Shown: in pieces, positions 1-64,000 of the stretch | How the letters are laid out: each line of letters begins with the position of its first letter | Position numbering within the stretch: the first letter of the stretch is position 1 | Origin: Lytechinus pictus | Lineage: Eukaryota | Reading direction: 5' to 3' | NCBI RefSeq assembly: GCF_037042905.1 | Contig: NC_087253.1 | Location: 8,804,001 to 8,868,000 of the forward strand | Length of the DNA stretch: 64,000 bases | Position numbers and translations under genes: made by a program | Notes under the pieces: generated by a model | Told to the model about the DNA's origin: nothing | Database searches by the model: none | The model's input: only the letters and a program-made list of their open reading frames with translations

Positions 1-1877
1 TTAATATCCAAAGGGGCTGTAAACAAGGGGATCCAATTTCTCCTTACCTTTTCATTATGTGTGTGGGAATTCTTGCATTATGGATAAGAAATTCAAACCA
101 GTTTGAGGGAATCAGCGTAAATAAAAGAGAATTCAAAATACTTCAATATGCCGACGATAAGGCTTTGTTCATTTCTGGCTCAAATAAGTCTTTTCAAAAG
201 GTGTTGGAGATGATTTCTTTTTTTTTACTCAATTTACTGGACTTAAACTCAATTCACAAAAGACGCAAATTATTTTCTTGGGTAACCTAAAAAAGACAAA
301 TTTAGACATTGAATTAGAAGTAAACTTGATAAAGGATACTTATTTTCGCTATCTTGGTACAGATTTTCTTGTGAATATTAACAAGATCCCAGATTTCAAT
401 TACGATAGGATTTTCGATAAATTGAAAAGACAGATGATTTCATGGTCGAAGAGAAATATTACACCTTTGGGTAGAATTACAGTGGCTAAATCCCTTTTAT
501 TGCCTCAATTTAATCACCTTTTTCTTTCAATCCCCAGTCCATCGGCTCAACTAATGAAAAATATTAAAGTTAAATTTTTTCAATTTGTATGGAATGGAAA
601 ACCAGACAAAATTAGTAGGGAACAAATACTTGGTTCATACGAAGAAGGGGGATTGAAAATGATAGATATAGATTGTTTTAACAAAGCATTAAAATTGACA
701 TGGTTGAGAAGAATTATATTGAGAAAATGTGATGACGTAGAAAGTCTATTAGGATTTTCTTTAGGACAGCCTTTCCATCTGTTTTATGGAGATGAATATT
801 TTTATAACATATCGGAAAAGATTAGTAATCCATTTTGGAAAGAGTTTTTTGCCATGCTATTTTCGATATTTCAGAAATCTGAAAATATCAATTGGTTAGC
901 GCAACCGTTATGGAAAAATAGTAAAATACAAATAGATGGAAAGTCTGTTTATTTTAAATACTGGCAAGAAAAGGGTATAAGATTTGTTAATGATTTAATA
1001 GATCGAGAAGGAAATATTATATCTTTAACTGAATGTGAATCTAAGTTTAGTTTAAAAGTCAATGTTTTGGAATATTTTTCAATTTCTCAGGCTCTAAGAT
1101 GTGTGTTTAATCGAAAATGTCAAAATCTAGACCATAGAATATGTGAACCATTTGTTATGCCTTATATTTCTCCTATAATGAGTGATAAAAAGGGGTGTAA
1201 AAGTATATATAAACTTTTGATAGGAAATAAAGATTCCGCCAAAACTATTGCAGCAAAATGGGGAAAAAATTCAACTATTCTTTTGGATCACACTAAAATA
1301 CCGGAATTTAATAGGATGATTTTCAGATTTACAACTGACATTCGGATAAAGTATTTCCAATACAAAGTTTTCAATAGAATTGTGTTTTTAAATGATATTT
1401 TATTCAAACTAAAGATCACCAATACTGAGTGCTGTACATTTTGTTATACTGTAAAGGAAACAATTGAACACTTCTTTTACTTCTGTAATTTTAGTAGAAA
1501 TATTTGGAGTAAAATAGAAACGTGGATATCATCTCCTATGTTTATTCTTAAATTTACTCCACAAAATATTTTGTTTGGATATAAAGAAAAGCGAAATGAT
1601 GCCCTGAATTGTATTATCATTTTAGTAAAACAACAATTATATTTCTCGAGGTTGAACAAGACTGTACCTGATTTTAAGAAGATTAAGAAGGTAATACGAA
1701 GTTATTATTTAGATGAATGTTACATTTATGATTTGAATGGAAAAAGGAAAGATTTTAATTTGAAATGGAGTATGTTGAAACATTTGTTTGAATAATGTTT
1801 ATAATTGGACTTCTGTAAACGTGTTATTTTTTTTTGTAAATAAACTTGCCCATTGGGGCAAAAGTATGAAAAAAAAA
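1..1877 (+). mobile_element. Tx1/L1-clade non-LTR retrotransposon, 3' portion (RT, zf-RVT, 3' UTR, short poly-A); continues beyond the left edge
   Basis: RT motifs GCKQGDPISPYLF and LQYADD; L1/Tx1-type C-terminus (GRITVAKSLLL, EGGLKMIDI, CTFC..KETIEHFFYFC); stop at 1795; AATAAA near 1839 and an A-run ending at 1877. Confidence 0.9.
278..1795 (+). CDS. LINE ORF2 C-terminal part (RT thumb + zf-RVT); joined to the 1..290 RT segment across a frameshift in the T-run at ~218-226
   Basis: Shifting frame at the T9 run gives FTQFTGLKLNSQKTQIIFLG, the expected post-YADD motif, leading into the 505-aa ORF. Confidence 0.85.
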   Translation: MGNLKKTNLDIELEVNLIKDTYFRYLGTDFLVNINKIPDFNYDRIFDKLKRQMISWSKRNITPLGRITVAKSLLLPQFNHLFLSIPSPSAQLMKNIKVKFFQFVWNGKPDKISREQILGSYEEGGLKMIDIDCFNKALKLTWLRRIILRKCDDVESLLGFSLGQPFHLFYGDEYFYNISEKISNPFWKEFFAMLFSIFQKSENINWLAQPLWKNSKIQIDGKSVYFKYWQEKGIRFVNDLIDREGNIISLTECESKFSLKVNVLEYFSISQALRCVFNRKCQNLDHRICEPFVMPYISPIMSDKKGCKSIYKLLIGNKDSAKTIAAKWGKNSTILLDHTKIPEFNRMIFRFTTDIRIKYFQYKVFNRIVFLNDILFKLKITNTECCTFCYTVKETIEHFFYFCNFSRNIWSKIETWISSPMFILKFTPQNILFGYKEKRNDALNCIIILVKQQLYFSRLNKTVPDFKKIKKVIRSYYLDECYIYDLNGKRKDFNLKWSMLKHLFE

Positions 1878-3242
1878 GCCGTACTCTAGTATCGGTAGTA
1901 CTAGAGATTTGTAAAGTGCCAGGAGAGCTGAAGTTGCTAAACCCGATGACATGGAGGTGATCAATCCCAGCAATCTATTGGCTTTGCGGGTAATGTAATC
2001 AACGTGATCATCCCAAGACAGCTTGGTATTGATTATCACCCCTAGATATTTTGCTTGTAAGACTGGCTCAATGAGAGCTCCATTCAAATGATATACTGGT
2101 TCGGCGACGTTTTTCCTTAAACATGAAATTCGCATCACTTTCGTTTTGCTCACATCTAGCTTCATTCCATTGGAAACACACCACTGCGAAACCCTGTCAA
2201 GATCACGTTGTAATATTGCAGAGTCCGTGATATCACGTACAGGTCGGTAGATGATTGTGTCGTCCGCAAACAATGCACAAGGTGATTCCAAGCTATTAGG
2301 TACATCGTTGATGAACAAATTGAACAACAGCGGACCTAAGACACTCCCTTGAGGAACCCCAGACAGGACAGGAGCCCACTCCGAGAAGGAATCTTTGTAT
2401 AGGACACGGTGGCGTCGTCCGCATAGAAAGGATTTCATCCATGCCCAGAGGTTACCGCCAATATTGAACATTTCTGAAAGCTTACAAAGCAGGACGTCGT
2501 GGGGCATCTTGTCAAATGCACGAGAAAAGTCTAAGTAGACTACATCGACAGGACATGAACGCCGACCCTCCAGGCAGGTAAGCCACTCATTCGTAAGATG
2601 TAATAATTGGGTTACACAGGATTTACGCTTTCTAAATCCATGCTGAACGCTGGTGATTGGGCAGTTAGTACTGAGATGGTTTTCAATTGCGCTCACTACA
2701 ATAGATTCCATCATCTTACTGGCAACTGAGGTAAGCGCAACAGGCCGATTAGAGGGATCTGACCTGTCACCAGATTTAAAAACTGGACAGACATTCGCTA
2801 CCTTCCATGATCCCGGAACTTTGCCTGCCGACAGTGACAATGAGAGAATACGCTGAAATATATGTGAAGACACCGCGGCGGTTCGCTTTAACAGGACCGG
2901 GGACAAACCATCCACGCCAGGGGCCTTATTCTCTTGAAGTGAGTCCATGAGTCGAAAGATATCACTGGTCGAAATGTCAAATGACTGCAAGCATTCGATC
3001 GGAAATTCACATGTCGGTGGAATAGCTGGCACACATATTTCCTCTGAAAAGGATGATTGAAAACAGCTGAGGAACTTACTTGCGATGTCGTGGGGTCTAC
3101 TGAAGACTTCATCATTAACAACAAGAACTGGCGGAGGAGCGTTCCTTTTATGCTCTCGGATGAACGCGAAAAAACCGCTTCTTATTATCGGGAAGAGAGA
3201 AAAGGTCATTGACATAGAGACTGTATGAGGATCTGATGGCAT
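1878..3242 (-). CDS. LINE reverse transcriptase domain, 3'-interrupted
   Basis: KAPGVDG, WKVANVCPVFKSG, RPVALTS, QHGFR, FADD, KYLGV motifs; the last ORF residues after LEYG come from the antisense Tx1 UTR. Confidence 0.88.
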
Positions 3243-4734
3243 AGTTTGTCTTGTTCCGAATATTCTTGAAGGACAGCCAATCCTCTGCTATCTTTGACCT
3301 TGTAGCTTTCCTGAAGAGTTTGCCCTTCAATGAAATCATGGCTTTAATTTCCCTGGAAATCCAGGGCTTCCATCTCCTGGATCTCTTGGTTACTCGGGGG
3401 ATGGCATCCTTAGCTGCAGCCTCGAAGATGTCTAAGAATCCTTCCCAAGATGCATCAACATCATTGGTATCAATAAAGAGTGACCAAGGAACCAACTGAA
3501 GCAAGCGGTTTAGATGATCGAAGTCACCTCGTTGATAAAGCATAAAGTTACGAAGAACATCTCTGGTTGTGAACGACTTATTATTCACGATCCGAAAATG
3601 AACGGCGAAATGGTCACTAGGTGTTGGATTAGGACACACACGTGTCTCAGCGAACAGATCACGACGATTGGTGAACAAGTGATCAATCAACGTTCCCCTG
3701 GTCGCATCCTGAGGCGAAGGCCTCGTCACTGTATCAACTAGCTGTGTCAGGTCCATAGTGCTAAGCATAGTCAACAGCCGAGTTGCATCAGTCGAGTTGA
3801 TGTCTAGCAAGTCAACGTTCAAGTCACCCGTCAGTATCACACCAGCATAATCACCCACGTATCGTTGTGTGTCATCGATGAACTCCTGGAGAAAGTCCCA
3901 ATACTGGACATTAGCATTAGGTGGGCGATAGATGGGAATGAGAAGCCATTTTGACTTACGCATCACAATCTCAACACATGTCATCTCTAGGCAGGGGTGT
4001 TCCAATGCAACGAGACGTCGGGGACACAACTTTGCATGAATAACTGTAAGGACCCCACCTCCACCCTTTTCATGGCTCTCTTGAATGTCCTGCCGGTCAC
4101 GTCGAAACAGAACATAGTCATGGGGAAATCCGAGCTCAGTAGAATCACAGGATTCATTTAACCAACTCTCACATATGCATAAAATATCAGTGGGATTACA
4201 ACTGAGGTGCGCTATCAAGTCTGGCATGTTATGTCTTATGGAGCGTGCATTGAATACAGTCCAAGATATAGTTGAGACAGATCGACTAGAAGAACGTGAG
4301 TTTTCATTGCTAGGACTATGAAGCACAGACGGGCCCGGGTTCGGACATATATCTCCGGCTCTAAGCAAGAGTTGGTATGACGCTGTACAGTTGGGATAGT
4401 AGTAGATGTTAGATCCGCTATACTTGGGGCGCTGGGTTGGGGCGGCATATACATCACTACGTAAAATGCTCAAGTCACATTGTACGAGACAATCCTGCTT
4501 TTGGAGCAGGATAATAACAACAAACAGACAACTGACTACCTTCATTGTTGATCGAGAAAAGCTCCTTCTTTGTGTAGTGCAGGGTCCTATTGGCAATTCC
4601 ATTGTCAAGGGTGACCATTTAGGCAAATCCAAACAAAAGAAAAAAGGACAATAATAGCCCCAATAGAGAAGACCTTTGCAGCTAGCATTAGTGAGTCCAG
4701 CAAGAGAAAGAGCGCTAAGGTAGAGAAGCATCAA
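3148..4734 (-). CDS. LINE N-terminal region + 2A-like motif + apurinic-like endonuclease; continues into RT via a 1-nt frameshift near 3170
   Basis: EEP/APE motifs. Removing one T from 'cgg ttt ttt cgc' gives KRFFAFIREHK, in frame with the RT ORF. True start codon uncertain. Confidence 0.8.
   Translation of the reverse strand: MMLLYLSALSLAGLTNASCKGLLYWGYYCPFFFCLDLPKWSPLTMELPIGPCTTQRRSFSRSTMKVVSCLFVVIILLQKQDCLVQCDLSILRSDVYAAPTQRPKYSGSNIYYYPNCTASYQLLLRAGDICPNPGPSVLHSPSNENSRSSSRSVSTISWTVFNARSIRHNMPDLIAHLSCNPTDILCICESWLNESCDSTELGFPHDYVLFRRDRQDIQESHEKGGGGVLTVIHAKLCPRRLVALEHPCLEMTCVEIVMRKSKWLLIPIYRPPNANVQYWDFLQEFIDDTQRYVGDYAGVILTGDLNVDLLDINSTDATRLLTMLSTMDLTQLVDTVTRPSPQDATRGTLIDHLFTNRRDLFAETRVCPNPTPSDHFAVHFRIVNNKSFTTRDVLRNFMLYQRGDFDHLNRLLQLVPWSLFIDTNDVDASWEGFLDIFEAAAKDAIPRVTKRSRRWKPWISREIKAMISLKGKLFRKATRSKIAEDWLSFKNIRNKTNYAIRSSYSLYVNDLFSLPDNKKRFFRVHPRA
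4330..4371 (-). other. 2A-like (StopGo/ribosome-skipping) motif LLLRAGDICPNPGP
   Basis: Matches the D(V/I)ExNPGP 2A consensus except E->C; lies immediately upstream of the APE domain. Confidence 0.65.
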
Positions 4735-5733
4735 GCCAGAGCTATGGCTAGACGAGGCAGGATCTCCTGTACCAGCAAACTTTCCACACTGGGGTCACGG
4801 TCAGTCATATTTCAGAACCTAGAATCACTATTTTCTGAAGCAAGAGGATGGAATCCACAAGTCAAACAGGTCCAATGTGATCACAGGACACATACAAATA
4901 GGTTGACAAACATTCCAAGCACAACTTTAACAAGAAAACAGAAATTTAACAACAAAAATAGGAGCACTCATGAGAGGTAGTTTTCTCCATCTTTGATGTC
5001 CGATTGACTTATTAAAAATCAACCCCTCTAAAGATTTCATTTTAATTACTGTAATTAATAATCACAACATGCCGTACAACAAAATTTGGTACGTTAATCG
5101 GGAACTTGTCTTAAATATTTGAATGGGGGTCTATACACAATACAAATGCAATGGGAATGTTTACAAAGAAATAGCATAGATGATCATTGACAAAAAAGTG
5201 ATGACAGCTCCGAATGAGTTACCGGGGTTTTGAAAACTTTATTCACGAGATGCATACGCTTACATCCTTTTTATTTCCGTGCTACTAATGATGTATAGAC
5301 GTTCCACGTACTTTATCTTTCCACTCTCTTTCCGTTGCTTAACTTCATTTGATGTGAGTTGCGATGATGCCCAGAGGATGCAAAGAATATACAGCGGACG
5401 TTTAACGGATGATAATGGGTATGGGACGTTTGTTGCTCGTATAATATGTTGCGGATTTACATCGTACACGGCGGAAATTAAAAAAAAATTGCGGCTCAAA
5501 ACTTTTTGCGCGGATGAAATCAAGTGGACAATATGCTAGATTGATAGAGCATATAAAACACGTATGCAATGAGTACACAACGGATGCATAGCGTTTTTCC
5601 AACCGATGGCAAGATTAATTTACGTTTTACATCCTATTTGCTTCCGTAAGTGCATGTTGGACCGAGCCTCAAGCTCATAGTAGGGTTTTAAACACGAAGT
5701 ATACACTTTCCAAGGATGTAGATGAAACATTAA

Positions 5734-6307
5734 AGGACAGTCGGATGTACAATAAGAAAGTTATGATATTTTGAAGTTTTGCTTAATTTCACAAAACATT
5801 TATATGCACATTCTGGTCGATAAGCAAATGAGCAGACTGATGACGTCACCCATTCACTATTTCTTTTGTGTTTTATTAAATGAAATATGAAAAACTCTCA
5901 TTTTCTCCTCATTGTCATGTGAAACAAATTGTTATTCCTCCCTCAACATGTGGAATAACAGTTTTTTAATAGTTTATGGTTATAAAGTAAAAAGGTCCTT
6001 ATTGTCAAATCTGTAAAAATTGAAATATTGTATAATTCAAACAATAAAAAAAATAAAAAAAAATAGCGAGTGAGGGATATCATCGACTCTCTCATTTACA
6101 TATCACTGAGTTATGCATCTTAGCAGTCAGGTAAAAACCTCGGTATAACATAACGTAACATAACTGTTTTGTGAAAAATAAGCGAAACTTGAAAATGTCA
6201 TAAATTTCTTTTTTTTACATCCGATTTCGATTAAAGTTCCAGCGTTATGCTTGTTTAATTTTTCTCTATCGATTCAAATCAACAATTCTCTGGGGTGGAC
6301 TTGACCT
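5734..6307. mobile_element. TTAA-flanked non-autonomous DNA transposon (Kolobok-like MITE), internally deleted at the left
   Basis: TTAA|AGGACA... left end and ...GGGGTGGACTTGACCT right end; same family as 14705..15252. Confidence 0.6.
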
Positions 6308-6999
6308 TCAAGTAAAGTTTCATATTAATTTAGTTTTGAATCATGTGATATTTATTAAGCACGAGTTTTAGATTTGTGAAGGCAGTATTGCTAAACCTGA
6401 TGGAATATTTTTTCCCCAATATTTGATGCATTTTGACAGGGGCGAATGTGTTAAAGCGTAAATCGTAGACGAAGGAAGAGATAGAGGGAGATAGAGAGAG
6501 AGAGAGAGAGAGAGTTGATTACTGTATGTATTGGATTTGTTCACCTCGCAGTTTATGACCTCTGTTTCCTTCCACCAGTATATTGACAATACCTCTTCCA
6601 CGGATTGGTGCCCATTATGAATATCATTTTTTTTTTCCAACGTGCGACATGACTATATGAACGTGGCAGTCTATCATACTGGATAAACCTAAAGCAAGTC
6701 TACTTATTAAAACATGGCATACTGTGGGGCGCACGTTAAACACAAATGATTCCTGTAACGTTCAGCACTATGCTACTGAAGGAAGACATTGCGTGTGTTT
6801 TTATTAGCATTCGCGTTTATGTTTTTGGACTGATATTCTGATCTGCGTCACACGATGGGGTGAATGATGATCACAGGACTTTGTTGGAAAGGCTCTAAGG
6901 AGGAGGAGGAGGAGGCTTCAGACACTCGATTGGTATATTTAGAGCTGGTTTAAAACAGATTTACTCGGCAACATAAACACCCGATGGGAGATCGTCAAA

Positions 7000-8559
7000 A
7001 TGGGACTTGAAAACTACAAGTTCTGTACTGGATTGGTGATATTACTCTCCTTATCGTCAATCGCGACGATGTTTACGGCGATGTACCATTCAAGTGACCT
7101 TAAAGAGATAAGAGCGAAGAAGAATTCTGCATTGGGCATCCGACAGATACTCAGCTCCAGGGAAGCAGCTCGAAAAGAAAGGAATCCTTCATCGTTTGGT
7201 TTGGGGGAAGCCTCAATATTCTCGGACAAGTATAGTCCACCTGAGGGAGATGACGCTTTTCGGAATCTCAGTATTATATCATTTAGATATGACACACTGT
7301 CTGTTCGTAGAGGTCTAACTCACAGCATTGCTAATGTAGAAGACGATGTTCTGACGTTCGATACATATGACATTTTAAAACCACTATCGAATGTAACCAT
7401 TGAAGAAAGCAGCTTGGTTCACAAAATCCAACAAAAACAGAGAAACGCTGACTTTAACTGTGTCATCAGGATTGCCAAGTATTGTTCCTCTCGTTGTGAT
7501 TATCTAGTTAAAGGTAAACATTCGAGGGAATGGACGCCATTTAGATGTGAACTCAGTGAGTTCTGTAGGTTTGAGACTCGTTTTATAGGTAACCTCACCA
7601 AGGAGGTTATGAAGACCATCGATGTTGTCTTCTTTATACCCGGATTTCGGGATGTTCGTCTGAAGCAAGTGATGGCTGCAAGACCACCAGGACAATTCTG
7701 GGTCCTCTGCGCCAAAGAGAGCCCTCAGCATGACCCAGATTATGCTCCTCGAGGTCTAACAGGAAACCCTTTCAATCTCACCATGACGTATGTCAGGGAC
7801 AGTGATATTTACTTCCCATACGCCACCGTGCGGAAGCTTGGGAAGCCAAATGAAAATCCGCCAGATATTTCAAAGAAAACCAAGCTGATAGCTTGGATGG
7901 CATCCAACTGCAAACCATATTATTGGAAACGAACTGAACTGGCGAAGGCGATACAAAGGAATATCTCAGTGGATATGTACGGCAAGTGCGGTACGGGAAG
8001 ACTTGCCCATGATAAAGCCATCGAGACGCTCGAGCAATATAAATTATATTTCGCGTTTGAAAATAGTGAATGCCGGGATTACATCACGGAGAAAGTGTGG
8101 AAGAATTGCCTTTCTCAGGGGATCGTACCCATCGTCTACGGATCAACGCGCGAAGGCTACGAGAAGTCACTCCCAAGGAATTCCTTCATCTCCGTGGAGG
8201 ATTTCAGTAACATGAGCGAATTTGTAGATTACATTCACGCACTAGATAAAGACGACGCGCGTTACATGAAATATTTCGACTGGAGAAGGGATGGCGAGGT
8301 GCAGTTTCACTCTCCATCTGCGTTCAGAGGTAGTAGACCTGAACTGAATTTTTGTTACCTCGTCAAAAAACTAATATTCGTCTTTGTACATCCAGAGAAC
8401 ACTTGGCAGAAAAGAAATCCATATTTTACTTCTTGGTGGCGGAGGCAGTGTGCCGATCATTCTGTTGAGAAAATCGTTCTGGGATTCAATACCCATCGGT
8501 CAACAGAAGAACAGGCAATCATCGATGCATCTATGAGGCGCGGAGACATAGAAATGTAG
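7000..8559 (+). CDS. Alpha-1,3-fucosyltransferase (GT10 family), type II membrane protein, single exon, 519 aa
   Basis: N-terminal TM segment; RPPGQFWV..KESP, FNLTMTY.RDSDI, AWMASNC, VDMYGKCG and the GT10 signature YKLYFAFENSECRDYITEKVWKN; uninterrupted ATG-TAG ORF. Confidence 0.93.
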   Translation: MGLENYKFCTGLVILLSLSSIATMFTAMYHSSDLKEIRAKKNSALGIRQILSSREAARKERNPSSFGLGEASIFSDKYSPPEGDDAFRNLSIISFRYDTLSVRRGLTHSIANVEDDVLTFDTYDILKPLSNVTIEESSLVHKIQQKQRNADFNCVIRIAKYCSSRCDYLVKGKHSREWTPFRCELSEFCRFETRFIGNLTKEVMKTIDVVFFIPGFRDVRLKQVMAARPPGQFWVLCAKESPQHDPDYAPRGLTGNPFNLTMTYVRDSDIYFPYATVRKLGKPNENPPDISKKTKLIAWMASNCKPYYWKRTELAKAIQRNISVDMYGKCGTGRLAHDKAIETLEQYKLYFAFENSECRDYITEKVWKNCLSQGIVPIVYGSTREGYEKSLPRNSFISVEDFSNMSEFVDYIHALDKDDARYMKYFDWRRDGEVQFHSPSAFRGSRPELNFCYLVKKLIFVFVHPENTWQKRNPYFTSWWRRQCADHSVEKIVLGFNTHRSTEEQAIIDASMRRGDIEM

Positions 8560-8903
8560 TTTGCGTCTTTAAATTATATGAAAAGCCATAATATAATAGA
8601 ACAGCTTTTGTATAGTGCATTACACCTTACAAAGGTGTCAATGCGCTTTAGGAAAAAAAAAGAAAAGATGAGGGAAAGCTGCTGGTAATGTTTTGATAAT
8701 ATTCTTTTTAGTTAAATAAATACGTTTTCAATGCAGATTTAAATTGCCCAATTGTATCAACTTGCCTTAAATTGTGTGGGATACTATTCCAGAGTTCCGG
8801 CGCTGCATGCGCAAACCCCCGTTCGCCATAAAACTTTGTCTTAACAACAGGTGCGTTATATAAATCCATATAAAGTTATCTAAGATTTCGAACAGGTTCA
8901 TAT

Positions 8904-9610
8904 TGTAGCGAACCCGTCCGCTACGGTTTTTTGTTATAATGCAGTAAACGTAGATGGCGCTATAGCTTTTGGTGCGTTAGAACTCAATGATCGACTTACG
9001 CAACGCACTGCGTAAGGCAGCTCTCGGAGACTATAAATTGCCGAGTTTCGCAGTGATCTCGTCATATCGACGCTGGCGGAGGTCGGAGTCAGACGAAGAA
9101 CTCCCTGCGATCCTCTCCAACTGGCCTGAATCAAGAAAAGGTTTGGAAATGAACATTGCTCGCTTAATTTCTACTACTGCAAATACAGTTCTGGATAATT
9201 GGTGACGGTGTTACTGGTGATAACCTGTACAATTGCTGAACAATGATGTATAATTAAATTATGACCGTTGTCATACACCAAATGTATTCATCGTCTCCAA
9301 CCTGTGTGATCTATGGAATCCAATTGACTACCACAGTATAAGCCTTCCCATAGAGATTATACAGCCCCAATAGAAATCCCCTGTTATTCTATATTTCACC
9401 TGTTCACACTACCCCTCAACACTCCACCCCCATATATTTTGGGAAAACGGAACACGCCCGGGTCTCTACATTACGCCATATATACAGATATAAGGAAACC
9501 GCTCGCATTAAGAATGGCTAGTAATTCATCAACGGATGAAGGTGATAGAGGCAAGGGACAGGCCGGCCCCCCAGCATCCAGGACCCGTTCCAAGAAGGAG
9601 GGCCGCCACA
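8904..9610. mobile_element. Solo LTR (Gypsy-like, 707 bp) inserted in the L2
   Basis: TGTAGCG...CGCCACA termini; 4-bp TSD ATAT (8900-8903 / 9611-9614); removing it restores L2 coding LVKYEPVRNLR. Confidence 0.85.
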
Positions 9611-10761
9611 ATATTTTACAAGTAACTGACAGATAAGATGGAGCCATTTGTCGAAAACATTGAAAAGAGAGTAGTAAGATCTTGAACTTGATACGTGACC
9701 TGACAGGCAACCAATTCATATCTTTTTGTTCTAGTAACAATCCTAGCAGCCGAGTATTTTTTAATGACCTGAAGTTTCTGGAGTTGAGTGTCTGGTACTC
9801 CATACAATAGACTATTGCAATAGTCTAAGTGGCACATGACAAAAGCATGCACCAGCCTTTCAGAGGTATCTCTATCAACATACGATCGAATTTTCCCAAT
9901 CTTACGCAATGCATATGACGCAGATCGACATTTAGATTTTATGTAATATTGCATAGTGAAGTGATCATCAAATAGGACACCAATATTTATTGCTGTCTTA
10001 ACAGGAACAACCTCTTCACCCTCAATTTCAAAAGGGCGCAAAGGTACATTGGGTCAAAATCGAGATTTTATATGCATAACCTCTGTTTTCCTACTATTCA
10101 ACTTTAGGCCACTCAATCTTGACCACTCTTTAATTTCCTTGATACAACTCTGCACTCTAGCAATCAGATCTTCTATATCCGATGATTCCGATGATTTACA
10201 TGTCATATACATCCGAGTATCGTCTGCATAAAAAACATTCTAGAAAATCCATAAGAATCAATAATATCTTCTAAAGGTGATGTATACATGGTAAAAACTA
10301 AGGGTTCGATAACAGACCCTTGGGGCACACCTTAGGCGGTGCTGCACCATCCCGAGTTTGCTCAATCTCGAGATTTTAGCCCAATCAGCCCTCTTCGCGA
10401 TTAATCTCGAGATTCAAGAAACCCCATCTCCACCATCGCAAGAAGAGCGATTCCTGCTCGAGCGAGGCAACAGGCCGGATATTCCGAGCATGCGCACTTT
10501 CGGATCTTGGAGTTTCAACGGCGCGCGCTTTTGAATAACTTCCCGCGATATGCAATCAATGTACTCCTTTCACTAGCACTTTCGCCGAATTCGACCGGTG
10601 TTATGCAACAATCCTCTCAGCTCAGCCGCGCTCAGCGAGCGAAGAAGTGATGTATTCTTCGTTAAATATGATGGTTTTAATGTCATGGCGGAGAAGGAGG
10701 CAACGACAGAGAGAGAGGAGGAAAGAAATGCTATTTGCCCACATTTTGCGAAGGGGGGGGG

Positions 10762-11160
10762 GGGGTTTACAAACGAACAATCACAATTACTGGAATCTGT
10801 ACAAAAACGAGCAATGCGTATAATCAACACATAATTATCGTATACTGAGGCACTCAAAGAATTAAACTTCGAATTGTTATCCGACCGCAGGAAAATCATG
10901 TGTGAAAAGCAATTCCTCCAATTGCAAAAGTCAGATCATATCTTAAATAACCTCCTTCAATCAAAAGAGTAGAAGTATGATTTTAGGAATAGAAAACAAT
11001 TTCCCTTGCCAACGTGTAAAACAAAGAGGTACAAACAGAGTTTTATCCCCTGGTGTCTGTACAACCTTCAATAACAAGAATAGTCTCTAGCGCATTAGAC
11101 AATGAGTTTGTGTATTACCCAGTTGAAAGGATCGAGCAGTCTCTTGATGTCATACATAAC
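10762..11160 (+). mobile_element. 5'-truncated LINE 3' fragment nested in the Harbinger-like element
   Basis: Reads LESVQKRAMRII..SYTEALKEL...LPTCKTKRYKQSFIP with stops, a typical LINE RT C-terminus. Confidence 0.7.
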
Positions 11161-11203
11161 TTTTTTTATATTTAAATATTGCGTATTCCCAGATTCGTTA
11201 TGC

Positions 11204-11470
11204 TCCCTTCCCCCTTTCCTCCTCTTCTCTCTCTCTCTCTCCTTCTTTTCTTTCTCACCTCCTTCCTTCTCCTTTTTCACCCCTTACTTTTTTCATCCTC
11301 CCCCTCCTCTACTTCCTTTTTTTCAACTTCCTTTTTTCTCTTCTTCCGCTTATCCTTCATGTTCATCTTCTTTTTTTTTCTTCCTTTTCTTCTTCTCCTT
11401 TCTTTTTTCTTTCTCATATTCCTTATTACTTTCTCCCCATCCCTTCCTCCTTCCCATCCGAATTACCTAT
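11204..11470. repeat. Pyrimidine-rich low-complexity tract
   Basis: Almost pure C/T sequence. Confidence 0.85.
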
Positions 11471-13572
11471 TAACTATCCTAATTTATTCTGAGTGATCTG
11501 GTTTGACCATTTATAAAGAAATGCGGTTCAGGTTTTTGCCCCCCCCCCCCCCCCTGTTTCATGTGAGTATTTTTTCAACTTAGAATAGATATTCTTGTTT
11601 TCATTCCCTGCTTATTCTTCATATTCCGTTTTCCTTTTTATGCTGGTTATTTCCCTGTTTGTTTTGGTATTAATGTACACTACCATGACCATCGTCGATA
11701 ATGAGCGCCTCCCCCCATCGGTCTGGTCTCTCCCAAAATCCATTCACTGGTGGGACACCATAGTTGCTGATTGGGGAAACGATGAACGCTATTTGCGATA
11801 AGGTCTATTCGTGTGTATAAAGTGCATGTGTTCGGTACGATCGCGATGTGTTTATGTTTTGACCAAGGCGGAAGTGGAACGCGAATGGCATTATGGACTG
11901 ACGTCATGAATAAATTACCCCGAGTCCAATCTCGAGTGCGTCTGCACCTGCGAATTAGCGGGATAATTCGTAAAATAGCGCGCTATTTTGCAAATAAACC
12001 CGAGTTGACTTGGGATTGCAATCTCGAGATTAATCCTACGAACTAGCGCGATAATTGCGTCTCCATTGCAAACAATCTCGAGATTTTTCAGATCGGGATA
12101 ATTTGCCGGATCAGAAATAGCGCGCTAATTTGAAAACTCGGGATGGTGCAGACGGCCCTCTTTTGTCGGTATATAAGTTGATGTTTGTTCACCATTACAG
12201 ACTGAGTACGAGATGCTAGATATGTGCGAAACCAGTCCAATGCAAGGCCTTGGATTCCATACCAATGTGACATTCTATGCAACGTGATGTCATGGCCAAT
12301 TGCATCGAATTCCGATGAATAGTCCAAAAGGACTAGAAATACTTCATGACCTCTATCCAAGGACATCAGTATATCATTGGAAACACGTAAGAGTGCTGTC
12401 TCACAGCTATGGAAATGTCTGTAAGCTGATTGAGTTCTTGCAAGGAGACGGTGTTCAGACAGGTAATTCCGCAGTTGAATAGCTGCTGCTCTGTCTACTG
12501 TCCTTGCCAGAAACTTAAGATTTGCAATTGGTCGATCATCTCTGTCCAGCTTATGATCTTTGATGAGAGGACATATGTAAGACATCTTTAAGCCATTAGG
12601 AAAACAGCCAGTTCGAAAAGATTCATTAATGATGCACGTAATTATAGGTACAAGCTCATCACAGCATTTGTCCAGTAAGCAAGTTGGAAAGGCCTCAAGA
12701 CTACATGTTGATGTTGTAGAATTTTGATTATATCTGCCACCTGCTTATCTGACTCAGAAATGCCCTCCAGTTTTTCAACAAAAGACTGCATAAAACGTTC
12801 AGGAAGAGAAGTTTCTGAGTCATTGCCCGGCAAAGCCTTTGAAGAATGTGGACAAGAGAGTTTATCAATGTTCTGGAACAATTCACGAGAACTGCAAACA
12901 GACAGCTGGTCTCTGTGATACATTAACTTAGCAGTATCCAGAGCCTTCTTATATTCAGCACATTTAGTCTTGAAAATCTGTCGATGAATTACTTGGCCAG
13001 AATTCGATGATGAGAAACGTTCCAGCCTTCGAAGTTCCTGCTTCGCACGACGGAGCTCATCATTACACCATGGGGAGTTTGGTCGACATCTTACTGTGTG
13101 AGATAGAAGAGGAGCATGTTTGTCCAAGAGAGTACTGAGAACAGATTCATACTGAAGTATCAGATCATCAACACTATCAGCAGGGTTCCAGATACAATTC
13201 AGACTGTCTTAGGTCCTCACGAAACGACTCAACATAAGTTTGACGCAATTTACGCATCTTCACTTCAATATATGACGGTACAGGTTGGCTAATCATCAAG
13301 GTACACTTGCTTCTCATTGGCATGAATTGGTGATGTTAGGAGGATTGTGGTAGGCATGACTAAAATTGGTTTGAAAATCTTGATTGCTATTCATTATTCT
13401 TTCCAGATTAGGCCTATATTCAATAGGCCTATCACCATATGAAAATTTCATGAAAACCATTTCTTGCATAAAAAAAACTTGCGTTGTTTCTTTGTTTTCG
13501 ATTTGTAAATTTAGCTCCGGTTGATGGGTCTTTTAATTTAGTAGATGAATTAATATTGTATGATGTGGTTAT

Positions 13573-13729
13573 GGGGACAGTTGCAAAAAGTTACTATTAT
13601 GGTACTTTTGCAATCCAATGGTAACTACCAAGGTAACGGTTATCAACAACCAATCAAAATCAATGATTCCATGCAAGTAACCATTGCATGGCAAGGTTAC
13701 CATTATGGTAACTTTTATGCAACAGGGCC
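13573..13729. mobile_element. Short palindromic MITE (paralogous copy at 22946..23109)
   Basis: Imperfect TIRs GG..C.GTTGCA.AAAAGT / ACTTTTATGCAACAGGGCC with internal GGTAAC/GTTACC palindromes. Confidence 0.55.
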
Positions 13730-14704
13730 TTGGTATTCTGTGTTACTCTTTAGAAGGAAACACAGGGTAAAATAAGTTACGACGGGAAATTTGCTAGAAA
13801 TAAGAAACGAAAAGATATTCTAAATTTTAGTTTAAACCGAAGCTTAATACACCACTGATCTGAGGGTCCCTTTTGTCATTTTTAATAAAAAGACTGGCAA
13901 TAGTTATGATGCAATATAGTACTGTTGTGTAGCGCATGAGTTTTCATTACTCATACTTTTCTCAAAATGTCATTTGGATCAGGGTTGAAATCAATTGGTC
14001 ATAATTACACAATTCACCCTTTCAAAATATTCATGAGATAATTTGAGATTAAATAGAGAAAATACAGGAAAGCTCACTTTGCAAATAAGATAAAAATTTG
14101 ATGTACAATAGGGAGTTATGACATTTATCTATTCATTCATTTTTTTACAAATGAATTCACACAACAGTGATCTACATATCATTGGCGGTAATGTAGATCA
14201 CGCAGATGAAGGAAACTTTCAAAGTTTTATATTTTTTAGAACGATTTTGATAAAAAATATTAATGAACATTTTACATTTTATTATGTTATGCAGGACCTG
14301 CTTGGAGAATAGTTTTCGGAAATTAATTTGTTACCTTGGGTAAAAATAAGTGAATTGAATAAATGAAAAATATGTCATTATTATCATTAGATCTATTTAA
14401 ATCATGTTGTTTTGTCGACAGACTTCACCATACCGAGTGTTGATTAGAATGTATAGAGGGGGAGTTGGGGATGGGGGTGGGGAGAATAAGAGAGGCGAGA
14501 GAGAGAGGGGGAGGGATGATTGCGTGTTACCATAGTTATTGCAATGTCATAATGATTGATTTCCTCCATTGATATTATTTTGCTGTTGGATTTCTCAATA
14601 AAACGTCTATTATCATGATTAAACCCGGGATAACCTAAGACGAAACAAAAGAGTCCCCCCCCCCCAAAAAAAAAAAAAATACTCACCAATTTTCATGATA
14701 TTAA

Positions 14705-15252
14705 AGGTCAAGTCCACCCCAGAAAAAAAATTATTTGAATGAATACAGAAAAATCAAACTAGCATGACGCTGAAAATTTTATCAAAATCGAATGTAAAAA
14801 TTAAAAAAAAGTTGACATTTTAAAGTTTCGCTTATTTTTCACAAAGAAGTTATTTGCACAACTCCGTGAAATGCAAATGAGACACTCGATGATGACCCTC
14901 ACTCACTAATTATTTTGCTTTTTATTGTTTGAATATTTCATTTTTATAGATTTGTCAATACGGACCAACTTGACTGAACCATTGCTAACTCTACACGTTC
15001 CGGGAGGAATTAATCTTTGCTTCACTTGACAATGAGTAGGAAATTTTCATATTTCATGAGTGGATGACGTCATGAGTCTCCTCATTAATTTTGCAAACCG
15101 ACCAGGATGTACATATACCTTTTTTGTGAAACTTTAAAATGTCATGATTTTATTATTTGACATCCAATTTTCATGAAATTTCCAATGTTATGCTTGTTGG
15201 GTTTTTTTTTCTTTGTATTCAAATCAACTTTTTGTTGGGGTGGACGTGTCCT
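14705..15252. mobile_element. TTAA-flanked Kolobok-like MITE, complete
   Basis: TTAA|AGGTCAAGTCCACCCC ... GGGGTGGACGTGTCCT|TTAA. Confidence 0.75.
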
Positions 15253-15739
15253 TTAAAGCTTTGCAAAAAAAAAATACGCTCATTTAAAATCACGAGTAAA
15301 TTCCAACGTCAAGCGTATTTTCTTTGAGTAAATGCAAATTTGTAGTTGACTACCAGCCCCAGCATATTCTATTTTTAGTAGGACATACGCTTGATTTAAA
15401 ATTGAACATAATTTCTTGCGCCGCCCTCTATGGAATGCAAAGTTAGTATCGATATGGTTGGATTGAATCTCGAATAAAATATTTGGGAAATAGGTAACGT
15501 GAAATTATGGTAATGCGATTTACGATACGCATATTGGTGAGCGTGTTGGCAATGATTGAGTATGTTTGTTTTCAGGATTTTTTTCTCCTCCCTATCATCC
15601 CGTCATTGCATTCAAAACATGGAATTCAAATTGTACTTTTACCTTTTACATATCAGTACTCTGTATTCTCATTTTGCAACATATTATGTGATCTTTTATC
15701 TTCTTGTTATTCTTCTACAACTTTTTTTTTTCTTGTTCA

Positions 15740-15960
15740 TTGTCTTCTTCTCAATCTTCTTTTTTTTTCTCCTCCTCCTTCCTCTTCCCATTCTCCTTCT
15801 CCCTCTTCTTTTCTCCTTCTTCTTCTTCTACTCCATCTTCTTCTTCTCCTCCTCCTTCTTTCCCTTCTCCTTCTCCTCATACTTTTCTTCTTATTTTCCT
15901 TCTTCTTTTTCTTTTTTAAAAATCTTCTTCTTTTTCTTCTTCTTTCTCTTCTTTGTTTTA
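15740..15960. repeat. (CTT/CTC)n low-complexity repeat
   Basis: Degenerate trinucleotide pyrimidine tract. Confidence 0.85.
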
Positions 15961-16369
15961 ATTATGGGTGTGGTTTACATTCCCTATTTATCGTAAATAA
16001 TATGTATGGTTTAATACGCAGTAGTATGTTATTTATTGCATTCAGTCTGTGATATTATGTGTACTTTTTAATTATGTAAGTAATTCCACTGCTTTGAGAC
16101 TGTACATTTTTTATATTGTATATCCATGTTCAATTCAGTCTTTGTTACTGCGATCATGAAGCTATTAATAGCTTCATGGTTTATAACTTGAATATCTATC
16201 CGTGTATATGAATATCCATGAGAACCTATGACCATGAAGCTATAAAACACAGACCATGCGGTATTTCTTGACTTTGGATTGACATCGGGCCTGGATCGCT
16301 ACGAAAATGTATCGCCAGACGCATGCGAGGGTGTGTGCGGATGTGTGTGAGAGAGGGTGTGTGTGTGTA

Positions 16370-16475
16370 GGTGTCGTGGCCGAGTGGTCTAAGGCGCCTG
16401 ACTTTACTTTGAAAGTCCGGGGTTCGATCCTCGGCTGCGGTACCTATGCCCGTGAGCAAAGCATTATCCTGCATT
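16370..16475 (+). mobile_element. tRNA-derived SINE head
   Basis: A box TGGCCGAGTGG and B box GGTTCGATCC, followed by a non-tRNA body (CCCGTGAGCAAAGCATT); lies next to a (GT)n tract. Confidence 0.7.
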
Positions 16476-16655
16476 CAACTTTATAGTCGTGTTAACCACC
16501 TAGAAGTCAGCTATATACATTCAGGGCATGTTATAAAACCGAAAGCTACAGGTTTATAAAATTAGGCTAAGCAGATCTATTTTGATATAGACAAACGTTA
16601 TCCTCTGCCTCACTTGAAGACCCCAATAGACTGAGGCTATGAATCGTTGACGTTT

Positions 16656-18396
16656 CTATTTGACGATGCAATCGCCAGCAATAAGCTTCTTCATCAACCA
16701 CTCAGCGAAATGATGGCAGTTGTTTGTGAATAGGTGATACGCTCCATGAATCGGTCCAAAGTCCCTGGCCATCTTTTCTGCCTGGTCCAAGGTGCAGTTG
16801 CTTCCTCTCTGCAAGCTCCAGATGGCAGGACAAACGTGAGAGTCACGCCCGATGGTCACTTCTCCGTAGTCGTAGACCACGCTAGCACCCCACTCGAAGG
16901 TCTTGCCCCGGAAGTAAACGAAGGAGTGGTCGTACTTGTAGGGGTTGACCTTGCCGGTGGGTAGTTTCATATACTCTGTGCGATTTGGTTGGCGTAGTTA
17001 GACGGTAAGTTGCGGAGATGATTTGCTGTCGGTTGTTCAGGAGCTTTGTCAGGTTTTGTAGGAAGACCGCATGTGAAGTCGACAAATTCTATGGCTCCAA
17101 GCCAAACATCTGCCATAGGTTCTGTGCATTAAATAATTAAGGGAAATTTTGAAGCTAGATGTCAAGTTACACAGTATTCATGGAAATTAATCCAAGTGGT
17201 TTGTGGCTAGATTAGAATTTAATACATAATGTAATAGTCACATGAAGGGAAGGCATTTGGCAGCACAAAAATGGATTACTAAAATACAGACGTAAAACAT
17301 AACCGAAACGCAAATAGAACTGCGATTTGAATATAGCGAGAGATTCTTGAATGTAACTTTTTACAGTGCGTGAATCATCACTACTATCCTTAGTTTTACA
17401 CTATGACTTTCTTTTCAATTAAAAATCAAGTCATGCATGAGTGAGTGTAAAAATCAAATACACAAAATATTAAATGAACACCGAAATGATAATTTTACCC
17501 ATGCTTGTAGTTTTAAATTCAAACCTATGACCCATTCCTATAATATCAATTTGTTCACTTTAAATCTGTAGCACTAGGAGAACGATACCCGTCTATGGTA
17601 ATTCAATGGGATTTGAATTGGGAGACGACCTGAAGATGAAGCAACTTTCTTCTTAGTGAATAGAGGTATCCCAATCAAGCATTTCCATAGAAGTTACATT
17701 AATGACAAAGTTACAATAGTTGTAAACCATGTAAACGGACCCCCGTGTTCATACTTTGAACTCCGACGTCACAGAATAGAATGCATCTCAAGGTCTTGTT
17801 ACAATCGAACGACGGAGGGAAACTTTAGAACCGTTTGAGCAACCTGAAAATAGGATTGGTCAAAATAACTAATGCATAGGTGAATATGTGCCCAACAATC
17901 AATTTATTGTTTAGAATCTACCATGCTTTTTACTGATATAGATCATTCTCATTGATCATGAAGATTTCCAACAATGCCTCTATTGGCTACTTTGATCATA
18001 GTGTAAAAAGGGAACACACTGGGGTGAAACATTTATAAAGACATGTTTCGCTCTGTGAATGTATCAAGGGCGTAGGCTGGGTTAAGCATGGGGAGGTGCA
18101 CATCTTGGGGAGGTAGAACTAAAGTTTGCAAAATCAGCTGTTGAAAGCAAAAGAAGGGGTACGAATTTCGTTTTGCTTGCAAGTGTCGGAACGCCTCTGC
18201 CTCAGTGGGTGGTTGCTCGTGCACCCAGTCCAGCCTACGCCCTTGTATATCAATGGCAAATCAAATACTCACCGGTTAGGATGCCATGGAAGGGTTTATT
18301 CGGTTTTGTCGAGCCTGTACTGGACGCACCACACGCAAAACAAAGAGATATCATCAGAGACAAACAGCTCAAATTAAGCAATATTTTTCAGCCCAT
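16656..18396 (-). pseudogene. Three-exon pseudogene of a secreted PPPDE/LRAT-like permuted papain-fold (NlpC/P60 clan) peptidase; exons 18396-18273, 17843-17589, 17121-16656
   Basis: Exon 1 MG*KILLNLSCLSLMISLCFA is signal-peptide-like and ends G|GTGAGT (phase 1). Exon 2 is 255 nt, phase 1-1, with 4 stops. Exon 3 follows CAG, has one frameshift, and encodes HSFVYFRGKTFEWG...YHLFTNNCHHF (His...Asn-Cys catalytic motifs). Confidence 0.7.
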
Positions 18397-18660
18397 GGTG
18401 TATGATTTAGAAATCCGAAGAACTAGTGTTTATCCAGAACCAATAATCATGATAATGACGTTTGAACCTTTAACTCAAAGATAAGAAGAGATCCCAAATC
18501 ATTCGATTATCATATAATCATGCAGGCATATCGTTCAAACTGTCATAAAATACGTTTTACATCCTCTTTGCTTCCGTAAGTGAATGTTGGACCGTGCCTC
18601 AAGCTCATAGGGTTTTAAACACGAAGTATACACTTTCCAAGGATGTAGATGAAACATTAA

Positions 18661-19228
18661 AGGACAGTCGGATGTACAATAAGAAAGTTATGATATTTTG
18701 AAGTTTTTCTTAATTTCACAAAACAGTTATATGCACATTCTGGTCGGTAAGCAAATGAGCAGACTGATGACGTCACCCATTCACTATTTCTTTTGTGTTT
18801 TATTAAATGAAATATGAAAAACTCTCATTTTTTCCTCATTGTCATGTGAAACAAATTGTTATTCCTCCCTCAACATGTGGAATAACAGTTTTTTAATAGT
18901 TTATGGTTATAAAGTAAAAAGGTCATTATTGTCAAATCTGTAAAAATTGAAATATTGTATAACTCAAAAAAAAAAAAAAAAAAAATAGCGAGTGAGGGAC
19001 ATCATCGACTCTCTCATTTACATATCACTGAGTTATGCATCTTAGCAGTCAGGTATAAAACTTCTGTATAACATAACATAACATAACTGTTTTGTGAAAA
19101 ATAAGCGAAACTTAAAAATGTCATAAATTTCTTTTTTACATCCGATTTCGAGGAAATTTCCAGCGTTATGCTTGTTTGAACTTTCTCTAGCGATTTAAAT
19201 CAACAATTTTCTGGGGTGGACTTGACCT
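18661..19228. mobile_element. Duplicated copy of the 5734..6307 Kolobok-like MITE
   Basis: Same ends and same internal deletion as the first copy. Confidence 0.6.
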
Positions 19229-19945
19229 TCAAGTAAATTTTCATATTAATTCAGTTTTGAATCATGTGATATTCATTAAGCACGAGTATTAGATTTGTGA
19301 GGGCAGTATTGCTAAACCTGATGGAATATTTTTTCCCCCAATATTTGATGCATTTCGACAGGGGCGAATTTGTTAAAGCGTTAATCGTAGACGAAGGAAG
19401 AGATAGAGGGAGATAGAGAGAGAGAAAGAGAGTCTGAGAAAGAGATGAATTAATTACTTTTTATAATGGATTTGTTCACCTCGCAGTTTATGACCTCTGT
19501 TTCTATCCACCAGTATATTAACACAATACCTCTTCCACGGATTGGTGCCCATTATGAATATCATTTTTTTTTCCAACGCGCGACTAGACTATATGAACGT
19601 GGCAGTCTATCATACTGGATAAACCTAAAGCAAATCTACTTATTAAACATGGCGTACTGTGGGGCGCACGTTAAACACAAATGATTCCTGTAACGTTAAG
19701 CACTATATGCTACTGAAGGAAGACATTGCGTGTGTTTTTATTAGCATTCGCGTTTATGTTTTTGGACTAATATTCTGATCTGCGTCACACGATGGGGTGA
19801 ATGATGATCACAGGACTTTGTTGGAAAGGCTCTAAGGAGGAGGAGGAGGAGGATGAGGAGGCTTCAGACACTCGAGTGGTATATTTGGAGCTGGTTTGAA
19901 ACACATTTACTCGGCAACATAAACACCCGATGGGAGATCGTCAAG

Positions 19946-21477
19946 ATGGGACTACAAGTTCTGTATTGGGTTGCTGCTATTACTCTCCCTATCGTCAATC
20001 GCGACGATGTTTACGGCGATGTACCATTTAAATGACCTTAAAGAGATAAGAGCGAAGAAGAATTCTGCATTGGGCATCCGACAGCTCGAAATGAAAGGAA
20101 TCCTTCATCGTCTGGTTTGGGGGAAGCCTCAATATCCTCGGACAAGAATAGAGGTTCACCTGAGGGAGATGACGCTTTTCGGAATCTCAGTATTATATCA
20201 TTTAGATATGACACACTGTCTGTTCGTAGAAATCTAACTCACAGCATTGCTAATGTAGACGACGATGTTCTGACGTTCGATACATATGACATTTTTAAAC
20301 CACTATCGAATGTAACCAGTGAAGAAAGCAGCTTGGTTCACAAAATCTAACAAAAACAGAGAAACGCTGACTTTAACTGTGTCATCAGGATTGCCAAGTA
20401 TTGTTCCTCTCGTTGTGATTATCTAGTTAAAGGTAAACATTCGAGGGAATGGACGCCATTCAGATGTGAACTCAGTGAGTTCTGCAGGTTTGAGACTCGT
20501 TTTATAGGTAACCTCACCAAGGAGGTTATGAAGACCATCGATGTTGTTTTCTTTATACCCGGATATCGGGATGTTCGTCTGAAGCAAGTGATGGCTGCAA
20601 GACCACCAGGACAACTCTAGGTCCTCTGCGCCAAAGAGAGTCCTCAGCATGACCCAGATTATGCTCCTCGAGGTCTAACAGGAAACCCTTTCAATCTCAC
20701 CATGACGTATGTCAGGGACAGTGACATTTACTTCCCATACGCCACCGTGCGGAAGCTTGGGAAGCCAAATGAACATCCGCCAGATATTCCAAAGAAAACC
20801 AAGCTGATAGCTTGGATGGCATCCAACTGCAATCCATATTATTGGAAACGAACTGAACTAGTGAAAGCGATTCAAGGGAATATCTCAGTGGATATGTACG
20901 GCAAGTGCGGTACGGGAAGACTTGCCCATGATAAAACCATGGAGACCCTCAAGCAATATAAATTCTATATCGCGTTTGAAAATAGCGAATGCCGGGATTA
21001 CATCACGGAGAAGGTGTGGAAAAATTGCCTTTTACAGGGAATCGTACCCATCGTCTACGGATCAACGCGCGAAGGCTACGAGAAGTCACTCCCAAGGAAT
21101 TCCTTCATCTCCGTAGAGGATTTCAGTAACATGAGCGAATTTGTAGATTACATTCACGCACTGGATAAAGACGACGCGCGTTACATGAAATATTTCGACT
21201 GGAGGAGGGACGGCGCAGTGCAGTTTCACTCTCCATCTGCGTTCAGAGGTAGCAGACCGGAACTGAATTTCTGTTACCTCGTCAAAAAACTACTCCACGT
21301 CTTCGTACATCCAGAGAACACTTGGCAGAAAAGAAATCCAGATTTTGCATCTTGGTGGCGAGGGCAATGTGCCGATTATTCTATTAAGAAAATCGTTCTG
21401 GGATTCAATACCCATCGGTCAAGAGAAGAAAGGCAATCATCAATGCATCTAAGAGACGTGGTGACATAGAAATGTAG
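19946..21477 (+). pseudogene. Alpha-1,3-fucosyltransferase pseudogene (paralog of 7000..8559)
   Basis: 8-nt and 22-nt deletions near the 5' end; CAA->TAA at 20348; TGG->TAG at 20618; 1-nt deletion near 21430. The catalytic-half ORF 20702..21469 is still open. Confidence 0.92.
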
Positions 21478-21959
21478 TTGGTGTAATTAATTGATATGAA
21501 AAGCCATCGAGATGTTATCATGCTAAAAAGATCTGGTTAGAGTTCTACCTTGAATATATAGGTCTAAGTACATCATGCGAGTTATTTGAGAATTCGTTTG
21601 ACATGTTGGAAATAACGACAGTTTATGATAAGACAGTCCGCGAAATTCGAAGTTATAATTGATGCGCGATGAGATACAGAGCCGTATCAACACCTCTGGT
21701 TCAACTGGAAGGGACAGGAATAGTGAACTTGCCAATATTCGATACTGGCCTACAAGAGAACCCCTCTCTTTATATTACAAGATTCTAATTAATGCAGTAG
21801 CTGTATTGTAATGGGAATATCTTAATTAGTTTCTCAAGTTATTCGGAAATGATGTTTAAACAGACTGTGATGCAGAAATGTGGAATAAAAAATATATATT
21901 ATGTTCTAACTGCTAAAGAAGCAAAGAAATTCAAAACAAATTTTTGAGAATATACTTAG

Positions 21960-22523
21960 AGGGATGCTCCGGGCTGAAAATATTTATATCTCAATAAATA
22001 TAGAAAAATTCACAAAGCAAAATGCTGAAAATTTCATTGAAATTGGATAACATATAACGAAGTTATTGAATTTGATAGATATGCATTATTCTGGAAAAAC
22101 AGTTCTAAGCACGTCTTCGTTGTTCTTTGCATTTTATTAAATGAAATCAGGTTTGGTCATTTTTTTTTTACCACTAACCAAAACAATTGGATTGACAATT
22201 GATTTAGTGCATTAGTTATTTCTTGCTGCAACTTATTTCATCATAATTGAGACACATCATTTACACATGTATGAAAAAAATGAATTAATTATGATTATCA
22301 TGTAATAACATAAGGAAAAGAAAGTGGGGGTATGACATCATCGGCCCATCTGATCAATATTCATGAAGACATGCCTATAATTTTTTCACCGGAATAATGC
22401 AAATCTTTAAAATTCAATAACCTCGTTATTCATTATCCGATTTTGAGGAAATTTTCCTCATTTTGCTTTGTGAATTTTACTCTATTTATTGAGATACAAA
22501 TATCTTCTGCCCGGAGCATCCCT
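21960..22523. mobile_element. TTAA-type Kolobok-like MITE
   Basis: TIR AGGGATGCTCCGGGC / GCCCGGAGCATCCCT; flanks TTAG / TTAA. Confidence 0.75.
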
Positions 22524-24930
22524 TTAACTATAAAATACTTTCAGACCCTTATCAAAGAGAAATGTGAAATTGGCCGATCATGTAAAATTCAATTTATTTG
22601 ACATAACAGGAAAATACATAGTTTTATGCATTTCTACGCTAAACGATTTTAGTATTTTACATTTGCTTCTCAATTGGCCAGAATTCGTGATGTCATGCCG
22701 TGTTAGGAAGATTGTGGTAAGCATGACTAAAATTGGTTTGAAAATCTTGATTGTTATTCATTATTCTTTCCAGATTAGGCCTATATTCAATAGGCCTATC
22801 ACCATATGAAAATTTCATGAAAATCATTTCCTGCATAAAACTGGCATTATTGTGCTTGGTAGCTTTGTTTTCTATTTCTAAATGTAACTCCGGTTGTTCG
22901 GTCTTCTAATTTAGTAGATGAATTAATATTGTATGATGTGGTTATGGGGTCCGTTGCATAAAAGTCACTATTGTGTTAACTTTGCCATCCAATGGTAACT
23001 ACTATACCATGGTAACGATGATCAACAACCAATCAAAATCAAGGATTCAATGCAGGTTACCATTGCATGTCAAGGTTACCATAATGGTTGCTTTTTTGCA
23101 ACAGGGCCCTGGTATTCTTTGTTACTTTTTAGAAGGAAACAGGGTAAAATAAGTTGCGATGGAAATTTTGCTTGAAATAAGAAAGAAAGATATTCTGACT
23201 TTTAGTATAAACCGAAGCTTAATACGCCACTGGTCTGAGGGTCCCTTTTGTCATTTTTAATAAAAAATACTGGCAATAGTTATGATGCAACATAGTACTG
23301 AACGTGTAGCGCATGAGTTTTCATTTCTCAGTCTTTTCTCAAAATGTCACCTGGATCAGGCTTGAAATCAATTGGTCATAATAACCCAATTCACCCTTTC
23401 AAAATATTCATGAGATTAAATACAGAAAATACAAGAAAGCTCACATTGCAAATAAGATAAAAATCGGATAAATAAAGATTTATGACATTCTATTTTTTTT
23501 TTTTTTTTTTTTTTTACAAATGTATTCACACATCAGTGATCTACATATCATTGGCGGTAATGTAGATTACGCAGATGAAGGAAACTTTAAAAGTGTCATA
23601 ATAATCTAGAACGATTTTGATGAAATATTAATGAGCATTTTGAGTTTTCTTATGTTATTCAGGAAATTAATTTGTTACCCTGGGTAAAATATGACATTAT
23701 CATCACTAAATCTATTTAAATCAGTTTGTTTTGTCGACGGACGTGGTCATACAGAGTGTTGATTAGAATGTATAGAGGGGCAGTTGGGGTGGGGAGAATA
23801 AGAGAGACGAGAGAGAGAGAGAAAGAGAGAGAGCGTGATAAAGAGGGGGGGAGATAGAGGGATGATTGCGTGTTACCATATTTATTACATAATGTAAATG
23901 ATTTCCTCAATTAATATCATTTTGTTGTTGGATTTCTCAATAAAACGCCTATACTATATTCTAATGGTGAAACCCGGGATAACATAAGACGAAACAAAAG
24001 AGCCACCCCCCAAAAAAGTCCTCACCAATTTTTATGATATTAAAGGTCAAGTCCACCCCCAGAAAAAAAAGTTGAATAAATAGAAAAAAAATCAAGCTAG
24101 TATAACACTGAAAATTTTATCAAAATCGAATGTAAAAAAAAGTTATGACATTTTAAAGTTTCGCTTATTTTTAACAAAACAGTTATTTGCACAATTCAGT
24201 AAAATGTAAATGAGACACTCGATTACGACCCTCCCTCACTAATCATTTTGCTTTTTATTGTTTGAATATTTCATTTTTTTATAGATTTGGCAATACGGAC
24301 CAACTTGACTGACAATGAGTAGAACATTTTCAAATTTCATATAATAAAATACAAATATTAAAAAAAATTGATAGTGGATGACTTGCATACCGACCAGGAT
24401 GTGTGTGTGTACGTCTCTGAGCTGTGTGTTTATTGCAGAAAATGGCGCAAATTTTGCAATTCGAAAGAAGAAATTAATGATATTGCTTTTTTGTCTCTTT
24501 TTCTTTTCTATATTTTGATGGTGAAATATGGGGAATCTTTCTAAAATATAATTTCCATAGGAGAATTTTGCTTGCCCGATTCTTTGCTTCAAAACACTTG
24601 CCCGACTCTAACTTTTACTTGCCCCGGGCAATCGGGCCAGCGCTTATGTCGCACCCTGCTCTAAGGTGCATTTCCCTTTTCAACATATCCGGTGGAATGT
24701 TTTACCTTTCATTTTTTTATTTGATTAAAATGTATTTCCTAAACACCTTCACAGGAGAAAACGGCGAATATTTGTCATTGAAAATAATTTTTTGGGAGGG
24801 CTAATTTGAGATGTCATAGGGATGTTGAAGGGTTGCATCGACTATATCGATCTTGTACAAGCTTTATATAATCATGATGATAAAAGAAGAAAAAAAAATT
24901 GAAATAAACAACGTTTCATTACGAAGTTAC

Positions 24931-25332
24931 CTCCTGGCGATTCAGTTGAACTTATATTAGGCTCAGTCGTTGATACTGTTGGTGGTGACGAAATGATATC
25001 TGAGTCATTTGTTATCATCTGCCCTTCTGTCGATATCATCATCGAAGTGTTTTCAGCGTCACTTGTCGTATCGGACACTGTCATCGTCGAAGTCGTAGAT
25101 ATCGTTGCATTGTCCGAGACATTGAACATGGTTGTTGGCAATGTCGTCGATGATGATATATTGTCTGTTGTAAAGACCATGGTCGATGACGTCACATTTT
25201 CTTTAGTATTCGACATCGTTGCGGACACCGGGTCAGTAGTCGTTGAATTATCGGCAGTAACCATCGATTTTGTTGAATTCATCGTTGTTGAGCCCAATCC
25301 ACTCGAAGAAGTTGGCGAACCGGTATCAGATT
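24931..25332 (-). CDS. Second coding exon of a Thr/Ser-rich mucin-like secreted or membrane protein
   Basis: Acceptor TTCAG and donor G|GTAACT; 402 nt, phase 1-1; T/S/D-rich with N-x-S/T sequons; phase-compatible with the exon at 29491..30082. Confidence 0.75.
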
Positions 25333-25834
25333 CTGAAGTTTTAAATAGATATTCTTTCATTACGTACGATTTTGGTATAACACATGAGAGTGTCGCTCGG
25401 AAGAAGGGGGTATGGGCGCTGCGGGGGGGGGGGCGGGCGGGCGGGCTTCTAAGTAATTAATTCAAAGGGTCGTAAATAGACTTGAAATTGTGAGAATTCA
25501 ACATAATAAAAAAAAAACGGGTTTCCTGCACCATTTTCGTAAAGAGTATGAGATGAGATAGAGTCACCCTTAGTTGTTGTTTTTGTTGATGTGTGTGTGG
25601 GCGTTTCATGTGTGATAAGCATCATAGGCCATGCACCGCTTTTAAGCCGTTCACAGTAAGAAACTGAAAGTCATGCCCAGCTTTAGTCAACATCCACAAT
25701 ACCGAGTATCGAGGATTTTATTCATCGAAAGTTAAAGATCGATACGTTGCAAAAGTAACATCAAAATCGTATTAGGAATGTGTGCAATGGAGGGTACAAA
25801 ATTGAAAATTCGATAAAGGCCACTGCAGACCCTA

Positions 25835-26778
25835 CAGGGCGATTCCATACGTGTCATACGTGTCAACAATTTCTTGTCTCTTAGCTGATTGCTGGAGCAA
25901 TAAAAACTATTTTTGGTCAATAATAAAGTTAAAGTGGGTATAGTCATGTGAAAAACGGATTACCAACAAAAAATATTTGATTATGGCTGAATTAATATGG
26001 CATATCACTTAAAGACCTTAGCTCTCTTCAACTCCTTCAAAATAAAGCAGCAAAGCTTATACACTTTAAATCAAAGTATAACCATGTCTCTCCTCTTTGA
26101 TCTCCATTGGCTCCATGTTAATGATCGTATCAAACATAAAACCTTAACTCTAACTTCATGAACTTATAAATGTTTTAACAATCAAGCCCCAACATATTCA
26201 CCTGACCTTCTCTTTGCACACACATCCAAATACAACACATGCTCGGTACCTCGTACTGCTAAACAATTAGGTGATAGGGCCTTTTCTACCGTTGCCCCTA
26301 AAACATGGAACTCCTTGCCGCCTTCACTAAAGACTTCCCCAACACTTTCCTCATTTAAGAAATGTCTAAAAACTTACCATTCTAATTTTTCTGTACGGTT
26401 TCCATATAATGTTCATAATTTTGTAGTTATTATTTTTATGTTTCACACTCCCTATTTGTGTTCTGTTATTCTTTCTTTTGATAATGCGCTTTGTATCTGA
26501 TGAAAAGGCGCTATATAAATGAAGTGTATTATCATTATATTATTAAGGGCGAAAATATTGTGTGTCGTACGGGACTCAGAAATGTCCCGTACGACACGCA
26601 ACATTTTCACCTCTAATTCACCCATGGACAGCTTATTTGTTTTGGTTGTCATTTTTTCATATGTCTTCCCAGTTACTCTATAATTACCACAAAACAAATT
26701 GAAGTTCTTCGTTTGTTTGGACAATAGGTTGAAAAATGTTGCGAAAATAGCTGATTTTTCTAGCATGGAATCGCCCTA
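25835..26778. mobile_element. Non-autonomous DNA transposon with an inserted L2 fragment
   Basis: TIR AGGGCGATTCCAT / ATGGAATCGCCCT; no clear TSD. Confidence 0.55.
26080..26545 (+). mobile_element. L2 LINE 3' fragment
   Basis: LHWLHVNDRIKHK, GDRAFSTVAPKTWNSLP, FKKCLKTY, and a GGCGCTATATAAAT...(TTA)n-type tail. Confidence 0.75.
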
Positions 26779-27521
26779 TTGTAATAGCTCGAATACGGGG
26801 GGGGGGGGGGGTGAGTAGTCATTGATCATGTAAATGCATTCCTGAAAAAAATGCAATTGTGTTCATTGTTGAATCAGGCCAACCCTGGAAAAAAGCCAAC
26901 CTTTACGGCAATCCCACGACAGTGTAATATACATTATTCTCTCGTTATCGTACTTCCTCTTTGTAATCGTCGACATACTTGCATGGATCGCTATTGTTGA
27001 CAAAACCATAATTTCAGAAGAAAATGCAAATAAGAGGTTGGAACATTTAATGTACCATTTTGAGGCAAATTCTATGCTAAAGTAAAAAGAAATACTACCA
27101 AAAATGATTTATTTAAATCGTTAAAAAATATAGAATCCAGTCTTGTAATATTGCAAACATTTTTTAGGGGGTTGAATTTTGATAAAATGCAATATTTTGC
27201 AGGCCCCGTTCCAGAAGTGTTTTTTTTAAGGTAGGGGGCATGGAAAAGGAGGAAAAGGGCAAACATCAGAAGTCATCAAAGTAGGAAGATACATTGTAAG
27301 TGCCAACTGCCAATGTGTTTTCACTAATACTTCCTTTCTACTGGAAATTGTACTCTTTTCAATATCTCGGGAGACAAATTATTCATTTTTTAGATATTAG
27401 GAGTGGTTTTTTTTTATCGTCATAACATCTTTAAATCATAATAAAAAAAAAAAATTGAAAAAGAATATGTACATTTTGGTCACCAATTTGTTAAATTTAT
27501 ATTTTTTCGGTATCACCTTAA

Positions 27522-28022
27522 AGGGGAAGTTCATTCTGACAAAAAAAAGTTTATTGTAAAAATAGAAGAAAAAATAATAAAAAATAATGCCAAAGGTTTG
27601 AGAAAAATCCATAAAAGAATTTAAAACGTTTGTAGAATTTTAATTATTTGATTTGTGACGTCATATGCGATAAGTTTTGCTACACATCGAATTGTAAAAG
27701 AAATCAATGAAATGTCATTTTCTTAGAAAATTGAAAATGTTTTTTGCTGTACCTTCAGTATATCAATAGACAAACCGTGACACCTGTTCCTAAAAAGAAA
27801 CCGAAAATAGTCTCTACGAACCATTAAAGAATTGAAATGCATAAGCATTTTATATTACATAACGCATCGGACAGCTGCTTGTTTATGACGTCACAAATCC
27901 AAAACTTGAAATTCTAATATTAATTTAACCTTTAATAGATTTTCCTCAAATCTTTTCCAATATTTTTTATTACCTTTTCTGCTATTTCTACAACAAACTG
28001 TTCTTCGGGGTGACCTTCCACT
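27522..28022. mobile_element. TTAA-flanked Kolobok-like MITE
   Basis: TTAA|AGGGGAAGTTCA ... TGACCTTCCACT|TTAA with long imperfect inverted arms. Confidence 0.7.
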
Positions 28023-29490
28023 TTAATTCTGTCATAATCACAAACACGTTCAATTTATGTAAGAGCTGACGCAGCAGGCAAAAAACATGATCATAGAAGA
28101 TGTGAAAACATTGTGATCAAAATACAAATTGGTTGAATAGACACATGGAATTATTTGAACCAGTGTTTCCACTTTGAAGGAAATTTCCCGAAATCCGGAT
28201 CATTTTCAGGTAATTTTCGGGGAAATGAACAAATTCTAGGAAATTCCGGGAAATCAGAAAATTACAATCAAACGTAGCAACTTTCAATATTCATGTAAAA
28301 AAAATGTTTGCCTTATACGTAGCTCAAAATTTTCTACTCGCGCTCCGCGCTCACATTTTGTAATTTTGCTATTTTCAATTAAAAAGTGCATTTAACAAAA
28401 AAGGTTAAATTCCTTGATTTTGGTCACTTGGACCAAGTTTTGGCTCGCTTTGTTATTGCCCGATTTTTCTTTAAAAAATAAAGTTTCAAGATTCCGGAAA
28501 ATGTCTATGAATTTCAGGAAATTTGAGATTCTGTTTCGAGAAATCTCTTGCTGAATTCCTTGGACTTTATCATACTTTTTCATTTTGTCATTGTAAAATT
28601 ATACATGCTACATGCAGGCGTAAAACATAGGAAACTGCGTGTAAGATTTGTTTTTATTATTATCATAAGCGTCCATCCAGATTCCAGCAAACCGAATTGA
28701 TATTTTATTTAGAATCTAGGATTCGCTCTTATTTTATAAACGTTCACTTAGTTGAACATTGAGGTGTCCAGAAACCACTGAACAGGCCTACCCAGCAGTA
28801 TGAAATAAATAAAATATCATAAATAATAGACAAAATAATAAATAAAGACAAACAAACCCAACTCTCCTCACACTTCTACAGATACATGCGCTTAAAAAAA
28901 AATCAGTGATCAAAGGATAGCTAGTTTGTGTTAAAAAAAAAACAATACGAACATGTAACATGACTAGGGAGGATTTGCAAGAAAATATTTGCAATAATCT
29001 GCAAATTTTCAAGTTATAAGTCAAATTTAACTGAAGCAAATCAATTAATAAAATAGTTATTGATGCAAGAAGCAGACCAGGGCCCCGTCTTACAAAAACT
29101 TACGATTGATCAGATCAATCTCAAATATATGGAAATCTATCATTGTTTTCTTTAGGAACTTCATTCTATTTTCATTGAAAACAACAAGAAGCATTCCGAT
29201 TTGTCAAGAAAACAGTGAATGTGTGAATATACGTCATTTATGTAAAATATTTTGAACCAACAAGTATTTTAGATATTGATGCTGTTGGCTTTCCATAGTT
29301 ACGATTGATCAAATCAATCGCAACTCTTTGTAAGACGGGATTCAACATTTCAAGTGCAAATTTACAATTAATTGTAAGACTGAATATGGTTGATTTTAGG
29401 ACCAATAATTGACCTGTAATCGATTGCAAATTTCTTGCGAAACCCCATATGAGTTAAAAATTAATTGAAATCAAAGAAACTGCACATTAC

Positions 29491-30082
29491 CAGTTGTTGA
29501 TGGCAACATCGTGGTAGTATTCATGTCCACTGTGGCCATGGTGGGGGATGTTGTATTGTCGGGTTCTGTAGTATTACTGTTTATTGTGGTCATGATGGAA
29601 GTAGGGGTTGTGACATTCATGGTAACACCTGTTGTAGAACTCCCTGAATCTGTGGTAGCGGTGGTATCTGAATCCGTTGCGTTATTTGTTGCGGTGAACT
29701 CTGCGTCAGTGGTTGATGTAGGAGTTGTTTCATTCATGGTACCATCTGTTGTAGAACTCCCTGAATCTGTGGTAGTGGTGGTATCTGTGGTAGTGGTATC
29801 CGTTGCGTTATATGTTGTGAAGGACCCAGCGTCAGTGGTATTCGATGTTGTCATGATTTGGGTAGATGTTGTCGAGGAGTATGTGGATGAAGACTCCATG
29901 CCAGACGTTGGGATAGGAGACATTGTTTCTGTTGTGTCGACAGTAGCATCCATTGTTGATGGAGAAGTGTTAGTACCATTTGTAGGCATGTCAGTTGTGG
30001 TTGTTGCCGCGATATCCAACGAAGAATATGATACGATTAAAACTAGGACAGCCACCCGCCTTGCAATCCGGCAGCTAACCAT
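29491..30082 (-). CDS. Mucin-like gene first coding exon, copy 1 (signal peptide + Thr-rich stalk)
   Basis: Kozak CCACCATG; MVSCRIARRVAVLVLIVSYSSLDIA signal peptide; Thr-rich; donor G|GTAATG (phase 1); acceptor TTTATAG 20 nt upstream of the ATG. Confidence 0.8.
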
Positions 30083-31430
30083 GGTGGTGGACTTTCCTCA
30101 ATCTATAAAGCAATCAAAGATTTTAAAACAATGAACTAAGTTGTATTTTTTTTAATAACATAACGATTTAAGAAGCATGCAAAGGTTGCCACTATAAGCT
30201 CAGCTTTACTGCGTGGCAACCCCGGAAAACAATATCAAATTATAATTAATAATGCTGTCTTAAAGTAAGAGTGCAGATGTATACAACCGCGTAGCCAGGA
30301 TTTCATTTTGGAGGAGGCGGTAAATGGACGCGAAGCGTGCCAACACTTACAGAGCGCGCGAAGCGCGCTCCCTAGGTGGTGGGTGCAGGGAGAAGCTTTT
30401 GGTGTTTTGGTGTTTCATAAATTAAAATGAAAAGGAGCCGTCTCTCTTGTCTCTAGTACCTATATCAGCTCCAATTCAGTTGATTATATTGTTATTTTGA
30501 ACCTTGTTTTCATGAACCTTGTATTAAAAAAAAAATTGTGAACGCACAAAAAATGAATACAATGGAGGAAATTAAAATAATAATAACCCCGCGCGAAGCG
30601 CGGAAGCTTTAGCGTTTTATCAAATTTTTTGCCATGAAAAGGGTCCCGAGAAAAGGGTATTCTCAAACATAAATTATATTGAGTACTTCCCCTGGAAAGA
30701 TCAGATTTGATTACAAACAATTTAGCGACAGTGCATATCTTTAACTCGCAAAACAGAGGAGGAGAAGTGTATATGCCGGGGGAAGATATTCCTCCCCGCG
30801 CAGAGCAACGAAACTCTGAAATTTCAAAGGGCGGACGTTTCATCAAATGCAGATATCTCCAATACCCCATCGGCTCTGATTTAATTAATTTTCTAAGATT
30901 ATTGAACTTCATTACACGGAAAATAGTGCGCAAAAAGTTGAAACTTCTGTGATTTATTGAAATTATATAAAAAAGGATGCCTAATTTCTTTGACTTATCC
31001 TGAAGCGCTTCATTTTGAATTATAAAGAAACTTAAAAGACATTCAACATTTCAAACTGAAGGCGAAAAACAGGACATGAGATGAATGCGCAGGGACATGA
31101 AGTTTAATAGAATTTGATAAAGAATATTGTACTTTTTTATTTAATACGACACAAATTTTATACCTTCCTCTTTTTAAATTAGGAACCTGTTTGCCCCAAA
31201 ATTATGGTTGTTTAGTAATGAGTTGAAAAGCGGAAGAAGTTGCCTTCATGGAGGTGACGGCAGAAATTGATATAAATATTTTACCCGCCCGGAGCCGACC
31301 CGACCAGAAGTTGCGCGATCAATAAAAAAAAAGATAACTTCATATACTTGGGCCTAACCTTACTCTAATTCTATGCCCTAATGTATACATTTGAACTTTA
31401 ACTGGCAAGAAAAACATATTGCTGAGGTGG

Positions 31431-31668
31431 GCTGAGCCTTACTTACACTAACTTCCCTTTGTGTCTGCCTACTCCTTTTCTTTCATCCCCTTCACTAACC
31501 TGATTGGTCTTCTCTACTCACTAATGCCCATTTTGTCTCCTTGTTTCTAGTGTTGCTGTAGCTTGTTTGTGGTCTATATTATGGTTGTTCCACTTTCTAT
31601 GTTTGTCATTTTGCCTCCGACGAAGATTCTGCTAGGATCGAAAGCTTAGGCCCCTTTTTGACTTTATA
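31431..31668 (+). mobile_element. 238-bp junction spacer, probable Penelope-like retroelement terminal fragment (also 35066..35303 and 38899..39136)
   Basis: Found only between array copies, not at the outer flanks; pyrimidine-rich and ends in a hammerhead-like motif. Confidence 0.6.
31613..31651 (+). ncRNA. Minimal type I hammerhead ribozyme-like motif
   Basis: GCCU-CCGACGA-A-GAUUCU/GCU/AGGAUC-GAAA-GC-UU-AGGC: stem I GCCU/AGGC, core variant of CUGANGA (U4->C), 6-bp stem II, GAAA, palindromic AGCU stem III. Confidence 0.6.
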
Positions 31669-33125
31669 ATAATCACAAACACGTTCAATTTATATAAGAG
31701 CTGACGCAGCAGGCAAAAAACATGATCATAGAAGATGTGAAAACATTGTGATCAAAATACAAATTGGTTGAATAGACACATGGAATTATTTGAACCAGTG
31801 TTTCCACTTTGAAGGAAATTTCCCGAAATCCGGATCATTTTCAGGTAATTTTCGGGGAAATTAACAAATTCTAGGAAATTCCGGGAAATCAGAAAATTAC
31901 AATCAAACGTAGCAACTTTCAATATTCATGTAAAAAAAATGTTTGCCTTATACGTAGCTCAAAATTTTCTGCTCGCGCTCCGCGCTCACATTTTGTAATT
32001 TTGCTATTTCCAATTAAAAAGTGCATTTAACAAAAAAGGTTAAATTCCTTGATTTTGGTCACTTGGACCAAGTTTTGGCTCGCTTTGCTATTGCCCGATT
32101 TTTCTTTAAAAAATAAAGTTTCAAAATTCCGGGAAATGTCTATGAATTTCAGGAAATTTGAGATTCTGTTTCGAGAAATCTCTTGCTGAATTCCTTGGAC
32201 TTTATCATACTTTTTCATTTTGTCATTGTAAAATTATACATGCTACATGCAGGCGTAAAACATAGGAAACTGCGTGTAAGATTCGTTTTTATTATTATCA
32301 TAAGCGTCCATCCAGATTCCAGCAAACCGAATTGATATTTTATTTAGAATCTAGGATTCGCTCTTATTTTATAAACGTTCACTTAGTTGAACATTGAGGT
32401 GTCCAGAAACCAATGAACAGGCCTACCCAGCAGTATGAAATAAATAAAATATCATAAATAATAGACAAAATAATAAATAAAGACAAACAAACCCAACTCT
32501 CCTCACACTTCTACAGATACATGCGCTTAAAAAAAAATAAGTGATCAAAAGATAGCTAGTTTGTGTTAAAAAAAAAACAATACGAACATGTAACATGACT
32601 AGGGAGGATTTGCAAGAAAATATTTGCAATAATCTGCAAATTTTCAAGTTATAAGTCAAATTTAACTGAAGCAAATCAATTAATAAAATAGTTATTGATG
32701 CAAGAAGTAGACCAGGGCCCCGTCTTACAAAAACTTACGATTGATCAGATCAATCTCAAATATATGGAAATCTATCATTGTTTTCTTTAGGAACTTCATT
32801 CTATTTTCATTGAAAACAACAAGAAGCATTCCGATTTGTCAAGAAAACAGTGAATGTGTGAATATACGTCATTTATGTAAAATATTTTGAACCAACAAGT
32901 ATTTTAGATATTGATGCTGTTGGCTTTCCATAGTTACGATTGATCAAATCAATCGCAACTCTTTGTAAGACGGGATTCAACATTTCAAGTGCAAATTTAC
33001 AATTAATTGTAAGACTGAATATGGTTGATTTTAGGACCAATAATTGACCTGTAATCGATTGCAAATTTCTTGCGAAACCCCATATGAGTTAAAAATTAAT
33101 TGAAATCAAAGAAACTGCACATTAC

Positions 33126-33717
33126 CAGTTGTTGATGGCAACATCGTGGTAGTATTCATGTCCACTGTGGCCATGGTGGGGGATGTTGTATTGTCGGGTT
33201 CTGTAGTATTACTGTTTATTGTGGTCATGATGGAAGTAGGGGTTGTGACATTCATGGTAACACCTGTTGTAGAACTCCCTGAATCTGTGGTAGCGGTGGT
33301 ATCTGAATCCGTTGCGTTATTTGTTGCGGTGAACTCTGCGTCAGTGGTTGATGTAGGAGTTGTTTCATTCATGGTACCATCTGTTGTAGAACTCCCTGAA
33401 TCTGTGGTAGTGGTGGTATCTGTGGTAGTGGTATCCGTTGCGTTATATGTTGTGAAGGACCCAGCGTCAGTGGTATTCGATGTTGTCATGATTTGGGTAG
33501 ATGTTGTCGAGGAGTATGTGGATGAAGACTCCATGCCAGACGTTGGGATAGGAGACATTGTTTCTGTTGTGTCGACAGTAGCATCCATTGTTGATGGAGA
33601 AGTGTTAGTACCATTTGTAGGCATGTCAGTTGTGGTTGTTGCCGCGATATCCAACGAAGAATATGATACGATTAAAACTAGGACAGCCACCCGCCTTGCA
33701 ATCCGGCAGCTAACCAT
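33126..33717 (-). CDS. Mucin-like first coding exon, copy 2
   Basis: Same translation and splice sites as copy 1. Confidence 0.7.
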
Positions 33718-35247
33718 GGTGGTGGACTTTCCTCAATCTATAAAGCAATCAAAGATTTTAAAACAATGAACTAAGTTGTATTTTTTTTAATAACATAACG
33801 ATTTAAGAAGCATGCAAAGGTTGCCACTATAAGCTCAGCTTTACTGCGTGGCAACCCCGGAAAACAATATCAAATTATATTTAATAATGCTGTCTTAAAG
33901 TAAGAGTGCAGATGTATACAACCGCGTAGCCAGGATTTCATTTTGGAGGAGGCGGTAAATGGACGCGAAGCGTGCCAACACTTACAGAGCGCGCGAAGCG
34001 CGCTCCCTAGGTGGTGGGTGCAGGGAGAAGCTTTTGGTGTTTTGGTGTTTCATAAATTAAAATGAAAAGGAGCCGTCTCTCTTGTCTCTAGTACCTATAT
34101 CAGCTCCAATTCAGTTGATTATATTGTTATTTTGAACCTTGTTTTCATGAACCTTGTATTAAAAAAAAAATTGTGAACGCACAAAAAATGAATACAATGG
34201 AGGAAATTAAAATAATAATAACCCCGCGCGAAGCGCGGAAGCTTTAGCGTTTTATCAAATTTTTTGCCATGAAAAGGGTCCCGAGAAAAGGGTATTCTCA
34301 AACATAAATTATATTGAGTACTTCCCCTGGAAAGATCAGATTTGATTACAAACAATTTAGCGACAGTGCATATCTTTAACTCGCAAAACAGAGGAGGAGA
34401 AGTGTATATGCCGGGGGAAGATATTCCTCCCCGCGCAGAGCAACGAAACTCTGAAATTTCAAAGGGCGGACGTTTCATCAAATGCAGATATCTCCAATAC
34501 CCCATCGGCTCTGATTTAATTAATTTTCTAAGATTATTGAACTTCATTACACGGAAAATAGTGCGCAAAAAGTTGAAACTTCTGTGATTTATTGAAATTA
34601 TATAAAAAAGGATGCCTAATTTCTTTGACTTATCCTGAAGCGCTTCATTTTGAATTATAAAGAAACTTAAAAGACATTCAACATTTCAAACTGAAGGCGA
34701 AAAACAGGACATGAGATGAATGCGCAGGGACATGAAGTTTAATAGAATTTGATAAAGAATATTGTACTTTTTTATTTAATACGACACAAATTTTATACCT
34801 TCCTCTTTTTAAATTAGGAACCTGTTTGCCCCAAAATTATGGTTGTTTAGTAATGAGTTGAAAAGCGGAAGAAGTTGCCTTCATGGAGGTGACGGCAGAA
34901 ATTGATATAAATATTTTACCCGCCCGGAGCCGACCCGACCAGAAGTTGCGCGATCAATAAAAAAAAAGATAACTTCATATACTTGGGCCTAACCTTACTC
35001 TAATTCTATGCCCTAATGTATACATTTGAACTTTAACTGGCAAGAAAAACATATTGCTGAGGTGGGCTGAGCCTTACTTACACTAACTTCCCTTTGTGTC
35101 TGCCTACTCCTTTTCTTTCATCCCCTTCACTAACCTGATTGGTCTTCTCTACTCACTAATGCCCATTTTGTCTCCTTGTTTCTAGTGTTGCTGTAGCTTG
35201 TTTGTGGTCTATATTATGGTTGTTCCACTTTCTATGTTTGTCATTTT

Positions 35248-35286
35248 GCCTCCGACGAAGATTCTGCTAGGATCGAAAGCTTAGGC
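35248..35286 (+). ncRNA. Hammerhead-like motif, junction 2
   Basis: Identical to 31613..31651. Confidence 0.6.
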
Positions 35287-36760
35287 CCCTTTTTGACTTT
35301 ATAATAATCACAAACACGTTCAATTTATATAAGAGCTGACGCAGCAGGCAAAAAACATGATCATAGAAGATGTGAAAACATTGTGATCAAAATACAAATT
35401 GGTTGAATAGACACATGGAATTATTTGAACCAGTGTTTCCACTTTGAAGGAAATTTCCCGAAATCCGGATCATTTTCAGGTAATTTTCGGGGAAATTAAC
35501 AAATTCTAGGAAATTCCGGGAAATCAGAAAATTACAATCAAACGTAGCAACTTTCAATATTCATGTAAAAAAAATGTTTGCCTTATACGTAGCTCAAAAT
35601 TTTCTGCTCGCGCTCCGCGCTCACATTTTGTAATTTTGCTATTTCCAATTAAAAAGTGCATTTAACAAAAAAGGTTAAATTCCTTGATTTTGGTCACTTG
35701 GACCAAGTTTTGGCTCGCTTTGCTATTGCCCGATTTTTCTTTAAAAAATAAAGTTTCAAAATTCCGGGAAATGTCTATGAATTTCAGGAAATTTGAGATT
35801 CTGTTTCGAGAAATCTCTTGCTGAATTCCTTGGACTTTATCATACTTTTTCATTTTGTCATTGTAAAATTATACATGCTACATGCAGGCGTAAAACATAG
35901 GAAACTGCGTGTAAGATTCGTTTTTATTATTATCATAAGCGTCCATCCAGATTCCAGCAAACCGAATTGATATTTTATTTAGAATCTAGGATTCGCTCTT
36001 ATTTTATAAACGTTCACTTAGTTGAACATTGAGGTGTCCAGAAACCAATGAACAGGCCTACCCAGCAGTATGAAATAAATAAAATATCATAAATAATAGA
36101 CAAAATAATAAATAAAGACAAACAAACCCAACTCTCCTCACACTTCTACAGATACATGCGCTTAAAAAAAAATAAGTGATCAAAAGATAGCTAGTTTGTG
36201 TTAAAAAAAAAACAATACGAACATGTAACATGACTAGGGAGGATTTGCAAGAAAATATTTGCAATAATCTGCAAATTTTCAAGTTATAAGTCAAATTTAA
36301 CTGAAGCAAATCAATTAATAAAATAGTTATTGATGCAAGAAGTAGACCAGGGCCCCGTCTTACAAAAACTTACGATTGATCAGATCAATCTCAAATATAT
36401 GGAAATCTATCATTGTTTTCTTTAGGAACTTCATTCTATTTTCATTGAAAACAACAAGAAGCATTCCGATTTGTCAAGAAAACAGTGAATGTGTGAATAT
36501 ACGTCATTTATGTAAAATATTTTGAACCAACAAGTATTTTAGATATTGATGCTGTTGGCTTTCCATAGTTACGATTGATCAAATCAATCGCAACTCTTTG
36601 TAAGACGGGATTCAACATTTCAAGTGCAAATTTACAATTAATTGTAAGACTGAATATGGTTGATTTTAGGACCAATAATTGACCTGTAATCGATTGCAAA
36701 TTTCTTGCGAAACCCCATATGAGTTAAAAATTAATTGAAATCAAAGAAACTGCACATTAC

Positions 36761-37352
36761 CAGTTGTTGATGGCAACATCGTGGTAGTATTCATGTCCAC
36801 TGTGGCCATGGTGGGGGATGTTGTATTGTCGGGTTCTGTAGTATTACTGTTTATTGTGGTCATGATGGAAGTAGGGGTTGTGACATTCATGGTAACACCT
36901 GTTGTAGAACTCCCTGAATCTGTGGTAGCGGTGGTATCTGAATCCGTTGCGTTATTTGTTGCGGTGAACTCTGCGTCAGTGGTTGATGTAGGAGTTGTTT
37001 CATTCATGGTACCATCTGTTGTAGAACTCCCTGAATCTGTGGTAGTGGTGGTATCTGTGGTAGTGGTATCCGTTGCGTTATATGTTGTGAAGGACCCAGC
37101 GTCAGTGGTATTCGATGTTGTCATGATTTGGGTAGATGTTGTCGAGGAGTATGTGGATGAAGACTCCATGCCAGACGTTGGGATAGGAGACATTGTTTCT
37201 GTTGTGTCGACAGTAGCATCCATTGTTGATGGAGAAGTGTTAGTACCATTTGTAGGCATGTCAGTTGTGGTTGTTGCCGCGATATCCAACGAAGAATATG
37301 ATACGATTAAAACTAGGACAGCCACCCGCCTTGCAATCCGGCAGCTAACCAT
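36761..37352 (-). CDS. Mucin-like first coding exon, copy 3
   Basis: Same translation and splice sites as copy 1. Confidence 0.7.
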
Positions 37353-38007
37353 GGTGGTGGACTTTCCTCAATCTATAAAGCAATCAAAGATTTTAAAACA
37401 ATGAACTAAGTTGTATTTTTTTTAATAACATAACGATTTAAGAAGCATGCAAAGGTTGCCACTATAAGCTCAGCTTTACTGCGTGGCAACCCCGGAAAAC
37501 AATATCAAATTATATTTAATAATGCTGTCTTAAAGTAAGAGTGCAGATGTATACAACCGCGTAGCCAGGATTTCATTTTGGAGGAGGCGGTAAATGGACG
37601 CGAAGCGTGCCAACACTTACAGAGCGCGCGAAGCGCGCTCCCTAGGTGGTGGGTGCAGGGAGAAGCTTTTGGTGTTTTGGTGTTTCATAAATTAAAATGA
37701 AAAGGAGCCGTCTCTCTTGTCTCTAGTACCTATATCAGCTCCAATTCAGTTGATTATATTGTTATTTTGAACCTTGTTTTCATGAACCTTGTATTAAAAA
37801 AAAAATTGTGAACGCACAAAAAATGAATACAATGGAGGAAATTAAAATAATAATAACCCCGCGCGAAGCGCGGAAGCTTTAGCGTTTTATCAAATTTTTT
37901 GCCATGAAAAGGGTCCCGAGAAAAGGGTATTCTCAAACATAAATTATATTGAGTACTTCCCCTGGAAAGATCAGATTTGATTACAAACAATTTAGCGACA
38001 GTGCATA

Positions 38008-38203
38008 CACTCTTAAAAATGTTGGGCAACATACGGTCCACACAACAATTGGTTAAAACTTTATCCAATTCTGGGTAGTTTTACACCAATACTGTGTAGT
38101 TTTCACCCAAAGCACACATTATTGGTGTAAAACTACCCAGAATTGGATAAAGTTTTAACCAATTGTTGTGTGGACCGTATGTTGCCCAACATTTTTAAGA
38201 GTG
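38008..38203. mobile_element. 196-bp foldback MITE with CACT...AGTG ends and TA TSD (array copy 3)
   Basis: 84-bp perfect TIRs; the empty site GTGCATATCTTT is seen in copies 1-2. Confidence 0.93.
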
Positions 38204-39080
38204 TATCTTTAACTCGCAAAACAGAGGAGGAGAAGTGTATATGCCGGGGGAAGATATTCCTCCCCGCGCAGAGCAACGAAACTCTGAAATTTCAAAGGGC
38301 GGACGTTTCATCAAATGCAGATATCTCCAATACCCCATCGGCTCTGATTTAATTAATTTTCTAAGATTATTGAACTTCATTACACGGAAAATAGTGCGCA
38401 AAAAGTTGAAACTTCTGTGATTTATTGAAATTATATAAAAAAGGATGCCTAATTTCTTTGACTTATCCTGAAGCGCTTCATTTTGAATTATAAAGAAACT
38501 TAAAAGACATTCAACATTTCAAACTGAAGGCGAAAAACAGGACATGAGATGAATGCGCAGGGACATGAAGTTTAATAGAATTTGATAAAGAATATTGTAC
38601 TTTTTTATTTAATACGACACAAATTTTATACCTTCCTCTTTTTAAATTAGGAACCTGTTTGCCCCAAAATTATGGTTGTTTAGTAATGAGTTGAAAAGCG
38701 GAAGAAGTTGCCTTCATGGAGGTGACGGCAGAAATTGATATAAATATTTTACCCGCCCGGAGCCGACCCGACCAGAAGTTGCGCGATCAATACAAAAAAA
38801 GATAACTTCATATACTTGGGCCTAACCTTACTCTAATTCTATGCCCTAATGTATACATTTGAACTTTAACTGGCAAGAAAAACATATTGCTGAGGTGGGC
38901 TGAGCCTTACTTACACTAACTTCCCTTTGTGTCTGCCTACTCCTTTTCTTTCATCCCCTTCACTAACCTGATTGGTCTTCTCTACTCACTAATGCCCATT
39001 TTGTCTCCTTGTTTCTAGTGTTGCTGTAGCTTGTTTGTGGTCTATATTATGGTTGTTCCACTTTCTATGTTTGTCATTTT

Positions 39081-39119
39081 GCCTCCGACGAAGATTCTGC
39101 TAGGATCGAAAGCTTAGGC
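39081..39119 (+). ncRNA. Hammerhead-like motif, junction 3
   Basis: Identical to 31613..31651. Confidence 0.6.
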
Positions 39120-40593
39120 CCCTTTTTGACTTTATAATAATCACAAACACGTTCAATTTATATAAGAGCTGACGCAGCAGGCAAAAAACATGATCATAGA
39201 AGATGTGAAAACATTGTGATCAAAATACAAATTGGTTGAATAGACACATGGAATTATTTGAACCAGTGTTTCCACTTTGAAGGAAATTTCCCGAAATCCG
39301 GATCATTTTCAGGTAATTTTCGGGGAAATTAACAAATTCTAGGAAATTCCGGGAAATCAGAAAATTACAATCAAACGTAGCAACTTTCAATATTCATGTA
39401 AAAAAAATGTTTGCCTTATACGTAGCTCAAAATTTTCTGCTCGCGCTCCGCGCTCACATTTTGTAATTTTGCTATTTCCAATTAAAAAGTGCATTTAACA
39501 AAAAAGGTTAAATTCCTTGATTTTGGTCACTTGGACCAAGTTTTGGCTCGCTTTGCTATTGCCCGATTTTTCTTTAAAAAATAAAGTTTCAAAATTCCGG
39601 GAAATGTCTATGAATTTCAGGAAATTTGAGATTCTGTTTCGAGAAATCTCTTGCTGAATTCCTTGGACTTTATCATACTTTTTCATTTTGTCATTGTAAA
39701 ATTATACATGCTACATGCAGGCGTAAAACATAGGAAACTGCGTGTAAGATTCGTTTTTATTATTATCATAAGCGTCCATCCAGATTCCAGCAAACCGAAT
39801 TGATATTTTATTTAGAATCTAGGATTCGCTCTTATTTTATAAACGTTCACTTAGTTGAACATTGAGGTGTCCAGAAACCAATGAACAGGCCTACCCAGCA
39901 GTATGAAATAAATAAAATATCATAAATAATAGACAAAATAATAAATAAAGACAAACAAACCCAACTCTCCTCACACTTCTACAGATACATGCGCTTAAAA
40001 AAAAATAAGTGATCAAAAGATAGCTAGTTTGTGTTAAAAAAAAAACAATACGAACATGTAACATGACTAGGGAGGATTTGCAAGAAAATATTTGCAATAA
40101 TCTGCAAATTTTCAAGTTATAAGTCAAATTTAACTGAAGCAAATCAATTAATAAAATAGTTATTGATGCAAGAAGTAGACCAGGGCCCCGTCTTACAAAA
40201 ACTTACGATTGATCAGATCAATCTCAAATATATGGAAATCTATCATTGTTTTCTTTAGGAACTTCATTCTATTTTCATTGAAAACAACAAGAAGCATTCC
40301 GATTTGTCAAGAAAACAGTGAATGTGTGAATATACGTCATTTATGTAAAATATTTTGAACCAACAAGTATTTTAGATATTGATGCTGTTGGCTTTCCATA
40401 GTTACGATTGATCAAATCAATCGCAACTCTTTGTAAGACGGGATTCAACATTTCAAGTGCAAATTTACAATTAATTGTAAGACTGAATATGGTTGATTTT
40501 AGGACCAATAATTGACCTGTAATCGATTGCAAATTTCTTGCGAAACCCCATATGAGTTAAAAATTAATTGAAATCAAAGAAACTGCACATTAC

Positions 40594-41185
40594 CAGTTGT
40601 TGATGGCAACATCGTGGTAGTATTCATGTCCACTGTGGCCATGGTGGGGGATGTTGTATTGTCGGGTTCTGTAGTATTACTGTTTATTGTGGTCATGATG
40701 GAAGTAGGGGTTGTGACATTCATGGTAACACCTGTTGTAGAACTCCCTGAATCTGTGGTAGCGGTGGTATCTGAATCCGTTGCGTTATTTGTTGCGGTGA
40801 ACTCTGCGTCAGTGGTTGATGTAGGAGTTGTTTCATTCATGGTACCATCTGTTGTAGAACTCCCTGAATCTGTGGTAGTGGTGGTATCTGTGGTAGTGGT
40901 ATCCGTTGCGTTATATGTTGTGAAGGACCCAGCGTCAGTGGTATTCGATGTTGTCATGATTTGGGTAGATGTTGTCGAGGAGTATGTGGATGAAGACTCC
41001 ATGCCAGACGTTGGGATAGGAGACATTGTTTCTGTTGTGTCGACAGTAGCATCCATTGTTGATGGAGAAGTGTTAGTACCATTTGTAGGCATGTCAGTTG
41101 TGGTTGTTGCCGCGATATCCAACGAAGAATATGATACGATTAAAACTAGGACAGCCACCCGCCTTGCAATCCGGCAGCTAACCAT
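40594..41185 (-). CDS. Mucin-like first coding exon, copy 4
   Basis: Same translation and splice sites as copy 1. Confidence 0.7.
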
Positions 41186-41386
41186 GGTGGTGGACTTTCC
41201 TCAATCTATAAAGCAATCAAAGATTTTAAAACAATGAACTAAGTTGTATTTTTTTTAATAACATAACGATTTAAGAAGCATGCAAAGGTTGCCACTATAA
41301 GCTCAGCTTTACTGCGTGGCAACCCCGGAAAACAATATCAAATTATATTTAATAATGCTGTCTTAAAGTAAGAGTGCAGATGTATA

Positions 41387-43039
41387 CAACCGCGTAGCCA
41401 GGATTTCATTTTGGAGGAGGCGGTAAATGGACGCGAAGCGTGCCAACACTTACAGAGCGCGCGAAGCGCGCTCCCTAGGTGGTGGGTGCAGGGAGAAGCT
41501 TTTGGTGTTTTGGTGTTTCATAAATTAAAATGAAAAGGAGCCGTCTCTCTTGTCTCTAGTACCTATATCAGCTCCAATTCAGTTGATTATATTGTTATTT
41601 TGAACCTTGTTTTCATGAACCTTGTATTAAAAAAAAAATTGTGAACGCACAAAAAATGAATACAATGGAGGAAATTAAAATAATAATAACCCCGCGCGAA
41701 GCGCGGAAGCTTTAGCGTTTTATCAAATTTTTTGCCATGAAAAGGGTCCCGAGAAAAGGGTATTCTCAAACATAAATTATATTGAGTACTTCCCCTGGAA
41801 AGATCAGATTTGATTACAAACAATTTAGCGACAGTGCATACACTCTTAAAAATGTTGGGCAACATACGGTCCACACAACAATTGGTTAAAACTTTATCCA
41901 ATTCTGGGTAGTTTTACACCAATACTGTGTAGTTTTCACCCAAAGCACACATTATTGGTGTAAAACTACCCAGAATTGGATAAAGTTTTAACCAATTGTT
42001 GTGTGGACCGTATGTTGCCCAACATTTTTAAGAGTGTATCTTTAACTCGCAAAACAGAGGAGGAGAAGTGTATATGCCGGGGGAAGATATTCCTCCCCGC
42101 GCAGAGCAACGAAACTCTGAAATTTCAAAGGGCGGACGTTTCATCAAATGCAGATATCTCCAATACCCCATCGGCTCTGATTTAATTAATTTTCTAAGAT
42201 TATTGAACTTCATTACACGGAAAATAGTGCGCAAAAAGTTGAAACTTCTGTGATTTATTGAAATTATATAAAAAAGGATGCCTAATTTCTTTGACTTATC
42301 CTGAAGCGCTTCATTTTGAATTATAAAGAAACTTAAAAGACATTCAACATTTCAAACTGAAGGCGAAAAACAGGACATGAGATGAATGCGCAGGAACATG
42401 AAGTTTAATAGAATTTGATAAAGAATATTGTACTTTTTTATTTAATACGACACAAATTTTATACCTTCCTCTTTTTAAATTAGGAACCTGTTTGCCCCAA
42501 AATTATGGTTGTTTAGTAATGAGCTGAAAAGCGGAAGAAGTTGCCTTCATGGAGGTGACGGCAGAAATTGATATAAATATTTTACCCGCCCGGAGCCGAC
42601 CCGACCAGAAGTTGCGCGATCAATAAAAAAAAAGATAACTTCATATACTTGGGCCTAACCTTACTCTAATTCTATGCCCTAATGTATACATTTGAACTTT
42701 AACTGGCAAGAAAAACATATTGCTGAGGTGGAAAAACAGGGTTAGAGAAAGGTTGGGGGAAACAATGGAGATCTTCAATATTGTCATTAACCGCGCGCAG
42801 CGCGGAAGCAAAACTCATATATAAATTTAGAGCAAGAGTGAAGGAGTTTCTCTTTTGAGAAAAAAAATAAAGAATAAAAAGAAAAAAACCAAAGCTACCT
42901 TTCTTCCCTTTCCTCCCTTCCCTTTTCCTTTTCTCCTCTCTTTTTTTCCCTTCGTTTTTTTTTTTTTTTTTTTTAGGGGGGGGGACTGTTTTTTTTTGGG
43001 GGGGCGACCGCTCCCACCGCCCCCCTGGCTACGCGCCTG
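41387..43039. mobile_element. hAT-like non-autonomous element, complete only in array copy 4
   Basis: CAACCGCGTAGCCAGG / CCTGGCTACGCGCCTG ends; 8-bp TSD GATGTATA (41379-41386, 43040-43047); internal GCGCGAAGCGCG hairpins. Confidence 0.85.
41841..42036. mobile_element. Same 196-bp foldback MITE (array copy 4)
   Basis: Same sequence and position as in copy 3. Confidence 0.93.
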
Positions 43040-43540
43040 GATGTATAATGGGGGGGGGGGGGGCAATAACAATAATAATAACAATAACATCCAATAATGA
43101 TAATAATAATAACGTTAGAATTTGATAATAATAACAGTGATGGTAATAATAAACCACCAAATCCACTCTGTAGTGTGCTAATGAAAAGACACATAGAATC
43201 GAAGTACCATTATCCATTGCTCATGGTTAGTTTCATATACAAAATAAGAAAATAAATTACATGGAGGCTTTGTCAACATGGTTTCCCAAGTTGTAAAATA
43301 TTATTATTATTATTATTATTTATTCGGCAAATAATATTCAAAAAATTAATTTCAATGTAAACAATACAAAATAAGAAATATCAACCAGTGGAACGCCAGG
43401 GACAGAAAAAGTTAACTTAATTACTGTGGCATGAAGCCTCCTGTCTCGATTTCAATGGTTGATTTACAATATATATTAATAACTAAACAATAATGAAATA
43501 CTCATAATTATAAAGGGGTGTAGCATGCGATTAATACTAT

Positions 43541-44352
43541 ACAAATATATAAGGCTTTGAGAAAGTATAGTGGGAATTATTTATCCGAGGTTGGACTGGC
43601 AATTACTATTTTTCCCAAGGGGCGAAGCCCCGAGGGAAAAATAGTTACATTGCCAGTCCAACCGAGGATTAATAATTCCCACTATGCTTTCGAAAGAAAC
43701 GCCTGATATATTTGTTTTATATCCCTCTTTAACTTGTGGGCCTATAGTCCTTGCCGATGTTTAACCGATCTAGGCCAAATCTTATGTTGTTGGACCTCGT
43801 CCTACTCTAAGCCTGTCGAGATAATGCTAGACAGTTCCTGGGTCCGCTGCGCTGCGTTGGCCGTTGCTGCAGTGGCACTCAAAATAAATACGTGCAGTCG
43901 AAATTTATGCTCTAAAATTTAGTATCGGATCTTGACTCACCTTGTTAGGTATGTTTATTCCATATTAAATGATCCTGTATGAATAGCCTTTAGAATTAGA
44001 TTTTCTGCATTGTAATCTAAACCCAATTACACCGTTGTTTTTCAGATTGTCGGTACGGTAATTTGGGCGAGAGCTTGTATTTTACTTTATTTACTTTTTG
44101 CGAATGATCGATATCTGGGTCAAGTCAGGGAGCATGCGCAATTCAAAGTTGAGAGAAAATATCGAGCATGAGCATGCGCAGTTCTGCCCATGAAAGTATA
44201 TCGAAAAATATACGGAGCTACAAGAAAACTATACGGAGCTAATTTCAGCGATGTGTTTTCCTATTGAAATTATACTTTGTCACTTGATCACGAATTGACC
44301 AATCGTTTATCTAGAATACTCATGAATATTCATAAGAGGGATATAATAAAAT
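43541..44352. mobile_element. Non-coding element with a long terminal hairpin and asymmetric inverted repeats (Crypton-like non-autonomous element?)
   Basis: Imperfect ~85-bp-arm hairpin 43541-43715 with apex GCGAAGC; 13-bp inverted repeat 43717-43729 vs 44334-44346. Confidence 0.55.
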
Positions 44353-44910
44353 ATATAAATAAATTTAGTTACTTGTAACTGAAAATGAGTGGAAATGACA
44401 GGGAAAGAGAATAAAGAAAGCTGAATGAAGGTGACAAAAAGAAAGGAAAGGAGAGAGTGGAGAGAGAGAGAGAGGGGTGGGAAAGGAAAATAAAAAGTGA
44501 CACAGGCAAAGGAATTGTGAACGCACCCAAAATGGTACAATAATACTTAAAATACTTAAAATAAGACTTATAAGAACTACGCATATAAATTTATCATTTG
44601 ATAACAATTGATGGGGTTATGACTTTAAAAAGAATATTATAACAAAATGTACGAATAGAGAGAAAAAAACATATCGCTTACTTACCTACTACGAAAATTG
44701 TGTTGGAAGAATCATGCTAATCAACCTCTTAGTGTTAAACCTGCTTGAAAGTGAGATATTGGATTACTGATAAAGGGAAGAAGACAGTAGAAAAATAAAC
44801 TTCAGAAACTGCCATTGATCTCAGAAACATGTGATCCCATAATGAGAAGATGAATTCAGCTTCCTCCTTGAAACAAGTCAATGTTTTAAATTGCTGCAAC
44901 AGGTAGCTAA

Positions 44911-46567
44911 AGCCCCTTTCACAATTGACGTACGACCATTTGCGACCTTTTGGTCGTGCGACAGGCTGCAACAGGCATCAATCGCTAGTCATCTCATAAG
45001 ATCGCACAGAGGCTTTCACAGTTGCAACAGCTGTCGTACAACAAAACAACCAGTAAACCCCGATGCACGAGTAAGTCGCATATACTCTTATTGTGCTCGT
45101 GCGATCACATGCGAGTGTTGCACGAGGGATTGCGAGTGGAACGGTCGCATACATGCGAATGAAACGGTAGTGCAATGTTGTAAGCCGTTGCGATCGGTCT
45201 TGCAACAGTCTTATGGCCCATATTATTATCGCAACCAGTCGCAAGACAGGTCTCTGTACATGTAGGTCGCTTGCACATGTGCAAGTGTTGCACGACCTCC
45301 AGTCAAGTAAATGCGACTACTTAGTTGTGCCACCTCTCGCACCAAGTCGTACAACGTTGAAAGACACTCGCACGATGATCGCCCGACCGATGGTACGACC
45401 CCGGGTACGGTCTGATGCGAGTGAATCGATCGTATTTGATCGTGTTCGGATTTTGAACATGTTCAAAGTTCAGATGTGACCAGTCACGACCACCTCGAGT
45501 TCGTGCGACCGTCTACAACGACTGCGAGTGCTCGCAAGACACCAAGAGATCGATCGTGCAACAACAAGAAAAAACTGTTGCAGGCAGTCGTAAACTGGTC
45601 GGACGTCAATTGTGAAAGGGGCTGAACGGTCGCATACATGCGAATGCAACGGTAGTGGAATGTAGTAAGCCGTAATTTCGATCGGTCTTGCAACAGTCTC
45701 ATATTATCGCACCCAGTCGCAAGACTGGTCTCTGTAGGTCTCCAGCACATGTGCAAGTGTTGTACGACCTCCAGTCGACTAAATGCGACTATACTTAGTT
45801 GTGCCACCTCTCGCACCAAGTCGTACAACGTTGAACAACACTCACACGATGATCGCCCGACCGATGGTACGACCTGTTGCGAGTGAATCAATCGTATTTG
45901 ATCGCGTTTGGATTTTGAACATGTTCAAAGTTCAGATGCGACCAGTCACGATCACCTCCGACCACCTCGAGTTTGTGCGATCGTCTACAACGACTGCGAG
46001 TGCTCGCAAGACACCATGGGATCGATCGTGCAACAACAAGAAAAAACTGTTGCAGGTGGTCGTAAACAGGTCGTACGTCAATTGTGAAAGGGGCTGAACG
46101 GTCGCATACATGCGAATGCAACGGTAGTGGAATGTAGTAAGCCGTAATTTCGATCGGTCTTGCAACAGTCTCATATTATCGCACCCAGTCGCAAGACTGG
46201 TCTCTGTAGGTCTCCAGCACATGTGCAAGTGTTGTACGACCTCCAGTCGACTAAATGCGACTATACTTAGTTGTGCCACCTCTCGCACCAAGTCGTACAA
46301 CGTTGAACAACACTCACACGATGATCGCCCGACCGATGGTACGACCTGTTGCGAGTGAATCAATCGTATTTGATCGCGTTTGGATTTTGAACATGTTCAA
46401 AGTTCAGATGCGACCAGTCACGATCACCTCCGACCACCTCGAGTTTGTGCGATCGTCTACAACGACTGCGAGTGCTCGCAAGACACCATGGGATCGATCG
46501 TGCAACAACAAGAAAAAACTGTTGCAGGTGGTCGTAAACAGGTCGTACGTCAATTGTGAAAGGGGCT
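44911..46567. mobile_element. PIF/Harbinger-like MITE with two extra tandem 472-bp right-end copies
   Basis: TIR AGCCCCTTTCACAATTGACGT; right ends at 45623, 46095 and 46567; flanks TAA / TTA. Confidence 0.8.
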
Positions 46568-47116
46568 TTACAAAACATTATGAGGAAATGGACAAGAATT
46601 TATTCAGCGCCAGTCTACCATTACCATTCTTTACAGAGTCACGATTTATTATTGTTGAAAACGGCTTTTTGTTTCAAAAATTTTCCTATTGAGTGTTTTC
46701 AATGGTTGACATTGTGGCGCTCTTTATGGCACACGATATTTAGTATTTGTCAAGTATGTGTTCCTTGTGCAGTTATTTTTTGTCTGCATGCATGTTCCTT
46801 TACATGAACTTATTTTTACCCAAAATGGAATTTCAGAATTAGGGGGGGGGTGATTTATTTTGAAAGCGCATCTATTTACCCCCCCCCCCACACACACCAA
46901 ACGCTATTTAAAGCACCCGAATTGTTGGCTTAGGGTTCATTTATTGAATTAAATCTTAAAGATTTTACCCGACGTTTTTAGAGGGATCTTTATTTTATTT
47001 TATTCATTTTTTTGCTATTCACGAATGAAAAGTGACAAAATTAATGCAGAAAAATGTCTTGCCAAAGAAAAATAGGTCCTCGGTGGGATTCGATCACACA
47101 AACCGACTCCATTATA

Positions 47117-48153
47117 CACTCGGCAAAAAAAGTTCTTGGACACTTATAAAAGTTAAGATATTCCATATAGATATTTGATTAAAGGTAAATTATTGTATGT
47201 CAACATGACCAGACAATATTCCTCTTCCAGTATGACATGACATTTTCATGTGAACAGTCATGCATTAATGGTTAAACGCTTTAAACAATAGCAATGTCAG
47301 AAAAAGAAAATTCCAAGAAATGCTCAGTCAGTGCATGGCTGGTTACAGGCATTGAACAATAGCAATGTCAGTAAAAGAAAATTGCAAGAAGACGATCAGT
47401 CATTCTTTCAGTTGTGATAGTTTGTGTGGCATTAATATCCATTAAACGATAAAAGCAAACTTAAAGTCAAATACCACTCTAAAAGTAAAGAGAAAGCTAT
47501 CCACCTTGGATGCATCACTATTCCACTGGAATTTTAAGTCAAAGTCAGTCGATTAAAAAAATGTCAAATTTCAGTATCTTGGCATAAGCAAAAGAAAAGT
47601 ATCCTTATCCTCCTATCTTCTGCAGGGGTGGTGGCCCTAGGTCGAACACTCCTAGGGCGGTCTGTAACTTCATCAGTCGCCAAATACCGCTGGTTCAAAT
47701 TTAAAATTGGTGAAACCTGGAAATATCGAGCCACTTGTCTAAATGACTGCCCAGACTGCAACATTCCTATTGCTCTTGCACGCTCTTGGTTGGAAAGCTT
47801 CATCTTGAAAGTGAATGTCCAAAGGATCCATCTCATTATGCATCTCATGATGCATCCCTAAGCATTTAATTCAAATAATAACTACCTGTTGAAGTTGTTG
47901 AATGTATGCCTACAGGATGGCCATGATCATTAGCATTTGAATGGTCCATTTCTTGCAATTTTCTTTTACTGACATTGCTATTGTTTAAAGCATTTAATCA
48001 CCCATTCATGACTGTTCACATGAAAATGTCATGTCATAATGGAAGAGGAATATTGTTTGGTCATGTTGACATACAATAATTTGCCTTTAATCAAATATCT
48101 ATATGGAATATTTAAACTTTTATAAGTGTCCAATAATTTTTTTTTGCCGAGTG
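47117..48153 (-). mobile_element. Internally deleted Tc1-like transposon with long TIRs and a transposase N-terminal (HTH) remnant
   Basis: TA|CACTCGGCAAAAAA ... TTTTTTGCCGAGTG|TA; ORF 47564..47848 contains ERARAIGMLQSG..RQVARYF...DRPRS.RPRATT..EDRRI. Confidence 0.9.
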
Positions 48154-48256
48154 TACAAAAATATATATTTCTATTGGTAGGTTGGAGTCGGTTTTCTTTG
48201 AGGGACCGGAGCATACTTGTTTTGTTTACACCGCAACTGTAAAGACGTATACCAAG

Positions 48257-48800
48257 ATGGCTGAGAAGGACACCAAGAAGGCTCCTAAGAAGAAACCAGT
48301 GACCCATTGAAGGAGCGGAATGGATCTTCGCTCCAGGCAATCAAGAAGTACATCGAGCAGAACTTCGATGTCCAGATGGACCGACAGCTCATTTTCATCA
48401 AGAGGGCTCTGAAGGCTGGTGTGGTGAAGGGCAAACTTACGCAGACAAAGGGTGAAGGTGCTCCGGGGTCATTCAGATTTAATGTGCAAGCAGCCAAGGC
48501 ACAACCAGCGGAGAAGGCCAAGAAGGAGAAAGAGGGCCAAACAGCAAGCACAGCGGGAGAAGGCAAAGGCGAAATCTGCAGCCCAGAAGGAGAAGAAGAA
48601 GAAGGCAGCCGCTAAGAAGGCAAAGGCAGCACCAAAGAAAGTGAAGAAGCCTGCAAAGAAGACTAAGACCACTGAGAAGAAAGAAAAGAAAAAGACACCA
48701 AAGAAGAAAGTCCCTGCCAAGAAGTCGACACCCAAGAAGGCGACAAAGAAGGCAGTAACCAAGAAGCCAAAGGCTTCGAACCCCAAGAAACCCCAAGAAA
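48257..48800 (+). pseudogene. H1: Histone H1 (early-embryonic sea-urchin type) orphon pseudogene
   Basis: [17 protein letters not shown] / [51 protein letters not shown] globular domain and K/A/P-rich tail; frameshifting deletion near 48307, a second frameshift near 48530, 3'-truncated. Confidence 0.92.
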
Positions 48801-49629
48801 AAATATATATATTTACAAAATCTAGAAATTATTGCAACTTTCACGATTGTTGTGAGACCTACCCCTGGGACCACTTATTTCACAGTTACTAGGATACAGA
48901 TGGGGGTTGCATTGCATCCAAAAGTTCAATGACTGAAATAAAGAAAAAATAGAAAAATATCACAAAGGAAATGGAAGGGAAAGGGTAAAATGTAATATCA
49001 TTTTTTTTTCTTTGTTACGTTAGATTTCGTTTTTAAGATTGTATGCATTTTTTCTTGCATGCTCCACTAGCTCGCGGCAATTTTTTGAGGGTGTTTTGTT
49101 TTGTTTTGTTTTTACCCGTACGCCATGTACTGCCCCTCTCTTTTTTTCTCATTATGCGACGATTAACAGCTCTGGACTTAATCATTGACGAACAGGACAT
49201 TATGACATGTTTATTGAATTCGTATATTTTTCAAGATGGGTTAAATAGAGTAAATAACAAAACTATCATTAATCAACCTCAATCGCGAAGGGAATGCTTC
49301 TTGGGTGATAGTACATGTTGCACGAAGAATACAATTATTCACGCCATCTACGTCAGTCTCGATTGTGAAAAAAGTTTCTGAAGCATAACTCACATTGTCT
49401 GAATAAAAACTTGAATGATTTATTATGAAAAATCAAGTGACGAATACTTATCTATAGTGTGATGCCATGGGATCGCTGATGTTAGCACGTAAATTTGTGC
49501 TACGATACGGAAGGGGGCAAATTAAGAGCATCGCGCCCTCTCTCTCCCTTGTTATCTCTTTTAATCACACACACTAATAAGCCCTCACATGCGCATCTTC
49601 ACACACCCTTACACACACACACACACACA

Positions 49630-50390
49630 AGTAGACCTAACGTAAGTTAGACCCCTTCTAGAGTCTAGATGTAGGCTACAGACTACTCAAAGACCGGCCC
49701 GCGGGCCAAATCTGGCCTGTGAAGCATGTCCATGATCATCTGGCCCGCCCTTGTCACTCATGAGGAATGACCGAGTCTCTGACTCTGATCTTTTAAATTT
49801 AAGGTAGACTAGACTCTAGTCTAGATATAAACTTAAGTTAGGCCTACATCTGTGTGTAAAGAAGAGTAGATCTAGTCCAGACTATACCTAGGCCTAGATC
49901 TAGATCTAACGTTATAGTCTAGGTCTAGATCTAGATCTAACGTTACAGTAGATCTAGACCTCGGCATCTCTAGTAATATCGCAATTGACTAACAAAAAAA
50001 TATTAGTTAACGTTAGACTAGTCTCACTTATACTAGGGCAAGGTGGTGGCTACCTTTTTTTTTATTGGAGCAACTTTAGAATACCCCACCACAAAAATTG
50101 ACCAGACGTTCGTAGGGTACCCAAAGCTTCACCAATAAAGCTATAGTTTATCTGAAGACTTAAGTTTCTTAAGTAGCACTAAACCTAATCCTAACCCTAG
50201 GTATTCGACGTTTATGTACATAATTTTAAACTCTATTGGTGTGGTATTATAAAGTTAAGCCTTTTAATTCATGGTAGATTCTACCGTGAGTTAGTCATAA
50301 CTGTTACTAGTCTATGGTAAAAAAGTTATAGGGGCCTATCTGTATCTAGTCTAAGTTAGTTCTAACACTTAGACTAGGTCTAATCACATC
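49630..50390. repeat. CTAG/AGATCT/AACGTT/AGGCCT palindrome-rich tract
   Basis: Dense short palindromes, e.g. CTAGATCTAGATCTAACGTTA twice. Confidence 0.7.
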
Positions 50391-50888
50391 CGGACCCTCA
50401 AGCCAGGGGCGGCGATCCCGGGGGGGGCGGACACGTCCCCCTCAATTTTTTAAGGGGGGATCGTCCCCTCCGGATAATTTGAAAAAGTGCAAAAAAAAAA
50501 TGTATAGCAAATACTGATTAAAGGCTGCAACACATTTTTATGCTCTGGGGGGCCTAAGAGTGCATCGTTTAGACTAATAAAAATGCAAAATCTTCTCGCT
50601 CGGTCGCTACGCTCCCTCGCATAATATCCTTTAAACGTACAAGTAAATATTGTAGGTGTAACCTGGCTGCCAGGCCATGTGAATCTCCTTCTAATGCACA
50701 GTGCAACTGAGTCGGAATGGCAAAGACTAGTAGTAATGACCAAATCGAGAGGGAAATTTGGGCAGCTAGATCAGAGTAGGGTTAGTGGCTACTGTTATAG
50801 TAGTACTGTGGATGTGGCCGAGGAGTATGAGCTGTTGTAATCATATTAGATAATCCTTCATTTCCAGGTACTCCCTCACAGTCCAGTA

Positions 50889-51272
50889 ATGAAACCAAAG
50901 AAGCGACAAAGGGTGACACCCAACGTTGTGGCATCAAAATGGATCCAAGGAAAAAAAGACCAGGATCATTTTGAATGCCATTACTTTGGCCCATTAAAAG
51001 GTTTGTGTTTTAAATTATTTGTGTAATTCCATTCTAAACTGAATATTTCATTCAAATTGATACACACCATAGACTTTCAGTGTAATGTACAGTTACACAG
51101 GTGTATATAGTTCTAGCCCAACTATTAATAGAGGTGCCATGCTTTACAGAGTAGAACTTTACTTTAATTGCATTGTAGGCCGCCTAAATGCTTTTGTCCT
51201 CTTTTAGTCCGTTCCTTGCATTCTTTTCCCTTTACCTTCCTTTTCAGAATAGTATAGGGAAGGGAGGGGAAG

Positions 51273-51313
<41 letters not shown>

Positions 51314-53910
51314 ATCGTGTTCGTACTTAATGCACGATCGAGTCATCCACTCACTTTTTTTTTTATTTGCTTACAGATAAAAATTACTAACAATCTGAAA
51401 ATCAGTTTTGTTTTCACTTTTTATGTGCTTTTAGTGTTTGCCGATTGATGTGTATGGCAACATGTTTCAGTCACCAATGCACCAAAATCTAAAAGTCAGT
51501 ATGGTAGTTCATACACTCATCTTCCCCCCCCCCCCCCCAAAAAAAAAAAAAATATATATATATATATATAACAACAACAAAAAGTGGCCATTTTGTTTTT
51601 TTAACTCTAATTTTTGTTATAAGACTCTAATATTAGGTAATGAACAATATACCTAAGGGAAATTATTCCTCTTTCAGATGAGCATATATTAAGTCGTCAT
51701 CCATGCATAATGAGTTACAGTCCAATAACCATGCAAATGTGTAAAAACAAAAATATTGAATTATTCACGAACATGATATTTTGCTTGGTGATTTTGACTA
51801 ATACCATACACCATATGTTTTGATGCCTATCTAATGTAGGCATTTGGGGGGAGCATGCTGGCATGGGTATTGGACTCATCCATAGGCGATCAAAAATTAA
51901 AATTCTGCTCATCTGATTGTTTATCAAAAAATCTTTTAGGTTGAACAAGTGGCAACTTCCCTTTTTTATCTGAGTGTAATTATAGTTATTTATATAATTT
52001 CAGACTTGGAGGGAATATACAAGCTAAACATTTACATTAAGGGGAATCTGCTATAAAAGGGATTTTCCAATTCCTTTTCACATTTTAATAGTGTGTTTTG
52101 TCCAGTTGGATTGGTTAGGAATAGGCAGTTAATTCACAGGTTTTAGTTGGCAAAACAAAAATTCATAATTCAGCTATTGTATCTATACTGCCTAAAATAT
52201 TTTCAGAAAGTACTGCAATGACAAAGGACATTCTTCTTTAACCTTGAATATGTCTATAAGGGGGTTGGGGCAGGGGCTGGCATGGAAAGGGATAGGAAAA
52301 ATGTTATAGATGTTAATTGTGCCTTCAAGTAAAGTGTTTTTAATTCAATCAGTCTTTATTAATAGTTACAATTTTCTATTTCCTCCACTCTACATTACCC
52401 CCCCCCCAATTTTGCAGGAAGAGGAGTAGTTGTGACACGCGATATACAAAAAGATGAGTTTCTCTTACAGTATGCTGGAAATCTGATAAATGGCACCGAT
52501 GGAGAGAACCTTGAAATTCAGAATGCTACTGGTTTTAGATTCTTCTTTGCTGCTAAAAATGGCACAAAGATGTGGTAAGGACATCTTTAGCAAGTCCATG
52601 TATGCCTTTAAAGAAAAATATAAAACTAAAACTGAAAAACTAAACAGAAAATAGAAAGAGTGCATATATACCTCCGGCTAGGAAGAGTGCTTACTGGAGC
52701 ATGTCACAGTGTCTGTCACAATGAAAATACGCGCCTCACATTATAAGTGTACTGTACATTCACTTATTTTCATTGGACGCTAAAGGGAAATGCCCTTGGC
52801 TCTTCCATCCCTGGGGTCCATACCCCCTGGAAATTGCACATTTTTACCCCTGTGACCTTTGACCTCATGACGCCCCAAATTTTAGTATTTGTTGTGAGTT
52901 TCATCATGCACCTCTCCTGAAAGTTTGATTAAATTCTGACAAGAACTTTTTGAGTTATGCAAAACAATGAATCAACAGGACTGAAAAACAAAAATTCTTC
53001 CAAGTTCCTTGGCGGAGGTATTAACACATAATTATTCAGTGTGAAAATGAACATTATGTTCCCTAGCTCTGCTTATCTTGCATTGGATTGAGTAGTATGC
53101 TTTATTAGTATATGTAACTACATGTGTCTTGAAAGATCATTGTGTTTGTGCCGATTCTTTATTCTTTATTTCTTTCTGGTGAAAAGTTATTAGATTATAA
53201 GCTCAAGAAAAATTGAAAATTTCGGACAGCATGTTGTGAAAAATATACAATTATATGGTGTACAAATATATTGTGTGGAGATTCAAACAATTATCATTTT
53301 TTTGTCTAATTCTTCGGCAACTGTGAATTATTTTCAGATTGACATGTTTTTTAACTGCCTGTGGGAGAAAAAAAAAACTCACATTTGTTTTGCACGACAA
53401 CATGCAGCTAAACACATGACAAATTGCTCTATCTGTTGTATAATATTGTTGTAAAATGAAGTTTAGATGGATCAGTATACAGCCAGGCATACGACCATTA
53501 AAAATGTAGTTTGATTAGAAGGTATCCATGACAGACTGTCACAATTTAATTGACTGTCCGGGCCTGCGGGTGGTTTATTATAACACTATAGTCTATGGGG
53601 TAAAATGATTGTATTTACAATGACTTTCATTGTTCACACCATACCACAAACACTCTTTCAGTATGTTACATACTCTGATTGTAATGCCTTCTTACTTTTC
53701 AGCATTGATGCAACCGATGAGCCAACTGGTGGGCCAAAGCTCGGGAGATTGGTCAATCATGGCGTAGGAAAATCATCAAATGTTAAACTCCGTGTTGTAG
53801 AAGATGAAGGCACCCCTTTCTTATGTTTGTTTGCATCCAAGGACATTGAAGCACAAACCGAACTCCTGTGTGACTATGGAGTGCCATTGCAATTCAATCA
53901 GGATGAAACG
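50889..53910 (+). CDS. PR-Set7/SETD8-like SET domain over three exons (50889-51000, 52418-52574, 53703-53910)
   Basis: Spliced: MKPKKRQRVTP...GPLKG|RGVVVTRDIQKDEFLLQYAGNLI...FRFFF...C|IDATDE....KLGRLVNHG...N...LCLFASKDIEAQTELLCDYG; phases 1/1 and 2/2 fit exactly. Confidence 0.85.
52650..53022 (-). mobile_element. Helentron-associated (HINE-like) non-autonomous element in an intron
   Basis: Sub-terminal inverted TACCTCCG.C.AGGAA motifs, GACCTTTGACC core, T-rich ends. Confidence 0.5.
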
Positions 53911-54325
53911 GTGAGCTCTAGCTAGCTATTTCGTTATTTTTTAAAGATGCTCTGAACGAACATTCGATAGGTATGAATATAAATAAATACTTAAATATGA
54001 ATGCTTTTTTCCCCTTCAATTTGATAAATGCTTGCGTTTTGAAGAAGACAGTGCAGATGACAACTCAGACACAATGGTTATTAGTTAATGGAGGCGTTTG
54101 CATTCATAAACTTTCTCCGACATAGACAGTGATTATGATAATAAACTCATACTTGCCATCCGATTGCTCATCAAACAGCAGTACCGGGACAAATAAAGAT
54201 AGTCAATTAAAAGACACATGTCAAGGACTACCAGAACTTGTCACTTTCTCTCCTTTCCCACCTTCATGTTTTCAGATGATTTCCAATTACTAATTTTCTC
54301 CCATTATTTTGTTTTTTATTTGTAG

Positions 54326-56405
54326 GTGTGATATATCCTCCCACCAGAAATCGATCTGATGCTGAACAGATACTCCCTGAATCAGGACCACCTACTGGTT
54401 TGAGTAAAGGTGTGATAAATCCTCCCACCAGCAATCGATCTGATGCTGAACAGATACTCCCTGATGATGAACAGCCACTCCTAGAAGCAAGACCACCTGC
54501 TGATTTGACTAAAGGTGTGATATGTCCTCTTATCAGCAATCGATCTGATGCTGAACAGATAATCCCTGAATCAGGACCACCTGCTGATTTGAGTAGAGGT
54601 GTGATCTATCCTCCCACCGGTAATCGATCTGATGCTGAACAGATACTCCCTGAATCAGGAACACCTGCTGATTTGAGTAATGGTGTGATATATCCTCCCA
54701 CATGCAATCGAACTGGTGCTGAAAAGATACTCCTTGAATCAGGACCACCTGCTGATTTGAGTAAAGGTGTGGTAAATCCTCCCACCGGCAATCAATTTGA
54801 TGATGAACAGCCACCCCCTAAAGCAAAACCACCTGCTGGTTTGAGTAAAGGTGTGATATGTCGTCCCACCGGCAATCAATCTGATCATAAACAGCTACTC
54901 CCTGAATCAAGACCACCAGCTGATTTGAGAAAAGGTGTGATATATCCTCCCAACAGCGATCAAGCTGATGATGAACAGCCTCTCACTGAAGCAAGACCTC
55001 CTGCTGATTTGAGTGAAGGTGTGATTTATCCTCCCACCAGTAATCGATCTGATGCTGAACAGATACATCCTGATGATGAACAGCCACTCCTAGAAGCAAG
55101 ATCACCTGCTGATTTGACTAAAGGTGTGATATGTCCTCCCACCGGCAATCAATTTGATGATAAACAGCTACTCCCTGAATCAAGACTACCAGCTGATTTG
55201 AGAAAAGGTGTAATATATCCTCCCAACAGCGATCAAGCTGATGATGAACAGCCACTGCCTGAAGCAAGACCACCTGCTGATTTGAGAAAAGATGTGATAT
55301 ATCCTCCCACCGGTAATCGACCTACACGTAATGATGAACAGCCACTTCCTGAGGCAAGACCACCAGCTGATTTGAGTGAAGGTGTGATTTATCCTCCCAC
55401 AAGTAATCGATCTGATGCTGAACAGATACTCCCTGAATCAGAACCACCTGCTGATTTGAGTAAACGTGTGATAAATCCTCCCACCAGCAATCGATCTGAT
55501 GCTGAACAGATACTCCCTGATGATGAACAGCCACTCCTAGAAGCAAGACCACCTGCTGAATTGATTAAAGGTGTGATATATCCTCCCACCAGAAATCGAT
55601 CTGATGCTGAACAGATACTCCCTGAATCAGAACCACCTGCTGATTTGAGTAAACGTGTGATAAATCCTCCCACCAGCAATCGATCTGATGCTGAACAGAT
55701 AATCCCTGATGATGAACAGCCACTCCTAGAAGCAAGACCACCTGCTGATTTGACTAAAGGTGTGATATGTCCTCTCATCAGCAATCGATCTGATGCTGAA
55801 CAGATAATCCCTGAATCAGGACCACCTGCTGATTTGAGTAGAGGTGTGATCTATCCTCCCACCGGTAATCGATCTGATGTTGAACAGATACTCCTTGAAT
55901 CAGGACCACCTGCTGATTGGAGTAATGGTGTGATATATCCTCCCACTTGCAATCGAACTGGTGCTGAACAGATATTCCTTGAATCAGGACCACCTGCTGG
56001 TTTGAGTAAAGGTGTGATATGTCGTCCCACCGGCAATCAATCTGATGATGAACAGCTTCTCCCTGAAGCAAGACCACCAGCTGATTTGAGAAAAGGTGTG
56101 ATATATCCTCCCACCAGTAATCGATCTGATGAACAGGCACTTCCTCAGACAAGACCACCTGCTGACTTGAGTAAAGATGTGGTATATCCTCCCACCTGCA
56201 ATCAATCTGATGATGATGAACAGCCTCTCACTGAAGCAAGACCTCCTGCTGATTTGAGAAAAGGTGTGATATATCCTCCCACCAGCACTCGAGCTGATGA
56301 TGAACAGCCACTTCCTGAAGCAAGGCCCTCTGCTGATTTGAGAAAAGGTGTGATATATCGTCCCACCAGCAATCGATCTGATGATAAACATCTCCTCGCT
56401 GAATC
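54326..56405 (+). repeat. Coding minisatellite, 24 units mostly of 84 or 105 nt (GVIYPPTSNRSDAEQILPESGPPADLSK)
   Basis: Units counted in the 974-aa ORF; no stops or frameshifts. Confidence 0.92.
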
Positions 56406-56729
56406 GCAACCATTGGGACAACCCACTGCATCGTTATCTTTGATTACAGATGTTGTTGTAGATAGCTTCGAAGAAGACGGTAGTGATGACGACTCAGACA
56501 CAATGGTTGTTGTTAAAAGGAGGCGTTTGCATTCACAAACTTTCTCTGACATAGACAGTGATGATGATCCCTCATACGTGCCGTCTGATTGCTCACCAAA
56601 CAGGAGTGATAGTGATACTTTTCCTGTACCCGATGAAATGGAGACGGGCAATGAAGAGCCAAATGTCAAGACACAAGTCACATCTTCAAAATCAGCACAA
56701 TGCTCTGAAGAAAAAGAAAGGAAACAGCC

Positions 56730-58270
56730 ATATAAGAAGCCCTATCGCTTTTGCATGTACTGCAAGAAACATATGTCAAAACTCTCAGATCACTTAAAAA
56801 ATAAACACCGCAATGAAGAAAGAATACAATATGCACTCGGTTTACCTACAAAGGAGCGAATTGAAGAATTTGATAGAATCAGAAAAGAAGGGACCTTTGA
56901 AGTTAACAAAATCAGAGCAAAAGATGACAATCCACAATTTCAAAGAGAAAGGTCAAGCGCATCCAATTCTGTTGTAATATGTAGCAACTGTTCAGGGGCT
57001 TACTCTGCTCCATACATGAGAAGGCATAAGCATCATTGTGAATACAAGTCTGATTCCTCCAAGCCTTCAATGCACATTCCAGCATCATTTCTTTCAGTTA
57101 TGAATGATTCAGATTCGTCATTTATTTCTGAAATTCTCAGCAAGTTCAGAAAAGATGAAGTTGGCCAACTTTGTCAAAGCGATCCCATACTTCGGGAAAT
57201 AGGAAAAAGGCTGTGGTTAAAGCAGAACAAGAAGCCTGACAAAAAAACTTAAGTACGGAAGTCGGTCATGACTGACATGCGAAGACTTGCCAGACTTTAC
57301 CTAACCCTGATCTCAGTGCAGGATAATCTTGGGCCTCTTCTTGTAAAGGCAGGAAATGTATCTGACCTGATGCAACGCTCCAACTTCCAGCACCTAGAAG
57401 TAGCAGTGCAGCAGTACACTGAGAGGAGAGAAGAAAGTGAAGGCTTGGGTGTCAAAGCAGGTTTGAAGTTAGGAGTATTCTACCTCCTGACATATTTACT
57501 GCTGTTCTTGATCTTCAACACAATCAAATATTTGGCGATGCTACATATCATCTAAACAAAAGGAGGGAAGAAAAGTTACGAAGACCGAGTGGGCAGCCAT
57601 TGGAAGCTGACATTAAGGCAGTTAGAGATTACACAACCTCAAGAATCACAGAGCTACTTGAAGATACCCTGGCATTCTGGGATAGGCATCGTTTTGTTGA
57701 ATTGAGAGACTGCCTCGTATCACGACTCACATTGTTCAATGCCCGGAGAGGGGGAGAGCCTAGCCGTTTATATATCAAGTGCTGGCAAGACGCAAAGGAA
57801 GGAGCATGGCTGGACAAGCAACAGCTGGCCACATTAGACTCCATAGACAAAGCCCTTGTCGAGGATTTAAAGGTTGGGTACCAGTTGGGAAAGGGAAAGC
57901 ATTTAATCCCTGTGCTTTTTCCCACAGACACCCATGAGGCATTGGACAAGTTGATTAACAAAGAAATTCGATCGTGTGCAGGAATAGGAAACGACAACAA
58001 CTACCTATTCCCAACAACCAGTGGTTCCAATTCCAATGTATCCGGATGGCATGCCTTGGACAACATATGTGAGTGTGTAACCCTCGATGATAAGCAGTCA
58101 ATCACAGCAACTAAAAATAGACACCGTGTGAGTGTACTCTTTGCACTTTCACATATTCCAGAAAGAGAGAGATCTTTCATCTTTAAACATCTAGGACACT
58201 CACAGGAAACAAACGAAAATATCTATCAGGCACCCCTGGCACTCAAAGAAGTTAATGATGGATACAGGAG
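56730..58270 (+). pseudogene. Zinc-finger + tyrosine recombinase (integrase-type) coding region with a stop and frameshifts
   Basis: CMYC..H....H and CSNC..H...C fingers; RLTLFNARRGGEP (R), GKGK (K), ITATKNRH, HLGHSQETNENIY (H, catalytic Y at 58224). Confidence 0.82.
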
Positions 58271-61039
58271 GTGAGCTGCATTCTAGTATATCAAGTTCAA
58301 TGTATACAAGTTTGCTGGAGAAGAGCAGTATACCTAGGATGATGTCAAACAAATACTTTTATTTTTGGGATATGAAAAAGCAGTGCAAAAATTTTCCTGC
58401 TACACGAGTCCACATGAAATATTTCAAACAAAGCAAATTATGAATTATGTGATATATTGTATATGTCATGACAATCTCTCAATGTAATTTTATCGTATGA
58501 TATGCCTACTTTCCATGAATGCACTTGTAGGCCTACAACTAAAAAAAGAAATACACTCTACAGAGCTTTGTTCACAAACAAAAACAAATTTAAACAAATA
58601 TAAACTGTTCTATCAACTCAAGATAAACTCATGGATGGAGGAGGGGGGGGGCTGGGAGTAAAGTCAGTGTTTTTATTGTCTTGAATAATGCAGGTCATTT
58701 ATAGATTCATAATCATTTTCCCCCAGTTTTCATGTAAGTCGGTCACTCTGTATGTGTTTCTTTTTTCCCGTTCTTTACGAACATGCTGTAGATATAATGG
58801 ATCCTGCGACCAGCAGTGAACAAGTGAAGCCTCAAGTGAAGCCATCAGGTACCATATAGATTTCATGTATATATAATTGAATTGCCTATCAAAAATGAAT
58901 TTATATGAGACAGATTTGTTTGTCATCTTATCATGTTATACAGCTGCTCTTTATTACGAGCAGGAATAGTTGAGTTTGAAGGATAATTTCCTGATAAAAA
59001 ATATTGATAGTCACCATGCAGTGTCTTAATTTACTACCAAAGGCATTACAAAAGCATATTAATAGATAATAGTATTCACTGCTAGCATCAAAGAAAGAAT
59101 TGATAATGTATACAGTGCTTGATTTTTTAAATTGTTTTTAGCTAAATCTTACTTATTAGATGCAGGTATTCGAATATTCACTTCACTTGCATTTTGTTTT
59201 TTCAAACTTTATTATTCAACAATCTCATTTCATTAATTAATTACCTATAAATGTAAATATGGTTACAAACTTTCAAGAGAAATTCTAAAGTGTCTGGTGA
59301 ACAGATTGAATCATCTGTATTCCACTTTTTGCTATATTTCAAAAATTTCATTTGCCAATATGAAATATGAAAATGAAGTTTCCACACAAACCCATAAAAG
59401 TTATATATAAAATGCAGAAAAAAGCAGAGTCAATCAATATTCAAAACCAAATTTTATCGAGATCCAACTTTTTAATGGTAGTATTAAATTTATTTGTCTC
59501 CCTATCTCTCTCTCTCCATCTCTCTCCCTCCCTCTGTCTTCCCTCTCTCTTTGGTTGTGAAGGTCGTAACTATACACAATGGCGGAAATCTGATGAAAAG
59601 GAGCTGTTGGCACATTTCAAAGAATATATCAATGGAGAAGCAACAAAGAAGCTTCCGGGTATGTTACCATATTAGATAGTATATGCCACTTTGCAGAGAA
59701 ATGTAAGGTTTTGAGAGAAAAAGGGAACAATATTTCCAACAACTTAGTAGTATATTTCAATATAGATTTTTATGAAAATTTTGTGTTATATTCCTTGACA
59801 GATAAATAGATATTTGTCAAGGTGAATCTCCCAATGAATTTGTCTATATCACTTTAAAAATCCTATCCTTATCCATAATTATTTTGTACCCTGTATGGTG
59901 TAAGGTATTCAATTAGTAAATTTCAGGATCTTCCACTGGGTATTTTGTCTGCATGCATAAAAGTTATGAATTACAACAGCTTAGAATTTCTTATAACAAT
60001 CATCCATCAAATGAGCCTCATATTGCACATACACTTACAGATAATCCATATATCAAATTCACTTATCTTATCAAATTGCCTGTGACGCTTATTACTCACA
60101 TACAAAAAAAAATTCTTAGAACTTTTCCTTTTATGAATCAAAACAAAGTCAGCTTTATAATATAAATGCTTTTTTTTTTTAGGTAATCTTTTGAATTCAA
60201 CCCAAATAAAGACAATATTCAATAAATAGAAGATTAAAAGCTTGCCAATTGTGGGAGCATAAAATGGAGAAGAGTTCAATTTTGATTTGGGCATTTCTCT
60301 GATCACTTGGAGTACCTTTAACAGCCAAAACATTATCTTGTATGTCCCATTCATTAAAACGAACTTTAAGTTTTCTTTGTTGCACTATTTTCTTTTTCTT
60401 CTTCTTCTTTGGTTGGTTTTGTTTGGCAATTAGTCACAATTGACTGTTTTGGGCCCTCAAATTGCAAAGTCTTCGCTAAATTATGCTTTTTATCACCCAA
60501 CATAAACGAAAGGCTTGTTGATAATTTATTACGGCTTGCCTGTTCATGCAAATGAGATGTCAAAGTGTTTGCCAAGGTATAATATTTGCTTGATCCAGGT
60601 AAGTGGGCAAGTGGGTTTGTAGAAAAACTGTGTGTAATAAATAACCACTTTTGACAGTGTAAAGCATGTCACCTCTTCATAAAGAATATTGAGTTACAAC
60701 CTCACTATAAGAGTAAACTCCTTGAACTATATGTTGTTGTTCACAAACAAGATTGAGGGTAACAAAGTTGCAAGATACACCTTTGCCTGACAAGATGACA
60801 CAGTAATGTATTATTTCAGGCAAATGCGGGAGTTTACAATGTCTCTCATTTCTCCAACATATTTATATCCCCTTTCATATATACAGGAAGGAAGGAAATC
60901 ATTATATTCCTGAAAGCACACCCATCGTTTCCTCACCCTTGGCAGACAGTGCGCAAAAAAATGATGAATGTAGTGTACAACAAAAACAAAAGATTCCCTA
61001 AAGTAGTGTAACGGGCCAAAACAGGAATTTTCATTTCAT

Positions 61040-61553
61040 TTTTATGCCTCCGCCCACTGATCATCGTGCATGAGTGTCCAGGTTGCATGATCAAGGTCAA
61101 AGGTCATTTAGGGTCAATGAACTTGGACCATGGTTAATTTTTTTTTTAATGTCGTCATAACTTTAAAATTGTAAGGGCCTATTTTATGAATCTTGGACAA
61201 AAGGTAATTCAAGTATTGCTGATAATCTTGCATCAGTGTCAGGTCACATGATCAAGGTCAAAGGGTCAATGACATTTGAACATGTTGGGGTAACAGCACT
61301 GAAATTTTAACTGTTAGTTTTTTAAATGTCATCATCATGGGCCTATTTCATGAACTTAAACATAAGGGTAATCAAGTATCACTGACTATGAGTTGCAAGT
61401 CGCATGGTCAAGGGCAATGGCCATTTATGAACTTTGACCATGTTTTGGTTATCAAAATTGAAATCTTAACCATGTTGTTTTTTTCAAAGTCAGCATTGCT
61501 GCTATATTGAATTGCGTAATGCAGGCGAGACTGCCAGAGGCGTTCCACTTGTT
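61040..61553 (+). mobile_element. Helentron-associated (HINE-like) element just downstream of the YR gene stop
   Basis: TTTTTATGCCTCCGCC start, repeated GGTCAAAGGTCA cores, ...AGAGGCGTTCCACTTGTTT end. Confidence 0.5.
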
Positions 61554-63689
61554 TGAAAATAAGGTTATTGCTTTAGGCAAATCATCCGCATTCAGTTGAT
61601 GAAGCAACCCAAACGAAGATGATATAAATCGTGTATTTTTAACATTTTATTGGAATAAAATAAATGATTAATATGAGCTAATCTGTTTTTACGAAAAACT
61701 AATTCTATCTGCCCTTTTTTGTAACAAAAATAATTTGTCTAGCTGAATTCTGGAGGCGTTGCCCTATGCTAATACTCCATAATTCAAATAAGGGAAAATA
61801 AGTGTACAATACAAGTTTAGCAAAATGTTGGGAGGGAACGTTGTTTTCGGCAGTTTGTTGATAACACCAACATTTCTAGACAATAATTTGCTTAGATATG
61901 ATGTGTATATACTTTCCATGAAAGTTAGTTGTCTATAAACAGACCATTAAGTATGTTTGTAACTGTAAAAGTTACAGTAATATTTTTGTAATCTAAAACA
62001 TATTGTTGTTGGTTGATAATAACATTGATATTGTACTTTGATGAGTTAATATTGATATCAATTTAAAGGGAAGGTGAACCCTGGCAATAAATGGGTTTCA
62101 ATAAACAGAGATCAGCAAGAGAAGTAATTTTTCTATTTTTCTATTTCTATGGAGAATGCAAATTGACAATGCACTGGGACAAAGGAGTGGTCAACTCCCA
62201 TATGTTATATATGTTGAGAGATATTTGAATTCTTCATTAATTAAGCTAATGCCCGATTTTTTTTTATTGGATGAAAATTGTATTGAAGTGAATTGAATTT
62301 AAATGCCTATTGACTACAGTTTCATGCTAATACATTTACTTATAAATACAAATAGTATCAAACAGTCATGTCAGGTTGACTCCTCAAGCAATTTCTATAT
62401 AAACACATGTTGGCCACTTTTATTCATAACGTACATACATAATTTTCACATTTAGTGTATGAGTATTTCACTTTGTTTATAGTACATGATAAAAGGAATG
62501 TACAATTATTATGCCAAGAGTAAGAACTGAGCAAGGGAAAACATCAATTTCACTCATGTCAAAAATCTGGATTGGTTTACCATTAGAGATTTAACATATT
62601 TGGACAACTAATCTTTTTTGTATAATAGTCTTAAGAAATGTTTGTTATGCAAGTATGTGTAGTTTACATACTATGCTGTATTGTTATTATATAGACCTAC
62701 ATTTTGCGATTTGTAGCCCCCCCCCCAAATAATTTCACCAAATGTGTAGAAAAAAATGTAAATTGCCTATTATCAGGCTCGCTTGCATTCATGTTCAGTT
62801 AAATGCTATTTAAAATGTATTTTCTCAAACTCAACTGCTTTGCTCACTCGCATTCATGTTAAATGCTATTTAGAATACATAGCTCCTCAAGCTCAATCAC
62901 TTTGCTGGCTCACATTCCTGTTATTTGAAATGCGTGGTTTCATACTTGCTTGCGCTTCACTCGCTTGCATTCATGTTAAATGCTCTTTCAAAAGGCGTAG
63001 ATTCTCAGGCTAGCTCGCTAGCAATAAAAAGAGCATAGGGCCTATTTTTAAATGCAATGCTTCTCGGGCAGAATGCGTATTCAATTTGCAAATTTCTGAA
63101 GCTCGATCGTATCGCTCCTCCACGTTTTCCGGGTGTGTGTGTGGTGTGAGGGGAGGGGGGGGGGGGTGTTGGTCAGCTTGGGAAATTTTTGCCCGATCCC
63201 CAATCCTGAAAATTGATCGACACCCCTGAACACTTACTGTAATTTGTTACATGGGTGAATACCAAAAGTTTTATATTCAGTTTTGTTAATGTCATTCAAA
63301 ACTGCCATATATTTGTATCCAAATAAGCTATACTCTAGGTAATTGTATTGTACATGCATGTAGAGCACCCTGTTATAAAGGTGCAGGGTCCTGCCCCCTA
63401 TTTTAAATAGATATGATTTTAATGAATTTCAAATTTGGATATTTATGTTTTTATGCTCAAAGAAACTTCTACCTCGGTCTTTACTTAATATTTTAATTTT
63501 AATTACAATGTTCACTGTCATTTAATTCAAAATTCCTCCAATTACCACATACCCCAAAATACTCTCATCTGTCTTTCAAAACTCAATATTTTATGAAGGT
63601 TCAGTTACTTGGAACAGCATTCCCGATTATATCAAACAAAGTTGTACTTTGTCTGTTTGTACATTTGTCCCTTCTTTTTTCTTTCCCTT

Positions 63690-63925
63690 TTGTACACTTT
63701 ATATATACATATATACATGTGTATATCTATGTTGTAGATTTCTGTCAATATTTGCCTTTCTACAGAAATCCGTACTTACACTTTTTCATGCAATAACTGT
63801 TTCTTTGTATTTCTTTGTATTTTTTTAATGATCTATATTTCTATGTGAATATGTTTGTAACCTGTATTGTATTTTTGTGTGTGAAAGTGTTAAATGAAAT
63901 CTGAATTGAATTGAATTGACTTGAA
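63690..63925 (+). mobile_element. Probable LINE 3' UTR remnant with a (GAATT)n tail
   Basis: T-rich UTR-like tract ending in GAATTGAATTGAATTG. Confidence 0.35.
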
Positions 63926-64000
63926 TTTGGAATATTAACTTATTATCTAGGGTCATTTTTATCAATCTTTCTGTATTCTGCTGTAAATTCTTGTGTTACA

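Follow-up and report, generated by a model that had tools for sequence, protein, structure and literature searches.

A Penelope-like fragment with a hammerhead motif joins the copies of a tandemly duplicated gene in Lytechinus pictus and probably marks the insertion that founded the array

In the window, i.e. the whole 64,000-nucleotide stretch of Lytechinus pictus DNA that was analysed, four copies of a host segment stand in tandem and are joined by three copies of a 238-bp spacer that contains a hammerhead motif. The locus raises the question of where the spacer comes from, whether it took part in the duplication and whether its ribozyme motif acts on the array today. A sequence-only reading had proposed that a Penelope-like insertion duplicated about 3.4 kb of its target, and that the array could self-cleave into units like a giant exon-carrying retrozyme.

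Self-comparison and junction alignment of the window showed that the 3,397-bp host copies are 99.5-99.97% identical to one another (Table 1). The last two copies are 198 bp longer, by a 196-bp MITE and its 2-bp TA target duplication, and the array periods are 3635, 3635 and 3833 bp. The MITE site is empty in copies 1 and 2, with TA at 30736-30737 and 34371-34372. In the four-copy alignment, 13 sites set copy 1 apart from copies 2-4, and 12 of these lie within its first 1,040 bp. The left part of copy 2 is like copy 4 and its right part like copy 1, and the MITE is absent. Copy 3 follows copy 4 in its left part and in the MITE and copy 1 in its right part, with one private SNP. Copy 4 carries the MITE and has two private sites in its right part. 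This SNP pattern fits the order X, Y-X hybrid, Y-X hybrid and Y.

Table 1. Features of the tandem array and its junctions in the window
Feature	Position	Strand	Basis or remarks
Tandem array, four host copies and three spacers	28034..42731		self-BLAST, repeat families, junction and four-copy alignment
Host segment copy 1 (type X)	28034..31430		four-copy alignment
Host segment copy 2, hybrid	31669..35065		four-copy alignment
Host segment copy 3, hybrid	35304..38898		four-copy alignment
Host segment copy 4 (type Y)	39137..42731		junction and four-copy alignment
Spacer 1, 238 bp	31431..31668	+	90-92% identity to L. variegatus Penelope-like 3' ends
Spacer 2	35066..35303	+	identical to spacer 1
Spacer 3	38899..39136	+	identical to spacer 1
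Penelope-type minimal type I hammerhead motif, spacer 1	31613..31651	+	descriptor, model R1, covariation
Hammerhead motif, spacer 2	35248..35286	+	descriptor, model R1
Hammerhead motif, spacer 3	39081..39119	+	descriptor, model R1
Putative first-strand nick/priming site	28033..28034	-	suggested by the geometry
MITE, 196 bp	38008..38203; second copy 41841-42036		near-perfect palindrome, TA target duplication
hAT-like element, non-autonomous	41387..43039		8-bp target duplication GATGTATA; terminal repeats CAACCGCGTAGCCAGG / CAGGCGCGTAGCCAGG
Complete 203-codon ORF	29471..30082	-	signal peptide, then Thr/Ser-rich mucin-like sequence
Identical copies of the 203-codon ORF	33106-33717, 36741-37352, 40574-41185

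The right breakpoint at 42731/42732 is crossed by a hAT-like element, whose terminal inverted repeats match at 14 of 16 bases. Copy 4 runs without a spacer straight into the remainder of this element, which is complete with its target duplication only past the last copy, as the sequence-only reading had stated. Copies 1-3 retain only its 5' part (30284-31430, 33919-35065 and 37554-38898). The left flank joins copy 1 at the same base where the 3' end of each spacer joins the next copy. When the rest of the window was searched with the spacer by sensitive BLAST, no further copy came up (best E=0.29) and therefore neither outer flank carries it. Together with the self-comparison and the junction alignment, this bears out that the segment occurs three times and only between copies. 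The spacer-free outer flanks and the hAT-like element uninterrupted past the last copy support the earlier view that the ancestral locus was single-copy and free of the spacer.

Each host copy contains a complete 203-codon ORF, which is 94% identical over 149 amino acids to L. pictus LOC129280401 (P0067). Right beside this match, another frame encodes the final 19 residues of P0067. In the contig index, no exact match was found for the 203-aa ORF or for P0067. Host coding sequence was indeed duplicated, as had been proposed, but it was the whole ORF and not just an exon.

About 230 nt of the spacer are 90-92% identical to L. variegatus sequences, namely to positions 7010-7235 and 1244-1474 (minus strand) of L003 and 8186-8414 of L004. 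These matches sit downstream of Penelope-like element (PLE) ORFs with reverse transcriptase (RT) and GIY-YIG domains, and the one at 1244-1474 is an inverted copy. In L003, an intact 908-aa ORF contains RVT_1 and matches GIY-YIG at E=7.7e-4 (20.2 bits, slightly below the Pfam cut-off of 22.6), and the layout of L003 is that of a classic PLE with an inverted 5'-truncated copy and a short direct pseudo-LTR. By scanning metagenome contigs with a 24-mer from the hammerhead motif, we found L002, where a 661-aa ORF has RVT_1 and GIY-YIG domains, the latter passing the Pfam cut-off. A homologous motif with the canonical CUGAAGA core follows 780 bp after this ORF. PLE proteins annotated in L. variegatus are 87-91% identical to the L002 ORF, and in the PLE protein the RT precedes the GIY-YIG endonuclease, with a CX4CXXC linker present as in the Neptune/Nematis clades.

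The terminal PLE copies part from one another right after ...GACTCTCTAAT, and the spacer ends at the same point. Tandem PLE copies run on past ...GACTCTCTAAT into the PLE 5' region. By these alignments, the spacer reaches the PLE terminus at its 3' end and is truncated at its 5' end. Positions 31436-31670 correspond to the 3' terminal ~235 nt of the element, and the RT/EN ORF is absent from this heavily 5'-truncated fragment. Heavy 5' truncation is common for PLEs (PMC8557442). No PLE coding remnant was detected elsewhere in the window by tblastn with the PLE protein, and Pfam scans of the larger window ORFs showed no Penelope domains and gave one LINE (endonuclease and RT) and one zf-RVT ORF. 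The full-length homology to 3' ends of L. variegatus elements upholds the proposed Penelope-like origin. Judged by the sister species L. variegatus and by metagenome contigs, on which the family assignment is based, the spacer is foreign and Penelope-like.

At the 3' junction, the last 2-4 nt of the spacer overlap the target as microhomology. At the 5' junction there is a templated filler of 5-6 nt, which in spacer 1 is GCTGA at 31431-31435 and repeats target sequence 10 nt upstream. Around the spacer there is no short direct repeat, only the long one formed by the 3,397-bp host segment. Such a geometry is that of an insertion with its target directly duplicated on both sides, in agreement with the ~3.4-kb target duplication proposed from the sequence. 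PLE target duplications in Adineta vaga measure 8-10 bp, and 3.4 kb is far outside the size range described so far for PLEs (PMC3846280).

We conclude that one PLE insertion with target-primed reverse transcription probably made the founding gene duplication, and that unequal crossing-over then expanded the array. A PLE of a family shared among Lytechinus species would have started to insert at 28033/28034. Target-primed reverse transcription would have begun from the 3' end of the PLE RNA, and only ~235 nt would have been copied. The cDNA 5' end would then have been joined through the filler to a DNA end at 31430, 3,397 bp downstream, which could be a distant second-strand break or a sister-chromatid break. 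The filler fits end joining generally and does not tell a staggered break from sister-chromatid bridging. Fill-in would yield host-spacer-host, a tandem duplication with the PLE fragment at the joint and formally a 3.4-kb target-site duplication. The SNPs and the MITE show a single founding duplication, whose two copies diverged at 15 sites (0.44%), one of them gaining the MITE. The four-copy state needs two later unequal crossovers, which produced the two hybrid middle copies and copied the spacer each time. The hammerhead motif would be a passenger from the PLE 3' end, with a Lytechinus-specific U4C core variant.

A comparable route is known already from human tumours (Rodriguez-Martin et al. 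2020, PMC7058536). There, L1 cDNA that bridges to a downstream sister-chromatid break gives rise to direct tandem duplications, whose 5' junction shows microhomology or a short insertion. As expected for such a duplication, the novel joint itself is occupied by one retroelement insert, whose 3' end is intact and which the outer flanks lack. In both cases the retroelement is short and 5'-truncated, the model has the cDNA join a second DNA end farther downstream than the integration site, and the 5' junction has microhomology or a few inserted bases. In contrast to the L1 cases, the element here is a PLE with a GIY-YIG nuclease and no poly(A), and the event is a germline event in an assembled sea urchin chromosome. 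It spans 3.4 kb and not megabases, and was expanded afterwards by unequal crossing-over. The locus would be a germline example, resolved at the sequence level, in which a PLE duplicated a whole gene in tandem on the kilobase scale, and the SNPs and the MITE allow the later growth of the array to be traced.

Two other orders of events were considered and rejected. Had the insertion preceded the duplication at either outer boundary, a spacer would still be seen at the left flank or within the complete hAT-like element, and neither place has one. The same ground led us to reject that a host-plus-spacer RNA was retrotransposed back into the locus.

The junctions themselves would also fit another origin, in which replication template switching or double-strand-break repair made the duplication and the joint between 31430 and 28034 took up the free end of a PLE cDNA or RNA as filler. 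The templated filler, the microhomology and the lack of a conventional short target duplication all suit such a capture, and these junction signatures are typical of end joining (PMC7058536). However, the spacer ends at the PLE terminus of independent copies, as is predicted for priming from the RNA 3' end, whereas a randomly captured molecule would have to end there by chance or possess a complete 3' end. We therefore regard capture as rather unlikely. That a plain tandem duplication came first and a PLE fragment later landed on its junction is hardly credible. The fragment would have had to strike the exact junction base and leave no target duplication, whereas PLE insertions normally duplicate 8-10 bp (PMC3846280), and on either side of the spacer the host segment ends unaltered (…GCTGAGGTGG and ATAATCAC…).

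An assembly artefact, for instance haplotypes stitched in tandem, might account for all or some of the array. In its favour are the high heterozygosity of sea urchin genomes, the 99.5-100% identity of the copies and the RefSeq protein of the gene, which differs from the window ORF by 6% and a frameshift. Against this, the copies are joined by a foreign PLE fragment at a breakpoint inside a transposon, a joint that stitching would not create, and they differ in an ordered, recombination-like pattern and in the presence of the MITE. An artefact is thus extremely improbable, and a founding PLE insertion followed by crossing-over remains the preferred reading.

The spacer had been described as ending in a minimal hammerhead ribozyme. 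At 31613-31651 the letters are exactly as written there, GCCU, CCGACGA, A, GAUUCU-GCU-AGGAUC, GAAA, GC, U and U17, then AGGC, but the motif lies 21 nt before the spacer end and not at the very end. Its parts are a helix I of 4 bp, an unpaired A, a helix II of 6 bp with a GCU loop, GAAA, the palindrome AGCU and U17 at 31647, after which cleavage is predicted. A descriptor relaxed to accept the motif matched only the three spacer copies on both strands of the window, and of 300 windows simulated with the same dinucleotide composition only one gave a match. Rfam hammerhead models had no match in the window at the gathering threshold, or at E<=10 in slices of 501 nt and 75 nt. This result was not counted against the motif, since the same models also miss the canonical-core relatives L002 and L009. 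In contrast, model R1, a covariance model built from non-Lytechinus copies only, found the three spacers at E=5.7e-15 (65.7 bits) and gave no other significant match in the window. Single-strand folding of the motif was no more stable than that of shuffles (z=-0.26), which is to be expected of a minimal hammerhead that lacks helix III and is uninformative.

In the covariation test, 99.2% of the cells are paired, and four base pairs show double (compensatory) changes across the echinoderm relatives. None of 500 shuffles reached 99.2%, and slid controls were at most 53% paired. Helix I is invariant. The double changes in helix II are at 10.3-11.3 (UA/AU/CG) and 10.5-11.5 (CG/UA), the C3-G8 pair is U3-A8 in Asterias, and the palindrome AGCU is replaced by ACGU in relatives via a double change. 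At the level of the family, these comparisons indicate that the motif is real and belongs to a conserved, structurally constrained PLE ribozyme family. With R1 and covariation, the hallmarks of the PLE minimal hammerheads (Cervera and de la Pena 2014, PMC4209133) support the Penelope-type minimal type I assignment of the sequence-only reading. Like these, the Lytechinus motif is of type I with a 4-bp helix I and a long helix II, has one unpaired nucleotide (the extra A) between A9 and G10.1 and a G10.1-C11.1 closing pair, and has no real helix III, but a palindrome (A-G-C-U) able to pair between copies. Its place is likewise in the pseudo-LTR, close to the 3' end of an element with RT and GIY-YIG. 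Most genomic PLE hammerheads are solitary motifs on truncated elements, as here (PMC4209133). The differences are C4 in Lytechinus and motif copies that are parted by host DNA and not by a PLE ORF.

Of the core invariants C3 U4 G5 A6 N7 G8 A9 ... G12 A13 A14 A15.1 ... U16.1 H17, all but position 4 match. This position is C (CCGACGA, against the consensus C-U-G-A) in the spacers, in five L. variegatus copies and in one Asterias copy, whereas U4 is kept in relatives from Diadema, S. purpuratus, Apostichopus and metagenomes. Since U4C is common to all six Lytechinus copies, it is a family trait and not a private decay. It is found on both sides of the intact L. variegatus PLE ORF, so C4 is the standard form in a Lytechinus Penelope family that looks young, a point relevant to the question of whether these minimal ribozymes have to be canonically active as catalysts. 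U4C is known to occur naturally and makes activity in vitro considerably lower (PMC3088659), and low activity also results when the CUGA turn is mutated (PMC9901934). For published PLE minimal hammerheads, cleavage is undetectable as single motifs and low as dimers (PMC4209133).

The remaining proposal, a giant gene-carrying retrozyme, would have the array transcribed on the plus strand and cut by hammerheads pairing as dimers into 3.6-kb units. The structural selection on the motif family would suit it, as would the compatibility of U4C with an apparently young element and the motif spacing of 3.6-3.8 kb, close to the ~3 kb for hammerheads flanking full PLEs (PMC4209133). Rotifer host genes framed by PLE repeats were mobilised (PMC3846280). 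TATA-like and initiator-like motifs just upstream of the hammerhead motif might also point to transcription, but they are absent in the Apostichopus and Tara copies; because only close relatives conserve them, we make no promoter claim. The low activities cited above speak against the proposal, the array is at its original locus with both flanks contiguous, and two unequal crossovers fully explain its growth. Metazoan non-LTR retrozymes likewise consist of tandem units, each with a type I hammerhead related to that of the PLE pseudo-LTR, but their monomers are non-coding, measure 170-400 nt and are expressed as circular RNAs (PMC7229834; bioRxiv 10.64898/2026.07.22.740005). The Lytechinus unit is 3,635-3,833 bp, about ten times that size, and consists mostly of host DNA with a gene on the opposite strand. 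The 238-bp PLE fragments are never adjacent to one another, unlike retrozyme monomers. We consider a giant retrozyme highly improbable, and this part of the sequence-only reading was not upheld.

In Adineta vaga, a complete host gene also lies between two direct PLE terminal segments, and PLE activity adds to gene copy number (Arkhipova et al. 2013, PMC3846280). The rotifer cassette, however, had moved to a new site, where it created an 8-bp target duplication, whereas the Lytechinus copies arose at the parental locus by duplication and recombination and show no sign of cassette movement. For the way in which Penelope elements come to frame host genes, as in Adineta vaga, the Lytechinus locus offers one simple route. 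There is a slim chance that in the two inner units (spacer, host gene, spacer) a cassette has newly formed, in which hammerhead-bearing Penelope terminal segments frame a complete host gene, a start structure for rotifer-type gene mobilisation. If this were so and the plus strand were transcribed, hammerhead processing of the cassette and its copying to other sites by a Penelope reverse transcriptase could follow. It would then connect retroelement-bridged tandem duplication with the birth of gene-carrying, retrozyme-like elements. For the host, the most likely present-day effect is the possession of four small secreted Thr-rich protein genes, each with ~1.35 kb of its own upstream sequence, rather than any processing of RNA by the ribozyme, and the array may thereby have a gene-dosage effect.

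The exact sequence of a 519-aa fucosyltransferase ORF in the 64-kb window is encoded on CM073234.1 (assembly GCA_037042905.1), which places the window on an L. pictus chromosome at about 8.804-8.868 Mb of this record. The window, which contains no N, was compared with itself. A host segment was found in four tandem copies that are 99.5-99.97% identical and follow each other with periods of 3635, 3635 and 3833 bp. The copies are separated by three mutually identical spacers, and a sensitive search of the whole window detected no further spacer copy, which confirms the array and its junction-bound inserts as described in the sequence-only reading. At its right end, copy 4 runs on without interruption. 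A script searching for terminal inverted repeats and an 8-bp duplication spanning 42731 returned one clear solution, a hAT-like element with the duplication GATGTATA and termini that agree at 14 of 16 bases. Copies 1-3 retain just the 5' part of this element. Since the right breakpoint falls inside a transposon that is complete only past the last copy, the ancestral locus would have been single-copy and free of the spacer, as had been proposed.

Coordinates of the array, its spacers and other features (window positions unless a locus handle is given; L003 and L004, L. variegatus loci; L009 and L010, Tara Oceans metagenome contigs)
Feature	Position	Layout	Remark
Host segment copy 1	28034-31430		self-comparison
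Host segment copy 2	31669-35065		self-comparison
Host segment copy 3	35304-38898		self-comparison
Host segment copy 4	39137-42731		self-comparison
Spacers 1 / 2 / 3	31431-31668 / 35066-35303 / 38899-39136		238 bp each
Hammerhead motif	31613-31651		
TATA-like and initiator-like motifs	31584-31612	abutting the 5' side of helix I	
hAT-like element	41387-43039	across 42731	
MITE	38008-38203 and 41841-42036	98-nt arms, 97% complementary	TA target duplication
Empty MITE sites, copies 1 and 2	30736-30737 and 34371-34372		intact
Spacer match in L. variegatus	L003 7010-7235	3' of element ORF, same orientation	90-92% identity
Spacer match in L. variegatus	L003 1244-1474	inverted copy	90-92% identity; 3' of ORF, same orientation
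Spacer match in L. variegatus	L004 8186-8414	3' of element ORF, same orientation	90-92% identity
Facing hammerheads	L009 2295-2518; L010 682-905	opposite strands	
Second Thr/Ser-rich ORF	24872-25360	minus strand	162 codons
Fucosyltransferase segments	5621-8589 and 18551-21507		93% identity
Fucosyltransferase ORF, first copy	7000-8559		519 aa
Fucosyltransferase ORF, second copy	20702-21469		255 aa
LINE-type retrotransposon	188-4794	minus strand	AP-endonuclease ORF 3151-4794; RVT_1 ORF 1827-3287; range includes the zf-RVT ORF
zf-RVT ORF	188-1792	plus strand	adjoins the LINE
Repeat-containing ORF	54280-57249	plus strand	974-990 codons
Tandem repeat	45139-46567	three copies	unit ~472-485 bp, 86-97% identity

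No Penelope coding sequence is present within the window, and the origin of the spacer was traced through relatives elsewhere. When metagenome contigs were scanned once for a 24-mer of the hammerhead motif, a single 3.6-kb marine contig (L002) was recovered. It encodes a 661-aa ORF with RVT_1 and GIY-YIG domains. At ~780 bp 3' of this ORF, 92 nt match the spacer at 85% identity, and the motif there is canonical (CUGAAGA). A protein search returned relatives of the ORF in the thousands, among them several annotated L. variegatus proteins with 87-91% identity; further relatives belong to Diadema, Strongylocentrotus, Asterias, Amphiura and Apostichopus. In L. variegatus, nearly the entire spacer was aligned with regions downstream of the ORFs of such elements; the alignments begin at base 6-8 and stop at base 233-238 in the different copies. 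The locus L003 has an unbroken 908-aa ORF with RVT_1 and a GIY-YIG match slightly below the Pfam cut-off. Upstream lies an inverted 5'-truncated copy with a short 'tail'; there is also a short direct pseudo-LTR, and the 3' and inverted arms are 98-100% alike. Such a layout has been described for Penelope-like elements (PMC8557442, PMC3846280). N-terminal to the GIY-YIG domain, the Penelope-like ORF carries a CX4CXXC motif, by which the Neptune and Nematis clades are characterised (PMC8557442). The match to RT and GIY-YIG elements of the sister species bears out the proposal of a foreign, Penelope-like spacer and provides independent support for this origin. In a related Penelope element in L009 and L010, the region upstream of the ORF has two opposite-strand hammerheads that face each other at a distance of ~120 nt, which is the inverted pseudo-LTR arrangement known from Penelope elements.

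The ends of the spacer were then examined at the junctions. In a multiple alignment, the copies that end an element (L003 3', L004 and L002) lose their mutual similarity directly past ...GACTCTCTAAT, whereas those with another unit behind them (the upstream and inverted copies of L003, and the Penelope locus L005) run on into the element 5' region at the same point, which identifies it as the 3' terminus of the element. The spacer ends at this terminus (…GACTTTATA followed by AT…), with 2-4 nt assignable to either element or target. On the 5' side, Penelope homology begins at spacer base 6, and bases 1-5, GCTGA, are a repeat of GCTGA(G) in the target 10 nt upstream. A full 3' end and a truncated 5' end with a few templated bases are the signature of target-primed reverse transcription closed by end joining. 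Minus-strand priming would have occurred at 28033/28034, and the cDNA would have been joined to the plus-strand end at 31430, resulting in host-spacer-host. The same model has been proposed for L1-bridged direct tandem duplications, where the 5' junction shows microhomology or 1-33 bp insertions (PMC7058536), and the array resembles these in the few bases inserted at this junction. It is unlikely that the insertion preceded or followed the duplication, since both outer boundaries are spacer-free and the host segment ends unchanged directly beside the spacer. The most economical reading of the one assembled haplotype is a duplication coupled to the retroelement, with a direct precedent in L1 biology.

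Each spacer contains a motif that, in standard numbering, has helix I GCCU/AGGC, the core C3 C4 G5 A6 C7 G8 A9, an unpaired A, helix II GAUUCU/AGGAUC with the loop GCU, G12 A13 A14, A15.1 G15.2 C16.2 U16.1 and U17. Its sole departure from the consensus is position 4. For Penelope minimal hammerheads, Cervera and de la Pena list features that emerged beyond their search descriptor (PMC4209133): a nucleotide between 9 and 10.1, a G10.1-C11.1 pair, a palindrome at 15.2-16.2, and a helix I that is short beside a long helix II. The spacer motif has all of these. A relaxed descriptor allowing one core mismatch and an extra base matched nothing in the window but the three spacer copies, and gave one match in 300 simulated windows. 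It found the motif 3' of or flanking Penelope ORFs in 14 of the loci retrieved, where the cores were canonical everywhere outside Lytechinus.

Rfam gave no match for the spacer or the window, which is uninformative because canonical relatives are also missed. The search with hammerhead models suggested earlier succeeded with our own covariance model, built solely from Diadema, Apostichopus and metagenome copies: the three spacers scored 65.7 bits (E=5.7e-15), and nothing in the rest of the window was better than E=0.7. Loci L019 of L. variegatus, L007 of Asterias and L020 of S. purpuratus yielded further copies with this model. Among ten distinct sequences, 99.2% of the pair cells were standard pairs, and both-sided changes occurred at four pairs (C3-G8 to U3-A8, 10.3-11.3, 10.5-11.5 and the 15.2-16.2 palindrome GC to CG). 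None of 500 shuffles reached these values and slid controls were at most 53% paired. Positions 7 and 17 vary within the consensus (A, C or U at each); position 7 is also G in Asterias, and position 17 is never G. As judged from sequence, the motif belongs to a conserved, structurally constrained family of Penelope hammerheads, and its assignment as a minimal type I hammerhead is upheld by a model free of Lytechinus sequences and by the pair covariation. The S. purpuratus motif (L020 5068-5118) has two compensatory helix II changes, yet GCAA replaces GAAA, so that this copy has probably decayed. In the spacer, an initiator-like TCATTTT is preceded at ~24 nt by a TATA-like box (CTATATTATGG). L002 has a perfect TATATAA at the corresponding place and distant relatives have no TATA box; the two motifs are kept in close relatives only.

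The spacer of L. pictus shares C4 with each of the five L. variegatus copies examined, among them the two that flank the intact 908-aa ORF, and in an Asterias amurensis copy (L007 5097-5147) it is combined with the known U3-A8 core covariation. C4 is a family trait and not decay of the spacer copy. U4C considerably lowers cleavage in vitro, yet leaves enough for viroid infectivity (PMC3088659), CUGA-turn mutations lead to low activity (PMC9901934), and for Penelope minimal hammerheads cleavage is undetectable with a single motif and low with a dimer (PMC4209133). From these data, strong self-cleavage of the C4 motif is not to be assumed. The sequence-only reading had also suggested that the array could act like a giant self-cleaving retrozyme. 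The motif spacing is similar to that of the hammerheads in a full Penelope element (PMC4209133), and the inner units, with a host gene between two terminal segments, recall the transposed, Penelope-framed NRPS gene of Adineta vaga (PMC3846280). However, the unit is about ten times larger than retrozyme monomers (PMC7229834), and the growth of the array requires no RNA step. We regard the retrozyme as speculation and keep it as a possibility of low probability.

On the minus strand, each unit contains an ORF of 203 codons, in which Thr/Ser-rich sequence comes after a signal peptide. Its start codon lies ~200 bp from the beginning of the hAT-like element upstream, and in each copy the ORF has retained ~1.35 kb of upstream and 1.44 kb of downstream sequence. 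Database searches returned a single relative, the 168-aa L. pictus LOC129280401, 94% identical across 149 residues; its last 19 residues are encoded directly beside the aligned part in another frame. In the comparison of 29577-29636 with residues 149-168 of this protein, the divergence past residue 149 was a frameshift, with a 6% residue difference before it. The coding sequence is therefore one exon wholly within the unit, and the two assemblies carry quite different alleles, distinguished by the frameshift, or different paralogues. What had been proposed as a 'host exon' is better described as a complete small gene, now in four copies. A second Thr/Ser-rich ORF, 2.7 kb left of the array and ~38% identical to its gene, suggests an older local paralogue of this mucin-like gene.

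The history of the array was deduced from a single assembled haplotype. When aligned, the four units differ by 16 substitutions: 13 set copy 1 apart from copies 2-4 (12 within the first 1,040 bp), two, close to the right end, set copy 4 apart from copies 1-3, and one is private to copy 3. The left parts of copies 2 and 3 hence resemble copy 4 and their right parts copy 1, as would be expected for hybrids from unequal crossing-over between two diverged founders. The founders differ at 15 of 3,397 positions (0.44%), so the founding duplication predates the growth to four copies, and the identical spacers are simply copies of one original. Copies 3 and 4 are 198 bp longer, which is accounted for by a 196-bp near-perfect palindromic MITE and a 2-bp TA target duplication. 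Because the MITE is absent from copies 1 and 2, the crossovers took place on opposite sides of its site, in two separate events; it can serve as a marker for the recombination order.

Elsewhere in the window, a LINE-type retrotransposon and the neighbouring zf-RVT ORF are unrelated to the Penelope fragment, and a short unit is repeated in tandem right of the array. A long ORF consists mostly of diverged ~84-bp (28-residue) tandem repeats (…PPADLSKGVIYPPTSNRSDAEQILPES…); it gave no significant Pfam match, and its C-terminal part is unique sequence containing Cys/His. A 3-kb segment with an alpha-1,3-fucosyltransferase gene is duplicated. The first copy has the full ORF, 99% identical to an L. 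pictus protein, and the second, with the shorter ORF only, is possibly truncated or a pseudogene.

What the first reader, a model, noticed from the sequence alone, without database searches (positions are those of the whole stretch)
50889..61011. Spliced gene that appears to fuse a PR-Set7-like histone methyltransferase to a tyrosine recombinase (SET-repeat-ZnF-YR-Myb)
Seen: exons missed by the ORF track splice into a complete SET domain (GRGV / QYAG / IDAT / GRLVNH / ELLCDYG). A giant exon follows on the same strand with repeats, an acidic stretch, two Zn-finger-like motifs and the R-K-(H)xxR-H-Y pattern. Small phase-1 exons then encode a W..E..L..F..YI..LPG.KEI..FL..HP..W..VR helical tail. 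Established: this residue pattern defines tyrosine recombinases; RT-less eukaryotic YR elements are Crypton-type DNA transposons; the SET motifs are closest in style to the SETD8/PR-Set7 H4K20 methyltransferases. Inference: a mobile element that carries its own chromatin writer fused to its integrase, perhaps marking its integration site or excised circle. Similar uncharacterised animal gene models may exist in databases; I know of no functional study. The SET-to-YR join is inferred, because exon 3->4 is out of phase in this copy.
Basis: partly seen in the sequence, partly recalled or inferred. Interest (0 to 1): 0.85.

Follow-up and report, generated by a model that had tools for sequence, protein, structure and literature searches.

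The report
Histone-methyltransferase-carrying tyrosine-recombinase transposon, dead copy
This sea-urchin locus is a broken copy of a little-known jumping gene whose single protein joins a histone-methylating (SETD8-like) domain to the DNA-cutting recombinase that moves the element, and intact, recently mobile relatives exist in sea urchins, molluscs and other animals.

Summary
Window 50889-61011 (+) of Lytechinus pictus encodes three in-phase exons that make a complete KMT5A/SETD8-like SET domain. A 3.9-kb exon follows with 28-aa tandem repeats, an acidic stretch, two zinc fingers and a tyrosine recombinase (YR). Two phase-1 exons then encode a three-helix tail.

The SET-YR join is real. In relatives the second half of SET and the YR lie in one uninterrupted ORF (S. 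purpuratus, two metagenome contigs).

The YR model (pLDDT 93) matches only integrases and type IB topoisomerases.

The family is mobile. S. purpuratus has four 99.6-99.9% identical copies on three scaffolds. Two share one internal deletion. All are bounded by (TA)n and an imperfect terminal inverted repeat. A mussel element has the same (TA)n borders and a similar left end.

SET-YR fusions occur in echinoderms, a hemichordate, molluscs and one fish.

The window copy is dead: an in-frame stop (57250), two frameshifting deletions (57489, 58253/4) and an out-of-phase exon 3-4 join. Its ends were not found.

It is best filed as a new variant of YR-only (Crypton-class) DNA transposons. It has no DUF3504 signature, and I found no description in the literature. 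What the SET domain does is untested.

The parts
50889..51000 (+). Exon 1: start codon, basic N-terminus and the region before SET (MKPKKRQRV...GPLK, plus 1 nt). Ends in phase 1.
   Evidence: Sequence and splice signals. Aligns with the N-termini of P0002, P0247 and others. S. purpuratus gene A has an intron at the same position, LK|GRG.
52418..52574 (+). Exon 2: first half of SET (GRGVVV...QYAGNL...FRFFF...). Phase 1 in, phase 2 out.
   Evidence: Pfam SET at 19 bits, splice signals and alignment A5.
53703..53910 (+). Exon 3: second half of SET (C-IDAT, GRLVNHG, ELLCDYG). Ends in phase 0 at GTGAGC. It has Cys where relatives have Tyr in ELL-Y-DYG.
   Evidence: Pfam SET at 33.4 bits. Top structures are KMT5A/SETD8, E 9e-8. 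Alignment A5.
54038..54182 (+). Decayed duplicate, with stops, of the start of the acidic segment. It lies inside intron 3.
   Evidence: 83% identical to window 56467-56607. Also seen by tblastn.
54326..58270 (+). Giant exon: repeats, acidic stretch, two zinc fingers and the YR. It starts in phase 1, out of phase with exon 3. Its donor is GTGAGC at 58271.
   Evidence: ORF 54280-57249 and its continuations. 99% identical to P0001 and 50-70% identical to P0002 and P0003.
54356..56403 (+). Tandem array with an 84-nt period, about 24 units, encoding Pro/acidic-rich 28-aa repeats.
   Evidence: Tandem Repeats Finder. Relatives carry unrelated repeats at the same place.
56467..56643 (+). Acidic, Ser/Asp-rich stretch.
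   Evidence: Translation. Conserved in position in relatives.
56743..56808 (+). Zinc-finger-like motif 1 (C-x2-C...H-x4-H).
   Evidence: The Cys and His residues are nearly invariant in 46 relatives. Weak Pfam zinc-finger hits.
56974..57039 (+). Zinc-finger-like motif 2 (C-x2-C...H-x3-C).
   Evidence: Nearly invariant Cys and His columns.
57250..57252 (+). Lesion 1: in-frame TAA where intact relatives have Glu.
57187..58253 (+). Tyrosine recombinase: helical core-binding part and catalytic domain. Landmarks are ARRGGE at 57726-57770, GKGK at 57879-57920, TKNRHR at 58104-58133 and HLGHS..NIY at 58182-58229.
   Evidence: AF2 model of the intact paralogue, pLDDT 93. Foldseek top hits are XerH, Cre, Tn1549 Int, lambda Int and topoisomerase IB. 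Conserved columns.
57489..57489 (+). Lesion 2: deletion of about 70 nt (23 residues, KSSSK...ADQI, of the intact paralogue) with a frameshift.
   Evidence: The two tblastn matches abut at 57489 in different frames. Sequence.
58253..58254 (+). Lesion 3: deletion of about 23 nt (the TVVGRQPQ of the intact paralogue) with a frameshift.
59563..59658 (+). Tail exon A (RNYTQW...KKLPG). Phase 1 in and out.
   Evidence: Splice signals and alignment A4.
60887..61011 (+). Tail exon B (RKEIIIFL...VRKKMMNVVYNK...) and the stop codon.
   Evidence: Three-helix model with homeodomain-like matches.

Best explanation
The locus is a degenerate copy of a DNA transposon whose only gene encodes one long protein. 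The order of its parts is: a KMT5A/SETD8-like SET domain, a lineage-specific tandem-repeat linker, an acidic stretch, two zinc fingers, a tyrosine recombinase and a homeodomain-like three-helix tail.

Shown:
- The domain identities and the physical fusion.
- Relatives in S. purpuratus and a mussel are discrete units of 22.5 to about 34 kb present at several unrelated sites.
- Those units are bounded on both sides by (TA)n.
- Their left ends are alike across phyla, and the urchin element has an imperfect terminal inverted repeat (the GGGAGACA motif about 20 nt inside each end). The mussel's right end (GGGGACA) was compared by eye only.
- The urchin arms hold no other ORF.

Inferred mechanism:
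- The YR, guided by its zinc fingers and/or tail, binds the inverted terminal motifs.
- It excises the element as a circle whose junction is right arm, (TA)n, left arm.
- It reinserts the circle by strand exchange inside a genomic TA run. That would leave TA repeats at both ends, as proposed for Cryptons and as Tn916/Tn1549-type integrases do in AT-rich targets.
- The tethered SET domain would methylate a lysine close to the recombination complex. H4K20 is the most likely target by similarity to KMT5A. A KMT5A non-histone substrate in DNA-damage signalling is the alternative.
- Why the element needs this (access to chromatin, repair or ligation, or self-silencing) is unknown.

The window copy cannot make a recombinase. 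It has a stop, two frameshifts and an out-of-phase SET join.
For: SET domain:
- Pfam and structure matches.
- Motifs kept across lineages that are only 30-45% identical.

YR:
- Fold.
- PF00589 in 26 of 105 relatives.
- Nearly invariant R, K, R-H, H and Y columns.

Fusion in one ORF. Two intron positions are shared with S. purpuratus gene A.

Mobility:
- Four S. purpuratus copies, with one deletion shared by two of them.
- Exact ends with (TA)n and a terminal inverted repeat.
- Mussel copies with (TA)n borders and a left end matching the urchin's at 20 of 30 positions, by my reading of the two sequences.
- Multi-locus clusters above 90% identity.
- No other ORF in the urchin arms.

Window lesions.
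Against: - No (TA)n or TIR-like termini were found around the window copy, so its own status as a bounded element is not shown.
- Its nearest full-length relative, S. purpuratus gene B, also shows no such ends within 10 kb.
- I cannot tell whether P0001 is a second locus or an intact allele of this locus.
- The first His of the canonical H-x-x-R motif is Thr family-wide.
- Many relatives have N-D instead of N-H in the SET cofactor motif, and the window copy has Cys for the Tyr in ELL-Y-DYG.
- No transcript, circle or enzymatic data exist.
Confidence: 0.78

Rival explanations
1. It is a domesticated cellular gene family. SET-YR would be a host chromatin or recombination factor, and the extra copies would come from ordinary segmental duplication, so the window holds a pseudogenised paralogue.
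For: - The architecture and two intron positions are conserved across deep lineages.
- Copy number per genome is low.
- Two diverged SET-YR genes sit in tandem in S. purpuratus.
- No ends were found for the window copy.
Against: - The duplicated unit has the same exact ends at three unrelated sites.
- An internally deleted derivative was copied again.
- There are nine dispersed loci in a mussel.
- The terminal sequence is conserved across phyla.
- The L. pictus, S. purpuratus and Diadema proteins are about equally distant from one another, contrary to orthology.
- Coding DNA is only 63% identical to S. purpuratus gene B.
Confidence: 0.1
2. The 22-34 kb units are moved by some other, unlinked transposase, for example a DDE enzyme that uses the terminal inverted repeats and a TA target. 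The SET-YR gene would be cargo.
For: Terminal inverted repeats plus flanking TA are typical of cut-and-paste elements. Classical animal Cryptons have no terminal repeats (PMC3212892).
Against: - No other ORF of 90 aa or more with a family match lies inside the urchin element.
- The flanks are long, variable TA runs, not a 2-bp duplication.
- The same kind of ends travels with the same YR family in an urchin and a mussel.
- The YR catalytic residues are under family-wide conservation.
Confidence: 0.07
3. The fusion is an artefact of gene models: an ordinary KMT5A-like gene happens to lie next to a YR element.
For: Several database models lack the SET part (P0001, P0165, P0008). The exon 3 to 4 join is out of phase in the window.
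Against: - The second half of SET and the YR lie in one continuous ORF in three independent sequences.
- The same order and strand recur in four phyla.
- SET-less models share identical YR sequence with SET-bearing ones (P0008 and P0160).
Confidence: 0.03

Closest known systems
Crypton DNA transposons (YR-only eukaryotic transposons; Goodwin 2003; Kojima & Jurka 2011, PMC3212892)
   Same: - A tyrosine recombinase is the only enzyme, with no reverse transcriptase.
- Introns lie within the element gene.
- Copy number is low.
- Short direct repeats at both ends (here TA runs) are taken as the crossover substrate.
- Some Cryptons carry accessory domains, such as the C48 peptidase also seen here in the Ostrea relative.
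   Different: - No DUF3504 (CryptonA) signature in any of 105 relatives.
- Animal Cryptons were described as lacking terminal repeats and C-terminal domains. These elements have imperfect terminal inverted repeats, subterminal copies of the motif, two zinc fingers, a helix-turn-helix tail and an N-terminal SET domain.
- They are 22-34 kb long.
KMT5A / SETD8 / PR-Set7 (H4K20 monomethyltransferase)
   Same: It is the best sequence match of the SET domain by far: E 1e-16 against 1e-9 for the next human family, KMT2 (a SET protein of unnamed family, 4ldg, lies between at 1e-12). The C-flank PW(R/L)K is included. A genuine arthropod KMT5A came up in the same search.
   Different: - The domain sits at the N-terminus of a recombinase instead of the C-terminus of a cell-cycle-regulated enzyme.
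- Many copies have N-D for N-H.
- The substrate is unknown.
SETMAR / Metnase (SET fused to a mariner transposase in anthropoid primates)
   Same: A SET methyltransferase and a transposase sit on one polypeptide.
   Different: - SETMAR is an immobile, domesticated single-copy host gene. It formed when a transposon landed next to a host SET gene (my own knowledge).
- Its transposase is of the DDE type and its SET belongs to another subfamily.
- Here the fusion is the transposon's own gene and the copies move.
Tn916/Tn1549-type conjugative-transposon integrases and Cre/Xer/lambda Int
   Same: They share the two-domain YR fold. Excision to a circle and insertion into AT-rich targets with little sequence requirement is the working analogy (my own knowledge).
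   Different: They are bacterial, show no detectable sequence similarity and have no chromatin-modifying domain.
DIRS/Ngaro/PAT retrotransposons and fungal Starships
   Same: They are eukaryotic mobile elements that use a YR. DIRS elements often carry a methyltransferase-like domain (PMC13465315). Starships are large.
   Different: DIRS-type elements have a reverse transcriptase. Starship captains are DUF3435 proteins and carry cargo genes. Here there is no reverse transcriptase and no cargo ORF.

Membership tests
Tyrosine recombinase superfamily | Two-domain integrase fold (helical core-binding domain plus catalytic domain) | tested here: met
   The AF2 model of the 99%-identical intact paralogue has pLDDT 93. 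Foldseek top hits are almost all YRs or topoisomerase IB: probability 1.00 for the top 7, best E 8.5e-4, TM 0.57 to the S. aureus integrase 3nkh. The viral library gives the same picture.
Tyrosine recombinase superfamily | Catalytic residues R...K...H-x-x-R...H/W...Y with canonical spacing | tested here: inconclusive
   R (ARRGGE), K in the beta-hairpin turn (GKGK), R-H (TKNRHR), LGHS and Y nine residues later are nearly invariant. The first His of H-x-x-R is Thr in the whole family. No residue-level superposition was possible.
Tyrosine recombinase superfamily | Sequence match to Pfam Phage_integrase (PF00589) | tested here: inconclusive
   The window piece and P0001 give no hit. 26 of 105 relatives hit at E up to 0.1, best 1.8e-6.
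Crypton (YR-only DNA transposon) | The YR is the only enzyme: no reverse transcriptase and no other transposase in the element | tested here: met
   The S. purpuratus element has one gene, and no ORF with a family match lies in its 5.9-kb and 5.7-kb arms. The reverse-transcriptase ORFs in the window are distant LINE pieces.
Crypton (YR-only DNA transposon) | Several dispersed copies with common, exact ends | tested here: met
   Met for relatives: S. purpuratus loci L002, L004 and L005 (plus L003), and the mussel loci L008 and L009. Not met for the window copy itself, whose ends were not found.
Crypton (YR-only DNA transposon) | Short terminal direct repeats and no terminal inverted repeats | tested here: not met
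   TA runs at both ends fit the direct-repeat part. Imperfect terminal inverted repeats of about 26 nt, and subterminal copies of them, are present.
CryptonA group | YR recognisable as DUF3504 (PF12012) | tested here: not met
   None of 105 relatives hits DUF3504 at E up to 0.1, nor does the window piece at E up to 1.
Crypton (YR-only DNA transposon) | Circular excision intermediate | not testable with these tools
   Needs outward PCR or long reads from animals with intact copies.
KMT5A/SETD8-type SET methyltransferase | SET domain with cofactor and catalytic motifs (GxG, Y in EY.G, NH, ELxYDY) | tested here: met
   Pfam SET and the motifs in the spliced exons. Deviations: Cys for the first Tyr of YDY in the window, and N-D for N-H in many relatives.
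KMT5A/SETD8-type SET methyltransferase | Closer to KMT5A than to other SET subfamilies | tested here: met
   The top 14 PDB sequences are all KMT5A/SETD8 for P0003 (E 1.4e-16; next human family 1.5e-9) and for window exon 3.
KMT5A/SETD8-type SET methyltransferase | H4K20 monomethylation activity | not testable with these tools
   Needs an enzyme assay on nucleosomes or peptides.
Myb/SANT or homeodomain-like DNA-binding domain (tail) | Three-helix helix-turn-helix fold with a family signature | tested here: inconclusive
   The AF2 model (pLDDT 83) has three helices. The best Foldseek matches are homeodomains and one Myb domain, TM 0.55-0.70, but E is 0.9 or higher. No Pfam family matches.

The most novel reading that the evidence does not exclude
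This would be a transposase that writes a histone mark. The KMT5A-like domain, tethered to the recombinase by a long disordered repeat linker, would methylate H4K20 (or a KMT5A non-histone substrate in DNA-damage signalling) at the synapse, the excised circle or the new insertion. That activity would be required for, or would tune, YR-mediated movement into TA microsatellites in chromatin. If so, this is an ancient, still active superfamily of animal DNA transposons, found in echinoderms, hemichordates, molluscs and fish, that manipulates host chromatin directly.
Probability: 0.3. Interest if true: 0.9.

Novelty: new variant of a known kind. Interest (0 to 1): 0.72.

Why it matters
Mobile elements are known to read chromatin (chromodomain integrases), and some carry DNA methyltransferases. 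A transposon whose own recombinase is fused to a histone-lysine methyltransferase has not, as far as I could find, been described.

The family is widespread. It is recently active in a laboratory model, S. purpuratus. It has simple, defined ends and a simple target, TA microsatellites.

That makes several questions directly testable:
- How does a tyrosine recombinase work on chromatin?
- Does a transposon-encoded histone mark help integration, repair or self-silencing?
- Where did the many uncharacterised 'SET domain-containing' genes of invertebrate genomes come from?

A chromatin-aware, TA-run-targeting recombinase could also interest tool builders.

Tried and rejected
- I did not build a spliced or lesion-repaired protein from the window. 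The tools take no read-through, so I used the pieces and the natural intact relatives (P0001, P0003) instead.
- Pfam on the window YR piece gave nothing. A family profile against PDB sequences gave nothing either. Only fold comparison and weak PF00589 hits in relatives show the YR.
- The locus of P0001 is not on record, so no second L. pictus copy could be aligned.
- Searches of the window found no element ends. I looked for the urchin terminal motif, for TA runs, for the cross-phylum terminal pattern and for inverted repeats.
- DNA comparison of the window with the S. purpuratus loci shows only 63% coding similarity and no conserved flanks.
- A tree of 113 YR domains could not say whether SET was gained once. 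SET-bearing rows are scattered (16 changes for 19 rows), but many SET-less rows are truncated models.
- Five full-text literature searches found no paper on a SET-YR element.
- I considered (TA)9 at 51553 as a possible left end and rejected it. It lies in intron 1 between homologous exons and has no terminal motif.
Full report
**Source and observation**

The window is from Lytechinus pictus. The giant ORF is 99% identical to nr protein LOC129267799 (P0001).

- Exons 1-3 are 50889-51000, 52418-52574 and 53703-53910. They join in phase (1, then 2) and give a complete SET domain.
- The codon split across exons 2 and 3 encodes the Cys of C-IDAT, as in SETD8.
- Pfam SET hits exons 2 and 3 (19 and 33.4 bits).
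- The best solved structures for exon 3 are all KMT5A/SETD8 (E 9e-8). The same holds for the intact S. purpuratus relative (E 1.4e-16, next human family (KMT2) 1.5e-9).
- Exon 3 ends in phase 0 at GTGAGC and exon 4 begins in phase 1 after TTTGTAG.
- Intron 3 holds a decayed 83% copy (54038-54182) of the sequence that follows the repeat array. This region has therefore been rearranged.

**The giant exon and the tail**

The giant exon (54326-58270) contains, in order:

- an 84-nt tandem array at 54356-56403;
- an acidic stretch;
- two zinc-finger-like motifs whose Cys and His residues are nearly invariant in relatives;
- the recombinase.

Compared with P0001, the window has three lesions:

- TAA at 57250-57252, where P0001 has Glu;
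- a roughly 70-nt deletion at 57489 that removes 23 residues and shifts the frame;
- a roughly 23-nt deletion at 58253/4 that shifts the frame again.

The exon ends in phase 1. So do both ends of tail exon A (59563-59658) and the start of tail exon B (60887-61011). The two tail exons align with a C-terminal domain found throughout the family.

**Is the recombinase real?**

- The window piece hits no Pfam family.
- A profile of 105 relatives hits no PDB sequence.
- An AlphaFold2 model of the intact paralogue (P0001:230-612, 105-sequence alignment) has pLDDT 93 and pTM 0.85.
- Its Foldseek matches in the PDB are almost all tyrosine recombinases or type IB topoisomerases: XerH, an S. aureus integrase, Tn1549 Int, XerA, Cre, XerD, lambda Int and IntI. 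Probability is 1.00 for the first seven and the best E is 8.5e-4.
- The viral library gives phage integrases, VLF-1 and giant-virus YRs.
- 26 of 105 relatives hit PF00589 weakly. None hits DUF3504.
- Nearly invariant columns give R (ARRGGE), K (GKGK, in a hairpin), R-H (TKNRHR) and LGHS, with Y nine residues later. That last spacing equals XerD's, from my own knowledge.
- The first His of H-x-x-R is Thr throughout the family.

**Is the fusion real?**

- A full-length relative, S. purpuratus LOC105437092 (P0003, 1531 aa), has SET, repeats, acidic stretch, zinc fingers, YR and tail.
- Its residues 101-1362, from C-IDAY of SET to the end of the YR, lie in one exon (L001 14453-18238).
- Two metagenome contigs carry single ORFs that translate directly to proteins holding the last SET segment and the YR: L006 6204-9938 and L007 5367-10472.
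- S. purpuratus gene A (P0247) has introns at the same two SET positions as the window. It also has an intron between SET and the repeat exon.
- SET always sits at the N-terminus.

**Distribution**

- The YR piece finds 2013 clusters at E of 1e-3 or better and 252 at 1e-30 or better.
- SET-YR proteins occur in these groups:
  - sea urchins (S. purpuratus, three or more genes; Diadema; L. pictus);
  - a crinoid;
  - sea cucumbers;
  - a hemichordate, where a kinase domain is also present;
  - gastropods and bivalves (Haliotis, Magallana, Saccostrea, Ostrea with a C48 peptidase, Sinanodonta, Mercenaria, Mytilus, Solemya); a Ruditapes protein has the same SET type, but no YR was detected in it;
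  - one teleost.
- Relatives in which no SET was detected (zinc fingers, YR and tail) occur in Hydractinia and Styela; Hydra and Clytia relatives also show no SET.
- On a YR tree the SET-bearing rows are scattered. Several SET-less rows are truncated models of SET-bearing genes.
- SET motifs are kept between lineages that are only 30-45% identical.

**Mobility**

In S. purpuratus, gene A lies in a unit of about 22.5 kb.

- L002 and L003, on different scaffolds, are 99.9% identical over at least 17.4 kb.
- L004 and L005, at two sites on a third scaffold, match L002 from about 4100 to 26664. Both lack the same 6.2-kb internal segment: the rest of the repeats, the zinc fingers, the YR and the tail. 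A deletion derivative has therefore been copied again.
- At all three sites similarity starts and stops at the same bases:
  - left: flank, (TA)n, TTAGCGTGGATGGTACCTTTGGGAGACA...
  - right: ...TGTCTCCCAAAGGTCCCATGCAAAGT, (TA)n, flank.
- The two ends form an imperfect inverted repeat. Copies of the terminal motif recur in the right arm.
- The arms hold no other ORF of note.

In the mussel Sinanodonta:

- Nine loci on at least five chromosomes share more than 90% protein identity.
- Two copies are 96-98% identical over about 33.7 kb and are again bounded by (TA)n.
- The left end, TTAGTCCGAACGATACCATCCGGAGACAAA, matches the urchin's at 20 of 30 positions by my reading.
- TA runs are very common in that genome, which weakens the flank argument there.

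**The window copy**

- No comparable ends were found. The right end may lie beyond base 64000.
- S. purpuratus gene B, its nearest full-length relative, also shows none within 10 kb. It shares only 63% coding DNA identity with the window.
- The L. pictus, S. purpuratus and Diadema proteins are about equally distant from one another. This argues against simple orthology.
- I cannot tell whether P0001 is a second locus or an intact allele of this locus.

**The tail**

The tail is a three-helix domain (pLDDT 83). Its best structural matches are homeodomains and one Myb domain (TM 0.55-0.70), but E is 0.9 or higher. No Pfam family matches. 'Homeodomain-like, probably DNA-binding' is as far as the evidence goes.

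**Interpretation**

- The best reading is a dead copy of a YR-only DNA transposon of the Crypton class in the broad sense.
- It departs from described Cryptons in five ways (PMC3212892): a KMT5A-like SET domain fused to the recombinase; two zinc fingers and a helix-turn-helix tail; terminal inverted repeats; TA-microsatellite borders; and large size.
- Strand exchange within TA runs and a circular intermediate are inferred by analogy.
- The role of SET is inferred from similarity only.
- Five literature searches found no description of such an element. Repbase itself could not be consulted.

Noticed in passing
window:54038-54182: A decayed copy (83% identical, with stops) of window 56467-56607, the start of the acidic segment after the repeats. 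It lies in intron 3. This suggests that the repeat array and its flank arose by internal duplication, and it may explain the out-of-phase exon 3 to 4 join.
   Followed up: partly
L002:4095-26665 (S. purpuratus AAGJ06000007.1), L004, L005, L003: The SET-YR element is about 22.5 kb long and is flanked by (TA)n on both sides. It has an imperfect terminal inverted repeat of about 26 nt, and the terminal motif is repeated in the right arm (L002 25048, 25421, 26358). Two copies share one 6.2-kb internal deletion.
   Followed up: yes
L008:8663-42389 and L009:8677-41800 (Sinanodonta woodiana): The mussel SET-YR element is about 34 kb long and is also bounded by (TA)n. Its left end resembles the sea-urchin left end (20 of 30 positions). 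A tyrosine-phosphatase gene model is annotated inside the shared region of L009 but not L008.
   Followed up: partly
L002:26640-28339 / L001: The right end of S. purpuratus element A lies only 1.7 kb upstream of a second, diverged SET-YR gene (LOC105437092). Either elements insert next to each other or this is an old tandem pair.
   Followed up: no
L003:2904-8984: A Ty3/gypsy retrotransposon (RT, RNase H, integrase) is inserted in the left arm of the second full-length S. purpuratus copy.
   Followed up: partly
proteins P0290, P0236, P0292, P0291: Variant architectures exist: Ptychodera flava has SET, protein kinase, YR and tail (2049 aa); Ostrea edulis has C48 peptidase, SET and YR; Mytilus has SET, collagen repeats and YR. 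A SET-YR protein also occurs in the teleost Brachyhypopomus gauderio.
   Followed up: partly
window:54356-56403 and relatives: Every lineage has a different tandem repeat between SET and the acidic stretch: 28 aa in the window and 27, 16, 14, about 10 and about 62 aa elsewhere. The position is conserved but the sequence is not.
   Followed up: no
window:29471-41237: Four identical 203-aa Thr/Ser-rich (mucin-like) ORFs lie on the - strand, spaced 3635, 3635 and 3833 nt apart. This is either a very young tandem duplication or an assembly artefact.
   Followed up: no
window:7000-8559 and 20702-21469: An intronless GT10 fucosyltransferase ORF (519 aa) and a partial second copy.
   Followed up: partly
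window:278-4734 and 9616-13127: Pieces of non-LTR retrotransposons (reverse transcriptase, endonuclease, zf-RVT), unrelated to the finding.
   Followed up: partly
window:44908-48144: A 27-31-nt motif (TAAAGCCCCTTTCACAATTGACGTACGACC) recurs in both orientations, with duplicated ORFs at 45484-46363. A 198-nt inverted-repeat pair lies at 47125-47322 and 47947-48144. A Lys-rich ORF at 48452-48892 has no family match.
   Followed up: no
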